IMG/VR virus record: IMGVR_UViG_3300043443_000351
Coordinates: 107 to 64,106 of that record
Length of the DNA stretch: 64,000 nucleotides
DNA from: a virus
Lineage: Duplodnaviria; Caudoviricetes
Strand: one strand, 5' to 3'
Part shown: positions 1-64,000 of the stretch, one piece after another
Position numbering within the stretch: position 1 is the stretch's first letter
How the letters are laid out: each line of letters opens with the position of its first letter
The notes under the pieces: model-generated
The model's database searches: none
What the model saw: only the letters and a program-made list of their open reading frames with translations
Told to the model about the DNA's origin: nothing
Program-made: the position numbers and the translations under genes

Positions 1-2
1 TC

Positions 3-182
3 TTAATAGAGACAAATGATAGGATGGTATGGGAAACTCCTCAATATAGTATATTTGAAGTACCAGGCATGCATCCATCCGAATTAGGATATGTGAATAT
101 TTCAAAAGAACTTTATAGATATATTAAAGATTTTGATATTGTAAAATTCAATTCAAATAAAATTGATTTAAAATTTATATAA
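3..182 (+). CDS. 3' end of an SGNH-like protein (5'-truncated by window edge)
   Basis: Open frame from nt 3 to TAA at 180-182, overlapping the next ATG (TAATG). Translates ...GMHPSELGYVNISKELYRYIK...DLKFI, similar to the HPxxxGY block of the SGNH-like ORFs at 13430 and 43452. Not in the ORF track. Confidence 0.65.
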   Translation, partial: LIETNDRMVWETPQYSIFEVPGMHPSELGYVNISKELYRYIKDFDIVKFNSNKIDLKFI

Positions 183-751
183 TGAATTATTCAATAAATA
201 ATAATTTTTGTGATAGAAAAAAAGCCAATGAAATAATACAATTTTGTATTAAAAATGGTGAACAATTTTCTTATAATCCATCCGAAAGTTGGGATTGTAA
301 ACGTATATATGATGATGGGTTTAGAACTGAAATAATCAATATTTTAACAGAAAAATATACATCAAAACAGTTTGAATTATGGTTTGATTATAATACTTTT
401 AATTTGAAAAATTTTAATGTAAGTTTGACAGCATATTATAACGGAAGATATTTAAATTTACATAAGGATAAATCAAGCGAATTAACTACTGTTATAGTTT
501 TATCGGACGGATACGATGGTGGTGAATTTGCTTTATGCGAAGATGTGAAAAATGTACCAACATATTTTCAAACATTAGATGGTGTATCTAAATTTAACTT
601 AGGATTGGGAGATTTGATATCTTTTAATGGTTCTAAAACTTATCACGGTGTATTGCCTGTTAGTAATGGTATAAGATATGCATTAAATGTTTGGATGACT
701 GAAACAAATTATGATTACCCTAAACTTAAAATTAATAATTCATTGATATGA
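182..751 (+). CDS. 2OG-Fe(II) oxygenase
   Basis: HxD (LHKD), GGEF, distal His (YHGVLPV) and RYALNVW motifs. Confidence 0.9.
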   Translation: MNYSINNNFCDRKKANEIIQFCIKNGEQFSYNPSESWDCKRIYDDGFRTEIINILTEKYTSKQFELWFDYNTFNLKNFNVSLTAYYNGRYLNLHKDKSSELTTVIVLSDGYDGGEFALCEDVKNVPTYFQTLDGVSKFNLGLGDLISFNGSKTYHGVLPVSNGIRYALNVWMTETNYDYPKLKINNSLI

Positions 752-1269
752 GTATATTAATAATAGCATTACCAAGAACTGGTTCTACTGAATTGGGTAG
801 GAGATTATCAATCGAACATAATTTAAAATATGAATTTGAACCATTCAATCCATTAGCAAAATTACGATATAACGATACTTACAAAAATATGGTTGTAAAG
901 ACTATGGTATTTCATACTCCATTTTTTATAAAAGAAAATGAAAGATTAGAATGGTTAATCGATATATCAAAAGATTTTAAAGAAGTTATTTTATTATCTA
1001 GAAAGGATTTAGTAGCGTGTACCGAAAGTTGGTCGTTTTTATTACATGAAACCAAAAATGGGTTTAAATCTACCAAACCATATTTGTGGAAAAAAACTCC
1101 AAACTTCGATGAACAATTGTTTTTTATAAAAAAATGCGAAGAAGAGTTAATATATCTATCTGATAGGCTTGGTATAAAAATAACTTATTATGAAGATATA
1201 TACGATTTAAATGATGCCAATAGATTAAGAAAAGGAAATATTGATGTATCTAACAATAAGTTAATTTAG
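748..1269 (+). CDS. Sulfotransferase-like protein (Stf0-like)
   Basis: N-terminal PRTGST resembles the 5'-phosphosulfate-binding loop; LLSRKD resembles the 3'-phosphate-binding motif. Confidence 0.65.
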   Translation: MSILIIALPRTGSTELGRRLSIEHNLKYEFEPFNPLAKLRYNDTYKNMVVKTMVFHTPFFIKENERLEWLIDISKDFKEVILLSRKDLVACTESWSFLLHETKNGFKSTKPYLWKKTPNFDEQLFFIKKCEEELIYLSDRLGIKITYYEDIYDLNDANRLRKGNIDVSNNKLI

Positions 1270-1271
1270 TT

Positions 1272-2522
1272 ATGAAAATATACATACACCATTATTATCA
1301 AAACTTCATATATCACAAATTTTTACATAATACGAAAAATCGTACATCAACGATAAAAGATGGTATTGGTAGTATTTTTTGTAATTATAGGGGTATTGAT
1401 ATTGAGTTTATATTTAAGCAAGAAATTAGCTTTGAGGAAGATGGGTATCATATATTAGATTATTTTACAGCTTTTTTTCACGGAGTAGATGACCCTAAAA
1501 TTGGATATATTCATCCGGATAGGGAATATATGGAAAGAGAAACTCAACAAATTTTGAAAAAATTTATAGAGTTATTAAAGGGCTGTCCTAATAATCAAAA
1601 ATGGATTATAGGTTATTTTAGAACCGAAAAAATATTACAAACCAAAGATATAAATTATTTTGATGCAAATTGGTTAGAAATCGAATCTCTTATAAATCAA
1701 TTAAAAAATCATCATATAGTTACGGATAATATATTCTTAAACGATTTAGTTGGCGAACAATATCCAAATTTTTATTATGCATTAACTAATACAATATTTC
1801 AATGGAACGATAATTGGAATATTAGATGGTATTATGAATTTAAGCAAATATATGATAAATTAACATTTGATTATGATTTAATGTATAGTATTAGAAATCA
1901 TAAAGCGAATAGAGTTGCTATTATCAACGAATTGAATAAATTAAACAACAATAGACTGTATTTACAAAATACGGATGGATTACAAAACCCCGATTATTTT
2001 AAAAGAGCTCCAACTATATCACATATAAATACTAATTCAGTATATGGAGAAACTGATTTTGATGATATTACTTATATAGGAAATCATCAAGGCTATATGG
2101 ATGCGTTTTTTAGATTTTTACCAAAAGCTAAAATGCAAATATTGTGTGAAAGTTGGTCTTGGTCATCATCGGAGTTTACATCTCAATATGTTTCAGAAAA
2201 AACATTTGGATTTTTATTAGCGGGCATACCATTTATATCAACTCATAATTATCCATTACAAATGGTTGAAAGAATGTTAAAAATAGAACCTCATCCATTT
2301 TATAATGAATCCAAAAAATGTAAAGCTAATCCTAAATTGTTTGCCGAATTTGTAAATTCTTTTTTAAATAACTTTACTGAAAATCATAAATTATGTAAAG
2401 ATTGGTCGGATTTGGCACATACTAAATTATTATATAAAATTCAAAATGAAAATTCTTTATTAGATTTAATAATCGATGGTAAGTTAAAAAAAGAATTTAC
2501 AATTAAAAAATCTTTGCTATAA
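1272..2522 (+). CDS. Putative glycosyltransferase with GT10-like C-terminal motif
   Basis: ILCES...YVSEKTFGFLLAGIPFI resembles the GT10 motif (FxLxxEN...YxTEK...AxxxGxxPI). Same family as 57874. Confidence 0.45.
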   Translation: MKIYIHHYYQNFIYHKFLHNTKNRTSTIKDGIGSIFCNYRGIDIEFIFKQEISFEEDGYHILDYFTAFFHGVDDPKIGYIHPDREYMERETQQILKKFIELLKGCPNNQKWIIGYFRTEKILQTKDINYFDANWLEIESLINQLKNHHIVTDNIFLNDLVGEQYPNFYYALTNTIFQWNDNWNIRWYYEFKQIYDKLTFDYDLMYSIRNHKANRVAIINELNKLNNNRLYLQNTDGLQNPDYFKRAPTISHINTNSVYGETDFDDITYIGNHQGYMDAFFRFLPKAKMQILCESWSWSSSEFTSQYVSEKTFGFLLAGIPFISTHNYPLQMVERMLKIEPHPFYNESKKCKANPKLFAEFVNSFLNNFTENHKLCKDWSDLAHTKLLYKIQNENSLLDLIIDGKLKKEFTIKKSLL

Positions 2523-3220
2523 TGGAAGTGGTGTTTACATATCTACCGATAAGATTAAAAGAAATAACTGAAATTTATTTAAAATATTCAATTGCCAATT
2601 TAAATAATGTTGGTATAACTCCAATAATTTATTCTGATAAAGATTATTTTATTAATACCAAATTAGACTATGAATGGATTGAATTTAATGTGGATGAAAA
2701 GTATAAGAAGGATAGTTTATGGTCTTATCCTAAATTAAAAGTATTATCAAATATAAAATTTCCATTCATACATTTAGATAATGATTTAATCGTAAATGAT
2801 TTTATAAAATTTAAAACTATTATAAATGAATCAACATTAAATTTATGCTACAAACATCCATTATCAAAAATACAATCTAAATATTTTAAAGAAATATATA
2901 AAATTTATTCCGATAGACCATTGATGTTTGAAGAATTAAATAACACATCCATTGTGTGTTGTAAAGATTATTTAGTAATGAATAAAGCATATTTGGATGT
3001 ATTAGATATTGTAGATTCACACTATACATTTTTTTCAAAAAAGTATAATGGAATACCACCCATCACCTTAAATCAACAATATTTAAATCTATATTTTAGT
3101 AATATAAACTATCTATTTAATGAAAACCCATCATTTGAAAATATGAATATAAATGGCGTATGTCATTTAGCAGAAAAAAATATGGTTAGTAACTTTGTAC
3201 TAAATAAAAGTTTGATATGA
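2522..3220 (+). CDS. Putative GT-A fold glycosyltransferase-like protein
   Basis: YPKLKVL...PFIHLDNDL (DxD-type motif). Confidence 0.5.
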   Translation: MEVVFTYLPIRLKEITEIYLKYSIANLNNVGITPIIYSDKDYFINTKLDYEWIEFNVDEKYKKDSLWSYPKLKVLSNIKFPFIHLDNDLIVNDFIKFKTIINESTLNLCYKHPLSKIQSKYFKEIYKIYSDRPLMFEELNNTSIVCCKDYLVMNKAYLDVLDIVDSHYTFFSKKYNGIPPITLNQQYLNLYFSNINYLFNENPSFENMNINGVCHLAEKNMVSNFVLNKSLI

Positions 3221-3879
3221 AAAATACGTTATGGGCATTTGGAGATTCTATGACATTTGGACACGGATGTAATATCGATTGTCCTTCAGATACTAGAATC
3301 GAATATTTGAAATACAAAAAAGATACAGATGATATTTGGACTAATCATTTGGGTAGATTATTAAATTATAATGTGCGTAATATGGGTGTAAATGGAGCAT
3401 CAAACGATTCCATTTTAGATAGTATTATAGATAATTTTGATTATATAAATGAAAATGATGTGGTTATAATTAATATGACATTATATGGAAGAATAGATGT
3501 TCCAATTGGAAACTCTTTTCATAATGTATTATCATCATACGAAGGAGCTAAAACTTTATTGAAAACATCTGATAATGTAGAGGATAACGAAAAGATAGAA
3601 ACTATTATAAATTTTCAATATTATTTCTCCAATCATATTCTTTATAAAAATAGACATAAGAAACGATTTGAATTTATTAAGGATAGATTGATAAAAGAAA
3701 AGAAAATACGATTTATTTATATCTGGTCGTTAGAAGAAGATGATGGTATATATGCATCTTTTGAAACAATCGTTAAAGCAACAAATGGTACTATAAAAGA
3801 TACACATTTTTCATTTAATGGTCATTTTAATTTTGCTCATTTTTTATATGGGCTAATGGATACTAAAAAAATACTATAA
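3217..3879 (+). CDS. SGNH/GDSL-like hydrolase or acyltransferase
   Basis: AFGDSMT block I, NMGVNGASN block II and DTHFS block V. Confidence 0.75.
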   Translation: MKNTLWAFGDSMTFGHGCNIDCPSDTRIEYLKYKKDTDDIWTNHLGRLLNYNVRNMGVNGASNDSILDSIIDNFDYINENDVVIINMTLYGRIDVPIGNSFHNVLSSYEGAKTLLKTSDNVEDNEKIETIINFQYYFSNHILYKNRHKKRFEFIKDRLIKEKKIRFIYIWSLEEDDGIYASFETIVKATNGTIKDTHFSFNGHFNFAHFLYGLMDTKKIL

Positions 3880-4580
3880 TGTCTAATACATTGAGTAAAA
3901 AAGAAAAAAATGCTATAAAAATATTAGGAAATGATTTGGCAAACATTATTATTAATAAAATAAAAGTAGATTTTTTAAATTTAAATTACATAACAGAAAA
4001 ACGATTTAATAATATAATCTATTCTATTTTTAATTATATTGAATCGAATCCATCATTAAGTTATTCGGATATCGATAGTATGGATTTAAAAATAATAGAA
4101 AATGTTTGGGATTCGTATTTGCAAAAATATATTAGTAATTATACATCTACTAATTTTGTAGAAACAAATAAGATAATAGATGATTATAGAATAAATGGCA
4201 TTGGATTGTATTGGGTTGATTTAGAGAAATTATTCTGTATAGATTCTATGATTAGAATGAATGATTGTGGTAGAGTTAATTATGGGCATACAACATTAGA
4301 GCTTAGAGAGCAATTGGATGATTCAAACGAATCGCATATGATTATTGTTTACGAAATAAAAACAGGCAATATACGACAAGTTAAAGGAAAATCTAGTCAG
4401 AAGCCAGATAGTAAATATTGGAAATATTTTTATAAATTTTTAATTAATACTTCTTATAAAATAAATGAATATGTTCCGACTTACAAATCGGAATCAGATT
4501 TAAATATTTTAGATTTTCCAATCAATATTCAAAAAGAAATATATTTGAAACATCCAACATTAAATAAAAATTTGATTTAA
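3879..4580 (+). CDS. Hypothetical protein with PcfJ-like C-terminal region
   Basis: RMNDCG...LELRE...IRQVKGKSSQKP resembles the PcfJ-like M.HC / Q.KG..N..P pattern, but is degenerate. Confidence 0.4.
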   Translation: MSNTLSKKEKNAIKILGNDLANIIINKIKVDFLNLNYITEKRFNNIIYSIFNYIESNPSLSYSDIDSMDLKIIENVWDSYLQKYISNYTSTNFVETNKIIDDYRINGIGLYWVDLEKLFCIDSMIRMNDCGRVNYGHTTLELREQLDDSNESHMIIVYEIKTGNIRQVKGKSSQKPDSKYWKYFYKFLINTSYKINEYVPTYKSESDLNILDFPINIQKEIYLKHPTLNKNLI

Positions 4581-4954
4581 TGAAATATATAATAGCTCCT
4601 ACTAATATAAAGGGTAATTCCGTATTTGCTAAAAAAATAATATTTAAAGATGAACTAATAGGCGAATATTATAGAGATTTCCCAAATACAAAATATACTA
4701 AAAATATTTTTGATTACTTTGATAGAGATTTGGGTAGATATTGTAATCACTCTTTTAGTCCTAATACTTATGTAAAAGAATCTTTAAATAAAGATGGATA
4801 TGATTTATATGCTTTATTTGAGATTAAAATAGGAGAAGAAATATTGGTTGATTATGTATTAATGGAGCAGCTAGTAAATGCACCTTTTAATACTTTTTAT
4901 AAACCAATTTTTAAAGAAGAAAAACAAACCTTTATTATTAAAAATTTGATATAG
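4580..4954 (+). CDS. SET-domain methyltransferase
   Basis: GNSVFA, RYCNHSFSPN and GEEILVDY match SET signature motifs. Confidence 0.85.
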   Translation: MKYIIAPTNIKGNSVFAKKIIFKDELIGEYYRDFPNTKYTKNIFDYFDRDLGRYCNHSFSPNTYVKESLNKDGYDLYALFEIKIGEEILVDYVLMEQLVNAPFNTFYKPIFKEEKQTFIIKNLI

Positions 4955-5563
4955 ATGAACGGAACAGAAAATCTCATAATTACAGAAGATTATATTTTTA
5001 ATCCTGATAATAATCATAATGTGATGCATAAATGCGAAACTAAAATAATGGAACGGCAAGCACAAATAAGTACACAAAATGGCGGCGATATTTTAGAATT
5101 AGGATTTGGAATGCATATTTCCGCTGATTTTATTCAGAGTAATCCAAATGTTACATCTCATACAATAATAGAAATTCATCCGCAACAATATCAGAGAGCA
5201 TTAGAATGGGCTAAAGATAAAAAAAATGTTGAAATAATATTGGGAGATTGGGTAGATTTATTACCATTAGTAAATAGAAAATTTGATGGCATATTATTTG
5301 ATACCGATACGGATGGGAATTTGCCGTTTTTTATGGATATGGTTAAACCAAATTGTAAAGAAGGTACGGCTCTTTCATTTTATGCGTATTATAGGCACGA
5401 TGCTAGACTGAATTCCGAAATTATACATTTTACAAATGAAGAAGTTGCGGCTTGGCCCGATTCGTGGAAGAAACACAAATTATTTCAAAATAATCAATAT
5501 GTTATATATCATACCAAATTTAATGGTGTTGATTTTTATGCAAATAATACTAAATTAATTTAA
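4955..5563 (+). CDS. Class I SAM methyltransferase, GAMT/RMT2-like
   Basis: VMHKCETKIM, GGDILELGFGM, HTIIEIHP and FDGILFDT follow the GAMT/Rmt2 pattern. Confidence 0.8.
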   Translation: MNGTENLIITEDYIFNPDNNHNVMHKCETKIMERQAQISTQNGGDILELGFGMHISADFIQSNPNVTSHTIIEIHPQQYQRALEWAKDKKNVEIILGDWVDLLPLVNRKFDGILFDTDTDGNLPFFMDMVKPNCKEGTALSFYAYYRHDARLNSEIIHFTNEEVAAWPDSWKKHKLFQNNQYVIYHTKFNGVDFYANNTKLI

Positions 5564-5595
5564 TTTGGTTTTTTAATAAATTTTTCGTATATTGG
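5564..5595 (+). promoter_or_regulatory. Bacteroidota sigma70-type promoter
   Basis: TTTG at 5564-5567, 20 nt spacer, TATATTGG at 5588-5595 (one mismatch to TAnnTTTG). Confidence 0.6.
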
Positions 5596-5600
5596 TTACT

Positions 5601-5924
5601 ATGATTATAGTACCCGAAACTCCAATAACAGATGTTAGTTTTACTAAATGGAATGCTTGCATTAAAATAGAAATGAAAGATGAATCTTTGGATGAAGTTT
5701 TTCATTACTACATAATTCCACTAATAGATGTAACGCAAGAAGAATTAGAAAACGACATAGAAACCATACCATCACTTTGGTCGTCAGAATCTACCGAATT
5801 TGAATCCGAAGAAGGAATCACACTTTACACAATGCGATTGTTTGATGAAGATTTACCAGAATTGACTACAGAAGAAGAAGTTGAAATACTTTATAAAATT
5901 TTAACAAAAAAAGACCTGTATTAA
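5601..5924 (+). CDS. Acidic hypothetical protein
   Basis: ORF track starts at TTG 5592, which lies inside the promoter, so ATG 5601 is preferred. Glu/Asp-rich, no recognised motif. Confidence 0.6.
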   Translation: MIIVPETPITDVSFTKWNACIKIEMKDESLDEVFHYYIIPLIDVTQEELENDIETIPSLWSSESTEFESEEGITLYTMRLFDEDLPELTTEEEVEILYKILTKKDLY

Positions 5925-5956
5925 TTTGGAAATTTGAAAAAATTTTTGTATATTTG
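5925..5956 (+). promoter_or_regulatory. Bacteroidota sigma70-type promoter
   Basis: TTTG at 5925-5928, 20 nt spacer, TATATTTG at 5949-5956 (perfect match). Confidence 0.8.
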
Positions 5957-6036
5957 AGGTATCTTTTTATTATTACTATAAAGCAGACAGCACAGAAGCA
6001 CTAAAAGATTAAAATAAAACTTAAAAAATAAAAGAA

Positions 6037-6684
6037 ATGAAACAAAAGACAGAAAAGGAACTGAAAGACAATTACGAGAGGTTTATTGCTATCATTAAAA
6101 AATATTTTAAAGGTGATAGATTGGAGAAACTTCTTTTTATGTATTCAGAAGAAGAATTAGGTGTAAATCTTGCAATATCACCAGCAAGTGGTAACATTGG
6201 TTATCACAATTGTTATACAGGTGGATATATAGACCACATTTTTAATGTTTGTAAAAATTCTCTTAAAGTAAAAGAATTATTTGTAAGTTTAGGAGGTAAA
6301 GTAGATTTTACAGATGAAGAATTGATATTTTGTGCATTGCATCACGATTTAGGTAAATTAGGTTCTAAAGGTAAACCATACTATACACCAAACCCATCCG
6401 ATTGGCATATTAAAAATCAGGGTAAAGTATTTACGCCAAATCCGGAGTTATCCCATATGACTCATACCGATAGAACTATGTTTTTATTACAACATTATAA
6501 TATTCAGGTTTCCGAAGCAGAATATTTTGGTATGAAATTAACAGATGGTTTATACGATGAAGATAATGCAAAATATTTAAAAGTTTTTGATATCAGTAAA
6601 AGAATGAAATATAAAATTCCGTATATTATGCATTGGGCTGACCATATGAGTACTGTAATCGAGTCACAAGATAATGATTTATAA
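6037..6684 (+). CDS. HD-domain phosphohydrolase
   Basis: GGYIDHIFNV, ALHHDLGK and HWADH motifs. Confidence 0.85.
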   Translation: MKQKTEKELKDNYERFIAIIKKYFKGDRLEKLLFMYSEEELGVNLAISPASGNIGYHNCYTGGYIDHIFNVCKNSLKVKELFVSLGGKVDFTDEELIFCALHHDLGKLGSKGKPYYTPNPSDWHIKNQGKVFTPNPELSHMTHTDRTMFLLQHYNIQVSEAEYFGMKLTDGLYDEDNAKYLKVFDISKRMKYKIPYIMHWADHMSTVIESQDNDL

Positions 6685-6725
6685 TGACAATTTGTCATAC
6701 TTTTCTAATTGGTATGAGAATTGTA
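6684..6725 (+). promoter_or_regulatory. Palindrome plus sigma54-like -24/-12 element upstream of Hsp20
   Basis: ATGACAA-T-TTGTCAT at 6684-6698. TTGGTATGAGAATTGTA at 6709-6725 has GG-N10-GT spacing (canonical GG-N10-GC). Confidence 0.45.
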
Positions 6726-6764
6726 ATATATAACTTACATTATTAACTTAAAAAATTTACAAAT

Positions 6765-7151
6765 ATGTACACAGCAAACATTAAAAACTTATTAGATTTA
6801 TTCGAAACGGAATTACCGGCAAATTGGACAACCACAACTACCACTAAACCATTAGCTTTGGATTATGATATAAAGCAATTGGAAGATGGTAAACAACAAT
6901 TAGTATTGAGCGTTGTAGGACACGATGCTAAAAATATTAAATTAGATGTTACCGAAGATAAGGTAACTATTAAAGCAAAAAAAGAAGAAGGAAGTTATTC
7001 ATTAGTTGCTGATATCGATGCTACATTTAAGGTGGGTAAAGATTACGATGGAACTAAAACTGAAGCTAAATTCTCTAATGGGTTACTTATTTTAACAATC
7101 GATAAGAAAGAGGAGAGAAAGAGTAAATCTATCTCAATTAAAGTTGGTTAA
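6765..7151 (+). CDS. Small heat-shock protein (Hsp20/alpha-crystallin)
   Basis: LSVVGHDAKNIKLDV...TEAKFSNGLLILTIDK...KSISIK matches the Hsp20 pattern. Confidence 0.85.
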   Translation: MYTANIKNLLDLFETELPANWTTTTTTKPLALDYDIKQLEDGKQQLVLSVVGHDAKNIKLDVTEDKVTIKAKKEEGSYSLVADIDATFKVGKDYDGTKTEAKFSNGLLILTIDKKEERKSKSISIKVG

Positions 7152-7174
7152 TTCAATTTTTTTTCGTATCTTTA
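7143..7174 (+). promoter_or_regulatory. Bacteroidota sigma70-type promoter (variant)
   Basis: GTTG at 7143-7146, 20 nt spacer, TATCTTTA at 7167-7174. Confidence 0.5.
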
Positions 7175-7207
7175 AAGGGTGATGACTTATAGTTATCACC
7201 TTTTTTT
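7174..7207 (+). terminator. Intrinsic terminator after Hsp20
   Basis: Stem AAAGGGTGATGAC / GTTATCACCTTTT with TTATA loop and T-tract at 7201-7207. Confidence 0.75.
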
Positions 7208-7227
7208 ATTTAAAAATACTTATTATT

Positions 7228-7404
7228 ATGATATACAACGAGAAAATACAAACATTATTAGAATCTTTAGATGGTAAATTAAGGATTTTACAAAACGGAA
7301 TTACAGGTGCACAGCACATGTCTCCATCTGAAGCACACAATACATTGGAAGATGCTAGAAAGATAGTAGAGCGTGTTTCCGAATTAACGAGAATCAATCG
7401 ATAA
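7228..7404 (+). CDS. Small hypothetical protein (58 aa, not in ORF track)
   Basis: MIYNEKIQTLLESLDGKLRILQNG...ELTRINR. Fills the gap and stops 1 nt before the next ATG. Confidence 0.7.
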   Translation: MIYNEKIQTLLESLDGKLRILQNGITGAQHMSPSEAHNTLEDARKIVERVSELTRINR

Positions 7405-7405
7405 A

Positions 7406-8476
7406 ATGAATTGGCTTAAATATTTAGTGGGTTTTTCCGCACTAATTATTGCAGGATGTGCGGCTTATTTCTCCGTAACTGGTTTGGGTGTTCTTTTTGC
7501 AGGAGCATCTATATCGGTTATGGTAATGGCTAGCTCTTTGGAGTTTGCTAAATTGGTTGCTGCAACATATTTGAAGCAAGAGTGGGATAATATCAAAGGA
7601 TTTAACAAATGGTATTTAACTACATCGGTAGCATTATTGATGTTAATCACTTCAGCAGGTATTTTTGGATATCTTTCAAATGCTTTTCAAGCACAATCAC
7701 TACAATTACAACAAGTAGATAGAGAAATTGCCGTTCATCAAACTAAAATTGACCAAAATACGGCTCAAATTACTCAACTTTCTACTCAAATTACCGAATT
7801 CAATACCAATCAAGGTAAAATTTTAGATGGTGGTAAGGTAAATTCACGTCTTATTCGTTCAATTGATAACAGAGATAAACAAATTGCCAAAATTAACGAT
7901 AAAATTTCCATTTTACAAACTGAAAATGCTCAGGAAACCGAAAAAATCAACCAAATTAAGATTGCCAATTTAGGATTGGAAAAAGAAGTTGGTGGATTTC
8001 GTTTTGTTGCTGAAGCATTTGGTATGGAATTGAAAAATGTTGTAAAATTCTTCATATTTTTGATTGTAATCGTATTTGACCCGTTGGCAGTGGCTCTAAT
8101 TATCGCATTTAATGGGTTAGTTGCTCCAAAAAACCGAAAAGAAGAAGAAAATTTAACAGAAGATGTAAAATTAGATGAACCAATTCGAGAAAATTCCGAA
8201 TTAATCGAAAAAACTTATCAAGTTTACGGAGAAAGTGGAGAAAATCCAACATTAGAGGTAGAAAATGTGGGTAATGATGGAAATGTTCAACAAAACGAAG
8301 AAAACGCTGCGAAATTACAATGGGAAGAATATATGCATCCCGAATTTCCGTGGAATAATCGTAAACTTTGGATAAACAATCCAAAAGCTGTTAATTATTG
8401 GCTAAGTACAAAGGGTGGTACACCCAAAACTCTCGCAAAAATCAGAAACGAAGAGGAAAACGTAAAAACATATTAA
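7406..8476 (+). CDS. Membrane protein with coiled-coil region
   Basis: About three N-terminal hydrophobic helices, a heptad-rich middle, a further hydrophobic segment and an acidic tail. Confidence 0.7.
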   Translation: MNWLKYLVGFSALIIAGCAAYFSVTGLGVLFAGASISVMVMASSLEFAKLVAATYLKQEWDNIKGFNKWYLTTSVALLMLITSAGIFGYLSNAFQAQSLQLQQVDREIAVHQTKIDQNTAQITQLSTQITEFNTNQGKILDGGKVNSRLIRSIDNRDKQIAKINDKISILQTENAQETEKINQIKIANLGLEKEVGGFRFVAEAFGMELKNVVKFFIFLIVIVFDPLAVALIIAFNGLVAPKNRKEEENLTEDVKLDEPIRENSELIEKTYQVYGESGENPTLEVENVGNDGNVQQNEENAAKLQWEEYMHPEFPWNNRKLWINNPKAVNYWLSTKGGTPKTLAKIRNEEENVKTY

Positions 8477-8480
8477 AATA

Positions 8481-8512
8481 TTTGGTTTTATCGTATTTTT
8501 TGTTTATATTTG
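8481..8512 (+). promoter_or_regulatory. Bacteroidota sigma70-type promoter
   Basis: TTTG at 8481-8484, 20 nt spacer, TATATTTG at 8505-8512. Confidence 0.8.
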
Positions 8513-8535
8513 TTAAAACTAATAAACTTTAAAAT

Positions 8536-9426
8536 ATGAATTTAGGCTACGCATGTATTAATATGACTATGGGTAAAAAAATTACCACAAATCGTACTAT
8601 GGTTAAACGCACCTTCAATGAGAAGGGTTTGGATTATGTATCGGAACTCGCATTATTGAATGCAAAAGATATTATTAAAATATTAGAATGGAATAAGCAA
8701 AATAAAATTAACTTCTTTCGCTTATCATCTGCTCTTATTCCTTGGGGCGATAATATTGATATTACGCAGTTAAAAGATTACAAAGAAATTAAAAGCGAAT
8801 TAAAGAAAGCAGGTGATTTCGCAAAACATCACAATATTCGTATAACATCCCATCCAGGTCCATTTAATGTGTTAGTTTCACCATCGGAATCGGTAGTAGA
8901 AAAAACTATTGCAGATTTAGAATTACATGGTAAAGTATTTGATATGATGGGTTTATCTTTAACTCCTTACAATAAGATTAATATTCATTGTAATGGTGTT
9001 TACGGAGATAAAAAATCAGCAATGGATAGATTTATCAAAAACTTCCAAAGACTCTCTAAATCGGTTCAAAAACGACTTACAATTGAGAATGATGATAAGA
9101 GTTCTATGTATTCAGTTAAAGATTTGATGTATATTCACGAAAAGATTGGTATTCCAATTGTATTCGATTATCATCATCATACATTTTGTACAGGCGATTT
9201 ATCAGAAGAACAAGCTCTTAAATTAGCAGCTACAACTTGGCCCGAAGGAATTGTACCAGTTGTACATTATTCCGAATCAAAAGCATTGCATGAAAATAAC
9301 TCAAAAGAAAAACCACAAGCTCATTCATTGTATATTAATTCCCTCCCTAATACATACGAATTGGATGTAGACATTATGGTTGAGGCAAAAGCAAAAGAAT
9401 TAGCGATATTACCATTTATTAAATAA
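8536..9426 (+). CDS. uvsE: UV damage endonuclease (UVDE)
   Basis: LGYACIN, SHPGPF, LTIENDD, VFDYHHH and DIMVEAKAKELA motifs. Confidence 0.93.
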   Translation: MNLGYACINMTMGKKITTNRTMVKRTFNEKGLDYVSELALLNAKDIIKILEWNKQNKINFFRLSSALIPWGDNIDITQLKDYKEIKSELKKAGDFAKHHNIRITSHPGPFNVLVSPSESVVEKTIADLELHGKVFDMMGLSLTPYNKINIHCNGVYGDKKSAMDRFIKNFQRLSKSVQKRLTIENDDKSSMYSVKDLMYIHEKIGIPIVFDYHHHTFCTGDLSEEQALKLAATTWPEGIVPVVHYSESKALHENNSKEKPQAHSLYINSLPNTYELDVDIMVEAKAKELAILPFIK

Positions 9427-9427
9427 T

Positions 9428-9826
9428 ATGAAAAAGTATTTAGCACAAGCGGCATTTAAATCATCATCAAATGATGTAAAATATTCAATGTATATTGGAA
9501 GATGGCAGCCTTGGCATGAAGGACATCGTTGGTTAATAGACCAAAGATTGAATGAAGGAAAAAAAGTTTTAATTTGTATTAGAGATGTAGAGCCAGATGA
9601 AAAGAATCCGTGGACTCCAAGTGAAGTATTACAAAATCTAACAAATGAACTATTGGATATTATCCAAGAAGGAAAAGTTAAAATTATTATTATACCTGAT
9701 ATTGAATCAATTAATATTGGTAGAGGTGTTGGATACGATGTAATCGAACATTGCCCGCCCGATGATATCAAAGAAATATCCGCAACTGCAATCAGAAATA
9801 AAATGAAAGAGGAGGGTAAACTATGA
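9428..9826 (+). CDS. HIGH-superfamily nucleotidyltransferase (cytidylyltransferase-like)
   Basis: GRWQPWHEGH (HxGH) and ISATAIR (KMSKS-equivalent). Confidence 0.8.
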   Translation: MKKYLAQAAFKSSSNDVKYSMYIGRWQPWHEGHRWLIDQRLNEGKKVLICIRDVEPDEKNPWTPSEVLQNLTNELLDIIQEGKVKIIIIPDIESINIGRGVGYDVIEHCPPDDIKEISATAIRNKMKEEGKL

Positions 9827-10071
9827 TTGTAGAAAGGAAAAGGCATATAGCTAAAACCATCTCATATCGAATTATAAGTACCTTAATTGGGTTTATTATT
9901 ATGTGGTGGGTAAGTGGTTCAATTAAAGTTGGAGCCGCTTTTGGAGTAGCAGAATTAGTTTATAAGCCTATACAATATTACATACACGAAAGAATATGGT
10001 ATAAATGGATTAAATACGGATTAAAAACTGAAAAAAATGGAAAACCAAGGAAAAACCCCAAAACAAATTAA
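9823..10071 (+). CDS. DUF2061-like small membrane protein
   Basis: RHIAKTISYRII...YYIHERIW pattern. Confidence 0.75.
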   Translation: MIVERKRHIAKTISYRIISTLIGFIIMWWVSGSIKVGAAFGVAELVYKPIQYYIHERIWYKWIKYGLKTEKNGKPRKNPKTN

Positions 10072-10147
10072 ATTTTCTGAAGATGTATCATTCTATTCAA
10101 TCGTAGGATTGATAATAACATTATTGATTACAATACTAATAAAATAA
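10037..10147 (+). CDS. Small single-pass membrane protein (36 aa, not in ORF track)
   Basis: MENQGKTPKQIKFSEDVSFYSIVGLIITLLITILIK; stops 3 nt before def. Confidence 0.5.
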   Translation: MENQGKTPKQIKFSEDVSFYSIVGLIITLLITILIK

Positions 10148-10150
10148 AAT

Positions 10151-10786
10151 ATGAAATTAATTGTTGACAAACAAAAAAATGGATTAACTAATCCTGAATT
10201 CGTTAAATACTTAAAAAAGCCTGTATTAAAATCCGAATTGACTCAATTTGAAGCAGATATACTTAGAGATACGTTATTTGCGGCACTTAAAGGAATGGGT
10301 GGAGTTGGATTATCTGCTAATCAAATCGGAGTTAATAAAAGAGCTTGTGTTATTAAATTTAATGATGAAGAATTATTTTTATTAAATCCAATAATTACAC
10401 AACGTTCAAATGATGGATTTATTTTTTATGAAGGTTGTCTTTCGATGCCGGATACTATGAAAAAGCCTGTTAGAACCATTCGTTCTACAAAAGTAGTTGT
10501 AATGACTGATAATTTGGGAGAATTAGTATTTGAAGTAAATCCCGAAGAAGATAGAAAAGGTGAACAAGTATCAGCCGATACAATGAAAACAGTTATCGTT
10601 CAGCATGAAATAGACCATTTGGATGGTATTACAATTAAAGATAGAGTATATTCTACGACTGTTGTTAAAAAGCAAGATTATGGTAGAAATGATAAAATTG
10701 TAATGAAATCCAAAGAAGGCGAATTAGTTGAAGTTAAATTCAAAAACGCAAACAAATATTTTTTACAAGGATACGAAGTAGTATAA
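10151..10786 (+). CDS. def: Peptide deformylase
   Basis: GVGLSANQIG, EGCLS and QHEIDHLDG: all three PDF motifs. Confidence 0.95.
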   Translation: MKLIVDKQKNGLTNPEFVKYLKKPVLKSELTQFEADILRDTLFAALKGMGGVGLSANQIGVNKRACVIKFNDEELFLLNPIITQRSNDGFIFYEGCLSMPDTMKKPVRTIRSTKVVVMTDNLGELVFEVNPEEDRKGEQVSADTMKTVIVQHEIDHLDGITIKDRVYSTTVVKKQDYGRNDKIVMKSKEGELVEVKFKNANKYFLQGYEVV

Positions 10787-10787
10787 T

Positions 10788-11027
10788 ATGGAATTAATAA
10801 TAATAATTTTAGTTGTATTCTTAGCAGTTGCAGGATATACAATTCATAATCTTCTTATTAAATTAGAAAAGTATGAAGATTTTATAGATTTACAAGAACA
10901 AAATAATATAACATTACTGGAGACTTTGCGAGATATAGATTCTAAGCAAATGTTTGAGAAGGATGATGAAGTGGGTTCTTTATTTACTCAAATAAAAGAT
11001 ACCATAGAAACTTTCAAACAAATATAA
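10788..11027 (+). CDS. Small membrane-anchored protein
   Basis: N-terminal hydrophobic helix followed by a coiled coil. Confidence 0.65.
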   Translation: MELIIIILVVFLAVAGYTIHNLLIKLEKYEDFIDLQEQNNITLLETLRDIDSKQMFEKDDEVGSLFTQIKDTIETFKQI

Positions 11028-11029
11028 AA

Positions 11030-11719
11030 ATGCCTAGAAAAAGAGTACCTAGAATGTACTTCACAAAAGATACCGAAGATGCCATCATTGAGTATAATAA
11101 AAGTGAAGACCAGCGTGTAAAAAATAAACTATACAAAGATAGAATACAGCATTCATTTGAAAAATTAGCAGAGATTGTTTATAACAAATGGAAGTTTACA
11201 TATTTTGATGATGACCCGCAAGATGTAATGGCGGAGGTTGTTGCATTTATGATTGAAAAAATTCATATGTACCAAGAAGGTAAAGGAAAAGCATTCTCTT
11301 ACTTTACTATTGTTGCAAGAAACTATCTTATTTTAAATAATAATTCAAACTATAAACGTTACAAAGATACCGATGTAATGTCCTCTCTACCTGATAATTG
11401 GGATACTGAAAACAATTGGGCAGAAGAAGTTCGTAACGATGAACATAGAACATTTAATGATAGAATGTTATTATATTGGGATACCCATTTAGAGAACTTT
11501 TTTCAAAAAAAGAGAGATATACAAATCGCAGATGCAGTTTTAGAATTATTCAGAAGAGCAAATTATATAGAAAGTTTCAATAAAAAATCATTATATCTAC
11601 TTATTAGAGAAATGACAGGATACCCTACTCATTATATAACTAAGGTTGTCAATAAAATGAAAGAAAGACAAATGGAGTTATATAACGAATTCGATAGAGA
11701 GGGTGATATAAAAATTTAA
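11030..11719 (+). CDS. Phage sigma factor, T4 gp55-like
   Basis: YF...AIIEY N-terminus and KAFSYFTIVARNYLI resemble region 2 of gp55-type late sigma factors. Confidence 0.7.
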   Translation: MPRKRVPRMYFTKDTEDAIIEYNKSEDQRVKNKLYKDRIQHSFEKLAEIVYNKWKFTYFDDDPQDVMAEVVAFMIEKIHMYQEGKGKAFSYFTIVARNYLILNNNSNYKRYKDTDVMSSLPDNWDTENNWAEEVRNDEHRTFNDRMLLYWDTHLENFFQKKRDIQIADAVLELFRRANYIESFNKKSLYLLIREMTGYPTHYITKVVNKMKERQMELYNEFDREGDIKI

Positions 11720-11723
11720 TATT

Positions 11724-13433
11724 ATGGTCTTATTAGGTATTTCCGCATTCTATCATGATTCTGCGGTATGTTTATTCGAAGATGGTAAAGTAATAGCAGC
11801 AATAGAAGAAGAGAAATTATCTGGCATAAAGCACGATAACTCCTTTCCAATTAAAGCAATTAAATGGGTTTTACAATATTCTAAAAAAAGTATATCGGAT
11901 ATTGATACTATTTGTTGGTATGAAGACCCTGCTATAAAATACGATAGAGTTAAAAATACATTAGGAAAACATTGGTGGAAAAATCGTAAGACTTGGAAAA
12001 AGTTTAAAGAGGAATTCGATTCTACTGAAGGTGATTTAACTATGTATTTGGCTAAAAGATTAAATTTTACCGGAAACATTGAATATGTAAAACATCATAA
12101 TTCTCATTTAGCATTTTCATATTATACATCACCATTTCACGATGCAATTGGTATTTCAATAGATGGTGTTGGTGAATGGGAAACCGCATTGGCTGTTAGA
12201 TGTAAAGATAATACATTTGAAGAAATTAATTCTATGAAGTTTCCAAACTCATTAGGATTGGTGTATTCTACTATAACTGCTTATTTAGGGTTTAAGCCAA
12301 ATGGTGGAGAATATAAAGTAATGGGATTAGCACCATATGGTGACCCATCTAGATTCAAACATACATTTGATAAAATGTTTAGATTTGATAGTAATGGTGT
12401 AATCGAAATTAATCAGAAATATTTTACTTGGCAATATTCTAATACCGATATGTACACATACGATTTGGTAAAATTAATTGGAATAGAACCAAGAGAACCA
12501 GAATCTGCTATTGAACAAGAGCATATGGATTTAGCAGCAGCTTTACAAAAATGGTATGAAAGTTGTTTTTATTTTTTTGTAAATAATTGTATGCAAAATG
12601 CAGATACTGCTAACTTAGTATTAGGAGGAGGTTCTGCATATAATGGTACTGCTAATGGGAAGATACAAAGACATACATCCGTAAAAGAATTATGGATTCC
12701 ATTTGCTCCATCTGATGCCGGTTCTGCAATTGGTGCATGCTTATATTATTGGCATAATATATTAGGAAATCAAAAAGTAATTGATGGAGATAATCAATCT
12801 CCATATTTGGGTCAAAGCTGGGATACAAAGGAATTAACTAATATTTTATCAAAAGAAAAAGCTGAAAACAAAGAACTAAATGTTAGAATCTATAATTCAA
12901 AAGATAGATTATTAAATAAGGTTGCAAAATTAGTTAATGAAGGTAATATAGTTGGTTGGTTTCAAGGTAGAACTGAATTTGGTGCAAGAGCATTGGGTAA
13001 TCGTTCCATATTAGCTAATCCACATTTATCAGATGTTAGGGATAGAATTAATAAGGTTGTCAAAAAGAGAGAAATGTTTAGACCATTTGCTCCATCCGTA
13101 ACATTTGAGGATTATGAAAAATATTTTTCTTCAGAAGGAGAAGTTCCATATATGAATCAAGTTGTTAAAGTTACAAACTATAAATCAATCCCATCCGTAA
13201 CTCACGTGGATGGTTCAGCAAGAATTCAAACTTTGAAAAGAGAAATGAATCCGCTTTATTATGATTTATTAAAAGCATTTGAAAAGATAAGCGGTACACC
13301 AATACTTTTAAACACATCTTTTAATTTAAGAGGACACACAATGACTAACGACCCTAAGAAAGCAATTTGGACATTCCTTAATTGTGATATGGATTATTTA
13401 GTAATGGGTAACTTTATAATAAGTAAGAAATGA
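11724..13433 (+). CDS. O-carbamoyltransferase (NodU/CmcH/TobZ family)
   Basis: LGISAFYHDSA, EEEK, HHNSH, DGVGE, EYKVMGLAPYG, GARALGNRS, RPFAP and LLNTSFN motifs. Confidence 0.95.
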   Translation: MVLLGISAFYHDSAVCLFEDGKVIAAIEEEKLSGIKHDNSFPIKAIKWVLQYSKKSISDIDTICWYEDPAIKYDRVKNTLGKHWWKNRKTWKKFKEEFDSTEGDLTMYLAKRLNFTGNIEYVKHHNSHLAFSYYTSPFHDAIGISIDGVGEWETALAVRCKDNTFEEINSMKFPNSLGLVYSTITAYLGFKPNGGEYKVMGLAPYGDPSRFKHTFDKMFRFDSNGVIEINQKYFTWQYSNTDMYTYDLVKLIGIEPREPESAIEQEHMDLAAALQKWYESCFYFFVNNCMQNADTANLVLGGGSAYNGTANGKIQRHTSVKELWIPFAPSDAGSAIGACLYYWHNILGNQKVIDGDNQSPYLGQSWDTKELTNILSKEKAENKELNVRIYNSKDRLLNKVAKLVNEGNIVGWFQGRTEFGARALGNRSILANPHLSDVRDRINKVVKKREMFRPFAPSVTFEDYEKYFSSEGEVPYMNQVVKVTNYKSIPSVTHVDGSARIQTLKREMNPLYYDLLKAFEKISGTPILLNTSFNLRGHTMTNDPKKAIWTFLNCDMDYLVMGNFIISKK

Positions 13434-14203
13434 AATTATACGCATACGGAGATAGTTGGACAGAAGGACAAGGTTGTAGAATAGATGATGAATCCAAATT
13501 AAAAGATAGAATGATTCTAAGAGATTTTAGAAACAAATACTCTTGGCCAATCAAATTAGCTAACAAATTAGGATGTGACCACGAAAATAATGGATGGAGT
13601 GGTAGAGCAAATAACCTTATCTTTAATGATGTTATAAGCGATTTAAGAAACGGAAAGATTCACAAAGGAGATTTAGTTGTTATAATGTGGAGTTCATCTT
13701 TAAGAGATTATGTACATTTTTTACCAAAAGGCGAATGGATTAGTTGGTCTATAAAAGAACTTACATTGCTACCGCATAAGTTTTTTGAATCATATAAATT
13801 TGGCGATGATAAATACAATGATTTTTTAGAAAGATATAAAAAGTTTTTCTTACAAAATATGTTTAATCAAAATTATTATAATATTATAAATCAAAACTAC
13901 ATTGTATTTTTGCAAAAAATGTTAGAAGATTATGAAGTAAACTATTTGATGTTAGATGCATTTGATATGATGGTGCAAGATTTAAATAAAGAAGATGATA
14001 TAACTCATTTGATAAATAAAAAGAACTATTGGGGATTTACCAAACAAACTATTAGAGATTATATAGTAAAAATATCAGATGAAACTGCTTGGGAATACCC
14101 TCAACCTTTTGAAGAAATACCATCAAAACATCCAAATGAAAAAGGATACAATCTAATAAGTGAAGAAATTTATAATTATATAGTAAAGAATAACATAATT
14201 TAA
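13430..14203 (+). CDS. SGNH-like hydrolase or acyltransferase
   Basis: YGDSWT, GRAN and KHPNEKGY motifs. Confidence 0.75.
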   Translation: MKLYAYGDSWTEGQGCRIDDESKLKDRMILRDFRNKYSWPIKLANKLGCDHENNGWSGRANNLIFNDVISDLRNGKIHKGDLVVIMWSSSLRDYVHFLPKGEWISWSIKELTLLPHKFFESYKFGDDKYNDFLERYKKFFLQNMFNQNYYNIINQNYIVFLQKMLEDYEVNYLMLDAFDMMVQDLNKEDDITHLINKKNYWGFTKQTIRDYIVKISDETAWEYPQPFEEIPSKHPNEKGYNLISEEIYNYIVKNNII

Positions 14204-14204
14204 T

Positions 14205-14609
14205 ATGGGCGCAGAATTTCAGCTTTTTGATGGTAAAAATTTATCATCATTGTTTAAAGATATATACGAAAACCAACAAAACAAAAAGAAGAATATTTCA
14301 GAAATGATTGAATCTCTTCGTAAATTAATTAAAAATGTTGGTGAAGCAACTGTACTTGCTCCAATCATCAGAGATTTAATTGATACATCGGTTAAGAATG
14401 ATGACCATTTGATTAAACTTGCAACAATTGCACAAAGATTGGCAGCAGCTGAAGCAAAAGGTATTGGAGAAGATGGTTGGTTAAGCGAAAGCGAAAAAAC
14501 ACAATTACTTACCGAATTGGAAGATACGGTAAATGAAATCGATAAAAAAAATGAAGAAAAATTGGTTGATATCCAAATAGAATTAGAAGATATTAAATCT
14601 AAAATTTAA
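14205..14609 (+). CDS. Hypothetical helical phage protein
   Basis: Intact ORF coupled by TAATG to the baseplate genes; no motif recognised. Confidence 0.7.
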   Translation: MGAEFQLFDGKNLSSLFKDIYENQQNKKKNISEMIESLRKLIKNVGEATVLAPIIRDLIDTSVKNDDHLIKLATIAQRLAAAEAKGIGEDGWLSESEKTQLLTELEDTVNEIDKKNEEKLVDIQIELEDIKSKI

Positions 14610-15841
14610 TGGCAAACATAGAATCATATTTAGCAACAGTAAATAAAGTATTTCTCATAGATATGGAGTTGAATCCATATGAAAGTGGTGAAAATGCTGA
14701 TTACGTTTCTGTATATAATAAAAATAAAGATTTTTCAGATAAAGATGCTAGATTATATGGTGCTATAACTTACATATACCCAGAAATGACAACCGAATAT
14801 TATGCTTATCCATTTGATAAGAATAATTTCACAATGCCAATTAAAGGAGAAACTGTAATAATATTAGAAATAGATAAAAACAATATATTTTGGCTACCAT
14901 ACTCTATAACTCCATATTCAAATTATAGGAGAGATTATGTTACATATACCGATTTAAACCCAACGGATAATAATAAACCTGAATCTACAAATGAAGGTGG
15001 TAAAACTCTTAGAGAAACAAAGGATTCGGGCGGACAAACCAATTCTACGGATAAAAAAAATTCTACCGATGAATATAAGGTAAATGAAAAGATTAAGTTC
15101 TTAAAGCCAAAACAAGGTGATACTATTATAAGTGGTAGAGTTGGTAATACAATTCGTTTCAGTGAATTCTTTTTAACTGAAGATGGAAAAACCTCATCAC
15201 CTGCGATTTTTATTCGTAATAAGCAAAATCCCGAATTAGATTCTAAAAAAATTGGAGAATTAATTGAAGAAGATATTAATAAAGATGGTACATCCATTTA
15301 TATTACATCCAATAAAATAAAAATACCATTTAAAGAAGAAATTAAAAAAGAAAAGAAAGCATTTAAAGATTTTCCAAATTCAAAAGATTTAAGTGGTGAC
15401 CAATTATTTGTAAATTCCGATAGAATACTATTATCTGCTAAAGCAAAGGAATTTATTATTTTTGGTAAAGGAAATACGGGCGTAATTACTGATGGTAACT
15501 ATTCTATTGATGCTGAAAAAGAAATATACTTTCACAATAAGAAAAATATAACAATTCATTCAGAAGGTTCTAATCAAATATTCTTAAATTCAGATAATGG
15601 TAAAGTATATTTAGGTAAGAACAAAGGTGAAGGCGGAGCAGGAGCAGATGTACAAAAAATGGTATTGGGTGGTGAGTTAGTTAAATTGATGGGAGAATTA
15701 ATAGATGAAATAACTAAACAAATATACGCAACCCCAGTAGGACCAACTGCACCTGGACCTACTAACGCAGCAGCATTCAAAGCTATAAAAGGAAAACTTA
15801 ATACGTTATTATCTGCTAAAAACTATTTAAGTAAATCATAA
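14609..15841 (+). CDS. Baseplate hub/spike protein, gp5-like
   Basis: N-terminal OB-fold-like region (MPIKGETV), GDTIISGRVGNTIRF, and a C-terminal beta-helix-like and spike-type tail. Located upstream of the gp25-like gene. Confidence 0.6.
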   Translation: MANIESYLATVNKVFLIDMELNPYESGENADYVSVYNKNKDFSDKDARLYGAITYIYPEMTTEYYAYPFDKNNFTMPIKGETVIILEIDKNNIFWLPYSITPYSNYRRDYVTYTDLNPTDNNKPESTNEGGKTLRETKDSGGQTNSTDKKNSTDEYKVNEKIKFLKPKQGDTIISGRVGNTIRFSEFFLTEDGKTSSPAIFIRNKQNPELDSKKIGELIEEDINKDGTSIYITSNKIKIPFKEEIKKEKKAFKDFPNSKDLSGDQLFVNSDRILLSAKAKEFIIFGKGNTGVITDGNYSIDAEKEIYFHNKKNITIHSEGSNQIFLNSDNGKVYLGKNKGEGGAGADVQKMVLGGELVKLMGELIDEITKQIYATPVGPTAPGPTNAAAFKAIKGKLNTLLSAKNYLSKS

Positions 15842-17073
15842 TGTCTTGGACACTATTCAAAGTAAATGTTTTAAAATCTATGGTGTCTTTTCAATTTGCA
15901 AAAGACCCGGATGGATTTGCTGATTTTTATGCAAATGAATATGATAGTTGTATAAAAAGAGGTGGTGATATGCTATATGGTGTACCTATTATGAATGGTA
16001 ATGTGGCTGGTATGGCTGATGCTATAAAGAAAGCATTTAAAAAGGGACAAGATAGTGGTGATGAAAATTTTAATATATTAGCTGAAATATATCCATCAGC
16101 ATTTGATGCATATTGGTTAGGAGCAGAAATGGCACCAATACCAAATCCATTATTAAAACCCGCTGGGTGGCAATCTACTCCTCCTGCTCCAGGCGCCATT
16201 ATGAATATAGGACCAAATCCAATAATGTTAGCCTCATCTGCCGCATTACATAAAGCTGAAGTTGAAGCTACAAAAGCATTGGAAGATAAGTTGAAAGAAC
16301 AAACAATTGATATACCAAATATCGGTAGTGTAAATGTTTATGATACACTTCAAAAACTTTTAAAAAAAGAACCAGTAGATTCAAAAATAGCAAATCACCC
16401 TGCCGTTAAACTTGGTAAAAGTGTAATGCAAAGAGCAAAGCAAGCTAAAAAGAAAAAACCATCAATAGGTTCTCAATTAAAAAAGGCAATAAAATTTCCA
16501 TTTCCAGAATTACCAAAGAAAAAGGAAATAATAGAAAAAGCAAAGCAAAAATTATTAGAGGTAGCAGTAGAAGAATTAAAAAATCAATTGATTATACCAA
16601 TAGAAGCTGCTATTTTAGCACCAATTATAGCTACAATACAAACTGCCGTTGAAATAGCTAATAGCATACCATCTCCAAAACCAACGCCACCACAAATTAA
16701 AAAATTTGTAAAAGATACAATAGATGGCGTTAAGCCTGATATAGAATTGCCTGGAATTAGTATTCCAAAAATACCAACAAAGGCGGAATTGAAAGCTATG
16801 GTAGAAGAAAAAGTACCAACTAAAGAGGAATTGGAAGCAATGGCTTATGATATGATTAAGGATAAAATACCTCAAATTCCTAATATATTTTTCATACCAC
16901 CAACTATAAAATTCAGTTTTGAAACAAATATAATGATTAATCCATTTGTTAATGTAGCTAAAACTCATTTAATGGGTGCTAATGGTATAATGTCTGTTAT
17001 GGCACAATATCCGCCACCAGCACCACCTGCTCCAGCTATACTAAATTGGAATGGTTATAAAATCATAGGTTAA
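15841..17073 (+). CDS. Hypothetical structural protein, Pro/Lys-rich
   Basis: Within the baseplate module; IPTKAEL/VPTKEEL repeats and PPPAPPAP near the C-terminus. Confidence 0.6.
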   Translation: MSWTLFKVNVLKSMVSFQFAKDPDGFADFYANEYDSCIKRGGDMLYGVPIMNGNVAGMADAIKKAFKKGQDSGDENFNILAEIYPSAFDAYWLGAEMAPIPNPLLKPAGWQSTPPAPGAIMNIGPNPIMLASSAALHKAEVEATKALEDKLKEQTIDIPNIGSVNVYDTLQKLLKKEPVDSKIANHPAVKLGKSVMQRAKQAKKKKPSIGSQLKKAIKFPFPELPKKKEIIEKAKQKLLEVAVEELKNQLIIPIEAAILAPIIATIQTAVEIANSIPSPKPTPPQIKKFVKDTIDGVKPDIELPGISIPKIPTKAELKAMVEEKVPTKEELEAMAYDMIKDKIPQIPNIFFIPPTIKFSFETNIMINPFVNVAKTHLMGANGIMSVMAQYPPPAPPAPAILNWNGYKIIG

Positions 17074-17100
17074 TACAATCGTATTAAATTTATTCTTTCA

Positions 17101-17108
17101 ATATTTAT
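17101..17108 (+). promoter_or_regulatory. Putative late promoter motif ATATTTAT
   Basis: Intergenic, 23 nt before ATG 17132; the motif recurs before structural genes. Confidence 0.55.
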
Positions 17109-17131
17109 TACTAAACATACACACAATTATT

Positions 17132-17632
17132 ATGGATTCAAAATTATTAGTAGGTCTAATTAAGGAAGTTGTTAAGGGTGAAGTTAAACAACAAGTTAAA
17201 GAAGAATTAGCTAAATTAATTAAATCTGGTGCGGTTACATTAAACTCACAAAGAAAAACATCTACTCCATCATTGAGAGAGATGACTGAAGTTGCTCCTA
17301 CTCCTGTTAGAAAGCAGCAATCAATTGTACAACAAAGACCTCAACAAACAAAGGAGTTTACAAAAGACCCTATGATTAATGAGATTTTAAATATGACAAC
17401 TCCGTTTACAGCGGAACAACGTAAAGAAGGTGCACATGCGGTTAGTAGTGTATTAGATATGTTACAACCACAAATGAGTGTTGAAGAAGATTGGGATACA
17501 ATGGATTTTAGAGGAATGGAAGCTCCTCAAAATATTCCACAACAATTTGAATCAACGGGTGATGGATTACAAGATGCTACAATAAAAGCATTAACGAGAG
17601 ATTATAGTGAATTAGTAAAGAGATTTAAATAA
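17132..17632 (+). CDS. Hypothetical protein (baseplate module)
   Basis: Intact ORF, TAATG-coupled to the gp25-like gene. Confidence 0.65.
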   Translation: MDSKLLVGLIKEVVKGEVKQQVKEELAKLIKSGAVTLNSQRKTSTPSLREMTEVAPTPVRKQQSIVQQRPQQTKEFTKDPMINEILNMTTPFTAEQRKEGAHAVSSVLDMLQPQMSVEEDWDTMDFRGMEAPQNIPQQFESTGDGLQDATIKALTRDYSELVKRFK

Positions 17633-18063
17633 TGGCAATAGAGCTTGGTAAAGTAAACGTAGATGATTTAGTTGAAAATAACTATAAAGTTTTGGGGATT
17701 GGTATAAACCAAACCTCCGATTCTAATGGTATTTTTTCTACTAATTTTACTACGTTATCCCAAGCAAAAAATAATTTAATTAATCTGATTCTTACAAAAA
17801 AAGGAGAAAGATTGATGCAGCCTGAATTTGGTTGTGATATTTGGAAAGTTTTATTTGAACCAATTGATAATATAGAGGTTTCAATAGAAAATTCTATAAC
17901 AAATGCGGTTTCGATTTGGTTGCCATATTTGAATATAAACGAAATAATATTTGATTACGATGATAATGATATAGATACTAATAGAGTTGCATTGGATATA
18001 AAATTTTCATTAGTATCAAACCCCGCATTATCAGAATCTATACAAATAAATGTAGAAAAATAA
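17632..18063 (+). CDS. Baseplate wedge subunit, gp25-like
   Basis: QAKNNLINLILTKKGERLMQPEFGCDI signature. Confidence 0.9.
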   Translation: MAIELGKVNVDDLVENNYKVLGIGINQTSDSNGIFSTNFTTLSQAKNNLINLILTKKGERLMQPEFGCDIWKVLFEPIDNIEVSIENSITNAVSIWLPYLNINEIIFDYDDNDIDTNRVALDIKFSLVSNPALSESIQINVEK

Positions 18064-18064
18064 A

Positions 18065-20086
18065 ATGGCAATAAATCCTATTAAAAAAACATTTGGAACT
18101 ACAAGAACATTAAATTATTTAGGAAAGGATTTTGATTCTTTCAAACAAAATTTAATTGATTATACTAAAACGTATTTTCCAAACACATATTCAGATTTTA
18201 ATGAAGCATCGCCTGGTATGGTATTCATCGAACAAGCAGCAGCTTTGGGAGATGTATTATCTTTCTACCAAGATACTCAATTAAAGGAATCAATGTTAGC
18301 ACATGCTACCGAACGTAAAAACGTTTTAGCATTGGCTCAATCTATGGGATACAAACCAAAGGTAACATCTCCGGCTATTACAACTATAACTGTTTATCAA
18401 TTAGTTCCAACAAAGGGCTCTCCAAATTACGAGCCAAATGATGCATATTATCTTAAAATAAAAGATGGTATGGAAATCGAATCATCTACAAATAATTCCG
18501 TAGTATTTAGAACAATAGATGCTGTGGATTTTGCAAATGAAACCGATAGAGAAATTGATGTATATGAGAGAGATGGAAATGGTGTACCATTACAATATTT
18601 AATTACTAAAAAAGTAAAAGCCATATCTGCTAGAGAAGTATCTACTACAATATCATTTGGTTCATATGAAGAATATCCAAATGCAGATTTATCCGATACT
18701 GATATAATATCAATTACAAATGTTACCGATTCTAATGGAACAAAATATTATGAAGTTCCTTATTTAGCACAAGAAAGTATTTTTGTAGAGCAACCCAATA
18801 AAGAATCTAATACAGGCGGATTATCGGATAAATCGGTAGAAGTACCTTATATTTTAGAAGTACAAAAAGTACCACATAGATTTTCAGTAAAGGTAAATTC
18901 CGATAATACTATGACTCTACAATTTGGTAGTGGTGATAATTCATTGAACGATGAAATTATTTTACCAAATCCAAAAAATGTAGGATTAGGATTAGCAAAT
19001 TCCATTCAGAGATTAAATCAGGGTATTGACCCATCTAATTTCTTAAAAACAAATACATTTGGAGTTGTACCAGTTAACACATCATTAACTATAAAGTATT
19101 TAGTTGGAGGAGGTATTTCATCAAATGTAAATCAAGGTGACTTAGTATCGATTCGTAGAATAGAATTTGAAGAAGATTTACTTTCATTTGTAAATGATAC
19201 GCAATTAAATGCATACACTGCTGCAAAAGCTACTGTAGCTGTTGAAAATTTAGAATCAGCAGTTGGTGGTAGAGGAGCCGAATCTATTGAAGAAATTAGA
19301 CAAAACGCATTAGCAATGTTTGGTTCTCAAAATAGAGCAGTAACTAAGCAAGATTATATGGTTAGAGCTTTATCTATGCCAGAAAGATATGGTAGTGTTG
19401 CAAAAGTATATGTTAGTCCCGATGGTGAAATTGATAACAATTCACCTGCATCAATTTTAGCATCTCCAAAAAATATAGCAGAATTTGTGGGATTAGTTGA
19501 TGGATTAAAAGATAAATCTAAGCAAGAAATACAAAAAGAATTGGTTAAATATCTTACTCAAAAGAAAACCGCAATAGCTGAAGTTAACAATCCGTTTGCT
19601 ATAAATATGTATGTTTTGGGATACGATGTTAACAATAAACTAACTCAAATAAATCAAGCAGTTAAACAAAATCTTAAAACTTATTTGGGTGAATATAGAA
19701 TGATGACTGATGCGGTTAACATTATAGATGGATTTATTGTAAATATTGGTGTAGATTTTGAAGTTATTTGTTATTCAAATTATAATAAAAGAGAAGTAGT
19801 TGCGAATTGTTTGACAGAAATTCAAAACTATTTTAATATAGATAATTGGACATTTAATAAACCAATAAACATTTCAGAAATAGAATTAATATTAGCTAAT
19901 GTAGAAGGTGTAATGAGTGTACCATCTGTTAAAATATATAATTTGTGTGGTGGTGATGGAAATTATTCACCAAACAAATACAATATAAATGATGCAACTA
20001 AAGGGAAGATTGTATATCCATCTTTAGACCCATGCATCTTTGAAGTAAAATACCCTAACAAAGATATAAAAGGAAGAGCTTTATAA
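18065..20086 (+). CDS. Baseplate wedge protein, gp6/baseplate J-like
   Basis: DFDSFKQNLIDY...YSDFNEASPG, GGRGAESIEEIR and RAVTKQDY motifs. Confidence 0.88.
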   Translation: MAINPIKKTFGTTRTLNYLGKDFDSFKQNLIDYTKTYFPNTYSDFNEASPGMVFIEQAAALGDVLSFYQDTQLKESMLAHATERKNVLALAQSMGYKPKVTSPAITTITVYQLVPTKGSPNYEPNDAYYLKIKDGMEIESSTNNSVVFRTIDAVDFANETDREIDVYERDGNGVPLQYLITKKVKAISAREVSTTISFGSYEEYPNADLSDTDIISITNVTDSNGTKYYEVPYLAQESIFVEQPNKESNTGGLSDKSVEVPYILEVQKVPHRFSVKVNSDNTMTLQFGSGDNSLNDEIILPNPKNVGLGLANSIQRLNQGIDPSNFLKTNTFGVVPVNTSLTIKYLVGGGISSNVNQGDLVSIRRIEFEEDLLSFVNDTQLNAYTAAKATVAVENLESAVGGRGAESIEEIRQNALAMFGSQNRAVTKQDYMVRALSMPERYGSVAKVYVSPDGEIDNNSPASILASPKNIAEFVGLVDGLKDKSKQEIQKELVKYLTQKKTAIAEVNNPFAINMYVLGYDVNNKLTQINQAVKQNLKTYLGEYRMMTDAVNIIDGFIVNIGVDFEVICYSNYNKREVVANCLTEIQNYFNIDNWTFNKPINISEIELILANVEGVMSVPSVKIYNLCGGDGNYSPNKYNINDATKGKIVYPSLDPCIFEVKYPNKDIKGRAL

Positions 20087-20087
20087 T

Positions 20088-21155
20088 ATGCATAAATTTT
20101 TCACATCATCATACGATGCCAGTATCTACCTACAACAACCTGACCAAAATGCAGGTAGAGATGAGATATTAGAGGTTGGTAAACTTTATTATGGCTCTAC
20201 TAAAGATATAGCTAGAAGTTTAATTAAATTCGATATTCCATCTATGGGAATACCAAGTGGTTCTAGAGTTTATTTAAATTTAAAAACAGTAAGAGCTGAA
20301 GAAATTCCATTGGAATATACATTATATGCTAATGCGGTTTCTCAAAGTTGGTCAATGGGAACTGGCACTAAATTCGATAATATAACATCGGATGGTGTTA
20401 GTTGGAAATATAGAGATGGTGATAATAGTTGGCAAGATAATGTGGTAGCAGGAACTGCCGTATTTACCACAGGAACTACCGGTTCTGCAAATGCTGAGGG
20501 TGGGACTTGGTACACTGCTTCAGAAGCATCTCAATCGTTTAATTACGAAGAAGCTGATATTAGAATGGATGTTACAAATATTGTAAACTTATGGTTAAGT
20601 AGTTCTTTACCAAATAATGGATTTATTATACATCATAGTTTACAAAATGAATATAACAATGAATTAGATTATGGTGTTATCAAATTCTTCTCAAAAGAAA
20701 CGGGAACAATATATGAACCAAAATTAGAAGCAGTTTGGGATGATAGTTCGTTTTCAACGGGTAGTTTATCACCAACGACCGGCTCTGCCGAAGAGGGGTA
20801 TAAAGTTGTGATAACTAATCTAAAGAATAAATATCCAGCCAATGATACTATTAAAGTTAGAATTAAAGGTAGAGATATGTTCCCTTTAAAAACATTTGGT
20901 ACATCGTTTGAATACGACCATACCAAATACTTACCATCGGGTTCAGCACAATATCAATTAGAAGATTATAAAACAGGCGAAATTGTTTATCCATTTGGAA
21001 ATTACACACAAATAAGTTGTGATTCTACTTCTAATTATTTCAATATGAGTTTAAACTCATTACCAATTAATAGAACTTATAAATTAAAAATCAAAATAAT
21101 AGAAAGTGGTATATCTACTATTATAGATGATAAGTTAATTTTTGAAATAGTATAA
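20088..21155 (+). CDS. Structural protein with DNRLRE-like beta-sandwich domain
   Basis: DASIY...NAGRDEILEVG...RSLIKFD and NNGFII...FFSKE...PKLE patterns. Confidence 0.5.
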   Translation: MHKFFTSSYDASIYLQQPDQNAGRDEILEVGKLYYGSTKDIARSLIKFDIPSMGIPSGSRVYLNLKTVRAEEIPLEYTLYANAVSQSWSMGTGTKFDNITSDGVSWKYRDGDNSWQDNVVAGTAVFTTGTTGSANAEGGTWYTASEASQSFNYEEADIRMDVTNIVNLWLSSSLPNNGFIIHHSLQNEYNNELDYGVIKFFSKETGTIYEPKLEAVWDDSSFSTGSLSPTTGSAEEGYKVVITNLKNKYPANDTIKVRIKGRDMFPLKTFGTSFEYDHTKYLPSGSAQYQLEDYKTGEIVYPFGNYTQISCDSTSNYFNMSLNSLPINRTYKLKIKIIESGISTIIDDKLIFEIV

Positions 21156-21156
21156 A

Positions 21157-22296
21157 ATGACAGCATTAGAAGCGATAGCACAAAAATTGGAAGAAAAAAG
21201 AAAATCGGACTTAGAATCTATACTAAGCATTTCCGGTTCACAAGCTATTGCCAAAAATGAATATGGTGTAACTATTGTAAATGAAAATAATGTTGCATCA
21301 TCTTTGGTATTCAAACAATTGACAAAACCTAAATATGATGAGGTTGAATTGGCTAAAGCTATTGATTTAAATATTAAAGAGCTTAAACCTGATATACCAA
21401 CTCCAAATTTGGATTTAGTTCCAAAATCATTATATACGGATGAGGTACTACAAAATGAAGATTTAAGAAAACAAGTAGCAGATTTAACAACTGAAGTTAC
21501 TGATTTAAATTCGACTATAACGGATTTAGAATCACAAGTTCAAAGTGAAATAAATAATAGATTATCAATTGAACAATCTAATGATGCGTTAGTTAATCAA
21601 TTAAATACATTAACTCAAACTGTTGATGATTTTGCTTTACAAATACAAAATTCATTACAAAAATCAGTAGAGGAAGGTATTCTTAGAGCATCTTTACAAT
21701 CGCAAAATACCGGATTCAAAGCACAAATTCAGGCATTAATTAAACAAATTGATTCATTAAACTCAATAATCGAAGGTTTACAATCTCAATTAGGGGCAGT
21801 ACAAAATCAGCAAGCAATTGTACAGGGCACTCAAGCACAAGCTATGGCAGCAGGTGCTGATGTTGTAAATGATATAGCAATTGTTAAATTAGAACCACAA
21901 GAAGATTCGAATAAACCAAAAATATGGGGTAGATTTAGTGCCAATGGTGATTCTCAATGGAAAAATGGTAAATCTATATCCATTACAAATAACGATAAGC
22001 AACCAATTACTGTAACATTAACTCCTAAAAACCCAGAAAATCGAGAATTTTATAAAATTCCACAAAAGAGTTTTACCATAGGACCTGGTGAAAATAAAGA
22101 TATGGAATTTACTTTAAATCACGATGCTGTTGGGGATTTAGATTCTCGTAAAAAAGGAGGATGGTTTAATGGTAAAACGCATTCAAAAGATTATATGGAT
22201 GGCTCTCTTAAAGTTGTAATAACACGTTCAGATGGAACATCTAAAGATAAAACTTATGATGCAGGTTTTGGTAAATATCACCCAGATTCATACTAA
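21157..22296 (+). CDS. Coiled-coil structural protein with C-terminal Ig-like domain
   Basis: Long heptad region, then ISITNNDKQPITV...IGPGENKDMEF. Confidence 0.55.
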   Translation: MTALEAIAQKLEEKRKSDLESILSISGSQAIAKNEYGVTIVNENNVASSLVFKQLTKPKYDEVELAKAIDLNIKELKPDIPTPNLDLVPKSLYTDEVLQNEDLRKQVADLTTEVTDLNSTITDLESQVQSEINNRLSIEQSNDALVNQLNTLTQTVDDFALQIQNSLQKSVEEGILRASLQSQNTGFKAQIQALIKQIDSLNSIIEGLQSQLGAVQNQQAIVQGTQAQAMAAGADVVNDIAIVKLEPQEDSNKPKIWGRFSANGDSQWKNGKSISITNNDKQPITVTLTPKNPENREFYKIPQKSFTIGPGENKDMEFTLNHDAVGDLDSRKKGGWFNGKTHSKDYMDGSLKVVITRSDGTSKDKTYDAGFGKYHPDSY

Positions 22297-22302
22297 TAGA
22301 TT

Positions 22303-23637
22303 ATGAGCATTAAAAAATATACAAATTTTGAATCGATTGATGTTAATGCATCAAATCAAGGAGAATTTTTACAAGAGAATGATAAGTTTATAATCAATCA
22401 AAATCAAATACAAGATACTGATTTTGGAGATTGTAAGCATGATGTAATGGAAATATCCGTATATGATGTTAACAACAATTTATTGCCTAATAAAAATGGT
22501 AATAATGTTGCATACATAAAAACAGGCGATATTAAAAATTATTTATATAATCTTACAAACAAAGGCGGTCAAAACGAACTTGCTATTGATATTGAAAAAT
22601 TATTAAATGATTTAGGATTTACAAATGGTATTCTTAAAGTTAACATAAATTTTGTTAGAAATAAAGTTGGTTCTGAAAATCAATTAACAAAAGTATGGAT
22701 ACAAGAAATATCTCCATCAAGAGAAGAAGTTAGAATATTACCACTCGTTACAACCGATGATAATATAAATAAAAAAACATCGAAGGAATTTAGAAATGTA
22801 AATAATCTAAGTAAAGATTTTAAATATTATAAAAAAAATATATTAGATGCATTGGATTCATTTGAATCCAATTATTTGGATTCTATAACAAATTTGATGG
22901 TTAATAAATTTGGAAAAGATTTTCAATCAATATTGCGTAAAGATTTTGGATTATCTAATTTTGATGGATTTAAAAAAAGAATATTTTCAGATTTTAAAAC
23001 TAGCATAACTTATTGGGTTAATAATAGATACTACGATGTATCTCAATCTAATTTTGGTAAACCATCCGATATTAGATTTGAAGAGTGTGAGCAATATTCT
23101 TTTCAAACATTATTAGATGAAATCCAAATAATTTTAAGAAATTGTATCGAATACCATACAAAAACTTTAAAAAGAAGAGATATTACTATAAAAGCACTTC
23201 CTAAAGAGTTTGAAATAACTCAACTTAAAAAAGATGTTAAAGATTTAGTTGGGAATATTAATATAAATGAAAATAGAGTAAGAAACGTATATAATCCTGC
23301 TAATGTTGATTTGAAAGTGACCGGTACGAAAACAATAAATCCGCCCGTTCAAATAATACCAACACCAGAAATAAAAATACAACCAATAGAATTACCAATT
23401 ATTAAAATAGAACCTACACCACAACCAATAAAACCAATTGAATCTACTCCTATACTCGTAATTGAACCAACTCCAGAACCAAAAGTTGAACCAATACAAG
23501 ATGTTATACCAACGCCATCAATTGGCGGCGGAGGTGGAAGTGTTAGAACGTTTGAAGACCCAAGACAAAACGACTCTGGACTATATGATTATGGTAGAAA
23601 TATAAGTGATAGAGGTAGAGTAGAAGAATATACATAA
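22303..23637 (+). CDS. Hypothetical structural protein with Pro-rich C-terminal linker
   Basis: In the tail/baseplate module; IEPTPQP/IEPTPEP repeats and GGGGG near the C-terminus. Confidence 0.6.
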   Translation: MSIKKYTNFESIDVNASNQGEFLQENDKFIINQNQIQDTDFGDCKHDVMEISVYDVNNNLLPNKNGNNVAYIKTGDIKNYLYNLTNKGGQNELAIDIEKLLNDLGFTNGILKVNINFVRNKVGSENQLTKVWIQEISPSREEVRILPLVTTDDNINKKTSKEFRNVNNLSKDFKYYKKNILDALDSFESNYLDSITNLMVNKFGKDFQSILRKDFGLSNFDGFKKRIFSDFKTSITYWVNNRYYDVSQSNFGKPSDIRFEECEQYSFQTLLDEIQIILRNCIEYHTKTLKRRDITIKALPKEFEITQLKKDVKDLVGNININENRVRNVYNPANVDLKVTGTKTINPPVQIIPTPEIKIQPIELPIIKIEPTPQPIKPIESTPILVIEPTPEPKVEPIQDVIPTPSIGGGGGSVRTFEDPRQNDSGLYDYGRNISDRGRVEEYT

Positions 23638-23650
23638 AATTATAGATAGG

Positions 23651-23659
23651 ATATTTATA
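23651..23659 (+). promoter_or_regulatory. Putative late promoter motif ATATTTATA
   Basis: Intergenic, 14 nt before GTG 23674. Confidence 0.6.
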
Positions 23660-23673
23660 ATAAACAATAAAGA

Positions 23674-26600
23674 GTGGTAAAAGCATTAGAAAATATTTTT
23701 GGAGGAGAATCTACATTAACCGCATATGATGGGAGTGGTCAATACTCCGCTTTCATTGATGGTGGTGGTGGAGGTGGGGGATATACTCCACCCGTACAAC
23801 CAAATCCTACATTCGTTCCACCTACTTATTCAAATGAAATAACTCAAAATGCTATTAAGATAAACTTAATATCAAATTCGGGTGAAGTAGAATTTTTAGA
23901 AAATGGAATATCAAAGGGATATGGTGTTAATACAACTATATCATATTCCCCATCTACTACTTTTAATACATCTAAACGATATGAAGTAGTTAAGAATGGT
24001 AATAAAGCTAAGAAGTATTATGAAATTTCTATAAAGAAAACTTACCAAAATACCGATTATAATTATTCTAATTCATATTCGGGTGGTGGTAGTTATTCTG
24101 TTGCTGATGCATTTGGATTCAATCAATACCAAAACTCAAATGTATTTAATTGGAATTACAATATAAATCCGACTGTTACTGCGGTAGATTATAAATATTC
24201 AGAAATATTATCCGTACAAGAATTTGATTTACAATCGGATGGTACATATTCAGCCGGAAACACTCAAACTTTTAATTTTGGTTCAATTACTTTAAATTTT
24301 GAATTAAATGCAATAAAAGCATTGGATGTGATTTCCGATAATCCCATTCCAATAGGTCAACCTATTTTTCAAATACCTACATCGGTAGAATATGAAATAG
24401 CATTTTCATCCAATTTTAGACAAGAATTAGCAAATAATGTAATATTAAATTATACAATTTTTGCAAATGATGGTACTATTTCTGATAGTGGTAAATTATC
24501 TTTATTAGATAGTAATATCATAAGAACTATAAATAAAGATGCATTAAATGGTAGAGTTGATTTTAAAATAGAATATGTAAATAAGCCAAATGAATATAAC
24601 TTATTAAACATATATCAAACTACAAATACAGCTAAATTAGCAGAAGCACCAAAAGATTCTATTGATTTTGCTAAATGGAATACTCAAAATTCAGCATTTT
24701 CATTACCAGCAGAACAACTTAAATCCGGCGTTTCAATTGTAGTATTTTTTGAAAAAGAAATAAATGTAGCTAGACCTATTATTAGTTTAGATACAACTCA
24801 ATATAATGTACAAGTAAAAGATTCCGATTTAGAGAAAGGAGTAAATATTCCTTTTAAAGTATCCAATACCGATAATGTAAGAATTTACATTGATGGTAAA
24901 GCTGATACTATGGTAGTACCTGCTTCTAATGGGTTTGCAACATTATATTTTCAAAAAGATTTTTCCGAAGTATATGGTACTAAAAAAGTAGTTTTAGTAG
25001 CAGAAAGTAATCAATATGGTACAGGTGATTCGGTAACTGCTTTAATTACATTTACCGCAGTAAATGATTTTCCATCAATTACTGAAATAACGCACGCTGC
25101 ATCTTTAGATATACCGTCCTTTTCGGATTTTAATATTGATTTAACTTATGAATACATTTCTTTTGCAACTTCTACAATTGATGTAGATTTGAAAGCAAAA
25201 GATGGTAGTAGAATATCTTTATTTAAAAATTTAACACCAAACGGAAATATCTCTATAAATTTAAAAACATTAAGAGATAAATATTCCAATTGGTCTGGAA
25301 GCGATAATGTAACTTTAATATTTAAACCATTCAATAGAAGTGGTGCAGAAGAATTAGTTGGAAATGAATACGAAATAACAACTAATTTAATAATTCCATC
25401 TATACAATTGGATGAGAATATATTTTCATCTGCAATGTTCGAATCATTTGCAAATGCGTTGCAGATAATTGAACCTGAAAGAGAAAGTAAATATTTAACA
25501 CATCTTGCTAATTTTGATAATAATGAACAAATATTAATTTCTACTTGGGAAAATGATAATTGGACATTATCAGAAAAAACAACAGATGAGTTAGGAAACA
25601 TCGGCGTATCAAAGCCCGTTGATTCTATAATATTAAAATTATACTCACCATTACCTGCAAACGTTTCAACAAATTCAACATTTTGGATTACAAAGTTAAT
25701 GGCTAATCCATTAATTGAAACAATTGTATTGAGTGAACAGTCTGAAATAAATTGTCCTCCAATCAAAGGACCTAATTTTAGTTTAGATATAGATTATGTA
25801 AAAGGTCAATCTACAAATTTTGAATCATTAGATAATATTATTTTTAGTGGTTCTAATTCATCTACGCAATTAATCACAACTTATTTAAGTTCTTCTATAA
25901 TCAATATGGGAGATTTAAATATAGAATATGTGAGCGGTTCAACGTATATGTGGGATAACTTTGTACACTTTAGTTCCGCAAAAGAAAGAGTAGATAATTT
26001 TGTTTACAAAGTTCAGTTAATTGAAACATATGAAACTGCTATATCGGCTAGTAATGCGGATATAAATAGTAGAGATAAAATTTCATCAGTCCACGAAAGA
26101 GAAAGACAATTAATAAAGAAAAACGAATTATTGGCTGGATTTGATGGATTTGAGAATTTCTTATATACATCATCTTCGGTATATACTACAAATAGTAGTA
26201 ATTCTATAACTTGGCCACACGATGGAAATGGTAGAGTGGAATCAACTAATCAAAATATTGTTTTACCTTGGTACACTAATATAATTACATTAGCGGAAGA
26301 ATTTGATATAATAAATTCAAATTGGGTTCAAAATAATATACCACAATATATTGTAAATAATACCGAAAATGAAAGTCTATTGTTGTTCTTATCAATGATT
26401 GGACATCATTTTGATACTATTTATTTCCACACTAAAGCAATTGAAAATAGTAGAGGATTAGGATATAATAGTAAGAATATTTCTGATAAATTATTATTTG
26501 ATGTATTAAAATCATTTAATTGGGATGCTAAAAATTTGGCATCCGATAGTAAACTTTGGGAATATACATTTGGTTTAAATGATGATGGTGAGCAAAAATA

Positions 26601-28902
26601 TAAATCGTATGATAAGAATGGTAATCTAATTCCATCAAATCCTGCAAAGAAAAGAACATACGAAGTTTGGAGAAGAATTGCAAATAACTTACCTTATTTA
26701 TTAAAACATAAAGGTACAAGAAGAGGTATTTACGCATTGTTAGCTTGTTATGGTATTCCATCATCAAACCTTTCTATTTTAGAATTTGGAGGACCGGAAG
26801 TAACCGAAACAACCAAAAGTAAGTTAGTATATGATAATATTACTACGGCTCTTAAATTTAATAATGGTGCAGCAATTGAATTGGATTGGAGAATTACAAA
26901 TAAAAATATAAAACCAAATACAATTGAATTATTTGTAAAGCCAGCGGAAAATGATGACTATACTTTAATTAGTGGTAGTGGATGGAATGTTGGATTACAA
27001 TCATCTACAACTGCATCTTATGGTAATGTTGTATTTAATTACAGTGGTTCTAATGCTATATCATCATCTTTATTACCAATATTTAATGGTAATTTCTTTG
27101 GAGTTTCTGTAAGTAGTGGTTCTACTGGATTGAAATTGGATGTTAGACAATCTAATAAAGAAAAAACAATATTTGAACAATCACTTTCATCATCGGCTGC
27201 AACTAATTGGAATAATGGTTCTAAAATTAAAATAGGTGGAGCTTATAGTGGTTCATTAGATGAATTCCGTATATGGTCTGATGTGTTAGATACACAAAGA
27301 TTCTATGAGCACGTTTCATTCCCTGAAATGATTAATGGTAATCATATTTCATCTTCAACTGATGATTTATATTTCCGTTTAGATTTTGAATATCCTAAAA
27401 ATTTAAATGCAACATCTTCATTAATAAATGTAGATACAAATGTTTATTTTGAAAATGGATATAATAGAAATGATTACGAAAGTGGTTCATTGATAGCATT
27501 ATATTCAACAAATGTATCAGCATCTTTATATGCAAGTGCAAGTGGATTTAGTAATATAACAGCATATCCATTCCAATTTGAAGCAATAGATAGAAGTGTT
27601 TCATTAGAGATACCTGATTTAGGTGCAAGTAGATATTCTACAAATAAAGTTAGATTTGAATCACAAACATTAGTAGCAGATTTATCTTCTAAGAGTAGAG
27701 CAACTAAAAAAGCATTTGACCAATCTCCTACCGATTCTAATAGAGTTGGTTTATTCTTCTCTCCTACAAAAGAGTTGAATATTGATATTGCTAAATCATT
27801 TGGTGGAATTAATTTAGATAACTACATTGGTGACCCATCCGATGATTATAAATCTAATTATAAATCATTAGATTCTTTAAGAAATTATTATTTCCAAAGA
27901 TTTGATGGTAGAGATATATATTCTTACATAAACTTAATCAAACTATATGAGAAATCAATGTTTGAAGATATTAAGAATATGTTGCCGGCAAGAGTTAAAG
28001 CAACTACCGGTCTATTGATTGAACCACATATTTTAGAAAGAAGTAAAATTGAGCAAAAGAAGCCAACGGGTGATGAATATCAAAAAGAGGCTAATATAAA
28101 ATACTCAAATACTACAAATGTAAATGCTGATAGTAATCAATATGATGCAATTGTAGATTCAAATATAGCTAATAATCTAATAGGTGAAAATAACCAATAT
28201 GATGCTACAATATACACTGCATCATTAGAAAATACATCAGCAGATAGTTATCAACTTGATACACAATATAATTATTATGATGATACATCTTTAACTTCCG
28301 ATTATTATCAGAAAGAAGCTACGATAGATGCTAAATTTGGTGAGGCTACTATAATGACCGAAATTGATTTAATCAATAGTAGTGTTACAGTAGGACAAAC
28401 TCAATATGAAGAAGTTGGATTTGGTATTTATGCACAAAGTGGTTCTGCGATTAGAACTTATTTTGATAAAGATAATAGAAGAGTTAAGGAAAGAATTAGA
28501 GTACAATTAGTAACCGAACAAAAGGAAAGAGTTGTAACTAAATTCGCAGTAACAGCTTCGGCTAATGGATTGGGTGACCCGCGTGGTGGATATATTTCGG
28601 ATATTGAAACATATACCGAAACTAAATTAAATATTCAACCATTTAGTGGTTCAACTCCTCCAACTATTGGTGGAAATATAATTGATGTTAAACCAGTTAG
28701 TGGCTATTTAACAACGCATTATAGAAATACAACGGATTTGACAAGAGGAATGCAAAATTCTTTCTTTAGAGGTTCAAAAAATACTGCAGCAACAACATTA
28801 GATGGTGCGGCTCCTATTGAAACATTTACATCTAATCCTAATACTTTAAGAGTAAATAAAGCAGGTAGAGATGCAAGTGAACCAATTTTGGAAGTAGAAT
28901 AA
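23674..28902 (+). CDS. Large baseplate protein (gp7-like region plus LamG-like domain)
   Basis: LPYLLKHKGTRRGI resembles the KGT motif of baseplate wedge/tail proteins; IGG...GSLDEFRIW is LamG-like. Confidence 0.6.
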   Translation: MVKALENIFGGESTLTAYDGSGQYSAFIDGGGGGGGYTPPVQPNPTFVPPTYSNEITQNAIKINLISNSGEVEFLENGISKGYGVNTTISYSPSTTFNTSKRYEVVKNGNKAKKYYEISIKKTYQNTDYNYSNSYSGGGSYSVADAFGFNQYQNSNVFNWNYNINPTVTAVDYKYSEILSVQEFDLQSDGTYSAGNTQTFNFGSITLNFELNAIKALDVISDNPIPIGQPIFQIPTSVEYEIAFSSNFRQELANNVILNYTIFANDGTISDSGKLSLLDSNIIRTINKDALNGRVDFKIEYVNKPNEYNLLNIYQTTNTAKLAEAPKDSIDFAKWNTQNSAFSLPAEQLKSGVSIVVFFEKEINVARPIISLDTTQYNVQVKDSDLEKGVNIPFKVSNTDNVRIYIDGKADTMVVPASNGFATLYFQKDFSEVYGTKKVVLVAESNQYGTGDSVTALITFTAVNDFPSITEITHAASLDIPSFSDFNIDLTYEYISFATSTIDVDLKAKDGSRISLFKNLTPNGNISINLKTLRDKYSNWSGSDNVTLIFKPFNRSGAEELVGNEYEITTNLIIPSIQLDENIFSSAMFESFANALQIIEPERESKYLTHLANFDNNEQILISTWENDNWTLSEKTTDELGNIGVSKPVDSIILKLYSPLPANVSTNSTFWITKLMANPLIETIVLSEQSEINCPPIKGPNFSLDIDYVKGQSTNFESLDNIIFSGSNSSTQLITTYLSSSIINMGDLNIEYVSGSTYMWDNFVHFSSAKERVDNFVYKVQLIETYETAISASNADINSRDKISSVHERERQLIKKNELLAGFDGFENFLYTSSSVYTTNSSNSITWPHDGNGRVESTNQNIVLPWYTNIITLAEEFDIINSNWVQNNIPQYIVNNTENESLLLFLSMIGHHFDTIYFHTKAIENSRGLGYNSKNISDKLLFDVLKSFNWDAKNLASDSKLWEYTFGLNDDGEQKYKSYDKNGNLIPSNPAKKRTYEVWRRIANNLPYLLKHKGTRRGIYALLACYGIPSSNLSILEFGGPEVTETTKSKLVYDNITTALKFNNGAAIELDWRITNKNIKPNTIELFVKPAENDDYTLISGSGWNVGLQSSTTASYGNVVFNYSGSNAISSSLLPIFNGNFFGVSVSSGSTGLKLDVRQSNKEKTIFEQSLSSSAATNWNNGSKIKIGGAYSGSLDEFRIWSDVLDTQRFYEHVSFPEMINGNHISSSTDDLYFRLDFEYPKNLNATSSLINVDTNVYFENGYNRNDYESGSLIALYSTNVSASLYASASGFSNITAYPFQFEAIDRSVSLEIPDLGASRYSTNKVRFESQTLVADLSSKSRATKKAFDQSPTDSNRVGLFFSPTKELNIDIAKSFGGINLDNYIGDPSDDYKSNYKSLDSLRNYYFQRFDGRDIYSYINLIKLYEKSMFEDIKNMLPARVKATTGLLIEPHILERSKIEQKKPTGDEYQKEANIKYSNTTNVNADSNQYDAIVDSNIANNLIGENNQYDATIYTASLENTSADSYQLDTQYNYYDDTSLTSDYYQKEATIDAKFGEATIMTEIDLINSSVTVGQTQYEEVGFGIYAQSGSAIRTYFDKDNRRVKERIRVQLVTEQKERVVTKFAVTASANGLGDPRGGYISDIETYTETKLNIQPFSGSTPPTIGGNIIDVKPVSGYLTTHYRNTTDLTRGMQNSFFRGSKNTAATTLDGAAPIETFTSNPNTLRVNKAGRDASEPILEVE

Positions 28903-28920
28903 CGGAATTTTAAAAATATA

Positions 28921-28929
28921 ATATTTATA
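28921..28929 (+). promoter_or_regulatory. Putative late promoter motif ATATTTATA
   Basis: Intergenic, 21 nt before ATG 28951. Confidence 0.6.
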
Positions 28930-28950
28930 ATCAAAGAATAATAATATACT

Positions 28951-29574
28951 ATGGGATATTTAAGTAATACCGAATTAACAGTTGATGCTATCTTAACAAA
29001 AAAAGGTAGAGAAAAATTAGCAGCTGGACAAGGATTAAACATCACTCAATTTGCATTGGCAGATGATGAAATCGATTACACACTTTATGAACCAGCTCAT
29101 CCGCTAGGTTCTGCTTATTATGATGCAGCTATTAGAAATATGCCTGTATTAGAAGCTAATCCGGATGAAACGCAAGTAATGAAGTATAAATTAGTAACAC
29201 TTCCAAAGAATACAACTCGTATTCCTGTTGTGGAATTTGGTGTTCCTAATATTGCAGTTAATCAAAGAAGTGGTGAAGTATCTCTTTCTCCAACTACATC
29301 TCCTGCCGGAAATAGAAGATTAGGATACACTATTGTATTATCTAATAAAAACGCTGGTGATATTGTAGGTGAGGGTGTAACGGCTGATGTAGGTTCAGTA
29401 CCTATTTTCATTGGTGATGATGTATCTGCTACCGCATCGGTATCGAAAGGTTTAACTTTCAAATTTATTCCAAACCCATCATTGACTTCGACTATCAGAA
29501 CAACAATAACTGTTTATGGTAACGAAACGGGTGGTTCACAAACAATTCCAGTAACCGTAACATACGTTCAATAA
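28951..29574 (+). CDS. Virion structural protein, similar to N-terminal half of tail-collar fibre (DUF3751-like) domain
   Basis: ILTKKGREKLAAG...ITQFALADDE resembles ILTxxGxxKLA...ITxMAVGDG. Confidence 0.5.
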   Translation: MGYLSNTELTVDAILTKKGREKLAAGQGLNITQFALADDEIDYTLYEPAHPLGSAYYDAAIRNMPVLEANPDETQVMKYKLVTLPKNTTRIPVVEFGVPNIAVNQRSGEVSLSPTTSPAGNRRLGYTIVLSNKNAGDIVGEGVTADVGSVPIFIGDDVSATASVSKGLTFKFIPNPSLTSTIRTTITVYGNETGGSQTIPVTVTYVQ

Positions 29575-29582
29575 TTTAAACT

Positions 29583-30815
29583 ATGGCATTAATTAAAGAT
29601 AATAGAGGACAACTCTTAGCAAGTAATTTATCTCAATACTTAGCCGGAGCAGCAAGCACCGCAGGAACTCCCGTAGATACTAACGAATTAGTTAGAATCG
29701 TAAATCAATTTTTGGGAGAAGGAGAGCAAATTAGTTCAGATTTAACAACTGTAACTAATGGTATTTACAAAAAATTTGGTGCTATTGATAAAGTAACTAA
29801 TAGAACGGAAATTGTAACTTCTGGAATATGGAGTGGTGATACGGGTTCTTTAGCTACATTCTTTACATCATCTTTGCAACATAATTCGGCAACGGGTAAG
29901 TATTACTTAGATGTATATAACGCAGCAACATCATCTGATACAGCGGAGGTTCAATTCTCAATTGCATATGGTGATTATAATGGATATGGTGCACCAACCT
30001 TAACGCAAGATGATTCATCTACATTATCAACTAAAGCTATATACAATCAATTTAAAAATGTATTATTAGATAGTGCAGATTCATTCTTTAGTGTATATAG
30101 TGGTTCAACTGCAAATGGACATGATTTAACATCATTCTACGCAATTAACGTAAATAGAGCTAGATACAAAGAAAGATTAGACCCAGGTAACGTTTCAATC
30201 AACCTTTCTGGTTCAGTTGGTTTAGTAACTTTAATTGATGATAGTGGTGGAACTGATGAAAATGTAACAACTGCAGGTAGAGTTTATAACTTAGTTAGTG
30301 GTTCATTGAATATTGGCTCAGCACTAACTGCATCAATCAATACTTATACTGCATCAAACGGAGAAGGTTTTGGTTTATTCTATCCTGATATGGGTATTAT
30401 ATTATTGAATCCAAACGCATTATCAGCATCGGTAGATGGTACATTGATGACAGCAGCTGGTTCAACTACTCTTAAATACCACCAATCGGGTTCAGTATCG
30501 GGTTCATTAAAATTATTCGATGCATTGAAAAAAGGAGCTGATTTCCAAGCAAGAAGAACTGAAAATGTTTCTACATCTCACTATTTCGTAAGAGCAAACA
30601 ACAGAGAATTTAACTTCTCAAATAACCCAACATTCGTAAGTGGTTCGGTTGGAGCATTTGCCAATGTATCTTTCGAAAAAGACCCTAAAGTGTATATTAC
30701 AACTGTAGGTCTTTATGATGATGCAAATGAGTTATTAGCAGTAGCTAAAACATCTCAACCAATTGCAAAATCATTTGATAAAGAGGTAGCAATCAAAGTT
30801 AAATTAGATTTCTAA
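29583..30815 (+). CDS. Virion structural protein (paralog of 30886)
   Basis: C-terminal YITTVGLYDDANELLAVAK...KVKLDF. Confidence 0.6.
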   Translation: MALIKDNRGQLLASNLSQYLAGAASTAGTPVDTNELVRIVNQFLGEGEQISSDLTTVTNGIYKKFGAIDKVTNRTEIVTSGIWSGDTGSLATFFTSSLQHNSATGKYYLDVYNAATSSDTAEVQFSIAYGDYNGYGAPTLTQDDSSTLSTKAIYNQFKNVLLDSADSFFSVYSGSTANGHDLTSFYAINVNRARYKERLDPGNVSINLSGSVGLVTLIDDSGGTDENVTTAGRVYNLVSGSLNIGSALTASINTYTASNGEGFGLFYPDMGIILLNPNALSASVDGTLMTAAGSTTLKYHQSGSVSGSLKLFDALKKGADFQARRTENVSTSHYFVRANNREFNFSNNPTFVSGSVGAFANVSFEKDPKVYITTVGLYDDANELLAVAKTSQPIAKSFDKEVAIKVKLDF

Positions 30816-30837
30816 TCAGAGAATATAACTAACATCT

Positions 30838-30861
30838 AACCCCCTTCAATGGGGGTTTTTT
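30838..30861 (+). terminator. Intrinsic terminator
   Basis: AACCCCC-TTCAAT-GGGGGTT followed by TTTT. Confidence 0.85.
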
Positions 30862-30870
30862 GTTAATTCG

Positions 30871-30879
30871 ATATTTATA
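30871..30879 (+). promoter_or_regulatory. Putative late promoter motif ATATTTATA
   Basis: Directly after the terminator, 6 nt before ATG 30886. Confidence 0.6.
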
Positions 30880-30885
30880 CTTGAT

Positions 30886-32097
30886 ATGTTAAAAAGGATA
30901 CCAAAATCAGATATTAGTATAAGACCTTTTAAGGCTTATAAAGAGTGGGATAAAACATCAGCTAGTGCTTCATTGTTAGTAGCTGAAGAGGGTTCGTATT
31001 CATCAACGGATGAAACTACGCCAACTATTGGTTATTTAAATGGTATTCCATATAATAAACATTCTTTATATGGACAATTAAGAGCTCAATTTTATAATGG
31101 AAATGAAGATAATCCATTTTTAAGATTTGGCGATAAAACAAATGAATATGAAACTTTAGCAGCAGCTAGAGATAGATATTTAGGAACATCGGCTAAAGTA
31201 ATTTCTATACCGCAAATATCAATTGGTGAAGGAATAAAAAAAGGTTCTGCTATTTTGACCGATGGCGATAAAATTTATGCGGATGATAGTAATGGAAATT
31301 TAATTGATTCCGCCGGTGATAGCGTTACAGTTGCAAGTATTGATACCGAAAATAACGAAATACTTTTTACGGATTTATTGGGTACGGGATATACCGCATC
31401 GTTTCAAACCGGAGTTGGTGATGTTGATATTTCTAATGGAGTTTTTAATTTAAGTTATAATGGACAAGATTATGACCCTATTGAAATTATTAGCTTTGAT
31501 GTTAATAGTGGTGTATTAGTGATAGCCAATATACCTTTCTTACAAGGAGCAGCTGGAGTTAGTAAAATTGGTAATGTTTTCTATACACAAGGTTTAATTG
31601 TTATAACTAGAAATGTAAATGATTTATTATTAGGAAGTTGGAATCTTACTTACAAATCAACAAAAACGATTTATGAGCACGAATATTTACTGATTGTAAA
31701 TAATGATGAATTTAACATTTCACAAAATCCATCCGCAATTGTGGAGGTTGATAGAGTAGATGAATATATAACGGGTTCAGATGGTAAAATTTATAAAACA
31801 ACCACTACGCCTGGTGTTAAATATATTCGTAAACTATCTACTTTAGAAAATGGTAACACATTAGATTTCAGATTTACAGGTTCATATAGTGGTTCTAATC
31901 CAGCAACTTATGCAGGATTTGAACATCACGATTTAAGTGGTTCAATAGATTCTACGGGCTCATTCTTAGCACCATATATTACAACCATTGGATTATATGA
32001 TGATAATTGCGATTTAGTAGCTGTGGCTAAACTTCCACAACCAATTAAATCGGAGCCAGAAATGCCTGTAAACTTTATTATCCGTTTTGATACTTAA
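30886..32097 (+). CDS. Virion structural protein (paralog of 29583)
   Basis: EFNISQNPS and YITTIGLYDDNCDLVAVAK shared with 29583. Confidence 0.6.
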   Translation: MLKRIPKSDISIRPFKAYKEWDKTSASASLLVAEEGSYSSTDETTPTIGYLNGIPYNKHSLYGQLRAQFYNGNEDNPFLRFGDKTNEYETLAAARDRYLGTSAKVISIPQISIGEGIKKGSAILTDGDKIYADDSNGNLIDSAGDSVTVASIDTENNEILFTDLLGTGYTASFQTGVGDVDISNGVFNLSYNGQDYDPIEIISFDVNSGVLVIANIPFLQGAAGVSKIGNVFYTQGLIVITRNVNDLLLGSWNLTYKSTKTIYEHEYLLIVNNDEFNISQNPSAIVEVDRVDEYITGSDGKIYKTTTTPGVKYIRKLSTLENGNTLDFRFTGSYSGSNPATYAGFEHHDLSGSIDSTGSFLAPYITTIGLYDDNCDLVAVAKLPQPIKSEPEMPVNFIIRFDT

Positions 32098-32100
32098 TTT

Positions 32101-32120
32101 ATATTTATACTAAAGAAAAC
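32101..32120 (+). promoter_or_regulatory. Putative late promoter ATATTTATAC-TAAAGAAAAC
   Basis: Intergenic; motif followed by the same decamer that is repeated at 37061-37090. Confidence 0.6.
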
Positions 32121-32125
32121 ACATT

Positions 32126-32335
32126 ATGTCAAAGATTTTAGATTTATACGAAGCAAATAAATCAGCACTTGGTGTTGATAAGATTTCATTTGAAGCAGGA
32201 GTAAATGCAAAAACTCCATATACTACAAATGATTTGAAGAAAGCTGATGAGCAAGTATTAACTGCCGCTAAATTCAAAACCGGAAGAGGTGGAGAAGTTA
32301 ACGATAAGAAATACTCTGATTCAGTAAAAAAATAA
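32126..32335 (+). CDS. Small hypothetical protein
   Basis: Intact 69 aa ORF after the promoter motif. Confidence 0.65.
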   Translation: MSKILDLYEANKSALGVDKISFEAGVNAKTPYTTNDLKKADEQVLTAAKFKTGRGGEVNDKKYSDSVKK

Positions 32336-32339
32336 TTTA

Positions 32340-32753
32340 ATGGCCAAAAAAGTTACAAAAAAATCTAGCACATGGGTTGCTAGAAAATATGGATTTAAAT
32401 CCGGTCTTGAAGAAAATATTTCAATTCAAATTGAAGGTAAAGGTATTGTAGTACAATATGAATCAGAAAAGATTCCGTATATTGTACCTGCTACTCAGCA
32501 TACCTATAATCCTGATTTCAAATTACCAAATGGTATTATAGTTGAAACTAAAGGTAGATTTGTTGCCGCAGACCGAAAAAAGCACCAATTGGTAAAAGAA
32601 CAACATCCAACATTGGATATTCGCTTTGTTTTTTCAAACTCAAAGAACAAAATCAGTAAAAATTCAAAAACCACCTACGGAATGTGGTGTGAAAAAAATG
32701 GATTCAAATACGCAGATAAAGAAATACCGGATTCTTGGTTTTTAGAACCATAA
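32340..32753 (+). CDS. T7-type endonuclease I (Holliday junction resolvase)
   Basis: FKSGLEE, YNPDF.LPNGIIVETKGRF, DRKKH, LDIRFVF and TTYGMWCEKNGF motifs. Confidence 0.93.
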   Translation: MAKKVTKKSSTWVARKYGFKSGLEENISIQIEGKGIVVQYESEKIPYIVPATQHTYNPDFKLPNGIIVETKGRFVAADRKKHQLVKEQHPTLDIRFVFSNSKNKISKNSKTTYGMWCEKNGFKYADKEIPDSWFLEP

Positions 32754-32756
32754 AAA

Positions 32757-32788
32757 TTTGGTAATATCAAATATTTGTAGTATATTTG
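32757..32788 (+). promoter_or_regulatory. Bacteroidota sigma70-type promoter
   Basis: TTTG at 32757-32760, 20 nt spacer, TATATTTG at 32781-32788. Confidence 0.8.
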
Positions 32789-32792
32789 TTTT

Positions 32793-33734
32793 GTGTTAAG
32801 TAGCAATGATAAAAATAAGGTAATTAATGCCCTTACTAATGTATTGGGTAATGGTCTTACTCTAAAGGGTAACGAATTGGCATTTCACTGTCCATTTTGT
32901 AATCACCACAAACCTAAACTGCAAGTAAATACCGAAACTCAAAAATGGCATTGTTGGACTTGTAATAGTGGTGGTAAAAAGCTTACATCCTTACTTCGTA
33001 AATTGGATGTAGATAGAAAAACTATATCTCTTATTAGAGAAATTTATGGAGATAGTAGTTGGACACCACAGCAAGAAGATGCTGAAACAAAGGTATTCAT
33101 ACAACTTCCAAAAGAATTCATTTCATTATCAGAAGAACCAAAGGGATTCAATCCCGAATATAAACATGCTATGTTCTATCTTACTCAAAGAGGAATTAGT
33201 ATGAAAGAAATCATAAAATATAATATTGGATATTGTAAAGAAGGATTGTATGCTCGTAGAGTAATTATTCCATCATACGATTCAAATGGACAATTAAATT
33301 ATTTTGTTTCTCGTTCATACTATTCGGAAGAGAAGATGAAATATAAAAATCCACCAATCAGTAAAAATATAATTGGATTCGAATCGCAAGTTAATTGGAA
33401 TGAACCAATTATATTATGTGAAGGGGTATTTGATGCCATTACAATCAAACGAAACGCAATTCCTTTGTTGGGTAAATTCCCATCAAAGCAATTAGTAGAA
33501 AAAATATTTATGAATGGAGTTAGTGATATTGTTATTTCATTAGATAACGATGCTATTAACGAAGCACTTAAAGCCGCTGAATATTTTAGAAAGCAAGGAA
33601 TAAATGTAAAGATGATGTATCTGAAAGATAAAGATGCATCGGATATGGGATACGAAAAATTTTATGAAGAACTAAAGAAAACTAAAGAGTTTTCAAGCGA
33701 AGAATTACTATTAAGCAAAATAAATAGTTTATGA
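32793..33734 (+). CDS. DNA primase (DnaG-type, Zn finger plus TOPRIM)
   Basis: CPFC...HCWTC zinc-binding domain; ILCEGVFDA and SLDNDA TOPRIM motifs. Confidence 0.92.
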   Translation: MLSSNDKNKVINALTNVLGNGLTLKGNELAFHCPFCNHHKPKLQVNTETQKWHCWTCNSGGKKLTSLLRKLDVDRKTISLIREIYGDSSWTPQQEDAETKVFIQLPKEFISLSEEPKGFNPEYKHAMFYLTQRGISMKEIIKYNIGYCKEGLYARRVIIPSYDSNGQLNYFVSRSYYSEEKMKYKNPPISKNIIGFESQVNWNEPIILCEGVFDAITIKRNAIPLLGKFPSKQLVEKIFMNGVSDIVISLDNDAINEALKAAEYFRKQGINVKMMYLKDKDASDMGYEKFYEELKKTKEFSSEELLLSKINSL

Positions 33735-36700
33735 AAAAACTAAAAACAATCTATCACATCGCCGATGTACATATTCGTAATGTACAACGACACAAAGAGT
33801 ATAGACAAGTGTTTGAAAAAATGTTTGAAGAAATCCGTAAAAGAGGAACGGAAAATTCAATCATTTATTTAGCAGGTGATATTGCTCATGCTAAATTAGA
33901 ACTTTCGCCAGAATTGGTTAGAGAGATTAGTTGGTTATTTACAGAATGTTCTAAACATTGTGAAACAATCCTTATCACAGGTAATCACGATTGTAATATG
34001 AATAATTCTGATAGATTGGATGTACTTACTCCAATTGTTGAAGCATTGAACTTACCAAATTTTACATATTTGAGAGATACGCAAGTTTATTCAATTGGTG
34101 ATGTGGATTTTGGTGTATTCAGTATATTTGATGATAAATCTAATTGGCCTAAAGCAGATACTTTAAGTGGAAACAAAAAAATTGCACTATTTCACGGACC
34201 AGTTGATAATTCCCAAACCGATGTAGGATATGTTGTAAGTAGTAGACATTTTACAACTGATATGTTCAATGGATACGATTTAGCCTTATTAGGTGATATC
34301 CATAAAAGACAAACTATGATTTCTCCAAGCGGATGTAAAGTAGTTTATGCCGGTTCATTGGTACAACAAAACTTTGGTGAAAGTTTAAACGGACACGGAT
34401 TCTTAGTTTGGGATTTGGATTCATTTAAATATGAAGCAATTGATATCCCAAATGAATATGGATATTATACTTTAGATGTAGATAATGGTGTAGTTCCAAT
34501 TGTAACGGATATGCCAAAGAAACCTCGTTTAAGAGTTCGTTTATCTAATACCGATACATCTGATACAAAGAAAGTAATTACTGAAATTAAGATGAGATAT
34601 GGTGTTGAGGATTTCACAATTATCAGAACCGATTCATTTAATAAACAAAAGACGGGAAATCGTTTATCTAAATTGGATTTTGAAGATGTATCCGATACAA
34701 ACTATCAAAATACTCTTATAAGAGATTATGTTCAGAGAATGATGCCGTTTACTACCACTACGGATTTAGATGGATTGGAAGTAATCAATCGAGATATCAA
34801 TAGTAGAATTGTACAAGAAGAAATTCATAGAAACATTAATTGGAAACCAATTAAATTTACGTTCAGTAATATGTTCTCCTATGGTGAGGCAAATAAAATT
34901 GATTTTACCAAAGTAGGAGGATTGATGGGATTGTTTGCTCCTAATGCTAGTGGTAAATCATCTTTATTCGATGCAATATCATTTTGTTTATTTGATAAAT
35001 GTAGTAGAGCATTTAAAGCACAAAACATATTAAACAATCGTAAAAGTGATTTTGAATGTGAATTACATTTCCAAGTAGATGGAATCGATTTTCACATTAA
35101 AAGAACCGCAAGAACTATTAATAAAGGAAAGAATGTAAAAGTAGATGTTCAATTTTGGAAAGAAGAAGGTGGTGTAGTTACATCATTAAATGGAACGGAA
35201 CGTAGAGATACAAATGTTGTAATTGAACAATATGTTGGTAAGTATGAAGATTTCGTATTGACCGCTTTATCTTTACAAGGTAATAATTCTATATTCATTG
35301 ATAAATCTCAATCGGAGAGAAAGGATTTATTAGCACAATTTATGGGATTAAACATTTTTGATAAATTATATGAAACTGCTACCGAAGATATAAAGGAAGT
35401 TTCAGTATTAATCAAAAACTTTAAAAGAACGGATTTCACATCTGAATTGGCTGAGAAAGGTTTAGAAAAGCAAACCAAAAAATCCGAATTAAGAGGATTA
35501 GAAAAAACTTTAGAAAGTAGAACAATTGATTTAAACGATTTATCGGATAAAATATTAGGATTAACAAAAGAGTTAACACCAATAGATGGTAATTTAGATT
35601 TAGATAGTTTAACTAAGCAGCAAAATTCAATAGGTAGAGATATTTTACATATTTTAGCAGAAAAAAAGGCTAAAGTTGAGAATATAGAAAAATCTACAAT
35701 TGCTATAAGTGAATTATCTGCATCAATTGAAGAAAATAAAAAGTTTTATCTTTCTGATGATAATTACATTGATATTGAAGATGCAAATGGAAGTTATATT
35801 CAAGCCGAAAAAGATTACAATGTGGCAAATAATATTTACCATGTTGCTAAAAGAACTTTAGAAGCAGCGGAAGAAAAAATTAAACATTTGGATTCGCATC
35901 AATATGACCCTAATTGTAAATTTTGTTGTGATAATGTATTCGTAAAGGATGCAATGAAAGCAAAAGAGGATTTGGAATATTTAGAGGTTAATGTAGATGA
36001 AGCAATGAATGATGTTAGTGGATTTTCTAATATTATGAGTATGTTTGCAGATGCTAAATCTCAATATGATACTATGTTGGATTTACAATCCAAATATGGT
36101 AAAGCACTCGTATTAAAGGAAAAATCAGAAGCCGAATTAGAAGGATTAGATACCAAAGAGCAATTATTAGAACATCAATTAGAATCAGTTAAAGATAATA
36201 TCCAAAAATATCACGACAATGAGGATACCATCAAACGTAATAAGCAAATTGAATCGTTAATCGATGGATTAAATAGAACTAAAGGTGAAATTGAATCCGA
36301 AATTAAATCAATCAATAAAGATATCGCAGGATTGAATGGTTCTATTTCTTCATTAGAATCGTTTATAGAAGGTATTAAATCTAAGATGGATGAAGTTAAG
36401 GAATTGGAAGAAAAGAACCGCCTATACACTTATTATTTAGATGCGGTGAAGCGTGATGGTATTCCATATGAATTAATTTCAAAAGCAATGCCTGTTATTG
36501 AAAATGAAATCAATAATATACTTGCACAAGTTGTTGATTTTAGTATCGTAATGGATATTGATGGTAAATCCATTAATGCAAAGATTGTTTACGAAGACCA
36601 AGAATGGCCTTTGGAAATGTGTAGTGGTATGGAAAAATTCGTAAGTGGATTGGCAATTAGAGTAGCTCTAATTAACATTTGCGGATTACCTCGTCCAAAC

Positions 36701-36892
36701 TTCTTAGTAATTGATGAAGGATTTGGTACATTGGATGCAAATAACTTATCATCTTTATTTATGATGATGCAGTATTTAAAAACTCAATTTGATTTCATTT
36801 GGATGATTTCTCACTTAGAACAAATGAGAGATATCGTAGATGGATTAATAGAAATAAAGAAAGTAGATGGGTTTAGTAAGATTGATTTTTAA
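33731..36892 (+). CDS. Fused Mre11/SbcD nuclease - Rad50/SbcC ATPase
   Basis: ADVH, AGDIAH, GNHD, FHG and GDIH phosphoesterase motifs; APNASGKSS Walker A; CKFC zinc hook; CSGME signature; VIDEG Walker B; ISH H-loop, all in one ORF. Confidence 0.92.
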   Translation: MKKLKTIYHIADVHIRNVQRHKEYRQVFEKMFEEIRKRGTENSIIYLAGDIAHAKLELSPELVREISWLFTECSKHCETILITGNHDCNMNNSDRLDVLTPIVEALNLPNFTYLRDTQVYSIGDVDFGVFSIFDDKSNWPKADTLSGNKKIALFHGPVDNSQTDVGYVVSSRHFTTDMFNGYDLALLGDIHKRQTMISPSGCKVVYAGSLVQQNFGESLNGHGFLVWDLDSFKYEAIDIPNEYGYYTLDVDNGVVPIVTDMPKKPRLRVRLSNTDTSDTKKVITEIKMRYGVEDFTIIRTDSFNKQKTGNRLSKLDFEDVSDTNYQNTLIRDYVQRMMPFTTTTDLDGLEVINRDINSRIVQEEIHRNINWKPIKFTFSNMFSYGEANKIDFTKVGGLMGLFAPNASGKSSLFDAISFCLFDKCSRAFKAQNILNNRKSDFECELHFQVDGIDFHIKRTARTINKGKNVKVDVQFWKEEGGVVTSLNGTERRDTNVVIEQYVGKYEDFVLTALSLQGNNSIFIDKSQSERKDLLAQFMGLNIFDKLYETATEDIKEVSVLIKNFKRTDFTSELAEKGLEKQTKKSELRGLEKTLESRTIDLNDLSDKILGLTKELTPIDGNLDLDSLTKQQNSIGRDILHILAEKKAKVENIEKSTIAISELSASIEENKKFYLSDDNYIDIEDANGSYIQAEKDYNVANNIYHVAKRTLEAAEEKIKHLDSHQYDPNCKFCCDNVFVKDAMKAKEDLEYLEVNVDEAMNDVSGFSNIMSMFADAKSQYDTMLDLQSKYGKALVLKEKSEAELEGLDTKEQLLEHQLESVKDNIQKYHDNEDTIKRNKQIESLIDGLNRTKGEIESEIKSINKDIAGLNGSISSLESFIEGIKSKMDEVKELEEKNRLYTYYLDAVKRDGIPYELISKAMPVIENEINNILAQVVDFSIVMDIDGKSINAKIVYEDQEWPLEMCSGMEKFVSGLAIRVALINICGLPRPNFLVIDEGFGTLDANNLSSLFMMMQYLKTQFDFIWMISHLEQMRDIVDGLIEIKKVDGFSKIDF

Positions 36893-37052
36893 CCTTATCA
36901 GCTCTTAACACACCCGCTTGAGGTTTAGTAACACCAACGTGTTTCTTAATTAGATTTTCAACTAAACTTCCCATCTTAAACCCATGTTCTTCACAATATT
37001 GTTTGAGAAGTTCGTGGGTTTCTTTTTTTATTTGTAACATAGCGTATTTCAT
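36873..37052 (-). CDS. Ribbon-helix-helix DNA-binding protein (59 aa, not in ORF track)
   Basis: MKYAMLQIKKETHELLKQYCEEHGFKMGSLVENLIKKH... shows the strand-helix-G-helix pattern of CopG/Arc-type proteins. Has its own promoter motif on the minus strand. Confidence 0.7.
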   Translation of the reverse strand: MKYAMLQIKKETHELLKQYCEEHGFKMGSLVENLIKKHVGVTKPQAGVLRADKVKNQSY

Positions 37053-37060
37053 AACATTTA

Positions 37061-37090
37061 GTTTTCTTTAGTTTTCATTAGTTTTCTTTA
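37061..37090. repeat. Three tandem 10-bp repeats GTTTTC(T/A)TTA
   Basis: gttttcttta gttttcatta gttttcttta read directly from the sequence. Confidence 0.9.
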
Positions 37091-37099
37091 TATAAATAT
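37091..37099 (-). promoter_or_regulatory. Putative late promoter motif ATATTTATA on the minus strand
   Basis: TATAAATAT on + strand, oriented toward the RHH gene. Confidence 0.6.
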
Positions 37100-37119
37100 T
37101 GGATAATAATTTTTTGTGA

Positions 37120-37128
37120 ATATTTATA
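37120..37128 (+). promoter_or_regulatory. Putative late promoter motif ATATTTATA
   Basis: 17 nt before the tail fibre ATG; forms a divergent pair with 37091-37099. Confidence 0.6.
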
Positions 37129-37145
37129 CTAAAGAAATTTCATAA

Positions 37146-40100
37146 ATGGCTGTAACAAAGAAAACCTTATTTGCTGAAAATTTAGATAGATACAATACAT
37201 TTGTACAAGATACAAATCCAAATAGTAGATATTTTAATATAACAGAACTACCCGATACATTTACAGGTGGTAAAAACGCATTTTTAATTGCCGGCTCAAA
37301 TGAATTAGTAGCTGATACTTTAATAAAAATAGAAATTAAAGATGCGGCTGGTGAAATCATATATCACGAGCCAGGTGAAGGATATTTGTTAACTAATATA
37401 AATGGTGAATCCTTTCCAGTAGAATATTATGAAGGTGTATCAAAGGTTGTAGCAGTTTACATTTATCCCGATACAACGGCATATGGTCCGTGTACAATTA
37501 CAATATTAGGAGAGTTAAGTAATTATTACGATGATAATGGATTATTAAGTCCTATACCATTAGAATGGCAAGGTACTTATAATGTAAAATGGCAAAAGAA
37601 AGTTAATGTAAATCCTACATTAGCAAACACTACAAAAGTTAGATTTTATAGAAGACCAGCCGTAAGTATTTCTGAAATAGTATCTCCAATATATAGAATT
37701 GATTCAAATAGTGGATTAAAAGTAAATACGGGAATAAACCAATCATTTGCAGATATTAAATTATCTCAAATGGATACATTCGCTGGAGATATTAAACGTA
37801 TAAAGGTATTCAGAACATCATTAGGAGATATTTCCGACTATGATATGATTCAGGATATTTTGGTTGAATCCAAAGAAGAATTAACTTCATATGATTTAAG
37901 TGGTAGTGTAGTCGGAAATGCCGGATTGTTCACATCTGAAGTATTGCAGAAATTATGGACAACCTCTCCAGGAATGTATGCAACATTGGATTCTACTAAA
38001 GTAGATAATGGTGTTATGTTAGTTGCCACTAACGATTCTGCTAAATTTACATATACATCTTCATTAAATTTATCCCAAAATAGCGTATATGAATTTGGAA
38101 TAGATGCAGTTTATGCATCCGCTGTTACAGCTTCTAATTTGAATATATTCATTAGTGGGTCTAATAATGGTGAAGTATTAATTGGTTCATTGGAAGGAAT
38201 CGTTCCTACTAAAAATTTAAAAGATAGTGTAATTCAATTTTCATTATCAAAATCAGAACCTACCGCTAGTTTATATTTGATGGGGAGTGGTTCATCCGAT
38301 AGAACATGGCATATTGGAAATTTATCTTTAAAATTATCACAAGATACTGCATTTTCACCGGATAGTGTTTCATTTATAACATCCATGCCAACTGTTGTTG
38401 GTGATGAAGATTTTAATTTTAAATTTGAATTTTACGATATAAATAATAATTACGTTCCGGTTGCAGTAACCGCAAGTGCTAATTTTACGGGAGGTTCAAA
38501 TACTATTACAAAGTTATTAACATTTGAATCAGATAGAACGGCATTTAGATTTTCATCGGGTTCAGTAGGTAATCCTCCAACTCAATTTGTAAGATTTAAA
38601 ACACAAAGAACAAACTTTACAGGTTCAATAACTTATTCAAGTGCATCATTTGATGTTAATGGTAATTATATATTACCAGCATCATATGCCGGAGAATATC
38701 CTGGAGCACTTTCAAATGTAAGTGATGCCGGTGCATTATTGAGTATAGCAAAATTTAGTGGAAGTGTTAGTAGTGTAGTGGTGGGTTCGATTGTTTATAC
38801 CGCATCGTGTGAAGGGGTTGAAGAATATGAGACTATTTATAGATTTGAAGATGGTGAAAATGCACCGGGTGTTTTTGTAACATCTAATACTAATCAATTT
38901 ATTTATAAAGCAACTGATTTATCATTAAACCCATCCGGTCAAACAATAACCATTGAAGCTAAACGTAAAAATTTAGCATCCGCAACAACACCATTAACTG
39001 TAAATTCGGGAAGTGGTAAACCACCATTAACATTTGTATCTACAAATGCAACAAATGGAGTAGATACTTATACGATAGCCGGTACGGCATATCCATACGG
39101 AACGGGAGAAACTACATATTTCATTTCGGGTTCAGACCAATTTGGAAATGAATTTTCAGATGCAATAAAGATAACTCCTGTAAAAATATTGGATGGATTA
39201 TCTGCAACTCTTACAAATGATAACGCATCATTGCCAGCACTTTCTAATGGATTTGTAGCAAGTGGTTCATTTTATTTTACTTCAGGCTCCGTTAATGTAA
39301 AAGTTGGAAATGAAACTATTACATTTGATGATGATAATGATAGTGCTAGAGCTAATAATACATTTGCAATTACCAATTTAAGTGGAACTGGTTGTACTCC
39401 AAATGGTGGTAATAATAGTAATCCATCCGAAAATGCATATAGTATAACTAATCTAACAGCAGATAGTGGTTCTTTGGATATCACAATTAATTATAAGGAT
39501 GGTGCCGGTGATACGACCGATATTGTAAAGATAGTAACTTATACAAAAAATAAAAAAGCAGCACCGGTATTAGCAATATCTTCTACAAATAAAGTACAAT
39601 CGGTTTCAGCAAAATCTACGGGTGTACAAATTGATGCGTTTTCAAATGTAACCATAAGTGTAAACGAAACTTATAATGGTGCAACTACTTCAAAAAGTTT
39701 ATCATCGTTAACCGCAACATCTTCGGATATTTCATCTATTGTAACCGATTATACAACGGGAGTTGTTACTTTGAATGGTAGAACTTTAGCAGATGGAACT
39801 AATTCAACTACCATAACTATAACGGCGGTAGTTACCGATTCCGAAGGTGTAAGTAGAACTGTAACCGATACATTGAGTTTATCAAAAGTTAAAAAAGCAC
39901 CACCTGCTATTACATTTGCAATAACCCCATCATCTCAAACAGTGGCTGCGGATAGTGCCGGAACATTAACAGGTACAATAGTAGACCCAGTCTTAACCGC
40001 ATTTGAAGGTTCATCTGCTTTAACATATAATCAAAGCACATTAACAACATCTCAATACAAAATTACAAATGTAACGGGTGTAACTGTAGCAAGTACTACT

Positions 40101-42419
40101 CCATCTACATCTACAATAGATGTTACGGGCATATCATCAACCGATAATACCGGCGTTGTTACTATTTCATATATTGATTCGGAGGGAACTTCGGGAACCT
40201 CTACAATTAAATTTGTAATATCAAAAGCAATAGCCGGCGCACAAGGAAACGATGGTACGGATGGTACAAACGGAACTGATGGAAACGATGGTGCACCTGG
40301 TGCAGACGGGCCTGGTGTTGTATTTAGAGGTCCGTGGAGCTCTTCTACAACTTATTACGATACGGGCGATTTTCCAACTCGTAGAGATGCGGTTTTATAT
40401 AATGGAACATATTACGCAACAAAAGTAAATGCAACTACAAACTTAAATAAACAACCGGATACTCAAACCGCATTTTGGGAATCTTTAGGAACTGATTCAT
40501 TTTTTGTAGCAGCAGAAATTGCCATATTTAGAGAATCATATGTTAAGCAAACTATAAATGTTGGTACAAATACATCGGGCAATGCAAATATTACTATTGC
40601 CGGTGGAACTACATCTCCATACATTTCAATTGGACAATCAACAAAAGGATATAACCAAACCGGTATATTTTTAGGAACTGATTCAACTGCACAAAAATTA
40701 TCATTAAAAGGTTCAAGTGGTTCATTGTTGTGGGATGGTGATACTCTTACAATCAATGGTAGTGGTACATTTAGTGGAGCATTGAGTGCGGCAACCGGAA
40801 CATTTAATGGTAGTGTTTCAATTGGTAGTGGTGATAGTATTTTTAAAGCAGATTCAAATGGAATCTATTTAGGTAATGCCACATTTGCTTCAGCGCCATT
40901 TAGAGTAACTCCTGCGGGTGTTTTAACCGCTACAAGTGGAACGATAGGTGGGTGGACATTGGGTAATACAACTTTGACAGGTGGTGCAGCAACATTAAAT
41001 AGCGGCGGCTCTATTTCGGTGGGTAGTGGTAATAATATTTTTAAAGCAGATTCGAATGGTATTTATGTTGGTAATGCGGCATTTGATGATGCTCCATTTA
41101 GAGTATCACAAGCGGGAGCAGTTATTGCTACAAATTTAACATTGACAGGTGGTAGTTTATCGCTAGGAAGTGGTGCAACATACGCAAACATAAATTCAAG
41201 TGGTAAATTAACTGCAGCTAATGTGGATGTGGCAGGTCGTATTACTGCTACCGAAGGATTTATTGGAGATTGGGTATTAACTGGCCCAAACTTATATGCA
41301 GCAGTAGGAACTAAAAAATTACAATTAGCAGCAGGAAGACCAGCTATGGAATTATATAATGGTTCTGCGATTGTAGTGGATATAAATACAAATACAACTC
41401 TTTCAGATAAATCGGCTGGAAGCGTTTCACCATCCCCATCATCAATTAGCTCATACAATACCCCCATAAATTATGAATTTTATGATAACAAATCTGGTCC
41501 AGTTTATTCATATACAAATAATACCGATTTATTAGGACCAAGCACATCTACATTCACAATAAGTTCAGGAAACGCTTTGATTGGTTCTACTTGTACAATT
41601 TCAGCAACAGTCTCTGGTACAGGTGGTACATTTGCTGCATCAGGCGATGATAGCCATATGAATAAAAATTTAATTTATATGGAATGGAATTTTTCATATG
41701 GATTTAAATTAGTAACACCATCGGGAACTGAATATGTAGTTCAGCCGGTCTCTTATGATGCTTTTCTAAATCAAGTAGGAACATATACGATGACTGAAAC
41801 CTATGGAACATTTACATTGAGTACATCTGTCGTATTAGAAGCAGGAACATATTATATAACGCCTGTATTAAACAATGTTTACGCAGCTGCAACATTACAA
41901 TCATCAAACTTACCAGGTCCCGCTGAATTTCAGTTGTATATGAGAACACCATTATTGGGTTCAATTAGTGCAGCAGTTCCGGTATCAAAAACCGAATTAT
42001 CAGCCGGCGGATTCCAAGTTGTTTACGATACTTCTAAATATTTGGAAGTAAAACGTGCTAATGAAACCGATTTCGTAAAAATTGGCGGTGGATTGACAGT
42101 TACCGGCGATGTTACTGCAAATACCTCATCCGATATTAGATTAAAAGATAATTTAATAAGAATTGAAAACCCTCTTGAAAAAATATCTTTAATAAATGGA
42201 TATACTTATGATTGGAAAGAAGGATATGAAGATATTCATACAAATAAAGGAAATGATATTGGAGTGATTGCACAGGAAATTGAAGTAGTACTACCACAAT
42301 TGGTAACTACGCGTGATAACGGATTCAAAGCAGTTAGATATGATAAAATCGTAGCACTTCTTATTGAAAGTATAAAAGAATTAAAAGAAGAAATAGAAGA
42401 ACTAAAAACGAATAAATAA
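37146..42419 (+). CDS. Long tail fibre-like protein with collagen-like segment and C-terminal Peptidase S74 chaperone
   Basis: Ser/Thr-rich beta-strand repeats, Gly-X-Y run, and SSDIRLKD...GVIAQEIE...YDKIVALLIESIKEL intramolecular chaperone. Confidence 0.85.
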   Translation: MAVTKKTLFAENLDRYNTFVQDTNPNSRYFNITELPDTFTGGKNAFLIAGSNELVADTLIKIEIKDAAGEIIYHEPGEGYLLTNINGESFPVEYYEGVSKVVAVYIYPDTTAYGPCTITILGELSNYYDDNGLLSPIPLEWQGTYNVKWQKKVNVNPTLANTTKVRFYRRPAVSISEIVSPIYRIDSNSGLKVNTGINQSFADIKLSQMDTFAGDIKRIKVFRTSLGDISDYDMIQDILVESKEELTSYDLSGSVVGNAGLFTSEVLQKLWTTSPGMYATLDSTKVDNGVMLVATNDSAKFTYTSSLNLSQNSVYEFGIDAVYASAVTASNLNIFISGSNNGEVLIGSLEGIVPTKNLKDSVIQFSLSKSEPTASLYLMGSGSSDRTWHIGNLSLKLSQDTAFSPDSVSFITSMPTVVGDEDFNFKFEFYDINNNYVPVAVTASANFTGGSNTITKLLTFESDRTAFRFSSGSVGNPPTQFVRFKTQRTNFTGSITYSSASFDVNGNYILPASYAGEYPGALSNVSDAGALLSIAKFSGSVSSVVVGSIVYTASCEGVEEYETIYRFEDGENAPGVFVTSNTNQFIYKATDLSLNPSGQTITIEAKRKNLASATTPLTVNSGSGKPPLTFVSTNATNGVDTYTIAGTAYPYGTGETTYFISGSDQFGNEFSDAIKITPVKILDGLSATLTNDNASLPALSNGFVASGSFYFTSGSVNVKVGNETITFDDDNDSARANNTFAITNLSGTGCTPNGGNNSNPSENAYSITNLTADSGSLDITINYKDGAGDTTDIVKIVTYTKNKKAAPVLAISSTNKVQSVSAKSTGVQIDAFSNVTISVNETYNGATTSKSLSSLTATSSDISSIVTDYTTGVVTLNGRTLADGTNSTTITITAVVTDSEGVSRTVTDTLSLSKVKKAPPAITFAITPSSQTVAADSAGTLTGTIVDPVLTAFEGSSALTYNQSTLTTSQYKITNVTGVTVASTTPSTSTIDVTGISSTDNTGVVTISYIDSEGTSGTSTIKFVISKAIAGAQGNDGTDGTNGTDGNDGAPGADGPGVVFRGPWSSSTTYYDTGDFPTRRDAVLYNGTYYATKVNATTNLNKQPDTQTAFWESLGTDSFFVAAEIAIFRESYVKQTINVGTNTSGNANITIAGGTTSPYISIGQSTKGYNQTGIFLGTDSTAQKLSLKGSSGSLLWDGDTLTINGSGTFSGALSAATGTFNGSVSIGSGDSIFKADSNGIYLGNATFASAPFRVTPAGVLTATSGTIGGWTLGNTTLTGGAATLNSGGSISVGSGNNIFKADSNGIYVGNAAFDDAPFRVSQAGAVIATNLTLTGGSLSLGSGATYANINSSGKLTAANVDVAGRITATEGFIGDWVLTGPNLYAAVGTKKLQLAAGRPAMELYNGSAIVVDINTNTTLSDKSAGSVSPSPSSISSYNTPINYEFYDNKSGPVYSYTNNTDLLGPSTSTFTISSGNALIGSTCTISATVSGTGGTFAASGDDSHMNKNLIYMEWNFSYGFKLVTPSGTEYVVQPVSYDAFLNQVGTYTMTETYGTFTLSTSVVLEAGTYYITPVLNNVYAAATLQSSNLPGPAEFQLYMRTPLLGSISAAVPVSKTELSAGGFQVVYDTSKYLEVKRANETDFVKIGGGLTVTGDVTANTSSDIRLKDNLIRIENPLEKISLINGYTYDWKEGYEDIHTNKGNDIGVIAQEIEVVLPQLVTTRDNGFKAVRYDKIVALLIESIKELKEEIEELKTNK
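40236..40316 (+). repeat. Collagen-like Gly-X-Y repeat
   Basis: GAQGNDGTDGTNGTDGNDGAPGADGPG. Confidence 0.9.
40809..41105 (+). repeat. Internal duplication of about 33 aa in the tail fibre
   Basis: GSVSIGSGDSIFKADSNGIYLGNATFASAPFRV (40809) versus GSISVGSGNNIFKADSNGIYVGNAAFDDAPFRV (41007). Confidence 0.9.
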
Positions 42420-43441
42420 TGCCATTACCATCTTCAGGTGCGATTACGATGTCGGCTATTAAAGCTGCGTTAAACACTTCTTCAAATTCGTTGAGGGAGT
42501 ATAACGTTATTGCTTTAGCCGCTACGGGTCTTAGTAAATTCAATACACCCGATGTAATGTCTGAATTTTATAATTATAGTGGCGCACCGACTCCGACAAC
42601 ACCAACGCCAACTCCCGTAGTTCCTACATATGTTCCATCTCCAACTCCAGATGTGCCTACTCCGAACTACACACCACCCACACCAACTCCTACGATACCG
42701 GAAACGGAAATATATATAACAATTGCTGCGGGTAGTGCACAGGAAGCGTGCGATGGTGGCGATTATGGAACTATATTAGTTACAATCTATGGAACTACAT
42801 TATGTGATGCTACAAAAATATTAGATTTACCATTTGCAGTAACAAATGATTTAGGTAACACCTCACCATTTTTCGCTTCACATACAGAAAATGGTTCAAG
42901 AGTTACTCGTAGATTTAGAAGAGATGGAGCCGGTACAATTAGTGCAAGCCCAACAGCCGCTTGCGTTGGATGTACGGTAACACCTACACCAACTGTTCCT
43001 ACACCAACTGTTCCTACGCCAACTGTTCCTACACCGGATGTAACTCCGGATTATGTGGCACCTACTCCAACTTACTATCCACCGAGTCCAACTCCCGATG
43101 TAACGCCGGATTATACTCCACCAACACCTGAATATGTAGCACCTACACCAACGCCGGTAGCTCCAACACCTACTCCAGCCGTAGCACCGGAATTAATATA
43201 TCTATCAGCCGCAGGTACTTCTGCTGATGCGTGTAGTGCGGCAAATGGATATGCTGGATATTATATTCCAAATGGAGAAAATTGGGCATTCGATGTATCT
43301 GCTATATACATGGATAGTAGTGGAACACCAGCTTATAGTGGGTGGTACACCGATGGAATTGCTAGTAAAGTTAGATTTTGGGATGGTTCATTTATAACAT
43401 CTGTTCAAGGTTGTTCAGGCGGCCCTATTGATGAAGTATAA
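42419..43441 (+). CDS. Pro/Thr-rich (extensin/mucin-like) putative virion protein
   Basis: MPLPSSGAITMS N-terminus typical of genes following S74 fibres; two PT-rich tracts (42587-42700, 42983-43189) alternate with two small Cys-containing domains. Confidence 0.75.
   Translation: MPLPSSGAITMSAIKAALNTSSNSLREYNVIALAATGLSKFNTPDVMSEFYNYSGAPTPTTPTPTPVVPTYVPSPTPDVPTPNYTPPTPTPTIPETEIYITIAAGSAQEACDGGDYGTILVTIYGTTLCDATKILDLPFAVTNDLGNTSPFFASHTENGSRVTRRFRRDGAGTISASPTAACVGCTVTPTPTVPTPTVPTPTVPTPDVTPDYVAPTPTYYPPSPTPDVTPDYTPPTPEYVAPTPTPVAPTPTPAVAPELIYLSAAGTSADACSAANGYAGYYIPNGENWAFDVSAIYMDSSGTPAYSGWYTDGIASKVRFWDGSFITSVQGCSGGPIDEV
42983..43036 (+). repeat. 15-nt tandem repeat encoding PTPTV x3
   Basis: cctacaccaactgtt x2, cctacgccaactgtt, cctacaccg. 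Confidence 0.9.
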
Positions 43442-43451
43442 TTAAAAATAT

Positions 43452-44909
43452 ATGAATAGATTAGTTACATTTGGAGATAGTTGGACTGCTGGACACGGAG
43501 TTGAAACCGATATACAATATAAAGAAATTATATCTCCAAATTTGTTTATCGATTATCTTAGATTGATGAATGGTTGGCCAAGATATTTATCAAATAGATA
43601 CGATGTACCATTTGTAAATTTAGCATTTTGTAATAAATCAAATAATGAAATTTACGAAGATATAGTTAAATGGAAATCTTTGCTAACAAAGGATGATTTA
43701 ATTATTGTTATGTTATCATATCCATATAGAAATTATGGTAACCCAATTAACGATGTTGGAAATATTATTAATGAATTAAATGGTTATAATTATTTTATTA
43801 TAAATTCCTTTTTTCCAACCTTTTCAAATTTAGAATATTCTGAATATTCTCATTTAAATCTTACACGGTTTATAAATATAGATGGATGTGTTAGTGATAC
43901 TTTAGTAAAATGGGAAGCCGAAAATAAACAAAGTTGTTGGGAATATGGATTTAGAAAAGTTGATAAAGAAAACACATTTTTAGGTGGAGATTATCATCCC
44001 AATACTATTGGCTACAAATTAATTGCCGATGATATTTACACTAAAATAAAAAATTATAATGCAAATAGAATAATAACTATACCAATTGCAGCACCTGTTG
44101 AATTATTTAGATTTCAAACTTCTTTATTTCAATTTTTTCAAATAAAACTTTATGGCGATAATGCTTTTAATAATTCAATAATTGTAGTAGTCGATAGAAA
44201 TAAACATAATACTACATTTGTGAGTATTCCTTGGAGTATTGATTTGAAATCAAAGCTATTACCAGGAATTCATAAAGAATTGGATATATCAAAAACTCAT
44301 TCTCATTATAATTCTATAAATGTATTTTATCCATTAAAATATATGATAGATAATATGTCCGATGATACAATTTTGTGTATAATAGATTGCGATGTAGTTC
44401 CATTAAAAATTTATGATGGAATATTACCAAATGATGATGAAGCAATTACTTGCGATGTATATGAAAACTGGCATATGCACATTAAAGACCCAACCAAAAA
44501 TAATTTTTATAAAATTGAGAAATATTTAGAACATACGGACTATTCATATATGGATGGTGGATTTGTGCCAATTATTATAAATGTAAAAACATTAAAAAAA
44601 ATACTGAAAGATATTATAGAAATTTCAGAAAAGCTTATAGATGGATTAGACCCAAATGATAAATTTGGATGGTGGGGCGCTATGGCTGGATTTCAAATTG
44701 CATGTCATAATCATAAAATAAAATGTATATCACAAAATAACACATATGTACCAAATATAAATGAATTAGATGAAGAACAACATTATTTTTGTCACTATTC
44801 GTGTGACCCATTATTTGCAAAAAAAGATTTTACAAATTGGGATGTATCTAAATTTAAATCAAATAAATTTTACAACAATGTTAAGACGTGGTTACGAACT
44901 TATCAATAA
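43452..44909 (+). CDS. Fusion: SGNH-like domain plus hydroxyproline O-arabinosyltransferase (HPAT/GT95)-like glycosyltransferase
   Basis: N-terminal half has FGDSWT...YHPNTIGY. C-terminal half has FQTSL, YNSIN, IIDCD (44385), VPIII, DKFGWWGAMAGFQIA (44664) and HYSCD (44793), in the order of plant HPAT motifs as recalled. Confidence 0.6.
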   Translation: MNRLVTFGDSWTAGHGVETDIQYKEIISPNLFIDYLRLMNGWPRYLSNRYDVPFVNLAFCNKSNNEIYEDIVKWKSLLTKDDLIIVMLSYPYRNYGNPINDVGNIINELNGYNYFIINSFFPTFSNLEYSEYSHLNLTRFINIDGCVSDTLVKWEAENKQSCWEYGFRKVDKENTFLGGDYHPNTIGYKLIADDIYTKIKNYNANRIITIPIAAPVELFRFQTSLFQFFQIKLYGDNAFNNSIIVVVDRNKHNTTFVSIPWSIDLKSKLLPGIHKELDISKTHSHYNSINVFYPLKYMIDNMSDDTILCIIDCDVVPLKIYDGILPNDDEAITCDVYENWHMHIKDPTKNNFYKIEKYLEHTDYSYMDGGFVPIIINVKTLKKILKDIIEISEKLIDGLDPNDKFGWWGAMAGFQIACHNHKIKCISQNNTYVPNINELDEEQHYFCHYSCDPLFAKKDFTNWDVSKFKSNKFYNNVKTWLRTYQ

Positions 44910-44920
44910 ATAAATGATAT

Positions 44921-44929
44921 ATATTTATA
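44921..44929 (+). promoter_or_regulatory. Putative late promoter motif ATATTTATA
   Basis: Intergenic, 16 nt before the P4H ATG at 44946. Confidence 0.6.
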
Positions 44930-44945
44930 CATATAATAAAATAAA

Positions 44946-45500
44946 ATGGTTACAATTATAGATAATGTATTGACACTAAATGAGTGTGAGCATTTAATAA
45001 AATTAGGTTCTAAAAACTTCGCACCAGCTGGAACATTGGGTAAGCAAATAGAGGGATATAGAACCGCAGATGGTAGTTGGTTAAGAGAACCCGATGAAAT
45101 CGTTGAAAAAGTAAAATCTATGGTTTCCATAATGACCGGAAACCCTATTGAAAACCAAGAAGAAGTTCATATTGTTAAATATGAAATAGGTGGAGAATTC
45201 AAAACTCATACCGATTACTTTCATCAAAATGAAGAATATTATTCGGAACATATTAAATTAGGTGGTCAGCGTATAATGACTTGCTTATTTTATCTGAATG
45301 ATAATTTTGAAGGAGGAGAAACCGAATTTCCATTAAAAAAATTAAAAATAACTCCACGAATTGGTAGATTACTATTATGGAGTAATGTTACGCCAGATGA
45401 TAATGTAGATTATGAAAGTTTACATGCGGGATTGCCTGTTATTAGTGGAACTAAATATATTGCAGTTGTGTGGATTAGAGAATCAAAATTTAAAAAATAA
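44946..45500 (+). CDS. Prolyl 4-hydroxylase (2OG-Fe(II), plant/algal/bacterial P4H-like)
   Basis: YRT, HTDYF (HxD), GGQRIMTCLFYL, GGETEFP and SLHAGLPVISGTKYIAVVWIRE motifs. Confidence 0.88.
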   Translation: MVTIIDNVLTLNECEHLIKLGSKNFAPAGTLGKQIEGYRTADGSWLREPDEIVEKVKSMVSIMTGNPIENQEEVHIVKYEIGGEFKTHTDYFHQNEEYYSEHIKLGGQRIMTCLFYLNDNFEGGETEFPLKKLKITPRIGRLLLWSNVTPDDNVDYESLHAGLPVISGTKYIAVVWIRESKFKK

Positions 45501-45505
45501 AATAT

Positions 45506-46027
45506 ATGCATTTTGATTTAGGAAAAATATTGAACGAATACGAATGTGAATACATAGTAAAAGAATTTTTTCATTTTAAAGATACCGGTAAAATAAATTT
45601 AGAAACCGATAATAAATTTTATAAAAATTCATATGGAGGAAATACTCCAATTACTTGGTATTTATTGGGTAGATTTTTACCATTAGTAGAAGACGTAGTA
45701 GGTGTAAAAGTAAAAACGGCAAACCCATATATCAGAATTTATACAAATGGTTCTACATTACCACCGCATAACGATAGACCTGAATTAGATTGGACTATAT
45801 CGGTTTGTATATTTTCAAATTTAGATAATGATTGGCCTTTATACGTTGAAGATACTACCAATGAGAATGGTAAAGTAGGATATCCCACAATACAAGGGTT
45901 CGCTGGATTAGTGGATGGTAAAATTACAAAACATTGGAGAGATGAACTTAAATGTAGTGATAAGCAATTTGCAATTCAACTATTTTTACATTATACCGAA
46001 TTAGATGATTGTGGGTGTGATAAATAA
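45506..46027 (+). CDS. 2OG-Fe(II) oxygenase (second type)
   Basis: RIYTNGSTLPPHNDRP, HWRDEL and QLFLHY motifs. Confidence 0.8.
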   Translation: MHFDLGKILNEYECEYIVKEFFHFKDTGKINLETDNKFYKNSYGGNTPITWYLLGRFLPLVEDVVGVKVKTANPYIRIYTNGSTLPPHNDRPELDWTISVCIFSNLDNDWPLYVEDTTNENGKVGYPTIQGFAGLVDGKITKHWRDELKCSDKQFAIQLFLHYTELDDCGCDK

Positions 46028-46032
46028 ATAAT

Positions 46033-47013
46033 ATGATAGTATTCATAACAACGGGTTACGGAAAAAATATAGTAGGGGGTTCTGATATATGGTGTAATAA
46101 CTTTATTGAGAATGTTTTACCATTGATTAAAGAAGATTACAAAATTGTAGTTGATGGTAGACCTTTATTACCAGAAAAAGATGCAATCTACACTTTTCAA
46201 AACGATGAAGAAATAGATAAGATATTAGATGAATGTGATAAGATAGTTTTTTTACACCATTCATATAAACCAAATCCTATAATCAAAAAGTATCTTCACA
46301 AAACTCATACGACATTTGTTCATGCATTTATTCCCGATATGTTAGGATTAAATGATGAATACGAAAATCTAATGACAAGATTAGATTGGCATTGGCAAAA
46401 AGATATTTTGGATAATTCTAAAAATATTGTATGGATAGGTTATGAAAAAGATACAATACACACATATTTTCCAAATACAATTACAATACCAAACTACTAT
46501 GAATGGAAGAATAATAGGCCATTTGAAGATGTAGCAAGTAATAAAATTGGATATGCGGCTAGATGTGAAACACGAAAGAATGCACATTATTTGGATGCAA
46601 TTCCTGCTTTTATATTCTCAAACAAATACGATTACAAAAGAATGTTAGAGGGTAGTAAGATAAATGATGATGTTCATACTTTTATAGAATTTGATTATCG
46701 GTTTCATCATAAATTCTTTGAAAAGAAATTTAAGATATTCCACGGATGCTATACAAAGGAGCCATTTGGATATGCAATATTTGATGCGATTGATAATGGT
46801 AAACTACCAATAATACATTCGGATTGGATGAGAGATATCAAATACCGATATAGAGCAATGAATAAAAAGCAATTTCATTATCAGTATTTAAGAATATTGG
46901 AAGATGGATTTGAAAAAAATAAAAAGCAATTCGATAGATTGAAAAAAGGATTGGAAAAATATACCGATAAAAATAAATGGGTTATTGAAATATGCAAAGT
47001 CTTATCAATTTAA
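46033..47013 (+). CDS. GT-B glycosyltransferase, GT4-like
   Basis: N-terminal GG motif (VGGSD) and EPFGYAIFDA...GKLPI. Confidence 0.7.
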   Translation: MIVFITTGYGKNIVGGSDIWCNNFIENVLPLIKEDYKIVVDGRPLLPEKDAIYTFQNDEEIDKILDECDKIVFLHHSYKPNPIIKKYLHKTHTTFVHAFIPDMLGLNDEYENLMTRLDWHWQKDILDNSKNIVWIGYEKDTIHTYFPNTITIPNYYEWKNNRPFEDVASNKIGYAARCETRKNAHYLDAIPAFIFSNKYDYKRMLEGSKINDDVHTFIEFDYRFHHKFFEKKFKIFHGCYTKEPFGYAIFDAIDNGKLPIIHSDWMRDIKYRYRAMNKKQFHYQYLRILEDGFEKNKKQFDRLKKGLEKYTDKNKWVIEICKVLSI

Positions 47014-47756
47014 ATTTAGTAAAAAATTTCATTACCAACAATCATACAAACGATGAAGAAGGTAATATAACATATCAGCCTGTAAAATATCGCTGGTCGC
47101 ATGGTGCAACCGATTTACATTTAGGCGATGGGTTACTGATATATTCTCTTATACAATTTATTAGAGCAAAAGTATGCGTTTGTATTGGAACGGGAGGTGG
47201 ATTCATTCCACGACTTATGACACAATCAAGACACGATTTATGGGAGCAAGGAATATTCGAAGGAAATCCATCAAATGAGTGGGGAGATATTGGAACTACA
47301 ATTGTAATTGATGCAGCAAATGGCGTTGGTGGATTTACCGATTGGACAAATGAAAATAGTTTTTTAAGAGAACATTTTGCACCACAAGTTATAATTGAAA
47401 CTTCTGAAAGAGCATATTATGATTATTTTGTAAGACAAGATATTAAGATAGATTATTTACATATTGATGGCGACCATTCATATGAAGGAGTTAAAAAAGA
47501 TTTTGAATTATATGCACAAATAATGTCAGAAAATGGAATTATAACAATCCACGACACAGACCAATCCTATCATAATACGTTTTTAGTTCCCGATACACAA
47601 AAAACTGATTTCGCAGAATTCGATGGACCTGCAAAATTTATTGAAGAATTAAAAAATAATCCTAAATATAATTTGGTAAATTTAAAAAATTTCCTTACCT
47701 TTACACATAAAACTACATCTACTGGTTTAGCAGTAGTTACTAAAAATAAAATATGA
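46992..47756 (+). CDS. Class I SAM methyltransferase (Methyltransf_24-like)
   Basis: CIGTGGG and IDYLHIDGDHSYEGVKKDF...GIITIHDT motifs. Confidence 0.85.
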   Translation: MQSLINLNLVKNFITNNHTNDEEGNITYQPVKYRWSHGATDLHLGDGLLIYSLIQFIRAKVCVCIGTGGGFIPRLMTQSRHDLWEQGIFEGNPSNEWGDIGTTIVIDAANGVGGFTDWTNENSFLREHFAPQVIIETSERAYYDYFVRQDIKIDYLHIDGDHSYEGVKKDFELYAQIMSENGIITIHDTDQSYHNTFLVPDTQKTDFAEFDGPAKFIEELKNNPKYNLVNLKNFLTFTHKTTSTGLAVVTKNKI

Positions 47757-48607
47757 TAAGATTAGTTACTGTAACAGGTGCAAGAACAACTACACTTCCA
47801 TACATGTTACAACACTATATTAACATAGTAGATGAAATCTATGTTGTAGCATACGATACTAAAAATAATCAATATGATAATGTAAAAAAAGTATGCGATT
47901 TATTTGGTAGTAAGATAAAATTATACAAACATTCGGATGAGCAAGAATACAATTGGGAAACAGTAACATCTATTTACAATGCTATAAAGGATTTACATCC
48001 TAACGATTGGTGGATAGTTTCCGATGATGATGAATTTCACTTATACTCAAAACCATTAACTGAAATTATAAATGATTGTGATGAAAATGGGTGGAATATA
48101 GTAAGAGGTGGGTTTGTGGATAGAATTGGTGAAGATGGTAAATTTAATGAAATAAAACCATTTGAATCAAACCAAAATTTATTCAGTCAATTTCCAATGG
48201 CTGGTTTTTTTAGATATCCAATGAGTAACGCTTGTCCAAATAAAATATGTGTGGTTAAGGGTAATGTAGAAATTACAAATGGACAACATTATGCAAAAAT
48301 TGGAACTAAAACATTATGGGGACCACAATTGGATAATGAAATAATAGCACCAATTGATGAATACAATGTTCAGGTTCATCATTTTAAATGGGATTCTACA
48401 TCAATAGATAGAATTAAAGCAGTTGCTGATATTAAAAAAGATTATGCATATTCGCATGAATATTTAAAGATGTATCAATCACTACGTTCAAATGGATTTC
48501 AATTGGATGTTGAAAATCCTTTATATAAATTCGAATTTTGTCCAACGGCAAATTATGAAAATTATAAAAATTGGAATGTTTTATTAAAAGAAATTATATC
48601 TATATAA
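47753..48607 (+). CDS. GT-A glycosyltransferase (GT2-like)
   Basis: LPYMLQHY, WWIVSDDDEF (DxD), K...G.H and VHHFKW motifs. Confidence 0.7.
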   Translation: MIRLVTVTGARTTTLPYMLQHYINIVDEIYVVAYDTKNNQYDNVKKVCDLFGSKIKLYKHSDEQEYNWETVTSIYNAIKDLHPNDWWIVSDDDEFHLYSKPLTEIINDCDENGWNIVRGGFVDRIGEDGKFNEIKPFESNQNLFSQFPMAGFFRYPMSNACPNKICVVKGNVEITNGQHYAKIGTKTLWGPQLDNEIIAPIDEYNVQVHHFKWDSTSIDRIKAVADIKKDYAYSHEYLKMYQSLRSNGFQLDVENPLYKFEFCPTANYENYKNWNVLLKEIISI

Positions 48608-48623
48608 AAGGTTATATTTGGTT

Positions 48624-50096
48624 ATGTCAAAAAAGAAGTTAGGTATTGTTGTACCGATACGAGATAAAAACGAAGAACTATTCAAATTTGCTGCACACAT
48701 GCAGTGGTTCTTAGCTGATAAGCTAGATTATACAATCTATTTTATAGAGCAACAATCTCCCGATTTATTTAATTATGGTAGTTTATGTAACGTTGGTTAC
48801 GAACTTCTAAAAGATGAATGTGATTATTTTATATTTCACGATGTAAATTTAATCCCAATAACCGATAATTGCGATTATACGGGCGATTTTTTGAGCCCTA
48901 TCCATATGTCCTGTAACATTTCGGATATCAAAAATGGTAAACCATATCCACAATATATTGGTGGTGTGTTTAAAATAACCAAAGAAGATTTTGAAAAAGT
49001 AAATGGATTCAGTAACGATTACTGGGGTGGAGGATTTGAATATATGGATTTATTATGGAGAATGGATAAGTATGGCGTTTTACTTCCTACTATAAAGTTC
49101 TTTGATAAAGATATTTACAAATATCATAGATTAGTAGATGTTAGTGAAAACGAATATGAAATCACAAAAAAATTAACATCATTTGAATTTAAAGATGGTG
49201 ATTCTTTAATGATTAAATCGAATTCTATTACGGATAATTTATTTCAAGATTCATTTACAATTTCGTTTGATGCATATATCAATGGTAATTTATCACAAGA
49301 TGGAACTATTATAGCTAAAGAAGGATATGATGTTGGGTTGTTTGTAAAAAATAACGAAGCATTAGTATTTCAACATTGGTTAGAAGATGGTGAATTAATT
49401 CAAATATGGTGGAATCATTCTGATATTAAAAACAAATGGGCACATATAACTTTAAGATTTGATGCAGCTGAAGGTATTGCATCTTTATTTGTAAATGGTA
49501 ATTTGGTAGATGAAGTATTTTTTGATACATCCAAACCATTGATGGATTTTTCAAATAAAGATATTTGGATGGGTTCTCTTTTCTTTAAAAATAAATTAAA
49601 TGGTAAAATATCAAATTTATTATGCTTTGATTATGCATTAACTGATACTGAAATTGATTTGGTATTTAAAGAGAATTACGATAAAGGTCTTACTACATTT
49701 GAACCCATAATCGATATATCATTTAATAAAATGGTAGGTCAATTTTATATCGATACCGCTAGTTTAAAAAATCACGCTAGACAAATTTTAATATCAAATC
49801 AAACTAAAATAGTAGAAGAAGATTTCCAATACTCTTATAAATTTAATATGCCAGAATCTGGTTTAGGTAAATTTAAAATTTTGGAAAATTCAGAAAAATT
49901 CACTATATTAGAGAATTATAACTATAAAAAGCCAGACCCGAATTTTGTAGAAAATCAAAATATATTCTTTTACGAATCAGTTAAAGCAAATCATAAAGAT
50001 ATTCCTAAATTTGGATTAGCATCGGTAAGTTATAAATTAACAGGCGAAACCAAAATAGATAAAAACATAAAAAGAATTTCAGTTAAATTAAACTAA
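48624..50096 (+). CDS. GT7 (beta-1,4-galactosyltransferase-like) protein with inserted LamG-like domain; degenerate active site
   Basis: IVVPIR, FNYGSLCNVG, FHDVN, YIGG and NGFSNDYWGGGFEYMD motifs. ATG 48624 preferred over TTG 48618. Confidence 0.75.
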   Translation: MSKKKLGIVVPIRDKNEELFKFAAHMQWFLADKLDYTIYFIEQQSPDLFNYGSLCNVGYELLKDECDYFIFHDVNLIPITDNCDYTGDFLSPIHMSCNISDIKNGKPYPQYIGGVFKITKEDFEKVNGFSNDYWGGGFEYMDLLWRMDKYGVLLPTIKFFDKDIYKYHRLVDVSENEYEITKKLTSFEFKDGDSLMIKSNSITDNLFQDSFTISFDAYINGNLSQDGTIIAKEGYDVGLFVKNNEALVFQHWLEDGELIQIWWNHSDIKNKWAHITLRFDAAEGIASLFVNGNLVDEVFFDTSKPLMDFSNKDIWMGSLFFKNKLNGKISNLLCFDYALTDTEIDLVFKENYDKGLTTFEPIIDISFNKMVGQFYIDTASLKNHARQILISNQTKIVEEDFQYSYKFNMPESGLGKFKILENSEKFTILENYNYKKPDPNFVENQNIFFYESVKANHKDIPKFGLASVSYKLTGETKIDKNIKRISVKLN

Positions 50097-50101
50097 CAAA
50101 T

Positions 50102-50386
50102 ATGGCAGGTACAAAAAAAGTTGTTACACAACAAGTAGAATCAGCAGAAGCTGTTGAAAATCTAATTTTAGAACAAAGAAAAGTTAAAGCATTAGAAAAG
50201 ATTGCAAATTCTTTAGATGCATTGACTGTTTGGTTCGAAGAAATTGAAAAGCAAGATTGGAGTGATAGAATTCAATATTATTTATATGAGTTCCACAACA
50301 ATGTTACAAGAATGGCAGATGCAGCTGAAGGAAATTCACCATCATCAACTCCAGCTGGTAGACCTAAAAAAGATTCTGAAAGATAA
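50102..50386 (+). CDS. Hypothetical protein
   Basis: Intact ORF, TAATG-coupled to the next gene. Confidence 0.6.
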   Translation: MAGTKKVVTQQVESAEAVENLILEQRKVKALEKIANSLDALTVWFEEIEKQDWSDRIQYYLYEFHNNVTRMADAAEGNSPSSTPAGRPKKDSER

Positions 50387-51846
50387 TGAAATTAGGAATA
50401 ATTGTTCCATATAGAAATCGAGAAGCTCATCTAAAAATGTTTAGAGAGAGTGTTGATGCTGCTTTAAAAAAGCAAGGTATTCCATACGAGTTGATTATTG
50501 TAGAACAATTGGATGAAAAGCCGTTTAATAGAGGTAAACTTTTAAATATTGGATTTGAAAGAGCTAAAAAGCTAGATTGTAAATATGTAGCGTTTCACGA
50601 TGTAGATATGATACCACTTAAAGTAGATTATTCATATTCAGAAACACCAATACATTTAGCAACAGGTTTTGAGGATAATCCAAATATAAAACGTATTGTA
50701 TTTGATGAATATTTTGGAGGAATAACAATGTTTCCTGTTCCAATTTTTGAACAAATCAATGGATACTCAAATGAATATTGGGGATGGGGATTTGAAGATG
50801 ATGACCTTCTTTATAGATGTAAGGAAGCAGGATTAACTTTAGATAAAAAAACCATAAAATCAGATAATAAGGTAAAAGGTTTATATTTTAATGGTAAAAA
50901 TTCTTACGTTGAAATTGACAAATTGCATGATATTTTTGATTTTAAAAACTCGAGAACCATACTTGCTAAATTTAAATCCGATGATATAGTTTGTAATCCA
51001 AATAAAGAATGGGATGATTATACTATATTTTCTATTCCAGGCTATGATACAAATATTAGTTTTAATTCATTTAAAAGATATAAAGTAGAAACTTGGGATA
51101 CCGATAACAATGTATATTCTATAAATTCACAAATAGCATCAAATACATATGTTAATATTATTTTCAATTTAGATTTTTTAAATGGAAAAATATCAATGTA
51201 TAAAGATGGTGATTTCATTGGAGAAACTACAATATCACGCACATATAATAGAGATGGAAAGGAAGTTAAACAATTTTGTAAAATTAAAGATTACAAAGAT
51301 GAAGCATCTTTCTTTTTAGGATGTGGTGACCCGTATAGAAATGAAGATGGTAATTGGTTTAAAGGTATAATCAAAGAATTTGCAGTATATGATGGATTAC
51401 TTTCTCAATCGGAAATTAAAGCAATATCTGAAAACAAAATGTATCCCCTTACTGAAAATTTTAAACAATATAAATCTTCAGAAAAATTATTATGTTATTA
51501 CGATACTTCTATAACAAGAAATAGAAATTTAATTGATTTGAGTGGTAATGGTAACGATGCATTAACACACCAAACGCATTTAGTGGAAATGGATATTTCA
51601 GATGAATTGGATGTGTATGTACCGAAAAGAAGAAAATCATTAATAAAACTTTTAACACATAGAGAAAACGGATATGATGGTGGAAAATGGAAAAATAGAA
51701 CTACACGTCAAAATCAAATAAGATTCTTTAATAATATTTCCAGAAATTTAACAAACATAGAATCGGATGGATTATCGACTTGCAAATATAAATTATTAAA
51801 TGAAGCAACCGTAAAAAACTATCATTTTTTATCTGTGTTATTATAA
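50386..51846 (+). CDS. GT7 glycosyltransferase with inserted LamG-like domain
   Basis: VPYRNR, FNRGKLLNIG, FHDVD, YFGG, WGWGFEDDD and C-terminal DGLS..KYKLL. Confidence 0.85.
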   Translation: MKLGIIVPYRNREAHLKMFRESVDAALKKQGIPYELIIVEQLDEKPFNRGKLLNIGFERAKKLDCKYVAFHDVDMIPLKVDYSYSETPIHLATGFEDNPNIKRIVFDEYFGGITMFPVPIFEQINGYSNEYWGWGFEDDDLLYRCKEAGLTLDKKTIKSDNKVKGLYFNGKNSYVEIDKLHDIFDFKNSRTILAKFKSDDIVCNPNKEWDDYTIFSIPGYDTNISFNSFKRYKVETWDTDNNVYSINSQIASNTYVNIIFNLDFLNGKISMYKDGDFIGETTISRTYNRDGKEVKQFCKIKDYKDEASFFLGCGDPYRNEDGNWFKGIIKEFAVYDGLLSQSEIKAISENKMYPLTENFKQYKSSEKLLCYYDTSITRNRNLIDLSGNGNDALTHQTHLVEMDISDELDVYVPKRRKSLIKLLTHRENGYDGGKWKNRTTRQNQIRFFNNISRNLTNIESDGLSTCKYKLLNEATVKNYHFLSVLL

Positions 51847-51847
51847 T

Positions 51848-53314
51848 ATGAAATTAGGAGTTTGCGTACCATATAGAAATAGAGAAGAGCATTTAAAAAG
51901 ATTCGTTCCTCATATTCATAAATTTTTGAATGATAGAGGAATTGAGCATGCTATATATTTGGGACATCAAAATGATGATGAATTATTCAATAGAGGATTG
52001 ATGAAAAATGTTGCAGCAATAGCAGCATTTGAAGATGGTTGTGATTATATAGTTTGGCATGATATTGATATGGTGCCAGAAGATGAAAGCTGTGATTATT
52101 CATTTCCAACCGATAATCCACAACATATAGCTGTTCGTATTTCACAATCCGATTATATGTTAAAGTATGAAGAATACTTTGGAGGAGCAGTTTTATTTTC
52201 AAAAGAACAAGCTGAAAAAACTAATGGTTACTCAAATGATTATTGGGATTGGGGAATGGAAGATGATGATTTGTTTTGGAGATGTGTGTTAGAAGGAATG
52301 GTTGATAAGAAGGTGCATCAAACAATAGAAAATCAATCATTTGGTAAATTTAATGGTGTTAATTCTTTATTAGAAATATTACCATCCAACAATTTAAGAA
52401 ATGCAATTTCCGATTCACATACAATATCAGTATTAGTTAAAGCTGACCAGCAAATAGAAAAAGTTCCTATTTGGTTAATCGGTGATACGCAAAGACAATT
52501 TGTAGAGTACCCAATTTTCAGAAAGCCGGGATACGATTATGGATTATCATTCAATAATAGTAGAGCATACACAGCTATGTTATGGGATTCACGAAAGAAT
52601 CACATTTATCAATGGATGAAACGATATGAAAATCAATGGAGTTGGGTAACGATGGTGTTGGATGCAAAAAATAAAAAGATGCATCTTTATATGAATGGAA
52701 ACGAAAGCGATGCTAGAAGTGGTACGGGTACCAATTCTCCATTGTATTTTGATTTTCCATTGAAACGTTATGGTGTAGAACCATTTTTTGTAGGACATAC
52801 ATCTTCGCCTGGAACACAAACGCATGCTAAATGGTTCAAAGGTGATATAGCTAAAATAAAAGTTTGGAATAAAGCATTTAATAATGATGAAGTTAAAAGT
52901 AGTATTTTTGAAAATGCTTTTGAAAAAACGGCAATATTAAACTTATCATTTAATGGTATGGCTAAAGATGATTCATATTTAAAACATAGATTAGTAAATC
53001 AGAATGTAGATATTGAATCTAACAATATAGAAATACCATCAACAATATTACCTTATAGAAGAGATGGTAAATTTGAATGTTTGCCACATCAAACCGAAGG
53101 TATTATAGAAGTGGGTGGTATTCAGAAATGGGCAAAAGGAGAAACTACTGCTGCAAACGAAAGAAGATATGTTCTTAATATGCAGCAAGGTGGTATCAAT
53201 TATAAAACGGATGGATTATCAAATGCAAAAGAACGATATGAATTTATCGGTAAAGAGCAAATAATGGATATTCCAAACGCATTTATGGTAAATGTAAAAA
53301 CCATAAGAAAATGA
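51848..53314 (+). CDS. GT7 glycosyltransferase with inserted LamG-like domain
   Basis: VPYRNR, FNRG, WHDID, YFGG, WDWGMEDDD and DGLS motifs. Confidence 0.85.
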   Translation: MKLGVCVPYRNREEHLKRFVPHIHKFLNDRGIEHAIYLGHQNDDELFNRGLMKNVAAIAAFEDGCDYIVWHDIDMVPEDESCDYSFPTDNPQHIAVRISQSDYMLKYEEYFGGAVLFSKEQAEKTNGYSNDYWDWGMEDDDLFWRCVLEGMVDKKVHQTIENQSFGKFNGVNSLLEILPSNNLRNAISDSHTISVLVKADQQIEKVPIWLIGDTQRQFVEYPIFRKPGYDYGLSFNNSRAYTAMLWDSRKNHIYQWMKRYENQWSWVTMVLDAKNKKMHLYMNGNESDARSGTGTNSPLYFDFPLKRYGVEPFFVGHTSSPGTQTHAKWFKGDIAKIKVWNKAFNNDEVKSSIFENAFEKTAILNLSFNGMAKDDSYLKHRLVNQNVDIESNNIEIPSTILPYRRDGKFECLPHQTEGIIEVGGIQKWAKGETTAANERRYVLNMQQGGINYKTDGLSNAKERYEFIGKEQIMDIPNAFMVNVKTIRK

Positions 53315-53553
53315 GTGATATAGTAATGCCAAGATTAACCGATACAATGGAAACGGGTGTATTGGTAAGTTGGTTTGTTAAAGTTGGAGATAAAGTAAAA
53401 TCCGGCGATATAATAGCAGAAATTGAAACCGATAAAGCCATAATGGATTTAGAAGTTTGGGAAAGTGGATATATCACATATATTGGAGTAGAAGAAGGAC
53501 AACGAATACCGATTAATAATATAATAGCTAAAATAGAAAATAATGTCAGATAA
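53311..53553 (+). CDS. Stand-alone lipoyl-carrier domain (2-oxoacid dehydrogenase E2-type)
   Basis: MPRLTDTMETG..W..KVGDKVKSGDIIAEIETDKA, with the lipoylated Lys in DKA. Confidence 0.9.
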   Translation: MSDIVMPRLTDTMETGVLVSWFVKVGDKVKSGDIIAEIETDKAIMDLEVWESGYITYIGVEEGQRIPINNIIAKIENNVR

Positions 53554-54967
53554 ATTTAAAGTAGATTTAGAACAACAAAATCCTTTGTATGTTAATACGA
53601 AGAAAACATTAGATGCAGTTGGACCGGGCATGTGTTTAGCAAAATGGACACAAGTAACTCTATCTTTACAGGTGGGACACAATCACTCCTGTCACCACCC
53701 TCGAACTCACGCAATTTCTCCGCAAGAGATTGCACGAAACCCATCTGCACTTCATAATACGAGATATAAAAAACTTCGTAGAAAAGAAATGTTAAGTGGA
53801 GCACGACCTACTGAATGTGATTATTGTTGGGGAGTTGAAGATAATTCTAGCATATTTTCTGATAGAATTTTTAAATCATCCGAAAGTTGGTCTTTACCAT
53901 TTATGGAGCAAATTAAAAGTTCTGATTGGAGAGATGATTTTAATCCTAAATATGTTGAGGTTGCATTTAGTAATGCTTGTAACTTCAAATGTTCATATTG
54001 CGGGCCTGCATATAGTTCTCAATGGGTAGAAGAAATCGAACAATATGGTGCATATCCAACAACGGATAGATTTAATGATACTCAATATTTGATTGAAGAG
54101 CATAAAATGCCAATTCCTCAAAAGGATTATAATCCATATACCGAAGCATTTTGGAAGTGGTGGCCAGATTTATATAAAGATTTACATACGTTCAGAATTA
54201 CGGGTGGTGAACCATTATTAGCAAAAGATACTTGGAAAGTATTGGATTATATTATTGAACAACCAAATCCAAACAAACAATTAAAATTGGCATTTAATTC
54301 AAACTTAGGTGCACCGGATGTATTGATTGATAAATTCATTGAAAAAATAAAAAGAATTGAAGATGAAGAAAGAGCAAGTGAAATTGTAATCTTCACATCG
54401 GTAGATACTTGGGGAGAGCAAGCTGATTATATTAGAACGGGTATGGAATTCAATAGATTTTGGGATAACGTTAATAAAATTTTAACAAAATGCCCGAGAG
54501 TTATTATTACATTCATGTCTACATATAACGCATTAAGTTTATTTAATTACAATAAATTAATTAAAGAAGTTTACAACTTAAAAGATTTATATGGTAGCTA
54601 CGATAGATATTGGAACTCTGCGGTATTTTTAGATTCATCGTATTTGAGATACCCATTGCATCAGACTGTACAAGTATTACCTTATGATTTTTCTAAAAAA
54701 ATATTGGAGCAAACTAAGTTAATTACATACTACGCAATTCCTGTATTTGAACCAAAGTATATTGGGTTTTCTGATATTGAAGTTCAAAAATTAAAAAGAA
54801 TTTACGATTGGATGATATCACCGCAAGATGCCGGTAAGCAACTTAGAAACCGTTATAACTTCCACAAATATTTTACGGAGCACGATAAGAGAAGAGGAAC
54901 TAATTTCGTAAAAACATTTCCTGAATTGGAAGAATTTTATAATTTTTGTGGAACTATTCAAATTTAA
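53543..54967 (+). CDS. Radical SAM protein with N-terminal Cys-rich (twitch/SPASM-like) region
   Basis: CNFKCSYC (CxxxCxxC), GGEP, CLAKW...SCHH and CDYCW motifs. Confidence 0.88.
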   Translation: MSDKFKVDLEQQNPLYVNTKKTLDAVGPGMCLAKWTQVTLSLQVGHNHSCHHPRTHAISPQEIARNPSALHNTRYKKLRRKEMLSGARPTECDYCWGVEDNSSIFSDRIFKSSESWSLPFMEQIKSSDWRDDFNPKYVEVAFSNACNFKCSYCGPAYSSQWVEEIEQYGAYPTTDRFNDTQYLIEEHKMPIPQKDYNPYTEAFWKWWPDLYKDLHTFRITGGEPLLAKDTWKVLDYIIEQPNPNKQLKLAFNSNLGAPDVLIDKFIEKIKRIEDEERASEIVIFTSVDTWGEQADYIRTGMEFNRFWDNVNKILTKCPRVIITFMSTYNALSLFNYNKLIKEVYNLKDLYGSYDRYWNSAVFLDSSYLRYPLHQTVQVLPYDFSKKILEQTKLITYYAIPVFEPKYIGFSDIEVQKLKRIYDWMISPQDAGKQLRNRYNFHKYFTEHDKRRGTNFVKTFPELEEFYNFCGTIQI

Positions 54968-54972
54968 AAAAT

Positions 54973-55740
54973 ATGAGTTTATTAATAAAAAAAGAAGAAC
55001 CTTGGGTTATATTGCCTGAAAGTAGATATGATATTACTGATAGAAAAATCGATACATTTATGGATGATGATTTTTCAGTATATCTTAGAGTAAAAATATT
55101 TCCAGAAACGATGGGATATAACGAAGAAGGCTTTGCATTTGCTAGAAGTGGTAAACATTCCGGATTATCTTTTTATAAAGTAAAAGGAAACGATGGAATC
55201 GATATTGTTACATTGATGTGGACTTATTGGTTTACGGATGATAGTTTTGTTCAATTTCATTATACATTAGCTGAATCGGAAATTAATGATTTTATAGAAG
55301 TTGTTGTATTAAACGATGATACTAATTCCAAAACATTTACATTGTATGTAAATTCTAAATTGGTAGATACTAAAGAGTATGTTGAGAAAGATAAACAATC
55401 ATATAAATTTGGTGAAATGGGTGGTGGAGGATTTTACCAATTTGGAAATGGTAATTTTCAAGTACCAGATATAGCAATGCATTTGGAATGTGAATTTGAT
55501 ATGTGCTTTTTAATTAGAGGATTACGTTCTTTGAATGAAATGCAAAATATATCAACTACATATGAAGAAAATTTGGTTGAATTTTTAGAAGAACTTAGAG
55601 TATTTAAAGATGAAACGCCTTATAAAAAAGATTTAGCATTCTTTTTAGATTTTAAACAACAAAATCGATATAAAGTATGGGAATTGACCCATAACGGAAA
55701 TTATTTATCAAAAGCAACTTTAGAAAACATTTACTTTTAA
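54973..55740 (+). CDS. Hypothetical protein, possibly LamG/concanavalin-like
   Basis: FSVYLRVK, TLYVNSKLV and FLDF pattern resembles the inserts in the GT7 genes. ATG 54973 avoids overlap with the radical SAM gene. Confidence 0.45.
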   Translation: MSLLIKKEEPWVILPESRYDITDRKIDTFMDDDFSVYLRVKIFPETMGYNEEGFAFARSGKHSGLSFYKVKGNDGIDIVTLMWTYWFTDDSFVQFHYTLAESEINDFIEVVVLNDDTNSKTFTLYVNSKLVDTKEYVEKDKQSYKFGEMGGGGFYQFGNGNFQVPDIAMHLECEFDMCFLIRGLRSLNEMQNISTTYEENLVEFLEELRVFKDETPYKKDLAFFLDFKQQNRYKVWELTHNGNYLSKATLENIYF

Positions 55741-56705
55741 TGAAAATATTAATCACAGGTGGAGCAGGCTATTTAGGTTCGGTTATTGTAGACAAAATGT
55801 TAAAAGCAGGATATGAAGTTGTAGTATTGGATAAATTATTATTCAATCAAACTTCTCTACTACAATATACATCTAATTCAAAATTTAAATTTATTTATGG
55901 AGATGTTCGTAACGAAGAATTATTAAAAAAACTTTGTAACGAAGTAGATGTAATTATACCATTAGCAGCAATTGTAGGATTTCCCGCTTGTGCGGCTGAC
56001 CCTCAATTAGCAAACGAAGTGAATTTTAAACAAATTTTCAATATTGTTAAATTTGCAAAAGATAAAAAGATTTTATATCCAAATACAAATAGTGGATATG
56101 GAATTGGTGTTGGACAAACCGAATGTACCGAAGAATCGCCATTAAATCCAATATCAGTTTATGGTAATACTAAATGTGCAGCAGAAAACTTTCTAAGAGC
56201 AAATACTTCCGCAATAACATTTAGATTGGCAACTGTATTTGGTGTATCACCCCGTATGAGAACGGATTTATTGGTAAACGATTTTACTTATAAAGCAATT
56301 ACTGATAAATACATTGTTGTATTTGAAAAGAATTTTAAAAGAAACTTTATTCACGTTGAAGATGTAGCATCTGCGTTTCTTTTTATGTTAGAAAACTATG
56401 AAACGTATAGAGGTGAAATATTCAACGTTGGTTTAAGTTCTGCAAATCTTTCAAAGCAAGAATTATTAGAAAAAATACAATCTCATGTAAAGGATTTTGC
56501 GGTATCATATAACGATTTTTATGAGGACCCCGATAAAAGAGATTACATTGTATCAAACGCTAAAATAGAAGCGACTGGGTGGATGCCCGAATGGGATTTG
56601 GATAGAGGTATCCAACAATTAATTCAGGGTTATCAAATGATAGTTCCAAAAATGGGAGCAGAATTTAGAAACGGATTTCCTTTGGGTTACGCAAATCAAA
56701 CATAG
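55740..56705 (+). CDS. NAD-dependent NDP-sugar epimerase/dehydratase (extended SDR)
   Basis: TGGAGYLG, LAAIVG and YGNTK (YxxxK). Confidence 0.9.
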   Translation: MKILITGGAGYLGSVIVDKMLKAGYEVVVLDKLLFNQTSLLQYTSNSKFKFIYGDVRNEELLKKLCNEVDVIIPLAAIVGFPACAADPQLANEVNFKQIFNIVKFAKDKKILYPNTNSGYGIGVGQTECTEESPLNPISVYGNTKCAAENFLRANTSAITFRLATVFGVSPRMRTDLLVNDFTYKAITDKYIVVFEKNFKRNFIHVEDVASAFLFMLENYETYRGEIFNVGLSSANLSKQELLEKIQSHVKDFAVSYNDFYEDPDKRDYIVSNAKIEATGWMPEWDLDRGIQQLIQGYQMIVPKMGAEFRNGFPLGYANQT

Positions 56706-56706
56706 T

Positions 56707-57243
56707 ATGAGTAATAAATGGGATGAGTTTAAAGTTACTCCATCAAAAACTTTTGGTATAGAAGTTCCTGAATTTCAACCATCCGTATTTAGAGAATATA
56801 GAGGTGAAATATTTACAACCTTTCATTCGAAAGAACATCCCGTAATGAATTATGTGAGCGATGGATGTGAAATACATGGTAGATTTTCTCGTTCATACAA
56901 AGGTGTGTTGAGAGGATTACATTGGGATAATAAGACTTGGAAATTGGTTCAAGCGGCAGTTGGTGATATTTATTTAATTGTTTTGGATATGAGAAAAGAT
57001 TCACCAACATATGGTGATTGGGAATCATACATTATTTCCGAAAGATTAAGAAATCAAGTATTAGTTCCGCCAGGATTTGCAAACGGACATTACGCATTAA
57101 CCGATTGTATGTTCCATTATAATTTATTTTATAAAGATGGTTATGTAGATGCAGAAGAGCAAGGTGTGGTTAAATGGAATGACCCGGAATACCAAATGGA
57201 ATGGCCTACAAATAATCCAATATTACAAAAAAGAGATAGATAA
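56707..57243 (+). CDS. RmlC-like NDP-4-keto-6-deoxysugar 3,5-epimerase
   Basis: VLRGLH, KLV, DMRKDSPTYG and VPPGFANG motifs. Confidence 0.9.
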   Translation: MSNKWDEFKVTPSKTFGIEVPEFQPSVFREYRGEIFTTFHSKEHPVMNYVSDGCEIHGRFSRSYKGVLRGLHWDNKTWKLVQAAVGDIYLIVLDMRKDSPTYGDWESYIISERLRNQVLVPPGFANGHYALTDCMFHYNLFYKDGYVDAEEQGVVKWNDPEYQMEWPTNNPILQKRDR

Positions 57244-57872
57244 TGATACAAAATTTAGAAAAATACGAAATAGTTAGAACTATTGAGCAAACAAACGCAA
57301 CATTAATTGATTTTGAAAATCTAATAGTAAAACATTGGGAAGAAGGAAAAATTAGAGGACCTATACATCTTTCAAATGGAAATGAAGAGCAATTAATAGA
57401 AATATTTAGTAGAATAAAAACATCAGATTGGGTTTTTTCAACTTGGCGTTCTCACTACCATGCTTTATTAAAGGGAGTTTGTCCCGTTTGGATTGAAGAA
57501 GAAATTCTTAAAGGCAAATCTATTACTCTTTGTAATATAGATGAAAAGTTTTATTCATCCGCAATTGTAGGTGGGACTTTATCCATCGCATTGGGTGTAG
57601 CAATGGGAATAAAAGAAAAAGGAAGTGATGAAAAGGTTTGGTGTTTTGTAGGAGATATGTCTTTTGAAAGTGGTATATTTTATGAGGTTCACAAATATGC
57701 AAGAAACTTTGATTTACCACTTTACTTTGTAGTTGAAGATAATGATGTTTCAACTTACACTCCTACCGAAGCAACTTGGAATAAAAAACGAGAAATACCT
57801 TCCGATGTAATATATTACAAATACAAATCAAAATTTCCACATTACGGAACGGGTAAGTGGATAGCATTTTAA
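57243..57872 (+). CDS. TPP-dependent E1 alpha-like subunit (PDH/transketolase N-terminal type)
   Basis: HLSNGNEE, STWRSH, SAIVGG and GDMSFESG...VVEDN TPP-binding motif. Confidence 0.88.
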   Translation: MIQNLEKYEIVRTIEQTNATLIDFENLIVKHWEEGKIRGPIHLSNGNEEQLIEIFSRIKTSDWVFSTWRSHYHALLKGVCPVWIEEEILKGKSITLCNIDEKFYSSAIVGGTLSIALGVAMGIKEKGSDEKVWCFVGDMSFESGIFYEVHKYARNFDLPLYFVVEDNDVSTYTPTEATWNKKREIPSDVIYYKYKSKFPHYGTGKWIAF

Positions 57873-57873
57873 T

Positions 57874-59232
57874 ATGTTAAAATTCATATACGATAGATAC
57901 GATTTTAAAAGAAGAAAACCATATCCAAATTTATTTGATAAGGCAATAGTTTCGTATTATAACCAACATTCAGATGAATACAACTATGATACAAATAATC
58001 AAAAATTTGTATTAGCAACGTGTCATTCGGAATTATATGGAAATGTAATAGCTAAAACACAAAATTATATAATAGCACAAGATGGTGTTCCAAACAACGA
58101 TGAAAAGTATTTTTATCCAATAGAAATTTTTGGAAATCATAGAAGATTGTTGGATGATAATAATTATGTAAACTCAAATAGTGTAAAATATTCAACATCT
58201 TTTCGAACAGGCGTATCTCAAAAGATAATAGATTTAGCTAAAAAAGATAGAATCAAATTCATTATCAATTACTCTCACGAACCATTTTCTGATAATTGGT
58301 TTATGGCTGAGTTTGAAAAAATGATTATTGATATGGGATTGAATATGGATATGTTCTATTTTTTTGTTGGAACATCCAATCTATATGATTTATTATCCGA
58401 TTTAAAAAAATATAATTTTTATTTTGAAGATTCTATTATAACAAGCACTGCTGTTAAAATAAAAAATTTAAAATCTCAACCAAATTTCACATTAGGATAT
58501 AAAACCGAATGGATTGATGAATCTGAAATCGATAATTTAAGAAGTAAATATTTCGTTTGTTTAAATAGAAATTCACAAAAACCATTTAGATATACATTTG
58601 GGTGTTTCTTAGAAGCAAAAAATATGTGGGATAAAGTTTATGCTAGTTTTTTAAAAAAATCAGATAATAGAGCAATTTATTTAACAGGGGTAGAAGATTT
58701 TGATTTATCTATAAAAAATGCGGAAGAATCTTTTATGAATAAAATTCCAATAGAAGTAGATACGCAGGATTCGGAAGATAAAGAATCTTTTGAAGTAGCA
58801 AGAGCATTCAAAAAAGAAATATATTTAGATTCTTACATATACATTGTAACTGAAACTAATTTTGAGAACGATATTTTTCTAACAGAAAAAATATGTAATC
58901 CGATGGCTGTATTACAACCATTTATTATTTTTGGAGCATATGGATATTTAAAATATTTACAATCATTAGGATTCAAAACATTTGATGGATTTATAGATGA
59001 AAGTTATGATACGATTAAAAATAACGAAGAGCGTTATTTAAAAGTTTGTAATGAAATAGAAAGAATTTCAAATTTACCAATTGAAGATTTGCATAATTGG
59101 TATAATTTTATAAAAAATATTTTAATTCATAATAGAACTCATTTATTAGGATTTGCAGATAAAACAATGTTTAAAGATAATTTAGAAAAAATAGAAAGAA
59201 AATGGATAAAGCCTACAATAAAATTCTTATAA
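57874..59232 (+). CDS. Putative glycosyltransferase with GT10-like motif
   Basis: YIYIVTET...FLTEKICNP...QPFIIFG...LGFKTF; same family as 1272. Confidence 0.5.
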   Translation: MLKFIYDRYDFKRRKPYPNLFDKAIVSYYNQHSDEYNYDTNNQKFVLATCHSELYGNVIAKTQNYIIAQDGVPNNDEKYFYPIEIFGNHRRLLDDNNYVNSNSVKYSTSFRTGVSQKIIDLAKKDRIKFIINYSHEPFSDNWFMAEFEKMIIDMGLNMDMFYFFVGTSNLYDLLSDLKKYNFYFEDSIITSTAVKIKNLKSQPNFTLGYKTEWIDESEIDNLRSKYFVCLNRNSQKPFRYTFGCFLEAKNMWDKVYASFLKKSDNRAIYLTGVEDFDLSIKNAEESFMNKIPIEVDTQDSEDKESFEVARAFKKEIYLDSYIYIVTETNFENDIFLTEKICNPMAVLQPFIIFGAYGYLKYLQSLGFKTFDGFIDESYDTIKNNEERYLKVCNEIERISNLPIEDLHNWYNFIKNILIHNRTHLLGFADKTMFKDNLEKIERKWIKPTIKFL

Positions 59233-60146
59233 CCGGATGTAGTGGTTTGGTTGGAATTCATTTAGTAAAAAAATGTTTAGAAAGGGGATATGATGTAATT
59301 GGTGTAGATTTGAAATATTCGGATAATTTACCAAAATCGGATAACTTTACTTTTTATGAATTAGATTTAACTAATGAAGAAAATGTAAGAAATTTGTTTT
59401 TTTATGAAATGCCAGATATAGTATTAAATTGCTTTGGTATTAAAGGTTCTCCATTAAGAGCAAAAACAAAACCCGTAGATTTTTTATATCCATCCTTTAA
59501 GATTAATACTGAAATTATACATCAATGCGCTAAACATAACATATGGTTAGTATTTGTAAGTTCAGTTGGAGTATATGCGCCGGCTGAAAAATTCATTGAA
59601 GATAGTGTATGGAAAACTTTACCATCGGAAGCGGATTGGTTTCCATCGTGGAGTAAACGAATGGGAGAAATTTTATTAGAATCATACAAAGTTCAATTTA
59701 ATTATGATAAATGGTCAATAATCAGACCTGCAAATATTTTTGGTGAATATGATGATTTTAGTGGAAATGGAACTGTAATAGCAACTCAATGTAAAAAAAT
59801 ATTTGAAGCAACAAATGAAATTGAAGCGTGGGGCGATGGTACACCAATTAGAGATTTTGTATATGCCGGCGATGTAGCTGATGCTATTTTAGATTTATAC
59901 GAACGTAAGTTACATACTACAATTAACTTTGGAGCAGGCGAAGAAATTACAATCAAATCTATGATTGAGCAACTAATAGAAATTAGTGGAAAAAATATAT
60001 CTATAAAATGGGATACATCTAAACCAAATGGAGATATGCGTAGGCAGATGGATACCACAAAGCAAACTGAAATTGGACTATTACCAAAATTAGGTTTCAA
60101 AGAAGCATTGAGAAAAACGTACAATCATTACATTAATGGAAAATAA
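59202..60146 (+). CDS. GDP-L-fucose synthase-like extended SDR
   Basis: TGCSGLVG, RPANIFGEYD and WGDGTPIRDF motifs; the YxxxK position reads PSWSK. Confidence 0.8.
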   Translation: MDKAYNKILITGCSGLVGIHLVKKCLERGYDVIGVDLKYSDNLPKSDNFTFYELDLTNEENVRNLFFYEMPDIVLNCFGIKGSPLRAKTKPVDFLYPSFKINTEIIHQCAKHNIWLVFVSSVGVYAPAEKFIEDSVWKTLPSEADWFPSWSKRMGEILLESYKVQFNYDKWSIIRPANIFGEYDDFSGNGTVIATQCKKIFEATNEIEAWGDGTPIRDFVYAGDVADAILDLYERKLHTTINFGAGEEITIKSMIEQLIEISGKNISIKWDTSKPNGDMRRQMDTTKQTEIGLLPKLGFKEALRKTYNHYINGK

Positions 60147-61212
60147 GTTACACATTGTTACATCGGGTTGTTCATTCACTCACAATTATAGAATGAATAT
60201 ATCTTTGCCAGAAATGGAGGATAGATGGAAAAACGACCCAAAGCAAGATTACACTTGGTTTCATTGGTTATGGAGAAAGTTAGATAAAGATGCTGAATTT
60301 CACAATTATGGAACTATTACAAACGATAACAAAACCATTTGCCGTTCTATCTTTTATAAGGTAAATGATTTGATTTTTAATCAAAAGGTTAATCCAAAAG
60401 ATATTATTGTAATCGCACAATGGACTACATTGACTCGTAATTCATTTTTTATTTCACCATCTAAATACAAAGAAAATCCAAAAAACGATTTAACAAAATT
60501 GTGGTTGGAAAAAAATGATTCACATCCGCATACAAATGATTTTATCAAATTTGGAGAAAAAGAACATTGTTATCAGCACGGATACTATTATTTAACAGGT
60601 GGTTATAATTTAACAGACCATCCTGGCAAAGTAGATGAATTTTGTGCACACTACTTAGATAGTGTAATGTCTAAAGAGGAAAGATATATCGATTGGTTTG
60701 ATTCCTTAATTGGATTATTAAGTTGGTTGGAGAAAGTTGGAGTTACCAAATTCCATTCATTCAATATGAATAATAACTTCTCAAAGCCAGCATTAGAAGC
60801 AAGAACTCCACCATTTCATATTTGGGATAATCCAAAATACGGAACTCCATATCAACAAATGATAGAACAAAAGAAAGTGGAAAATACTTGGGGTAGTGGA
60901 TTAATGATATATGATAATCCATATGTAAAAATGTATTCGGATAGAATAGATTTTGATAAATATTTTTGGTTTTTTGAAGAAAATTCCGTACATTCGTATG
61001 GAGGAATTATAGAATGGAGTATTAGAAACTTTGACTATAATTTATTGGATGGTAATTATGATTTACCAAAAGTATTGTGGAGAGAAATGAATGGATTGGA
61101 TATTGAAGGTCAAAAACAATATTTAGAAAAAAGTTGGTATGGGCACACATCATCCATATTGACTCATAAATTTGTAAATGATGTTGTTTTAAATTGGGAA
61201 ATTTTTAAATAA
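60136..61212 (+). CDS. SGNH-like protein (GCSFT type)
   Basis: SGCSFT, QWT...R and GHTS motifs. Confidence 0.55.
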   Translation: MENKLHIVTSGCSFTHNYRMNISLPEMEDRWKNDPKQDYTWFHWLWRKLDKDAEFHNYGTITNDNKTICRSIFYKVNDLIFNQKVNPKDIIVIAQWTTLTRNSFFISPSKYKENPKNDLTKLWLEKNDSHPHTNDFIKFGEKEHCYQHGYYYLTGGYNLTDHPGKVDEFCAHYLDSVMSKEERYIDWFDSLIGLLSWLEKVGVTKFHSFNMNNNFSKPALEARTPPFHIWDNPKYGTPYQQMIEQKKVENTWGSGLMIYDNPYVKMYSDRIDFDKYFWFFEENSVHSYGGIIEWSIRNFDYNLLDGNYDLPKVLWREMNGLDIEGQKQYLEKSWYGHTSSILTHKFVNDVVLNWEIFK

Positions 61213-61216
61213 AAAT

Positions 61217-62209
61217 ATGAAAAAAACAGATAAAATCTTAGTTACAGGTGCAAGTGGATTCATTGGTTCACGCTTATTAAAAATGTTATATGAAAATGGT
61301 TACACTAATTTAAGAGCAACCACTTTTGCAAGAGATTTAAGAAATGATTTTGCAGGAACTCAATTTGTAGAACACATTAAAGGAGATTTACAAACCGCAG
61401 AATTTTGTGAAGAAGTTGTTAAAGGAATAGATGTAGTATTTCATTGTGCGGCAAACACATCTAATGCATTGGATACAAAAGTAAATCCATTGATACATGT
61501 TACAGCCAATGTTGAAATGAATGTGAATTTGATGGAGCAGGCATGGAAAAACTCCGTTCGTAAATTTATGTATATTTCATCAAATACAGTATACCCAAAT
61601 ATCGGTAGTGAGTATTGTACCGAAGATATTGAAGTGCAATCGCCAAACATATATCCGGCATATAAAGCAGTGGGTAATATGAAACGCTATGGTGAAACAC
61701 TTTGTGATTTCTTATCGAACCATATTCATAATCCTATGCAATGTATAATCATTAGACCTTCAAACGCATTTGGACCAAATGATAAATATGATTACGAAAA
61801 ATGTCACGTTACTCCTGCTAACATCCGTAAGGTAGCGGATGGACTGAATCCAATTCCGGTATGGGGTGATGGTACTGAAGTGAGAGATGTAATTCACGTT
61901 GATGATATGGTTAGTGGATTTATATGTGTTGCTGAAAATGTTGATAAATATGATGTTTACAATGTATGTTACGGAAGTGGATACACTGTTAATGAGGTTT
62001 TAAATACTATTAAATCGATTGAAAATAACGATAACCCAATTGATTATGTAAGTAATAAAGCACCTATGATTCCCGTTAGATTATTATCCAATAAGAGATT
62101 AAAGCAATTGGGATGGAAACCTAAATATGATTTGAGAAGTGGATTAGAAGATGCGTTGAAATGGTATAAAGAACATAAAAACGAATTCAATCCAAATTCA
62201 AAACCTTAA
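61217..62209 (+). CDS. GDP-L-fucose synthase-like extended SDR
   Basis: TGASGFIG, RPSNAFGPND, HVTPA and WGDGTEVRD motifs; the YxxxK position reads VGNMK. Confidence 0.82.
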   Translation: MKKTDKILVTGASGFIGSRLLKMLYENGYTNLRATTFARDLRNDFAGTQFVEHIKGDLQTAEFCEEVVKGIDVVFHCAANTSNALDTKVNPLIHVTANVEMNVNLMEQAWKNSVRKFMYISSNTVYPNIGSEYCTEDIEVQSPNIYPAYKAVGNMKRYGETLCDFLSNHIHNPMQCIIIRPSNAFGPNDKYDYEKCHVTPANIRKVADGLNPIPVWGDGTEVRDVIHVDDMVSGFICVAENVDKYDVYNVCYGSGYTVNEVLNTIKSIENNDNPIDYVSNKAPMIPVRLLSNKRLKQLGWKPKYDLRSGLEDALKWYKEHKNEFNPNSKP

Positions 62210-63318
62210 TGGATAACAAAGAGGAAATACTTAAAAAATACGTTTGTGAGATGCCATTTATGTACAGCGATGTACAATGGTCATCTCAATTCGTATGCTG
62301 TCCTTCTTGGGCACCACAAAGTATTAGAGTAGATGTTAATGGAAATGAAAGTTGGTTGCCAGTAAATGAAACCGATGATGTAATGCGAAATTGGACATCT
62401 ACTCAAGCTCAAAATATTCGTAAATCGGTATTGGATGGTACTTACAAATATTGTGACCACAAAATATGCCCGAGATTAAACGAATTAATAAATACGGGCA
62501 GAAAACCATATTTGTTTAGAGAGATGGATGATTTCAGAGAAGTTTACAATATTCATACCGAAGAAGATGTAATAAATTATTCAACTCCACCTGAAGAAAT
62601 TCTTTTTGGATTTGATAGAAGTTGTAATTTAAGATGCCCATCGTGTAGAGTATCATTAATACCAAACGATGATTTGGAATCTCCACAACATAAAGCAAAG
62701 TTACATTTGTTAAAATCAATTGAAGATAATTTCGCAAGTAATTTAAAAAGAATTATGGTAACCGGAAGTGGTGACCCATTTTATTCTAAAATTTACAGAG
62801 ATTATTTGATAAACTTTGATATAACAAAATATCCTAATTTAGAACAATTACAAATAATTACAAATGGTAATTTGTTAGATGAAAAGTTATGGAATCAAAT
62901 GAAAGCGAGTCCATATATTAAAACAATAGAAATCAGTATTGATGCTGGAACAAAAGATACTTATGAAAATAAGACTAGATTAAATGGTAATTGGGATAGA
63001 TTGATAAACAATCTAAAATTTTTATCAACACGCAATACAATAGATGAATTCATATGTTCTATGGTTGTTAGTAAATACAACTATAAAGAAATGTACACAT
63101 TCTACGAAATAATAACTGATATATTTAAAGATTCTACGTTTGATTTAGTAATAAATTATAGACAATTAGTTGATTGGGGAACATACTCACAAGAAACATT
63201 AAAAGAATTGCAAGTATTTAATGAAGAGCATGAATTGTTTAATGAATTTTTAGAAGAAGTAAATAAAATAGATAATAAGAAATTTGTGAACCACAATTTT
63301 CATCATTTAAAAAAATAA
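62209..63318 (+). CDS. Radical SAM protein with N-terminal Cys-rich region
   Basis: CNLRCPSC, GSGDPF, ISIDA, plus CEMPF/CCPSW/CDHKIC. Confidence 0.88.
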   Translation: MDNKEEILKKYVCEMPFMYSDVQWSSQFVCCPSWAPQSIRVDVNGNESWLPVNETDDVMRNWTSTQAQNIRKSVLDGTYKYCDHKICPRLNELINTGRKPYLFREMDDFREVYNIHTEEDVINYSTPPEEILFGFDRSCNLRCPSCRVSLIPNDDLESPQHKAKLHLLKSIEDNFASNLKRIMVTGSGDPFYSKIYRDYLINFDITKYPNLEQLQIITNGNLLDEKLWNQMKASPYIKTIEISIDAGTKDTYENKTRLNGNWDRLINNLKFLSTRNTIDEFICSMVVSKYNYKEMYTFYEIITDIFKDSTFDLVINYRQLVDWGTYSQETLKELQVFNEEHELFNEFLEEVNKIDNKKFVNHNFHHLKK

Positions 63319-63319
63319 T

Positions 63320-63862
63320 ATGAGTACACCACAATATTCTCCATATAAAGATGCATTAACAAATGCTATGACGGAATTATCTAAATTAGATGATACAATC
63401 TTTATTGGACAGCAAATAGTTTATGCAGGAAATCCGATGAGTACAACTTTAGGAAATGTTCCAAAAGAAAAAATGATTGAAGTGCCTGTTATGGAAGAAA
63501 CGCAAATGGGTATGAGTTTGGGATTAGCTATTGCCGGTAAAAGAGTTATTACATTTTATCCTCGTTGGGATTTTATTGTATCAGCAGCTAATCAAATGAT
63601 TAACCATTTAGATAAGTTTGAAATTATGACAGGAAAAAAACCAAATGTAATTATTAGATTGGGTAAAGGCTCTGATACGCCATTGGACCCCGGTCATCAA
63701 CATAAAGGAAATTATATTGAGGAATTCAAATCATTATGTAAGAACATTGAATTCCACGATTTAAAAACTCCATCTGATATAGAATTAGCATATACTTATG
63801 TTATAAAAGAAGGTGGTATTCATTGCTTAGTTGAATACCCTGAATTATACTACCAAAATTAA
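63320..63862 (+). CDS. E1 beta-like subunit (pyrimidine-binding domain only)
   Basis: FIGQQI, EVPVMEETQMGMSLGLA and DFIVSAANQ motifs; 180 aa, lacks the C-terminal domain. Confidence 0.85.
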   Translation: MSTPQYSPYKDALTNAMTELSKLDDTIFIGQQIVYAGNPMSTTLGNVPKEKMIEVPVMEETQMGMSLGLAIAGKRVITFYPRWDFIVSAANQMINHLDKFEIMTGKKPNVIIRLGKGSDTPLDPGHQHKGNYIEEFKSLCKNIEFHDLKTPSDIELAYTYVIKEGGIHCLVEYPELYYQN

Positions 63863-63866
63863 TATT

Positions 63867-64000
63867 ATGAAAAAATTACTTAAAAAAATTCCAATTATAT
63901 CTTTTTTTGTAAAAAAATATGAAGAAAGACAATCTAAAAAAAGAATTCAAAAAAAGTTAGAAGAACTTAAAAAAAGAGACCCATTCATCTATAAATCATT
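63867..64000 (+). CDS. Small basic protein (3'-truncated by window edge)
   Basis: MKKLLKKIPIISFFVKKYEERQSKKRIQKKLEELKKRDPFIYKS..., open to the window end. Confidence 0.55.
   Translation, partial: MKKLLKKIPIISFFVKKYEERQSKKRIQKKLEELKKRDPFIYKS

Follow-up and report, generated by a model that had tools for sequence, protein, structure and literature searches.

Why should nine consecutive phage genes, among them genes for an oxygenase and for methyltransferases, all end in the same kind of short peptide? The question is raised by the first few kilobases of a 64,000-nucleotide stretch of viral DNA (the window, by which we mean the whole stretch analysed). The source is an uncultured freshwater giant phage, and DNA of the stretch is also present in metagenome runs from freshwater, aquatic and partly marine settings; the run listing for the stretch includes no RNA datasets. 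In translation, all nine open reading frames between positions 3 and 5563 terminate in polar or basic residues followed by [SKNT]-hydrophobic-[IL], and a gene further along the window has a comparable end:

3..182, + strand, 3' third of an SGNH-family gene (family 0), open reading frame 5'-truncated at the contig start, tail IDLKFI
182..751, + strand, 2OG-Fe(II) oxygenase (PF13640, E = 8e-8), tail KINNSLI
748..1269, + strand, 173-aa protein with an N-terminal P-loop-like PRTGSS motif, putatively sulfotransferase-like, tail SNNKLI
1272..2522, + strand, 416-aa protein of a family without a name, tail IKKSLL
2522..3220, + strand, 232-aa protein with a weak DUF6734 match, tail LNKSLI
3217..3879, + strand, SGNH/GDSL-like hydrolase (weak match, PF13472 E = 0.0024, below cut-off), tail DTKKIL
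3879..4580, + strand, 233-aa protein of a family without a name, tail LNKNLI
4580..4954, + strand, SET-domain protein, lysine methyltransferase-like (PF00856, E = 4.6e-10), tail IIKNLI
4955..5563, + strand, GAMT-like class I methyltransferase, last gene of the tagged run, tail NNTKLI
13430..14203, + strand, SGNH/DUF6071 gene, possible outlying member, end KNNII

The translations give exactly the C-termini listed in a preliminary description of this DNA (DLKFI to NTKLI, with KNNII at 13430), and codons and stop codons at the tagged ends vary, as was claimed there. The folds it proposed hold in part. The 2OG oxygenase and SET assignments are supported by Pfam, the GAMT-like assignment by a profile search against PDB sequences (guanidinoacetate N-methyltransferase, E = 2e-12) and the SGNH assignment weakly; the sulfotransferase or glycosyltransferase folds suggested for 748–1269, 1272–2522 and 2522–3220 are not. 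The product of 748..1269 is without a Pfam match, its alignment gave no sulfotransferase support, and PDB-sequence profile searches with 748–1269 and 2522–3220 supported neither a sulfotransferase nor a glycosyltransferase. The truncated first product is 59% identical to residues 178–271 of L029/L030 6096–6911 (blastp). Homologues share the tag: it is present in 37/37 members of the 748..1269 family, in 30/30 members of the 2522..3220 family, in 55 of the 59 members of SGNH family 0, with which the 3217..3879 product groups, and at the ends of all 120 metagenomic homologues listed, of 366 found, for the 416-aa family.

The tagged run is followed by a 37-nt gap without a coupled gene and then by untagged genes. 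The promoter placed after the last tagged gene in the preliminary description is not supported: a sigma-70 scan of positions 5400–6100, spanning the gap, gave 5 promoter-like sites against a mean of 4.4 in shuffled sequences. Genes coupled through TAATG elsewhere in the window lack the tag. Since the strict pattern is found once (at 13430) among the 53 other open reading frames of the window, close to the 0.68 expected, the KNNII end of 13430..14203 may be a chance match.

The consensus of the tag is rich in Lys at positions -7 to -4, with Lys at -4 in 59% of tags and Lys, Asn or Glu at -5. Position -3 is Ser (33%), Thr (22%), Lys (21%) or Asn (12%) in 257 non-redundant genes; position -2 is Leu or Ile in 93% of tags, almost never basic and never acidic; and position -1 is Ile or Leu in 95%, with Trp or Phe at about 1% or less. 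Within the window, the dipeptide LI closes six of the nine C-termini, compared with 0.98% of internal dipeptides in the same proteins (binomial p = 7e-11), and [SKNT][LIVMF][IL], a pattern picked post hoc, closes all nine, compared with 2.2% internally (p = 1e-15). In the set of 257 genes, Leu at -2 is encoded by TTA, TTG and CTA in 65, 17 and 10% of cases, versus 65, 14 and 10% in gene bodies, and Ser at -3 by TCA, TCT and AGT in about equal use, that is, by TCN and AGY alike; KKSLI is encoded in five different ways inside one orthologue family. The tag is present at 94 of 95 ATGA overlaps, at 79 of 79 TAATG overlaps and in 35 of 39 genes followed by a gap of more than 40 nt. Because codon use at the tag equals that of gene bodies and all junction types are tagged, the tag is under selection at the amino-acid level. 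The C-terminal protein-level signal claimed in the preliminary description thus stands, on the strength of codon use, junction independence and untagged paralogues and homologues, and an AT-rich stop-codon context does not explain it by the codon, junction or internal-frequency tests.

The tag is placed on a variable-length extension past the last strand of the catalytic fold. In the oxygenase encoded at 182..751, aligned with an untagged paralogue and 25 relatives, this extension runs 12 residues beyond the last core strand. Divergent 2OG paralogues (20–28% identity) have a core that ends in R-Y-x-L-N-x-W, with the tag attached through a linker (about 5–14 residues), and the untagged 2OG paralogue at 44946–45500 terminates 2 residues past the core. 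One Zn-ribbon paralogue is without the entire tail. These untagged paralogues, variable linkers and the tail-less Zn-ribbon protein lead us to reject a shared fold as the source of the tag, in agreement with the original observation. A free terminal carboxylate appears to be needed, and in our preferred reading the tail is a short linear motif that ends in a free carboxyl group, carried on a flexible extension of variable length.

The tag occurs on at least 18 sequence families over about 90 related viral loci, which together comprise a few hundred non-redundant genes, 257 of them in the initial set. These families include 2OG oxygenases, SGNH proteins, a Trp halogenase, SET proteins, methyltransferases and a Zn-ribbon protein, and they encircle one single-copy untagged gene, which we call the hub. 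In loci related to the window, 267 of 301 unique proteins inside the clusters are tagged, versus 30 of 217 outside (Fisher p = 5e-71), and the hub makes up 19 of the 34 untagged proteins inside. Adjoining sugar-nucleotide enzymes and large multidomain glycosyltransferases are untagged, as are paralogues outside the cluster and the homologues in the oxygenase/halogenase clusters of cyanophage Syn9 and pelagiphage HTVC008M. Carriage of the tag is restricted to one phage gene module and, within it, to small single-domain tailoring enzymes; the earlier view that the tag marks a modification toolkit is upheld by the tailoring-enzyme families around the hub. In a relative with a complete 287-kb genome, the tag is on 13 of the 15 genes of the operon (0.19 expected); since 13 genes outside the operon also fit the pattern, compared with 4.3 expected (p = 5e-4), either the tag itself or a general bias at C-termini may extend past the module. 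Neither the 416-aa family nor the hub has a match in 50,697 deposited phage records, a Megablast search with the first 12 kb of the window gave no match, and full-text literature searches turned up no account of either the tag or the hub architecture.

The hub protein is about 470 aa long. It begins with a probable ATP-grasp domain; a Hint domain that ends in a conserved His-Asn follows, and last comes a hypervariable Cys-rich peptide of 25–60 residues. All five larger relatives have one copy each, within or adjoining the cluster. In the phage of the window, the hub is predicted to lie just upstream of the contig start, because the SGNH family 0 gene of the relatives directly follows the hub. 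The hub has no Pfam match, its profile against PDB sequences is also empty, and two peptide patterns found no hub in GTDB species genomes. A structural model built from a 78-sequence alignment reached a pLDDT of 89.6 (a 17-sequence alignment gave only 53), and in this model the two folds are recognized with Z = 15.5 (Hint) and Z = 9.8 (ATP-grasp). The Hint domain superimposes on hedgehog 1at0 (Z = 15.5) with an rmsd of 2.4 across 143 residues, the superposition stopping at residue 466 of the model. Residues H465, N466 and C468 are conserved at 99–100% (H465 99%, N466 100%). Judged by the modelled Hint fold and the C-terminal His-Asn, the hub belongs to the Hint/intein superfamily. Splicing needs a nucleophile (Cys, Ser or Thr) at position 1 of the Hint domain, and none is conserved in the hub, where positions 286–290 are variable; we therefore infer that C-terminal cleavage only would fit. 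The structural neighbours of the N-terminal domain are YgiC (Z = 9.8), GspS (9.3), glutathione synthetases (8–9) and TTLL, RimK and LysX-ArgX (about 6), the YgiC and GspS matches covering about 200 residues at an rmsd above 4. The family-invariant residues of the hub (D9, E21, N23, R112, D122 and R227) are all in this ATP-grasp-like domain.

We propose, with a probability of roughly 0.5, that the tag serves for docking and gathers interchangeable tailoring enzymes at a shared reader, most probably the hub. The hub is the best candidate for both substrate and reader, in the latter role by co-location and elimination. The tag would let hydroxylases, the halogenase, methyltransferases, SGNH enzymes and the Zn-ribbon protein bind one reader, for which the hub protein itself is the most probable candidate; its ATP-grasp domain would be of the glutathionylspermidine-synthetase/YgiC type, and its hypervariable Cys-rich peptide would be the likely substrate. 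Such an arrangement would turn the logic of RiPP biosynthesis around, with the docking domain on the substrate protein and the peptide on every enzyme. More tentatively, a self-cleaving precursor would carry the docking or ligase site, and any enzyme that gains K-x-[ST]-L-I-COOH would be recruited to tailor the peptide; in a stronger form, the ATP-grasp pocket would bind or activate the terminal carboxylate of the enzymes.

A conserved host protein as reader would also fit. In favour of a link between hub and tag, hub homologues at only 25–37% identity keep tagged neighbours of unchanged consensus, although one (L063) has few tagged neighbours; against the hub as reader, the tag stays nearly constant while the hub diverges to about 25% identity, as would also suit a host reader. 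Concerted change of tag and hub lineage was considered as a pointer to the reader; there is only a modest Ser-to-Thr shift at -3 between hub lineages (p = 7e-5), with -1 unchanged, and the reader was not identified in this way. The PDZ, TPR or protease receptors envisaged in the preliminary description did not emerge: PF13180, PF17820, PF00595, PF13181, PF13432 and PF03572 (PDZ, TPR and S41) have no match in two near-complete relatives (one of 316 kb at 95% completeness, the other of 287 kb at 100%), and we reject a phage-encoded reader of these types on this basis; a PDZ protein of the host would still be compatible with these results. A ClpP gene is present in one of the two and absent from the complete 287-kb relative.

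The ClpP gene bears on a reading that we consider unlikely, in which the tag is a degron or timer whose Lys-rich tail and hydrophobic end are read by a C-terminus-specific protease of the host or phage (e.g. ClpXP), limiting enzyme lifetime. Non-polar C-termini destabilise proteins in Escherichia coli, and the tag resembles the C-motif-2 class of ClpX degrons, exemplified by the MuA C-terminus RRKKAI. However, besides the relative without ClpP, an S41/Tsp-like gene was found in neither near-complete relative, and a degron would leave unexplained why the tag is limited to the small enzymes of one operon while adjacent sugar-nucleotide enzymes, large glycosyltransferases and the hub are untagged.

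Less likely again is a localisation signal, in which the basic and hydrophobic end would act through lipids or a host factor to bring the enzymes to a particular site, such as the membrane or the virion. The polybasic tail with its two terminal aliphatic residues could suit this role, and the module adjoins glycan-building genes and lies near structural genes; but a pair of aliphatic residues would anchor a protein only weakly in a membrane, the last ten residues have no amphipathic pattern evident by eye, and the strict requirement for the extreme C-terminus and a polar -3 residue better suits a peptide-binding pocket.

We think it still more doubtful that the tail is a ligase substrate, its alpha-carboxylate being activated by the hub ATP-grasp domain so that the enzymes are extended or conjugated at their C-termini and not merely docked. 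RimK, TTL and LysX act on protein C-termini, and this reading draws on the ligases for peptide or protein carboxylates among the structural neighbours of the hub N-domain, on the clustering of invariant residues there and on the need for the tag to be terminal; its basis is fold similarity only, and such a ligase could equally use the Cys-rich peptide or a small molecule.

A nucleotide-level gene-end motif (translational coupling or a recombination site) or AT-rich composition is very improbable and was rejected: Leu at -2 is encoded by TTG in 5 of 7 window genes versus 19% in gene bodies, but this excess vanishes across the 257 relatives, junction type makes no difference to tag presence, the internal-frequency nulls are exceeded by at least 10 orders of magnitude, and flanking genes of equal composition are untagged.

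Short C-terminal address peptides on unrelated enzymes are familiar from eukaryotic sorting (PTS1, KDEL) and the CIA machinery; to our knowledge no biosynthetic operon of a virus or bacterium has been described as organised by them. If the tag is a docking code, it would account for free enzyme swapping in hypervariable phage islands, provide a simple handle for predicting the pathway membership of genes and offer a minimal tag for engineered enzyme recruitment. The module also hints at Cys-rich peptides that phages would make and modify heavily, a class so far uncharacterised, for which the code would be a plug-and-play system of combinatorial chemistry, evolving over hundreds of uncultured giant phages.

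Among known systems, the ClpX degron and the bacterial clamp-binding peptide (QL[SD]LF-COOH) share with the tag a basic or polar stretch followed by an aliphatic C-terminus, and both have a ring-shaped or hexameric machine as their reader; the phage tag has no evident functional link to DNA or proteolysis. It also departs from Q-L-[SD]-L-F in having Lys or Asn (or Glu) and Lys in place of Gln and Leu at -5 and -4, and Ile or Leu, not Phe, at -1. Class I PDZ ligands (X-[S/T]-X-hydrophobic-COOH) are matched by the approximately 55% of phage tags with Ser or Thr at -3 and Ile or Leu at -1, whereas one third have Lys or Asn at -3, and a PDZ domain gene was not found in the two near-complete relatives. 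PTS1 is [SAC]-[KRH]-[LM]-COOH and is read by the TPR domain of Pex5. The CIA targeting complex recognizes the tripeptide [LIM]-[DES]-[WF]-COO- (PMC10245660). Like both of these, the phage tag is only a few residues long, lies at the very C-terminus of enzymes with unrelated folds and, as proposed here, has one reader. It differs in its phage setting, its restriction to one operon and its aliphatic -2 residue, which is neither the basic residue of PTS1 nor the acidic one of the CIA tripeptide, whose terminal Trp or Phe is also all but missing; no TPR gene was found in the two near-complete relatives.

Closer in gene content are the tandem dioxygenase/tryptophan-halogenase neighbourhoods of cyanophage Syn9, for which peptide modification was predicted (Iyer et al. 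2010, PMC2938197). There, too, phage operons combine numerous unrelated 2OG oxygenases with Trp halogenases; the Syn9 and HTVC008M proteins are untagged, and the hub and 416-aa family have no homologue in deposited phage genomes. In RiPP biosynthesis, each tailoring enzyme has an RRE domain that recognizes a leader peptide. The phage module, known from genes alone, would have the opposite polarity, and its candidate precursor is an ATP-grasp/Hint protein of about 470 aa in place of a short leader. What the two would share is a common recognition element that steers many hypervariable, plug-and-play tailoring enzymes to one ribosomal peptide.

The nine ORFs at 3-5563 of the window have exactly the C-termini given in the preliminary description, and ORF 13430-14203, translated, ends in KNNII as claimed. 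The shared tail, or tag, is Lys-rich and closes with [SKNT]-hydrophobic-[IL]. Internally, 'LI' accounts for 0.98% of the dipeptides in the nine proteins, yet it is C-terminal in six (p = 7e-11), and the pattern [SKNT][LIVMF][IL] is found at 2.2% internally versus 9/9 C-termini. Of the remaining 53 window ORFs, 13430 alone matches the pattern where 0.68 would be expected, and its KNNII end may thus be a chance match. Pfam confirms the 2OG oxygenase and SET assignments and gives weak SGNH matches, and the profile of the GAMT-like family hits guanidinoacetate methyltransferase structures (E = 2e-12); the 'sulfotransferase' and 'GT' labels found no confirmation in profile searches of PDB sequences.

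A query with the tagged 416-aa protein encoded at 1272-2522 retrieves 35 viral loci (60-75% identity), all of which contain runs of consecutive tagged genes, up to ~15 in number and shorter on short contigs. Clustering of all ORFs yields 18 sequence families that carry the tag in nearly all members.

Tagged families from ORF clustering (tagged/total)
SGNH family: 55/59
2OG oxygenase families: 55/56 and 22/23
Further tagged families: 37/37, 35/37, 30/30, 25/25
Also among the 18: Trp halogenase; FkbM-, CmcI- and GAMT-like methyltransferases; SET; a 95-aa Zn-ribbon protein

Families flanking the clusters (HSP20, UvdE and others) mostly have zero tagged members, with a few ending in two hydrophobic residues. 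Assigned by position, 267 of 301 unique proteins inside clusters are tagged versus 30 of 217 outside (Fisher p = 5e-71), and the tag is present in 120/120 metagenomic homologues of the 416-aa protein among the matches listed (366 found). In G002, a complete 287-kb relative, it occurs on 13 of 15 genes of the operon at 172,790-184,160 (0.19 expected) and on 13 of 336 genes elsewhere (4.3 expected). This operon (locus L047) is entirely inverted relative to its flanks, with HSP20 convergent and the ORF family fam12 divergent, unlike the window's operon, which shares the orientation of its neighbours; the inversion is compatible with a mobile or hypervariable module. A radical-SAM-like protein 16 kb from the operon (G002 155772-156941; L046:3772-4941) ends in RTKLI and is a possible tagged outlier of the module. 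The pattern is matched, though this could be coincidence, by an NT5C nucleotidase (LNKLL) and an AAA kinase (SIKLI) as well.

The window comprises nearly all of a 64,106-bp viral contig. It is AT-rich (GC 24% in the first 4 kb, 28-33% in the remainder), with nearly all genes on the + strand. Its baseplate protein is 38-41% identical to homologues from Microcystis phage Mel-JY01, Flavobacterium phage immuto and an uncultured 484-kb phage, its relatives form contigs of up to 316 kb, and its DNA is present in freshwater and aquatic metagenome runs; the window is therefore part of a large uncultured myovirus genome. Two genes lie shortly 3' of the tagged cluster here and in most relatives:
6765-7151, HSP20 small heat-shock protein with its own terminal I-x-V motif (SIKVG)
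8536-9426, UvdE UV endonuclease

In the window, Leu at -2 (the last residue being -1) is encoded by TTG in 5/7 cases versus 19% in gene bodies, which initially suggested a DNA motif. This excess is gone across 257 non-redundant genes, where TTA, TTG and CTA account for 65, 17 and 10% at -2 versus 65, 14 and 10% in bodies, and Ser codons at -3 are split about evenly among TCA, TCT and AGT. Identical KKSLI ends are encoded five ways among orthologues. The tag is equally frequent upstream of ATGA overlaps, TAATG overlaps, short gaps and gaps of >40 nt, and operon-terminal genes also carry it. Body-like codon use in the 257 genes and occurrence at all junction types exclude a nucleotide artefact. 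In the logo for these genes K reaches 0.37 at -7 and 0.59 at -4; position -3 is shared by S (0.33), T (0.22), K (0.21) and N (0.12), position -2 is mostly L (0.67) or I (0.26), and position -1 mostly I (0.71) or L (0.24).

In 2OG paralogues (20-28% identity) the core ends in R-Y-x-L-N-x-W and is followed by a linker of ~5-14 residues with indels, then the tag. An untagged 2OG paralogue in the window (44946-45500) stops two residues past the core, and an untagged Zn-ribbon paralogue lacks the entire ~23-residue tail. Iyer et al. 2010 (PMC2938197) described oxygenase/halogenase clusters in Syn9 and HTVC008M; the proteins of these clusters show no tag. The codon, junction, linker, paralogue and Syn9/HTVC008M results together identify the tag as an appended terminal motif acting at the peptide level; codon use, junction independence and untagged paralogues thus bear out the protein-level C-terminal signal first proposed. 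The 44946-45500 oxygenase and an SGNH-GT fusion (43452-44909), both untagged paralogues of tagged families, adjoin tail-fibre genes and seem to be part of another modification system.

Just one untagged gene is constant across the clusters. This gene, termed the hub, is single-copy in 5/5 larger relatives, inside or adjoining the cluster. A profile search gives 363 cluster representatives at 50% identity; the hub was not found in deposited phages or GTDB genomes (the latter searched with two peptide patterns). Examples are:
L029:4444-5922 (G002 179126-180604), hub
L013:4404-5891, hub
L064:6124-8838, L065:10001-12739 and L066:10001-12736, ~910-aa variants with a second Hint-like end (...NHNFYANGILVHNK) and tagged genes still downstream

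The product is ~495 aa, or up to ~912 aa in double-Hint variants, in which the segment between the two Hint domains may be cut free on both sides. In the AlphaFold model (pLDDT 89.6, 78-sequence alignment), residues 1-280 resemble ATP-grasp ligases for peptide carboxylates (YgiC, Z = 9.8; glutathionylspermidine synthetase, 9.3; glutathione synthetases, 8-9; TTLL, RimK and LysX/ArgX, ~6), and residues 285-467 adopt a Hint fold, with hedgehog, intein and BIL domains as structural matches at Z ~15. His465, Asn466 and Cys468 are 99-100% conserved; the alignment contains no conserved nucleophile at Hint position 1. Beyond the His-Asn, the protein continues for 25-60 disordered, hypervariable residues that include 6, 8 or 10 Cys. 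The truncated ORF that opens the window corresponds to the SGNH gene found 3' of the hub in relatives (59% identity), which predicts that this phage's hub sits immediately upstream of the contig start.

Tagged genes also flank hub homologues of other lineages (25-37% identity), which include the ~910-aa variants and a 40-locus lineage with the hub as first gene of the operon. Both large lineages share the tag consensus, the sole change being S-to-T at -3 (p = 7e-5). A small tagged Zn-ribbon protein often directly adjoins the hub. Single-domain small tailoring enzymes are tagged; large multidomain glycosyltransferases near the cluster are untagged, as are the sugar-nucleotide neighbours (UDP-glucose dehydrogenase, epimerase, carbamoyltransferase, APS kinase, PglD-like acetyltransferase). 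In L063:2016-7190, upstream of a hub homologue with few tagged neighbours, a tandem array of ~14 small paralogous genes (98-145 aa) ends uniformly in KL[ST]KV.

The tag is a selected C-terminal peptide on flexible extensions, restricted to one module. The favoured reading is a docking label for one common partner, for which co-location, single copy and elimination make the hub the best candidate reader. Strongly conserved hub residues are confined to the ATP-grasp domain, whose structural relatives bind peptide C-termini, suggesting this domain as a hypothetical pocket for the tag. We infer that Asn cyclisation would free the Cys-rich peptide, which the tagged enzymes would tailor. The tag might instead be a ligase substrate, a localisation signal or a degron. 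The search for receptors proposed earlier gave no PDZ, TPR or S41 genes in two near-complete relatives; ClpP is present in the 316-kb G001 (111931-112452, E = 1e-55) and absent from G002.

We found no paper describing the tag. Its sequence does not conform to PTS1, to the CIA tripeptide or to the clamp motif, and only ~55% of tags fit the pattern of a class I PDZ ligand. In mode of working, the docking label proposed here is comparable to PTS1, the CIA tripeptide and PDZ ligands.

Follow-up and report, generated by a model that had tools for sequence, protein, structure and literature searches.

To our knowledge, hydroxyproline (Hyp)-linked glycans occur only in eukaryotes: in plants, in algae and, on Skp1, in protists. 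The plant enzyme HPAT transfers L-arabinofuranose from UDP-L-Araf to peptidyl 4-hydroxyproline, and PhyA, the hydroxylase of the Skp1 pathway, is a HIF-PHD-type enzyme. In mycobacteriophages, capsid and tail-tube proteins reportedly carry the sugars on C-terminal extensions rich in Ser/Thr, and the system is said to use glycosyltransferase (GT) families other than those described here and no hydroxylase step. The hydroxyproline-rich glycoprotein pathway of plants and green algae employs a prolyl 4-hydroxylase (P4H) and then HPAT1-3 (GT95), with the related Ser-galactosyltransferase SGT1 (GT96); the plant HPAT members have a type II membrane anchor and reside in the Golgi (PMC8012813). The cytoplasmic Skp1 pathway of Dictyostelium and Toxoplasma proceeds through PhyA, Gnt1 (GT60) and further GTs (PMC3515798). 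Among viruses, the P4H of PBCV-1 acts on repeats of the (PAPK)n type in viral proteins (Eriksson et al. 1999, as cited in PMC7019647), and an unpublished note cited in the same source has no Hyp detected in PBCV-1 particles (PMC7019647). Mimivirus encodes collagen lysyl hydroxylase/glycosyltransferases (PMC9546862), and mycobacteriophage virions are glycosylated by phage-encoded GTs (Freeman et al. 2023, as cited in PMC12582341). In our literature searches, no publication connected phages with HPAT or with Hyp glycosylation.

Here we describe a three-gene set (P0001, P0002 and P0003) located directly behind the tail-fibre gene of an uncultured aquatic phage, in a stretch of 64,000 nucleotides that was analysed as a whole (the window). 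The genes adjoin one another at 42419-45500, where a preliminary description had placed them, and all are on the plus strand, as are their neighbours:

37146..42419, plus strand: tail-fibre-like protein, 1757 aa, first gene of the unit
42419..43441, plus strand: P0001, Pro/Thr-rich candidate substrate, 340 aa (from translation and composition)
43452..44909, plus strand: P0002, SGNH-like domain and GT-A glycosyltransferase in one chain, 485 aa
43452..44063, plus strand: P0002 aa 1-204, SGNH/GDSL-like domain; motifs GDSW (aa 8-11) and GGDYHPN (aa 178-184)
44064..44909, plus strand: P0002 aa 205-485, HPAT-like GT-A domain (from PF23452, AF2 and Foldseek)
44921..44929, plus strand: ATATTTATA motif, possible phage promoter, 17 nt ahead of the start codon of P0003
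44946..45500, plus strand: P0003, prolyl 4-hydroxylase, 184 aa (from PDB matches and Pfam 2OG-FeII_Oxy_3, E 7e-16)
45506..53314, plus strand: co-directional downstream genes, namely two unassigned genes (173 and 326 aa), one Methyltransf_24 gene, one GT2-like gene and three paralogous GT7+LamG genes (from Pfam)

The 1757-aa upstream protein can be called fibre-like because it carries the C-terminal self-cleaving chaperone domain Peptidase_S74 (aa 1662-1720, E 4e-14), in agreement with the tail fibre proposed earlier, and the gene is kept upstream of the module in four other loci (L003, L004, L006 and L074). Its stop codon overlaps the ATG of P0001 (TAATG), which suggests that P0001 is translationally coupled to the fibre.

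All nine PDB matches of P0003 are prolyl 4-hydroxylases, among them 3itq (E 1.6e-27), 2jig (E 3.1e-22), 7zsc (E 5e-21) and 5c5t (E 7e-12), the last deposited as a prolyl 4-hydroxylase and presumably the PBCV-1 enzyme; Chlamydomonas Cr-P4H-1 is matched at E 3e-22. The matches to 3itq and 5iax (E about 1e-27) cover aa 2-183, and in the HMMER alignments the iron triad (H88-x-D90 and H160) and the 2-oxoglutarate residue K170 fall on the corresponding residues of these structures. No PHD-type PDB entry matched at E 0.01. Judged by these alignments, P0003 is a genuine collagen/plant-type P4H, the "canonical P4H" of the preliminary description, and in this it differs from PhyA. A Skp1-type identity for the system (GT60 with a HIF-PHD-type hydroxylase) was rejected on this ground and because Pfam finds no PF11397 (GT60) domain in the window, this domain being present only in relatives.

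Evidence for the GT assignment comes from a curated profile. The only Pfam match in the GT part of P0002 is HPAT (PF23452; E 2.8e-7, 30.7 bits, cut-off 23.9), or E 8.4e-8 when the domain is searched alone, although the match spans only profile positions 134-264 of 307, compared with 14-250 in relatives. PF23452 matches 30 of 40 members of the GT family (best E 9.8e-12), and in none of the 40 does the GT domain match another GT-A Pfam family, so the "HPAT-like GT" of the preliminary description stands without a competing family. Every motif quoted there can also be located: FQTSL (221), YNSIN (286), IIDCD (310), VPIII (372), DKFGWWGAMAGFQIA (403) and HYSCD (448). The DxD motif, D312-C-D314, is invariant or nearly so across the family, as is H448, and E338, W340, G370, W407, W408, M411 and Y449 are further family-wide invariant residues. 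The AF2 model of the domain has a pLDDT of 96.5. With this model, the best Foldseek matches in PDB and BFVD are all GT-A enzymes of the GT6 and GT8 type (TM about 0.5-0.65), the PDB searched being without an HPAT or SGT1 structure; profile searches with the GT retrieved the phage-type family only, and the HPAT relationship is judged from the Pfam HMM. By this curated HMM, the P0002 GT appears to be a specific but distant relative of the HPAT family, the similarity being remote.

The N-terminus of P0002 has no hydrophobic segment or type II membrane anchor; the SGNH domain starts directly, and stand-alone relatives of the GT begin at the first beta strand. Because of this SGNH-first start and the lack of a hydrophobic N-terminus, we file P0002 as a distant soluble HPAT relative and not as an orthologue, and a soluble, unanchored enzyme places the setting in the cytoplasm, unlike the plant Golgi pathway. 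Support for the SGNH assignment is at the level of Lipase_GDSL_2 (E 4.4e-5), with Pfam SGNH scores of 21-24.5 bits lying under the cut-off of 32.9. The candidate motifs are GDSW, as the GDS of block I, and D-Y-H at aa 180-182, where the DxxH of block V was sought. Relatives of this domain also exist as stand-alone proteins of 200-220 aa, and in L074 and L081 it is encoded as a separate gene (phmmer E 3e-67 and 3.5e-72, respectively).

P0001 is the only strongly Pro-rich open reading frame in the window. It contains 51 Pro and 53 Thr (15% each, where the window as a whole has 3.8% and 6.6%, respectively), and its 41 [TSAV]P dipeptides, which contain most of the Thr, are concentrated in two of its five segments:

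aa 1-53, 42419-42577, plus strand: conserved N-terminal module
aa 54-94, 42578-42700, plus strand: XP tract 1
aa 95-185: small beta domain
aa 186-257, 42974-43189, plus strand: XP tract 2
aa 258-340: C-terminal Cys-containing domain

The AF2 model shows two folded beta domains and disordered tracts, and in the family alignment (A3) P and T columns are invariant while tract length varies. The TP/SP/AP/VP tracts described earlier are present, including TYYPPSP at aa 218-224. The further description of P0001 as an extensin-like substrate does not hold: Ser-Pro3-5 blocks are absent from its sequence, there are just three PP dipeptides and one PPSP, and the tracts are instead of a TP/VP/AP/SP linker type. 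We rejected an extensin-type identity, which calls for repeated Ser-Pro3-5 together with a Tyr cross-link motif; from its composition, P0001 would be better termed a PT-linker or AGP-like tract protein.

The identity of these parts, their family assignments and their conserved three-way linkage are established by observation. A check of co-occurrence and synteny, which the preliminary description had proposed, was strongly positive, with many lineages, permuted orders and fusions. GT-hydroxylase linkage is kept in the window's own clade (72-82% identity), and 15 of 20 closer metagenomic lineages have a P4H no more than 1.8 kb from the GT, four of the five others being short or truncated contigs. 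Among distant viral GT lineages, 8 of 19 have a 2OG hydroxylase next to the GT or fused with it, where 0.69 would be expected (binomial 1.6e-7). A Pro-rich tract protein is encoded no more than 3.5 kb from the GT in 14 of 22 lineages with a linked hydroxylase and in 0 of 12 without one (Fisher 2.3e-4); because the lineages are related to each other, both P values overstate independence. On the GT tree, the adjacent state requires at least five changes, at least three of them forced.

The arrangements themselves are diverse. In L074 the order is permuted to fibre, P0001 homologue (N-terminal module match E 2e-18), P4H, separate SGNH gene and GT; in L030 a (PTPS)n protein, a P4H and a GT adjoin in that order; and strand arrangement also varies among lineages. 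In many lineages the GT is fused to hydroxylase genes or overlaps them, and it is tied to two unrelated hydroxylase families, P4H-type and JmjC-type. L023 joins GT and 2OG-FeII_Oxy_3 in a single 720-aa chain, whereas P0048, P0176 and the bacterial L060-L065 are fusions of GT with Cupin_8/JmjC. A third kind of single chain combines the GT with Pfam 'GlcNAc' (PF11397), which we take to be the family of the Skp1-Hyp GlcNAc transferase Gnt1 (GT60). The GT adjoins fibre and muzzle proteins in many lineages, and in marine loci Pro-rich proteins neighbouring the module bear a crAss muzzle (tail) domain.

Downstream, the gene order is identical in L003, L004 and L005, and in L006 it stops after the two unknown genes. 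The preliminary description had listed GT4-, GT2-, GT7- and GT10-like genes here; Pfam supports one GT2-like gene and the three GT7+LamG genes and finds no GT4-like or GT10-like gene among the window's downstream genes. Taken together, the GT/HPAT relationship, the P4H identity and the synteny survive from that interpretation, and the extensin-like substrate and the GT4-like and GT10-like genes do not. A second copy of ATATTTATA lies at 37120, 17 nt ahead of the fibre gene. The motif is not enriched in total (10 observed against 9.4 expected), but six of its seven plus-strand copies are in short gaps immediately preceding genes; it is a possible phage promoter and should be treated as a lead only.

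Because the P0001, HPAT-like GT and P4H trio is found again in dozens of other phages, it probably lays a plant-like sugar coat on a fibre-linked protein. Specifically, we give about an even chance to a two-step phage module that would hydroxylate Pro in fibre-coupled P0001 and then O-glycosylate it in the host cytoplasm, late in infection. In the first step, P0003, with O2, Fe(II) and 2-oxoglutarate, would convert Pro in the TP/VP/AP/SP tracts to 4-hydroxyproline, as the gene linkage suggests. In the second, the soluble HPAT-like GT-A domain would add the first sugar, from a nucleotide sugar, to these hydroxyprolines. The glycan would then be trimmed or extended by the fused SGNH domain and by the methyltransferase, GT2-like and GT7+LamG products, which is the probable role of the downstream genes. 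This would yield a glycosylated linker protein rich in hydroxyproline, made alongside the tail fibre and probably riding on it. Within this scheme, P0001 as the substrate, the acceptor residue, the sugar and the presence in virions are all inferred. The broader proposal, that Hyp O-glycosylation homologous to plant P4H/HPAT is widespread in aquatic tailed phages and also found in some bacteria, turning Pro-rich fibre or tail linkers into hydroxyproline-rich glycoproteins, is more tentative, and we place it a little short of even.

This scheme shares with the plant pathway both enzyme families in the same logical order and, as in plant P4H substrates, tracts of non-contiguous XP dipeptides. It differs in that the enzymes are soluble and would act in the bacterial cytoplasm, the substrate has no extensin blocks, the GT shares its chain with an SGNH domain and the module has no RRA/XEG113/ExAD-type arabinosyltransferases. 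The Skp1 pathway likewise has a soluble cytoplasmic P4H followed by soluble GTs building a glycan on Hyp, a route that in the phage is predicted from genes, and the PF11397 fusions of GT relatives are a further likeness; however, it modifies a single Pro on one regulatory protein and not repeat tracts. Giant viruses provide a virus-encoded 2OG hydroxylase for the virus's own repeat proteins and, in the fibre collagen of mimivirus, hydroxylase and GT activities coupled on a fibre protein, both of which are predictions in the phage. Unlike the phage, PBCV-1 and mimivirus infect eukaryotes, PBCV-1 is without known Hyp glycosylation, and mimivirus modifies Lys, not Pro, through different GT families. 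Mycobacteriophages are similar in decorating their own structural proteins inside the host with phage-encoded GTs, as predicted here.

The two enzymes could also act on the same tracts with the sugar placed on Thr or Ser, as by plant SGT1/GT96 or in mucin-type or Bacillus BclA-type glycosylation, while the role of Hyp is only to stiffen a polyproline-II linker or to be recognized by the transferase. We regard this as unlikely, yet the abundance of Thr within TP dipeptides and the relationship of GT95 to GT96 (PMC8012813) speak for it. A 99%-complete phage (contig L011) has the GT and no P4H-type (PF13640) gene, and in L001, L017 and L039, which lack a nearby P4H, the GT is beside (TP)n or collagen-like (GPT)n fibre proteins; the GT family is therefore not always Hyp-dependent. 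Against a Thr/Ser acceptor, HPAT is the sole named family matching the GT, many lineages fuse or overlap it with hydroxylase genes, and Pro-rich proteins occur near it only if a hydroxylase is linked, which suits Hyp as acceptor at least as well as Hyp as recognition element. The occurrence of the GT without a P4H and the relationship of GT95 to GT96 also count against the Hyp-linked module, as do the weakness of the HPAT match (about 31 bits), its partial coverage of the profile and a Thr content in P0001 as high as that of Pro.

It is less probable still that the P4H, the GT and the downstream sugar cluster remodel host targets, whether envelope glycans/LPS, as proposed for cyanophage LPS-type clusters, or proteins such as EF-Tu, with P0001 a fibre accessory bearing flexible PT linkers. 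The window does hold a long nucleotide-sugar and GT island (Pfam), P4H-type genes are frequent in phages (310 GenBank phage records) and common in cyanophages that do not carry the HPAT-like GT, some GT lineages have GH130-like or O-FucT-like glycan genes around them and lack a neighbouring Pro-rich protein, and bacterial chromosomal copies occupy ordinary metabolic neighbourhoods. Such a role would nevertheless leave unexplained both the three-way association with Pro-rich tract proteins and the adjacency to fibre and muzzle proteins, and the nearest named families, HPAT and GT60, modify proteins, not polysaccharides. Finally, the genes might have no functional link, their order reflecting descent in one phage group, the PT tracts being unmodified spacers and the HPAT match a generic GT-A resemblance. 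Most loci do belong to aquatic myovirus-like contigs that are related to one another, the Pfam score is only moderate and fold searches return generic GT-A families only, but permuted orders and strands, three kinds of single-chain fusion, two hydroxylase families tied to one GT and the failure of all 40 members to match another GT-A Pfam family make this very improbable.

If the Hyp-linked module is real, it would be, as far as we know, the first Hyp-linked protein glycosylation outside eukaryotes, and it would reopen the question of the origin of GT95/GT96. It would also give a function to phage prolyl hydroxylases; we know of no substrate assigned to phage P4H-type oxygenases. The module is self-contained, with three to four genes and a candidate substrate of its own, and so allows a direct test in E. 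coli; for structural studies it would offer soluble relatives of the membrane-bound plant enzymes that can be expressed in bacteria. If confirmed, it would represent a new type of virion decoration, relevant to how aquatic phages adsorb, resist proteases and keep their particles stable.

The module lies in a 64-kb contig, from an uncultured tailed phage, of about 29% G+C whose large genes are all on the same strand. A fibre-like gene is followed by genes for a Pro/Thr-rich candidate substrate (P0001), a glycosyltransferase (GT) protein (P0002) and a prolyl 4-hydroxylase (P4H; P0003):

Directly 5′ of P0001: fibre-like gene, 1757 aa, with a C-terminal Peptidase_S74 chaperone domain
42419-43441: P0001; its start overlaps the stop of the fibre gene (TAATG)
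43452-44909: P0002, in which an SGNH-like domain (aa 1-204) is joined to a GT domain of 281 aa
44946-45500: P0003, prolyl 4-hydroxylase

The preliminary description had called P0003 a canonical P4H, and this is borne out: its PDB matches are prolyl 4-hydroxylases only (Bacillus anthracis, Chlamydomonas, human C-P4H alpha-2 and chain 5c5t, which we take to be the PBCV-1 enzyme), and the iron triad and 2OG-binding Lys are conserved. A second 2OG-FeII_Oxy_3 oxygenase gene (182-751, 189 aa, E 8e-8) matches nothing in the PDB and, at E 1e-3, shows no similarity to P0003; it is thus not recognisable as a P4H. The sole Pfam match of the P0002 GT domain, above the curated cut-off, is HPAT (PF23452), the plant hydroxyproline (Hyp) sugar-transferase, and its structural model (pLDDT 96.5) has a GT-A enzyme fold in which the D-x-D is invariant. 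Structural matches from Foldseek, in PDB and BFVD alike, were limited to generic GT-A folds (GT6, GT8 and other nucleotide-sugar transferases). Searching PDB sequences with the GT profile gave nothing meaningful, and phmmer against 1.84 billion representatives, together with a profile search, recovered the phage/bacterial GT family alone, with no plant HPAT or SGT1.

P0001 is 15% Pro and 15.6% Thr, versus 3.8% and 6.6% in the remaining window, and has 41 [TSAV]P dipeptides arranged in two tracts (XP tracts; aa 54-94 and 186-257). Its AlphaFold2 model has two small folded beta domains and disordered tracts. Across the eight aligned members of its family, a 53-aa N-terminal module is highly conserved, P and T columns are invariant and the small Cys-containing domains are kept, with tract length variable. 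The label ‘extensin-like’ initially given to this protein is not accurate, because it lacks Ser-Pro3-5 blocks. Translational coupling, synteny and the conserved N-terminal module suggest that P0001 is associated with the fibre.

The co-occurrence and synteny test that had been proposed was run on three sets of related loci, and linkage of GT and hydroxylase recurs in all three. Within the window’s own clade (GT identity 72-82%), contigs of four other samples, one of them 287 kb, share the window’s gene order exactly, with fibre, Pro-rich protein, SGNH-GT, P4H and two unknown genes; in the three contigs that extend further (L003, L004, L005), methyltransferase, GT2-like and GT7+LamG genes come next, in unchanged order. 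More distant GT relatives (28-38% identity; 45 IMG/VR loci forming 19 lineages at 70% identity) have a 2OG hydroxylase flanking or fused to the GT in 8 lineages, against 0.69 predicted from a background of 5/273 non-flanking genes in the same loci (binomial 1.6e-7, an upper bound on significance because lineages share ancestry). Architectures differ within this set: the GT start is overlapped by a double oxygenase of about 380 aa or by a JmjC/Cupin_8 hydroxylase, a P4H is encoded downstream (184 aa) or divergently (187 aa), or GT and 2OG-FeII_Oxy_3 are fused in one 720-aa protein. In the metagenome set (80 loci, 35-82% identity, marine TARA and other samples), which like the loci from the genome collection was gathered with alignment A1 and is biased towards closer relatives, a P4H lies within 1.8 kb of the GT in 15 of the 20 lineages; four of the other five are on contigs too short to tell, and one is truly without a P4H.

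Gene order is permuted across lineages: locus L074 has fibre (S74), a P0001 homologue (N-terminal module match E 2e-18), P4H, a separate SGNH gene and GT, and marine loci have a large Pro-rich protein, P4H, a 228-aa gene, GT and another Pro-rich protein, this one bearing a crAss muzzle (tail) domain. For the distant relatives, an ML tree built from the GT domain requires at least five changes in the P4H-adjacent state, at least three forced by well-supported branches. This variety of arrangements argues for selection rather than inheritance alone. Outside the window, a Pfam ‘GlcNAc’ domain (PF11397), presumably the family of the Skp1 hydroxyproline GlcNAc-transferase (GT60), is joined to an HPAT-like GT; this and the GT+JmjC fusions point the same way as the linkage. 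Chromosomal fusions of HPAT-like GT and Cupin_8/JmjC hydroxylase (649-679 aa) occur in ordinary metabolic neighbourhoods of Pseudohongiellaceae and other Gammaproteobacteria MAGs (L060-L065, contigs up to 1.28 Mb); in L064 the two are separate adjacent genes. Some marine and other metagenomic loci have a tandem pair of paralogous HPAT-like GTs (L072 8132-9765, L081 8590-10211). In many lineages the P4H partner has two domains, as in P0195 (L019 8841-10001) and P0197 (L030 7693-9021), with an extra 2OG-oxygenase-like domain bearing its own HxD-like motif before or after the P4H domain; the linker in the L030 partner, KKPT/KKPTAKK, recalls the (PAPK)n peptide substrates of PBCV-1 P4H.

The link extends to the candidate substrate. 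XP tracts were defined here as 30 aa with at least 11 Pro. Among 34 lineage representatives, a protein bearing such a tract is encoded no more than 3.5 kb from the GT in 14/22 hydroxylase-linked lineages versus 0/12 unlinked ones (Fisher 2.3e-4, again an upper bound). The exact trio is found again in L030 with a seemingly unrelated (PTPS)n protein; the C-terminal domains of the L030 Pro-rich protein and P0001 align with a BLASTP E of 0.012 over 30 aa. In L039 and L041, what looked like Pro-rich ORFs are collagen-like (GPT)n fibre genes read on the wrong strand, and they were discarded. Fibre proteins of collagen-like (GPT)n and (GFT)n type adjoin the GT, with no nearby hydroxylase, in L039 (3818-8211), L041, L042 and L050; the GPT repeat is reminiscent of the collagen-like region of Bacillus BclA, which is O-glycosylated. 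In Pyrinomonadaceae MAGs (L057 4939-8876, L059 5014-8858, L058), bacterial GT copies share an operon with a (PPAPGRK)n-type repeat protein of 232-242 aa and two large proteins that match no Pfam family, and the surrounding 8 kb contain no P4H-type gene. Among P4H-free lineages, GH130-like (beta-mannoside phosphorylase-like) genes lie directly 5′ of the GT in L015 (728-2857), L027 (8893-9996) and L028 (8857-9999).

Between 36.8 and 54 kb, a sigma-70 scan found fewer promoter-like sites than in shuffles, and a terminator scan found 9 against 6.9 expected, inside the shuffled range. There is thus no sign of an internal break, and we read fibre, P0001 and SGNH-GT as one unit. The sequence ATATTTATA occurs on the + strand in short gaps at 23651, 28921, 30871, 32101, 37120 and 44921, including those 5′ of the fibre and P4H genes; five copies are 14-29 nt upstream of a start codon and the 32101 copy is just past the preceding gene’s stop. 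Its overall count is near chance (10 versus 9.4), and because 6/7 plus-strand copies are intergenic, it may be a phage promoter. Farther downstream, three tandem paralogs (48618-53314, 486-492 aa) each carry the N- and C-terminal domains of GT7 together with a Laminin_G_3/ConA-like lectin domain, their position kept in L003, L004 and L005. The stretch 53543-63862 is a sugar-nucleotide island with two radical SAM genes, three NAD-dependent epimerase/dehydratases, an RmlC-like 3,5-epimerase and short TPP proteins, E1-alpha-like (57243) and transketolase-pyrimidine-like (63320); this content suggests that an unusual, perhaps branched, sugar is made.

The window also encodes a baseplate wedge, a primase and a fused SbcCD-type protein, by which the nearest cultured relative is Microcystis phage Mel-JY01 (41% identity). 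This 1053-aa fusion of SbcD-like (Mre11) and SbcC-like (Rad50) parts (33731-36892) has like fusions in Mel-JY01 and a 484-kb uncultured phage. Mel-JY01 has a P4H (40% identity) and no HPAT-like GT, and the gene adjoining its P4H is not Pro-rich. GenBank phages gave zero matches to the region or P0002 (blastn, tblastn), so the module is absent from the cultured phages of that collection, and PHROGs has no family for P0001 or P0002.

We put the chance of Hyp-linked glycosylation of P0001 at about even. Sugars might instead be placed on Thr or Ser within those tracts, leaving Hyp as a modification in its own right or as a recognition element; we think this rather unlikely, yet several observations leave room for a Thr acceptor. 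The GT95 family has a Ser-galactosyltransferase relative, GT96 (PMC8012813), P0001 is as rich in Thr as in Pro, one 48-kb phage genome that is 99% complete encodes the GT without a PF13640 gene, and some GT lineages adjoin (TP)n or collagen-like (GPT)n fibres without a nearby P4H. That the module enzymes act on other targets is improbable, and we consider it highly improbable that the parts have no functional link.

A full-text literature search found no paper tying HPAT/GT95 or Hyp glycosylation to phages. The closest precedents are the PBCV-1 P4H (as cited in PMC7019647), the mimivirus collagen hydroxylase and glycosyltransferases (PMC9546862) and mycobacteriophage virion glycosylation (as cited in PMC12582341). 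On the reading best supported here, fibre, P0001 and SGNH-GT would be made as one unit, the P4H would hydroxylate prolines in the XP tracts and the HPAT-like GT would add the first sugar. Tailoring of the glycan would then fall to the SGNH domain, the methyltransferase, the GT2-like enzyme and the three GT7+LamG proteins; nucleotide-sugar enzymes are encoded farther downstream in the window. None of the module enzymes has a signal or anchor sequence, so the pathway would operate in the cytoplasm, and in this setting it would resemble the Skp1 pathway of protists (PMC3515798) more than the plant Golgi pathway (PMC8012813).
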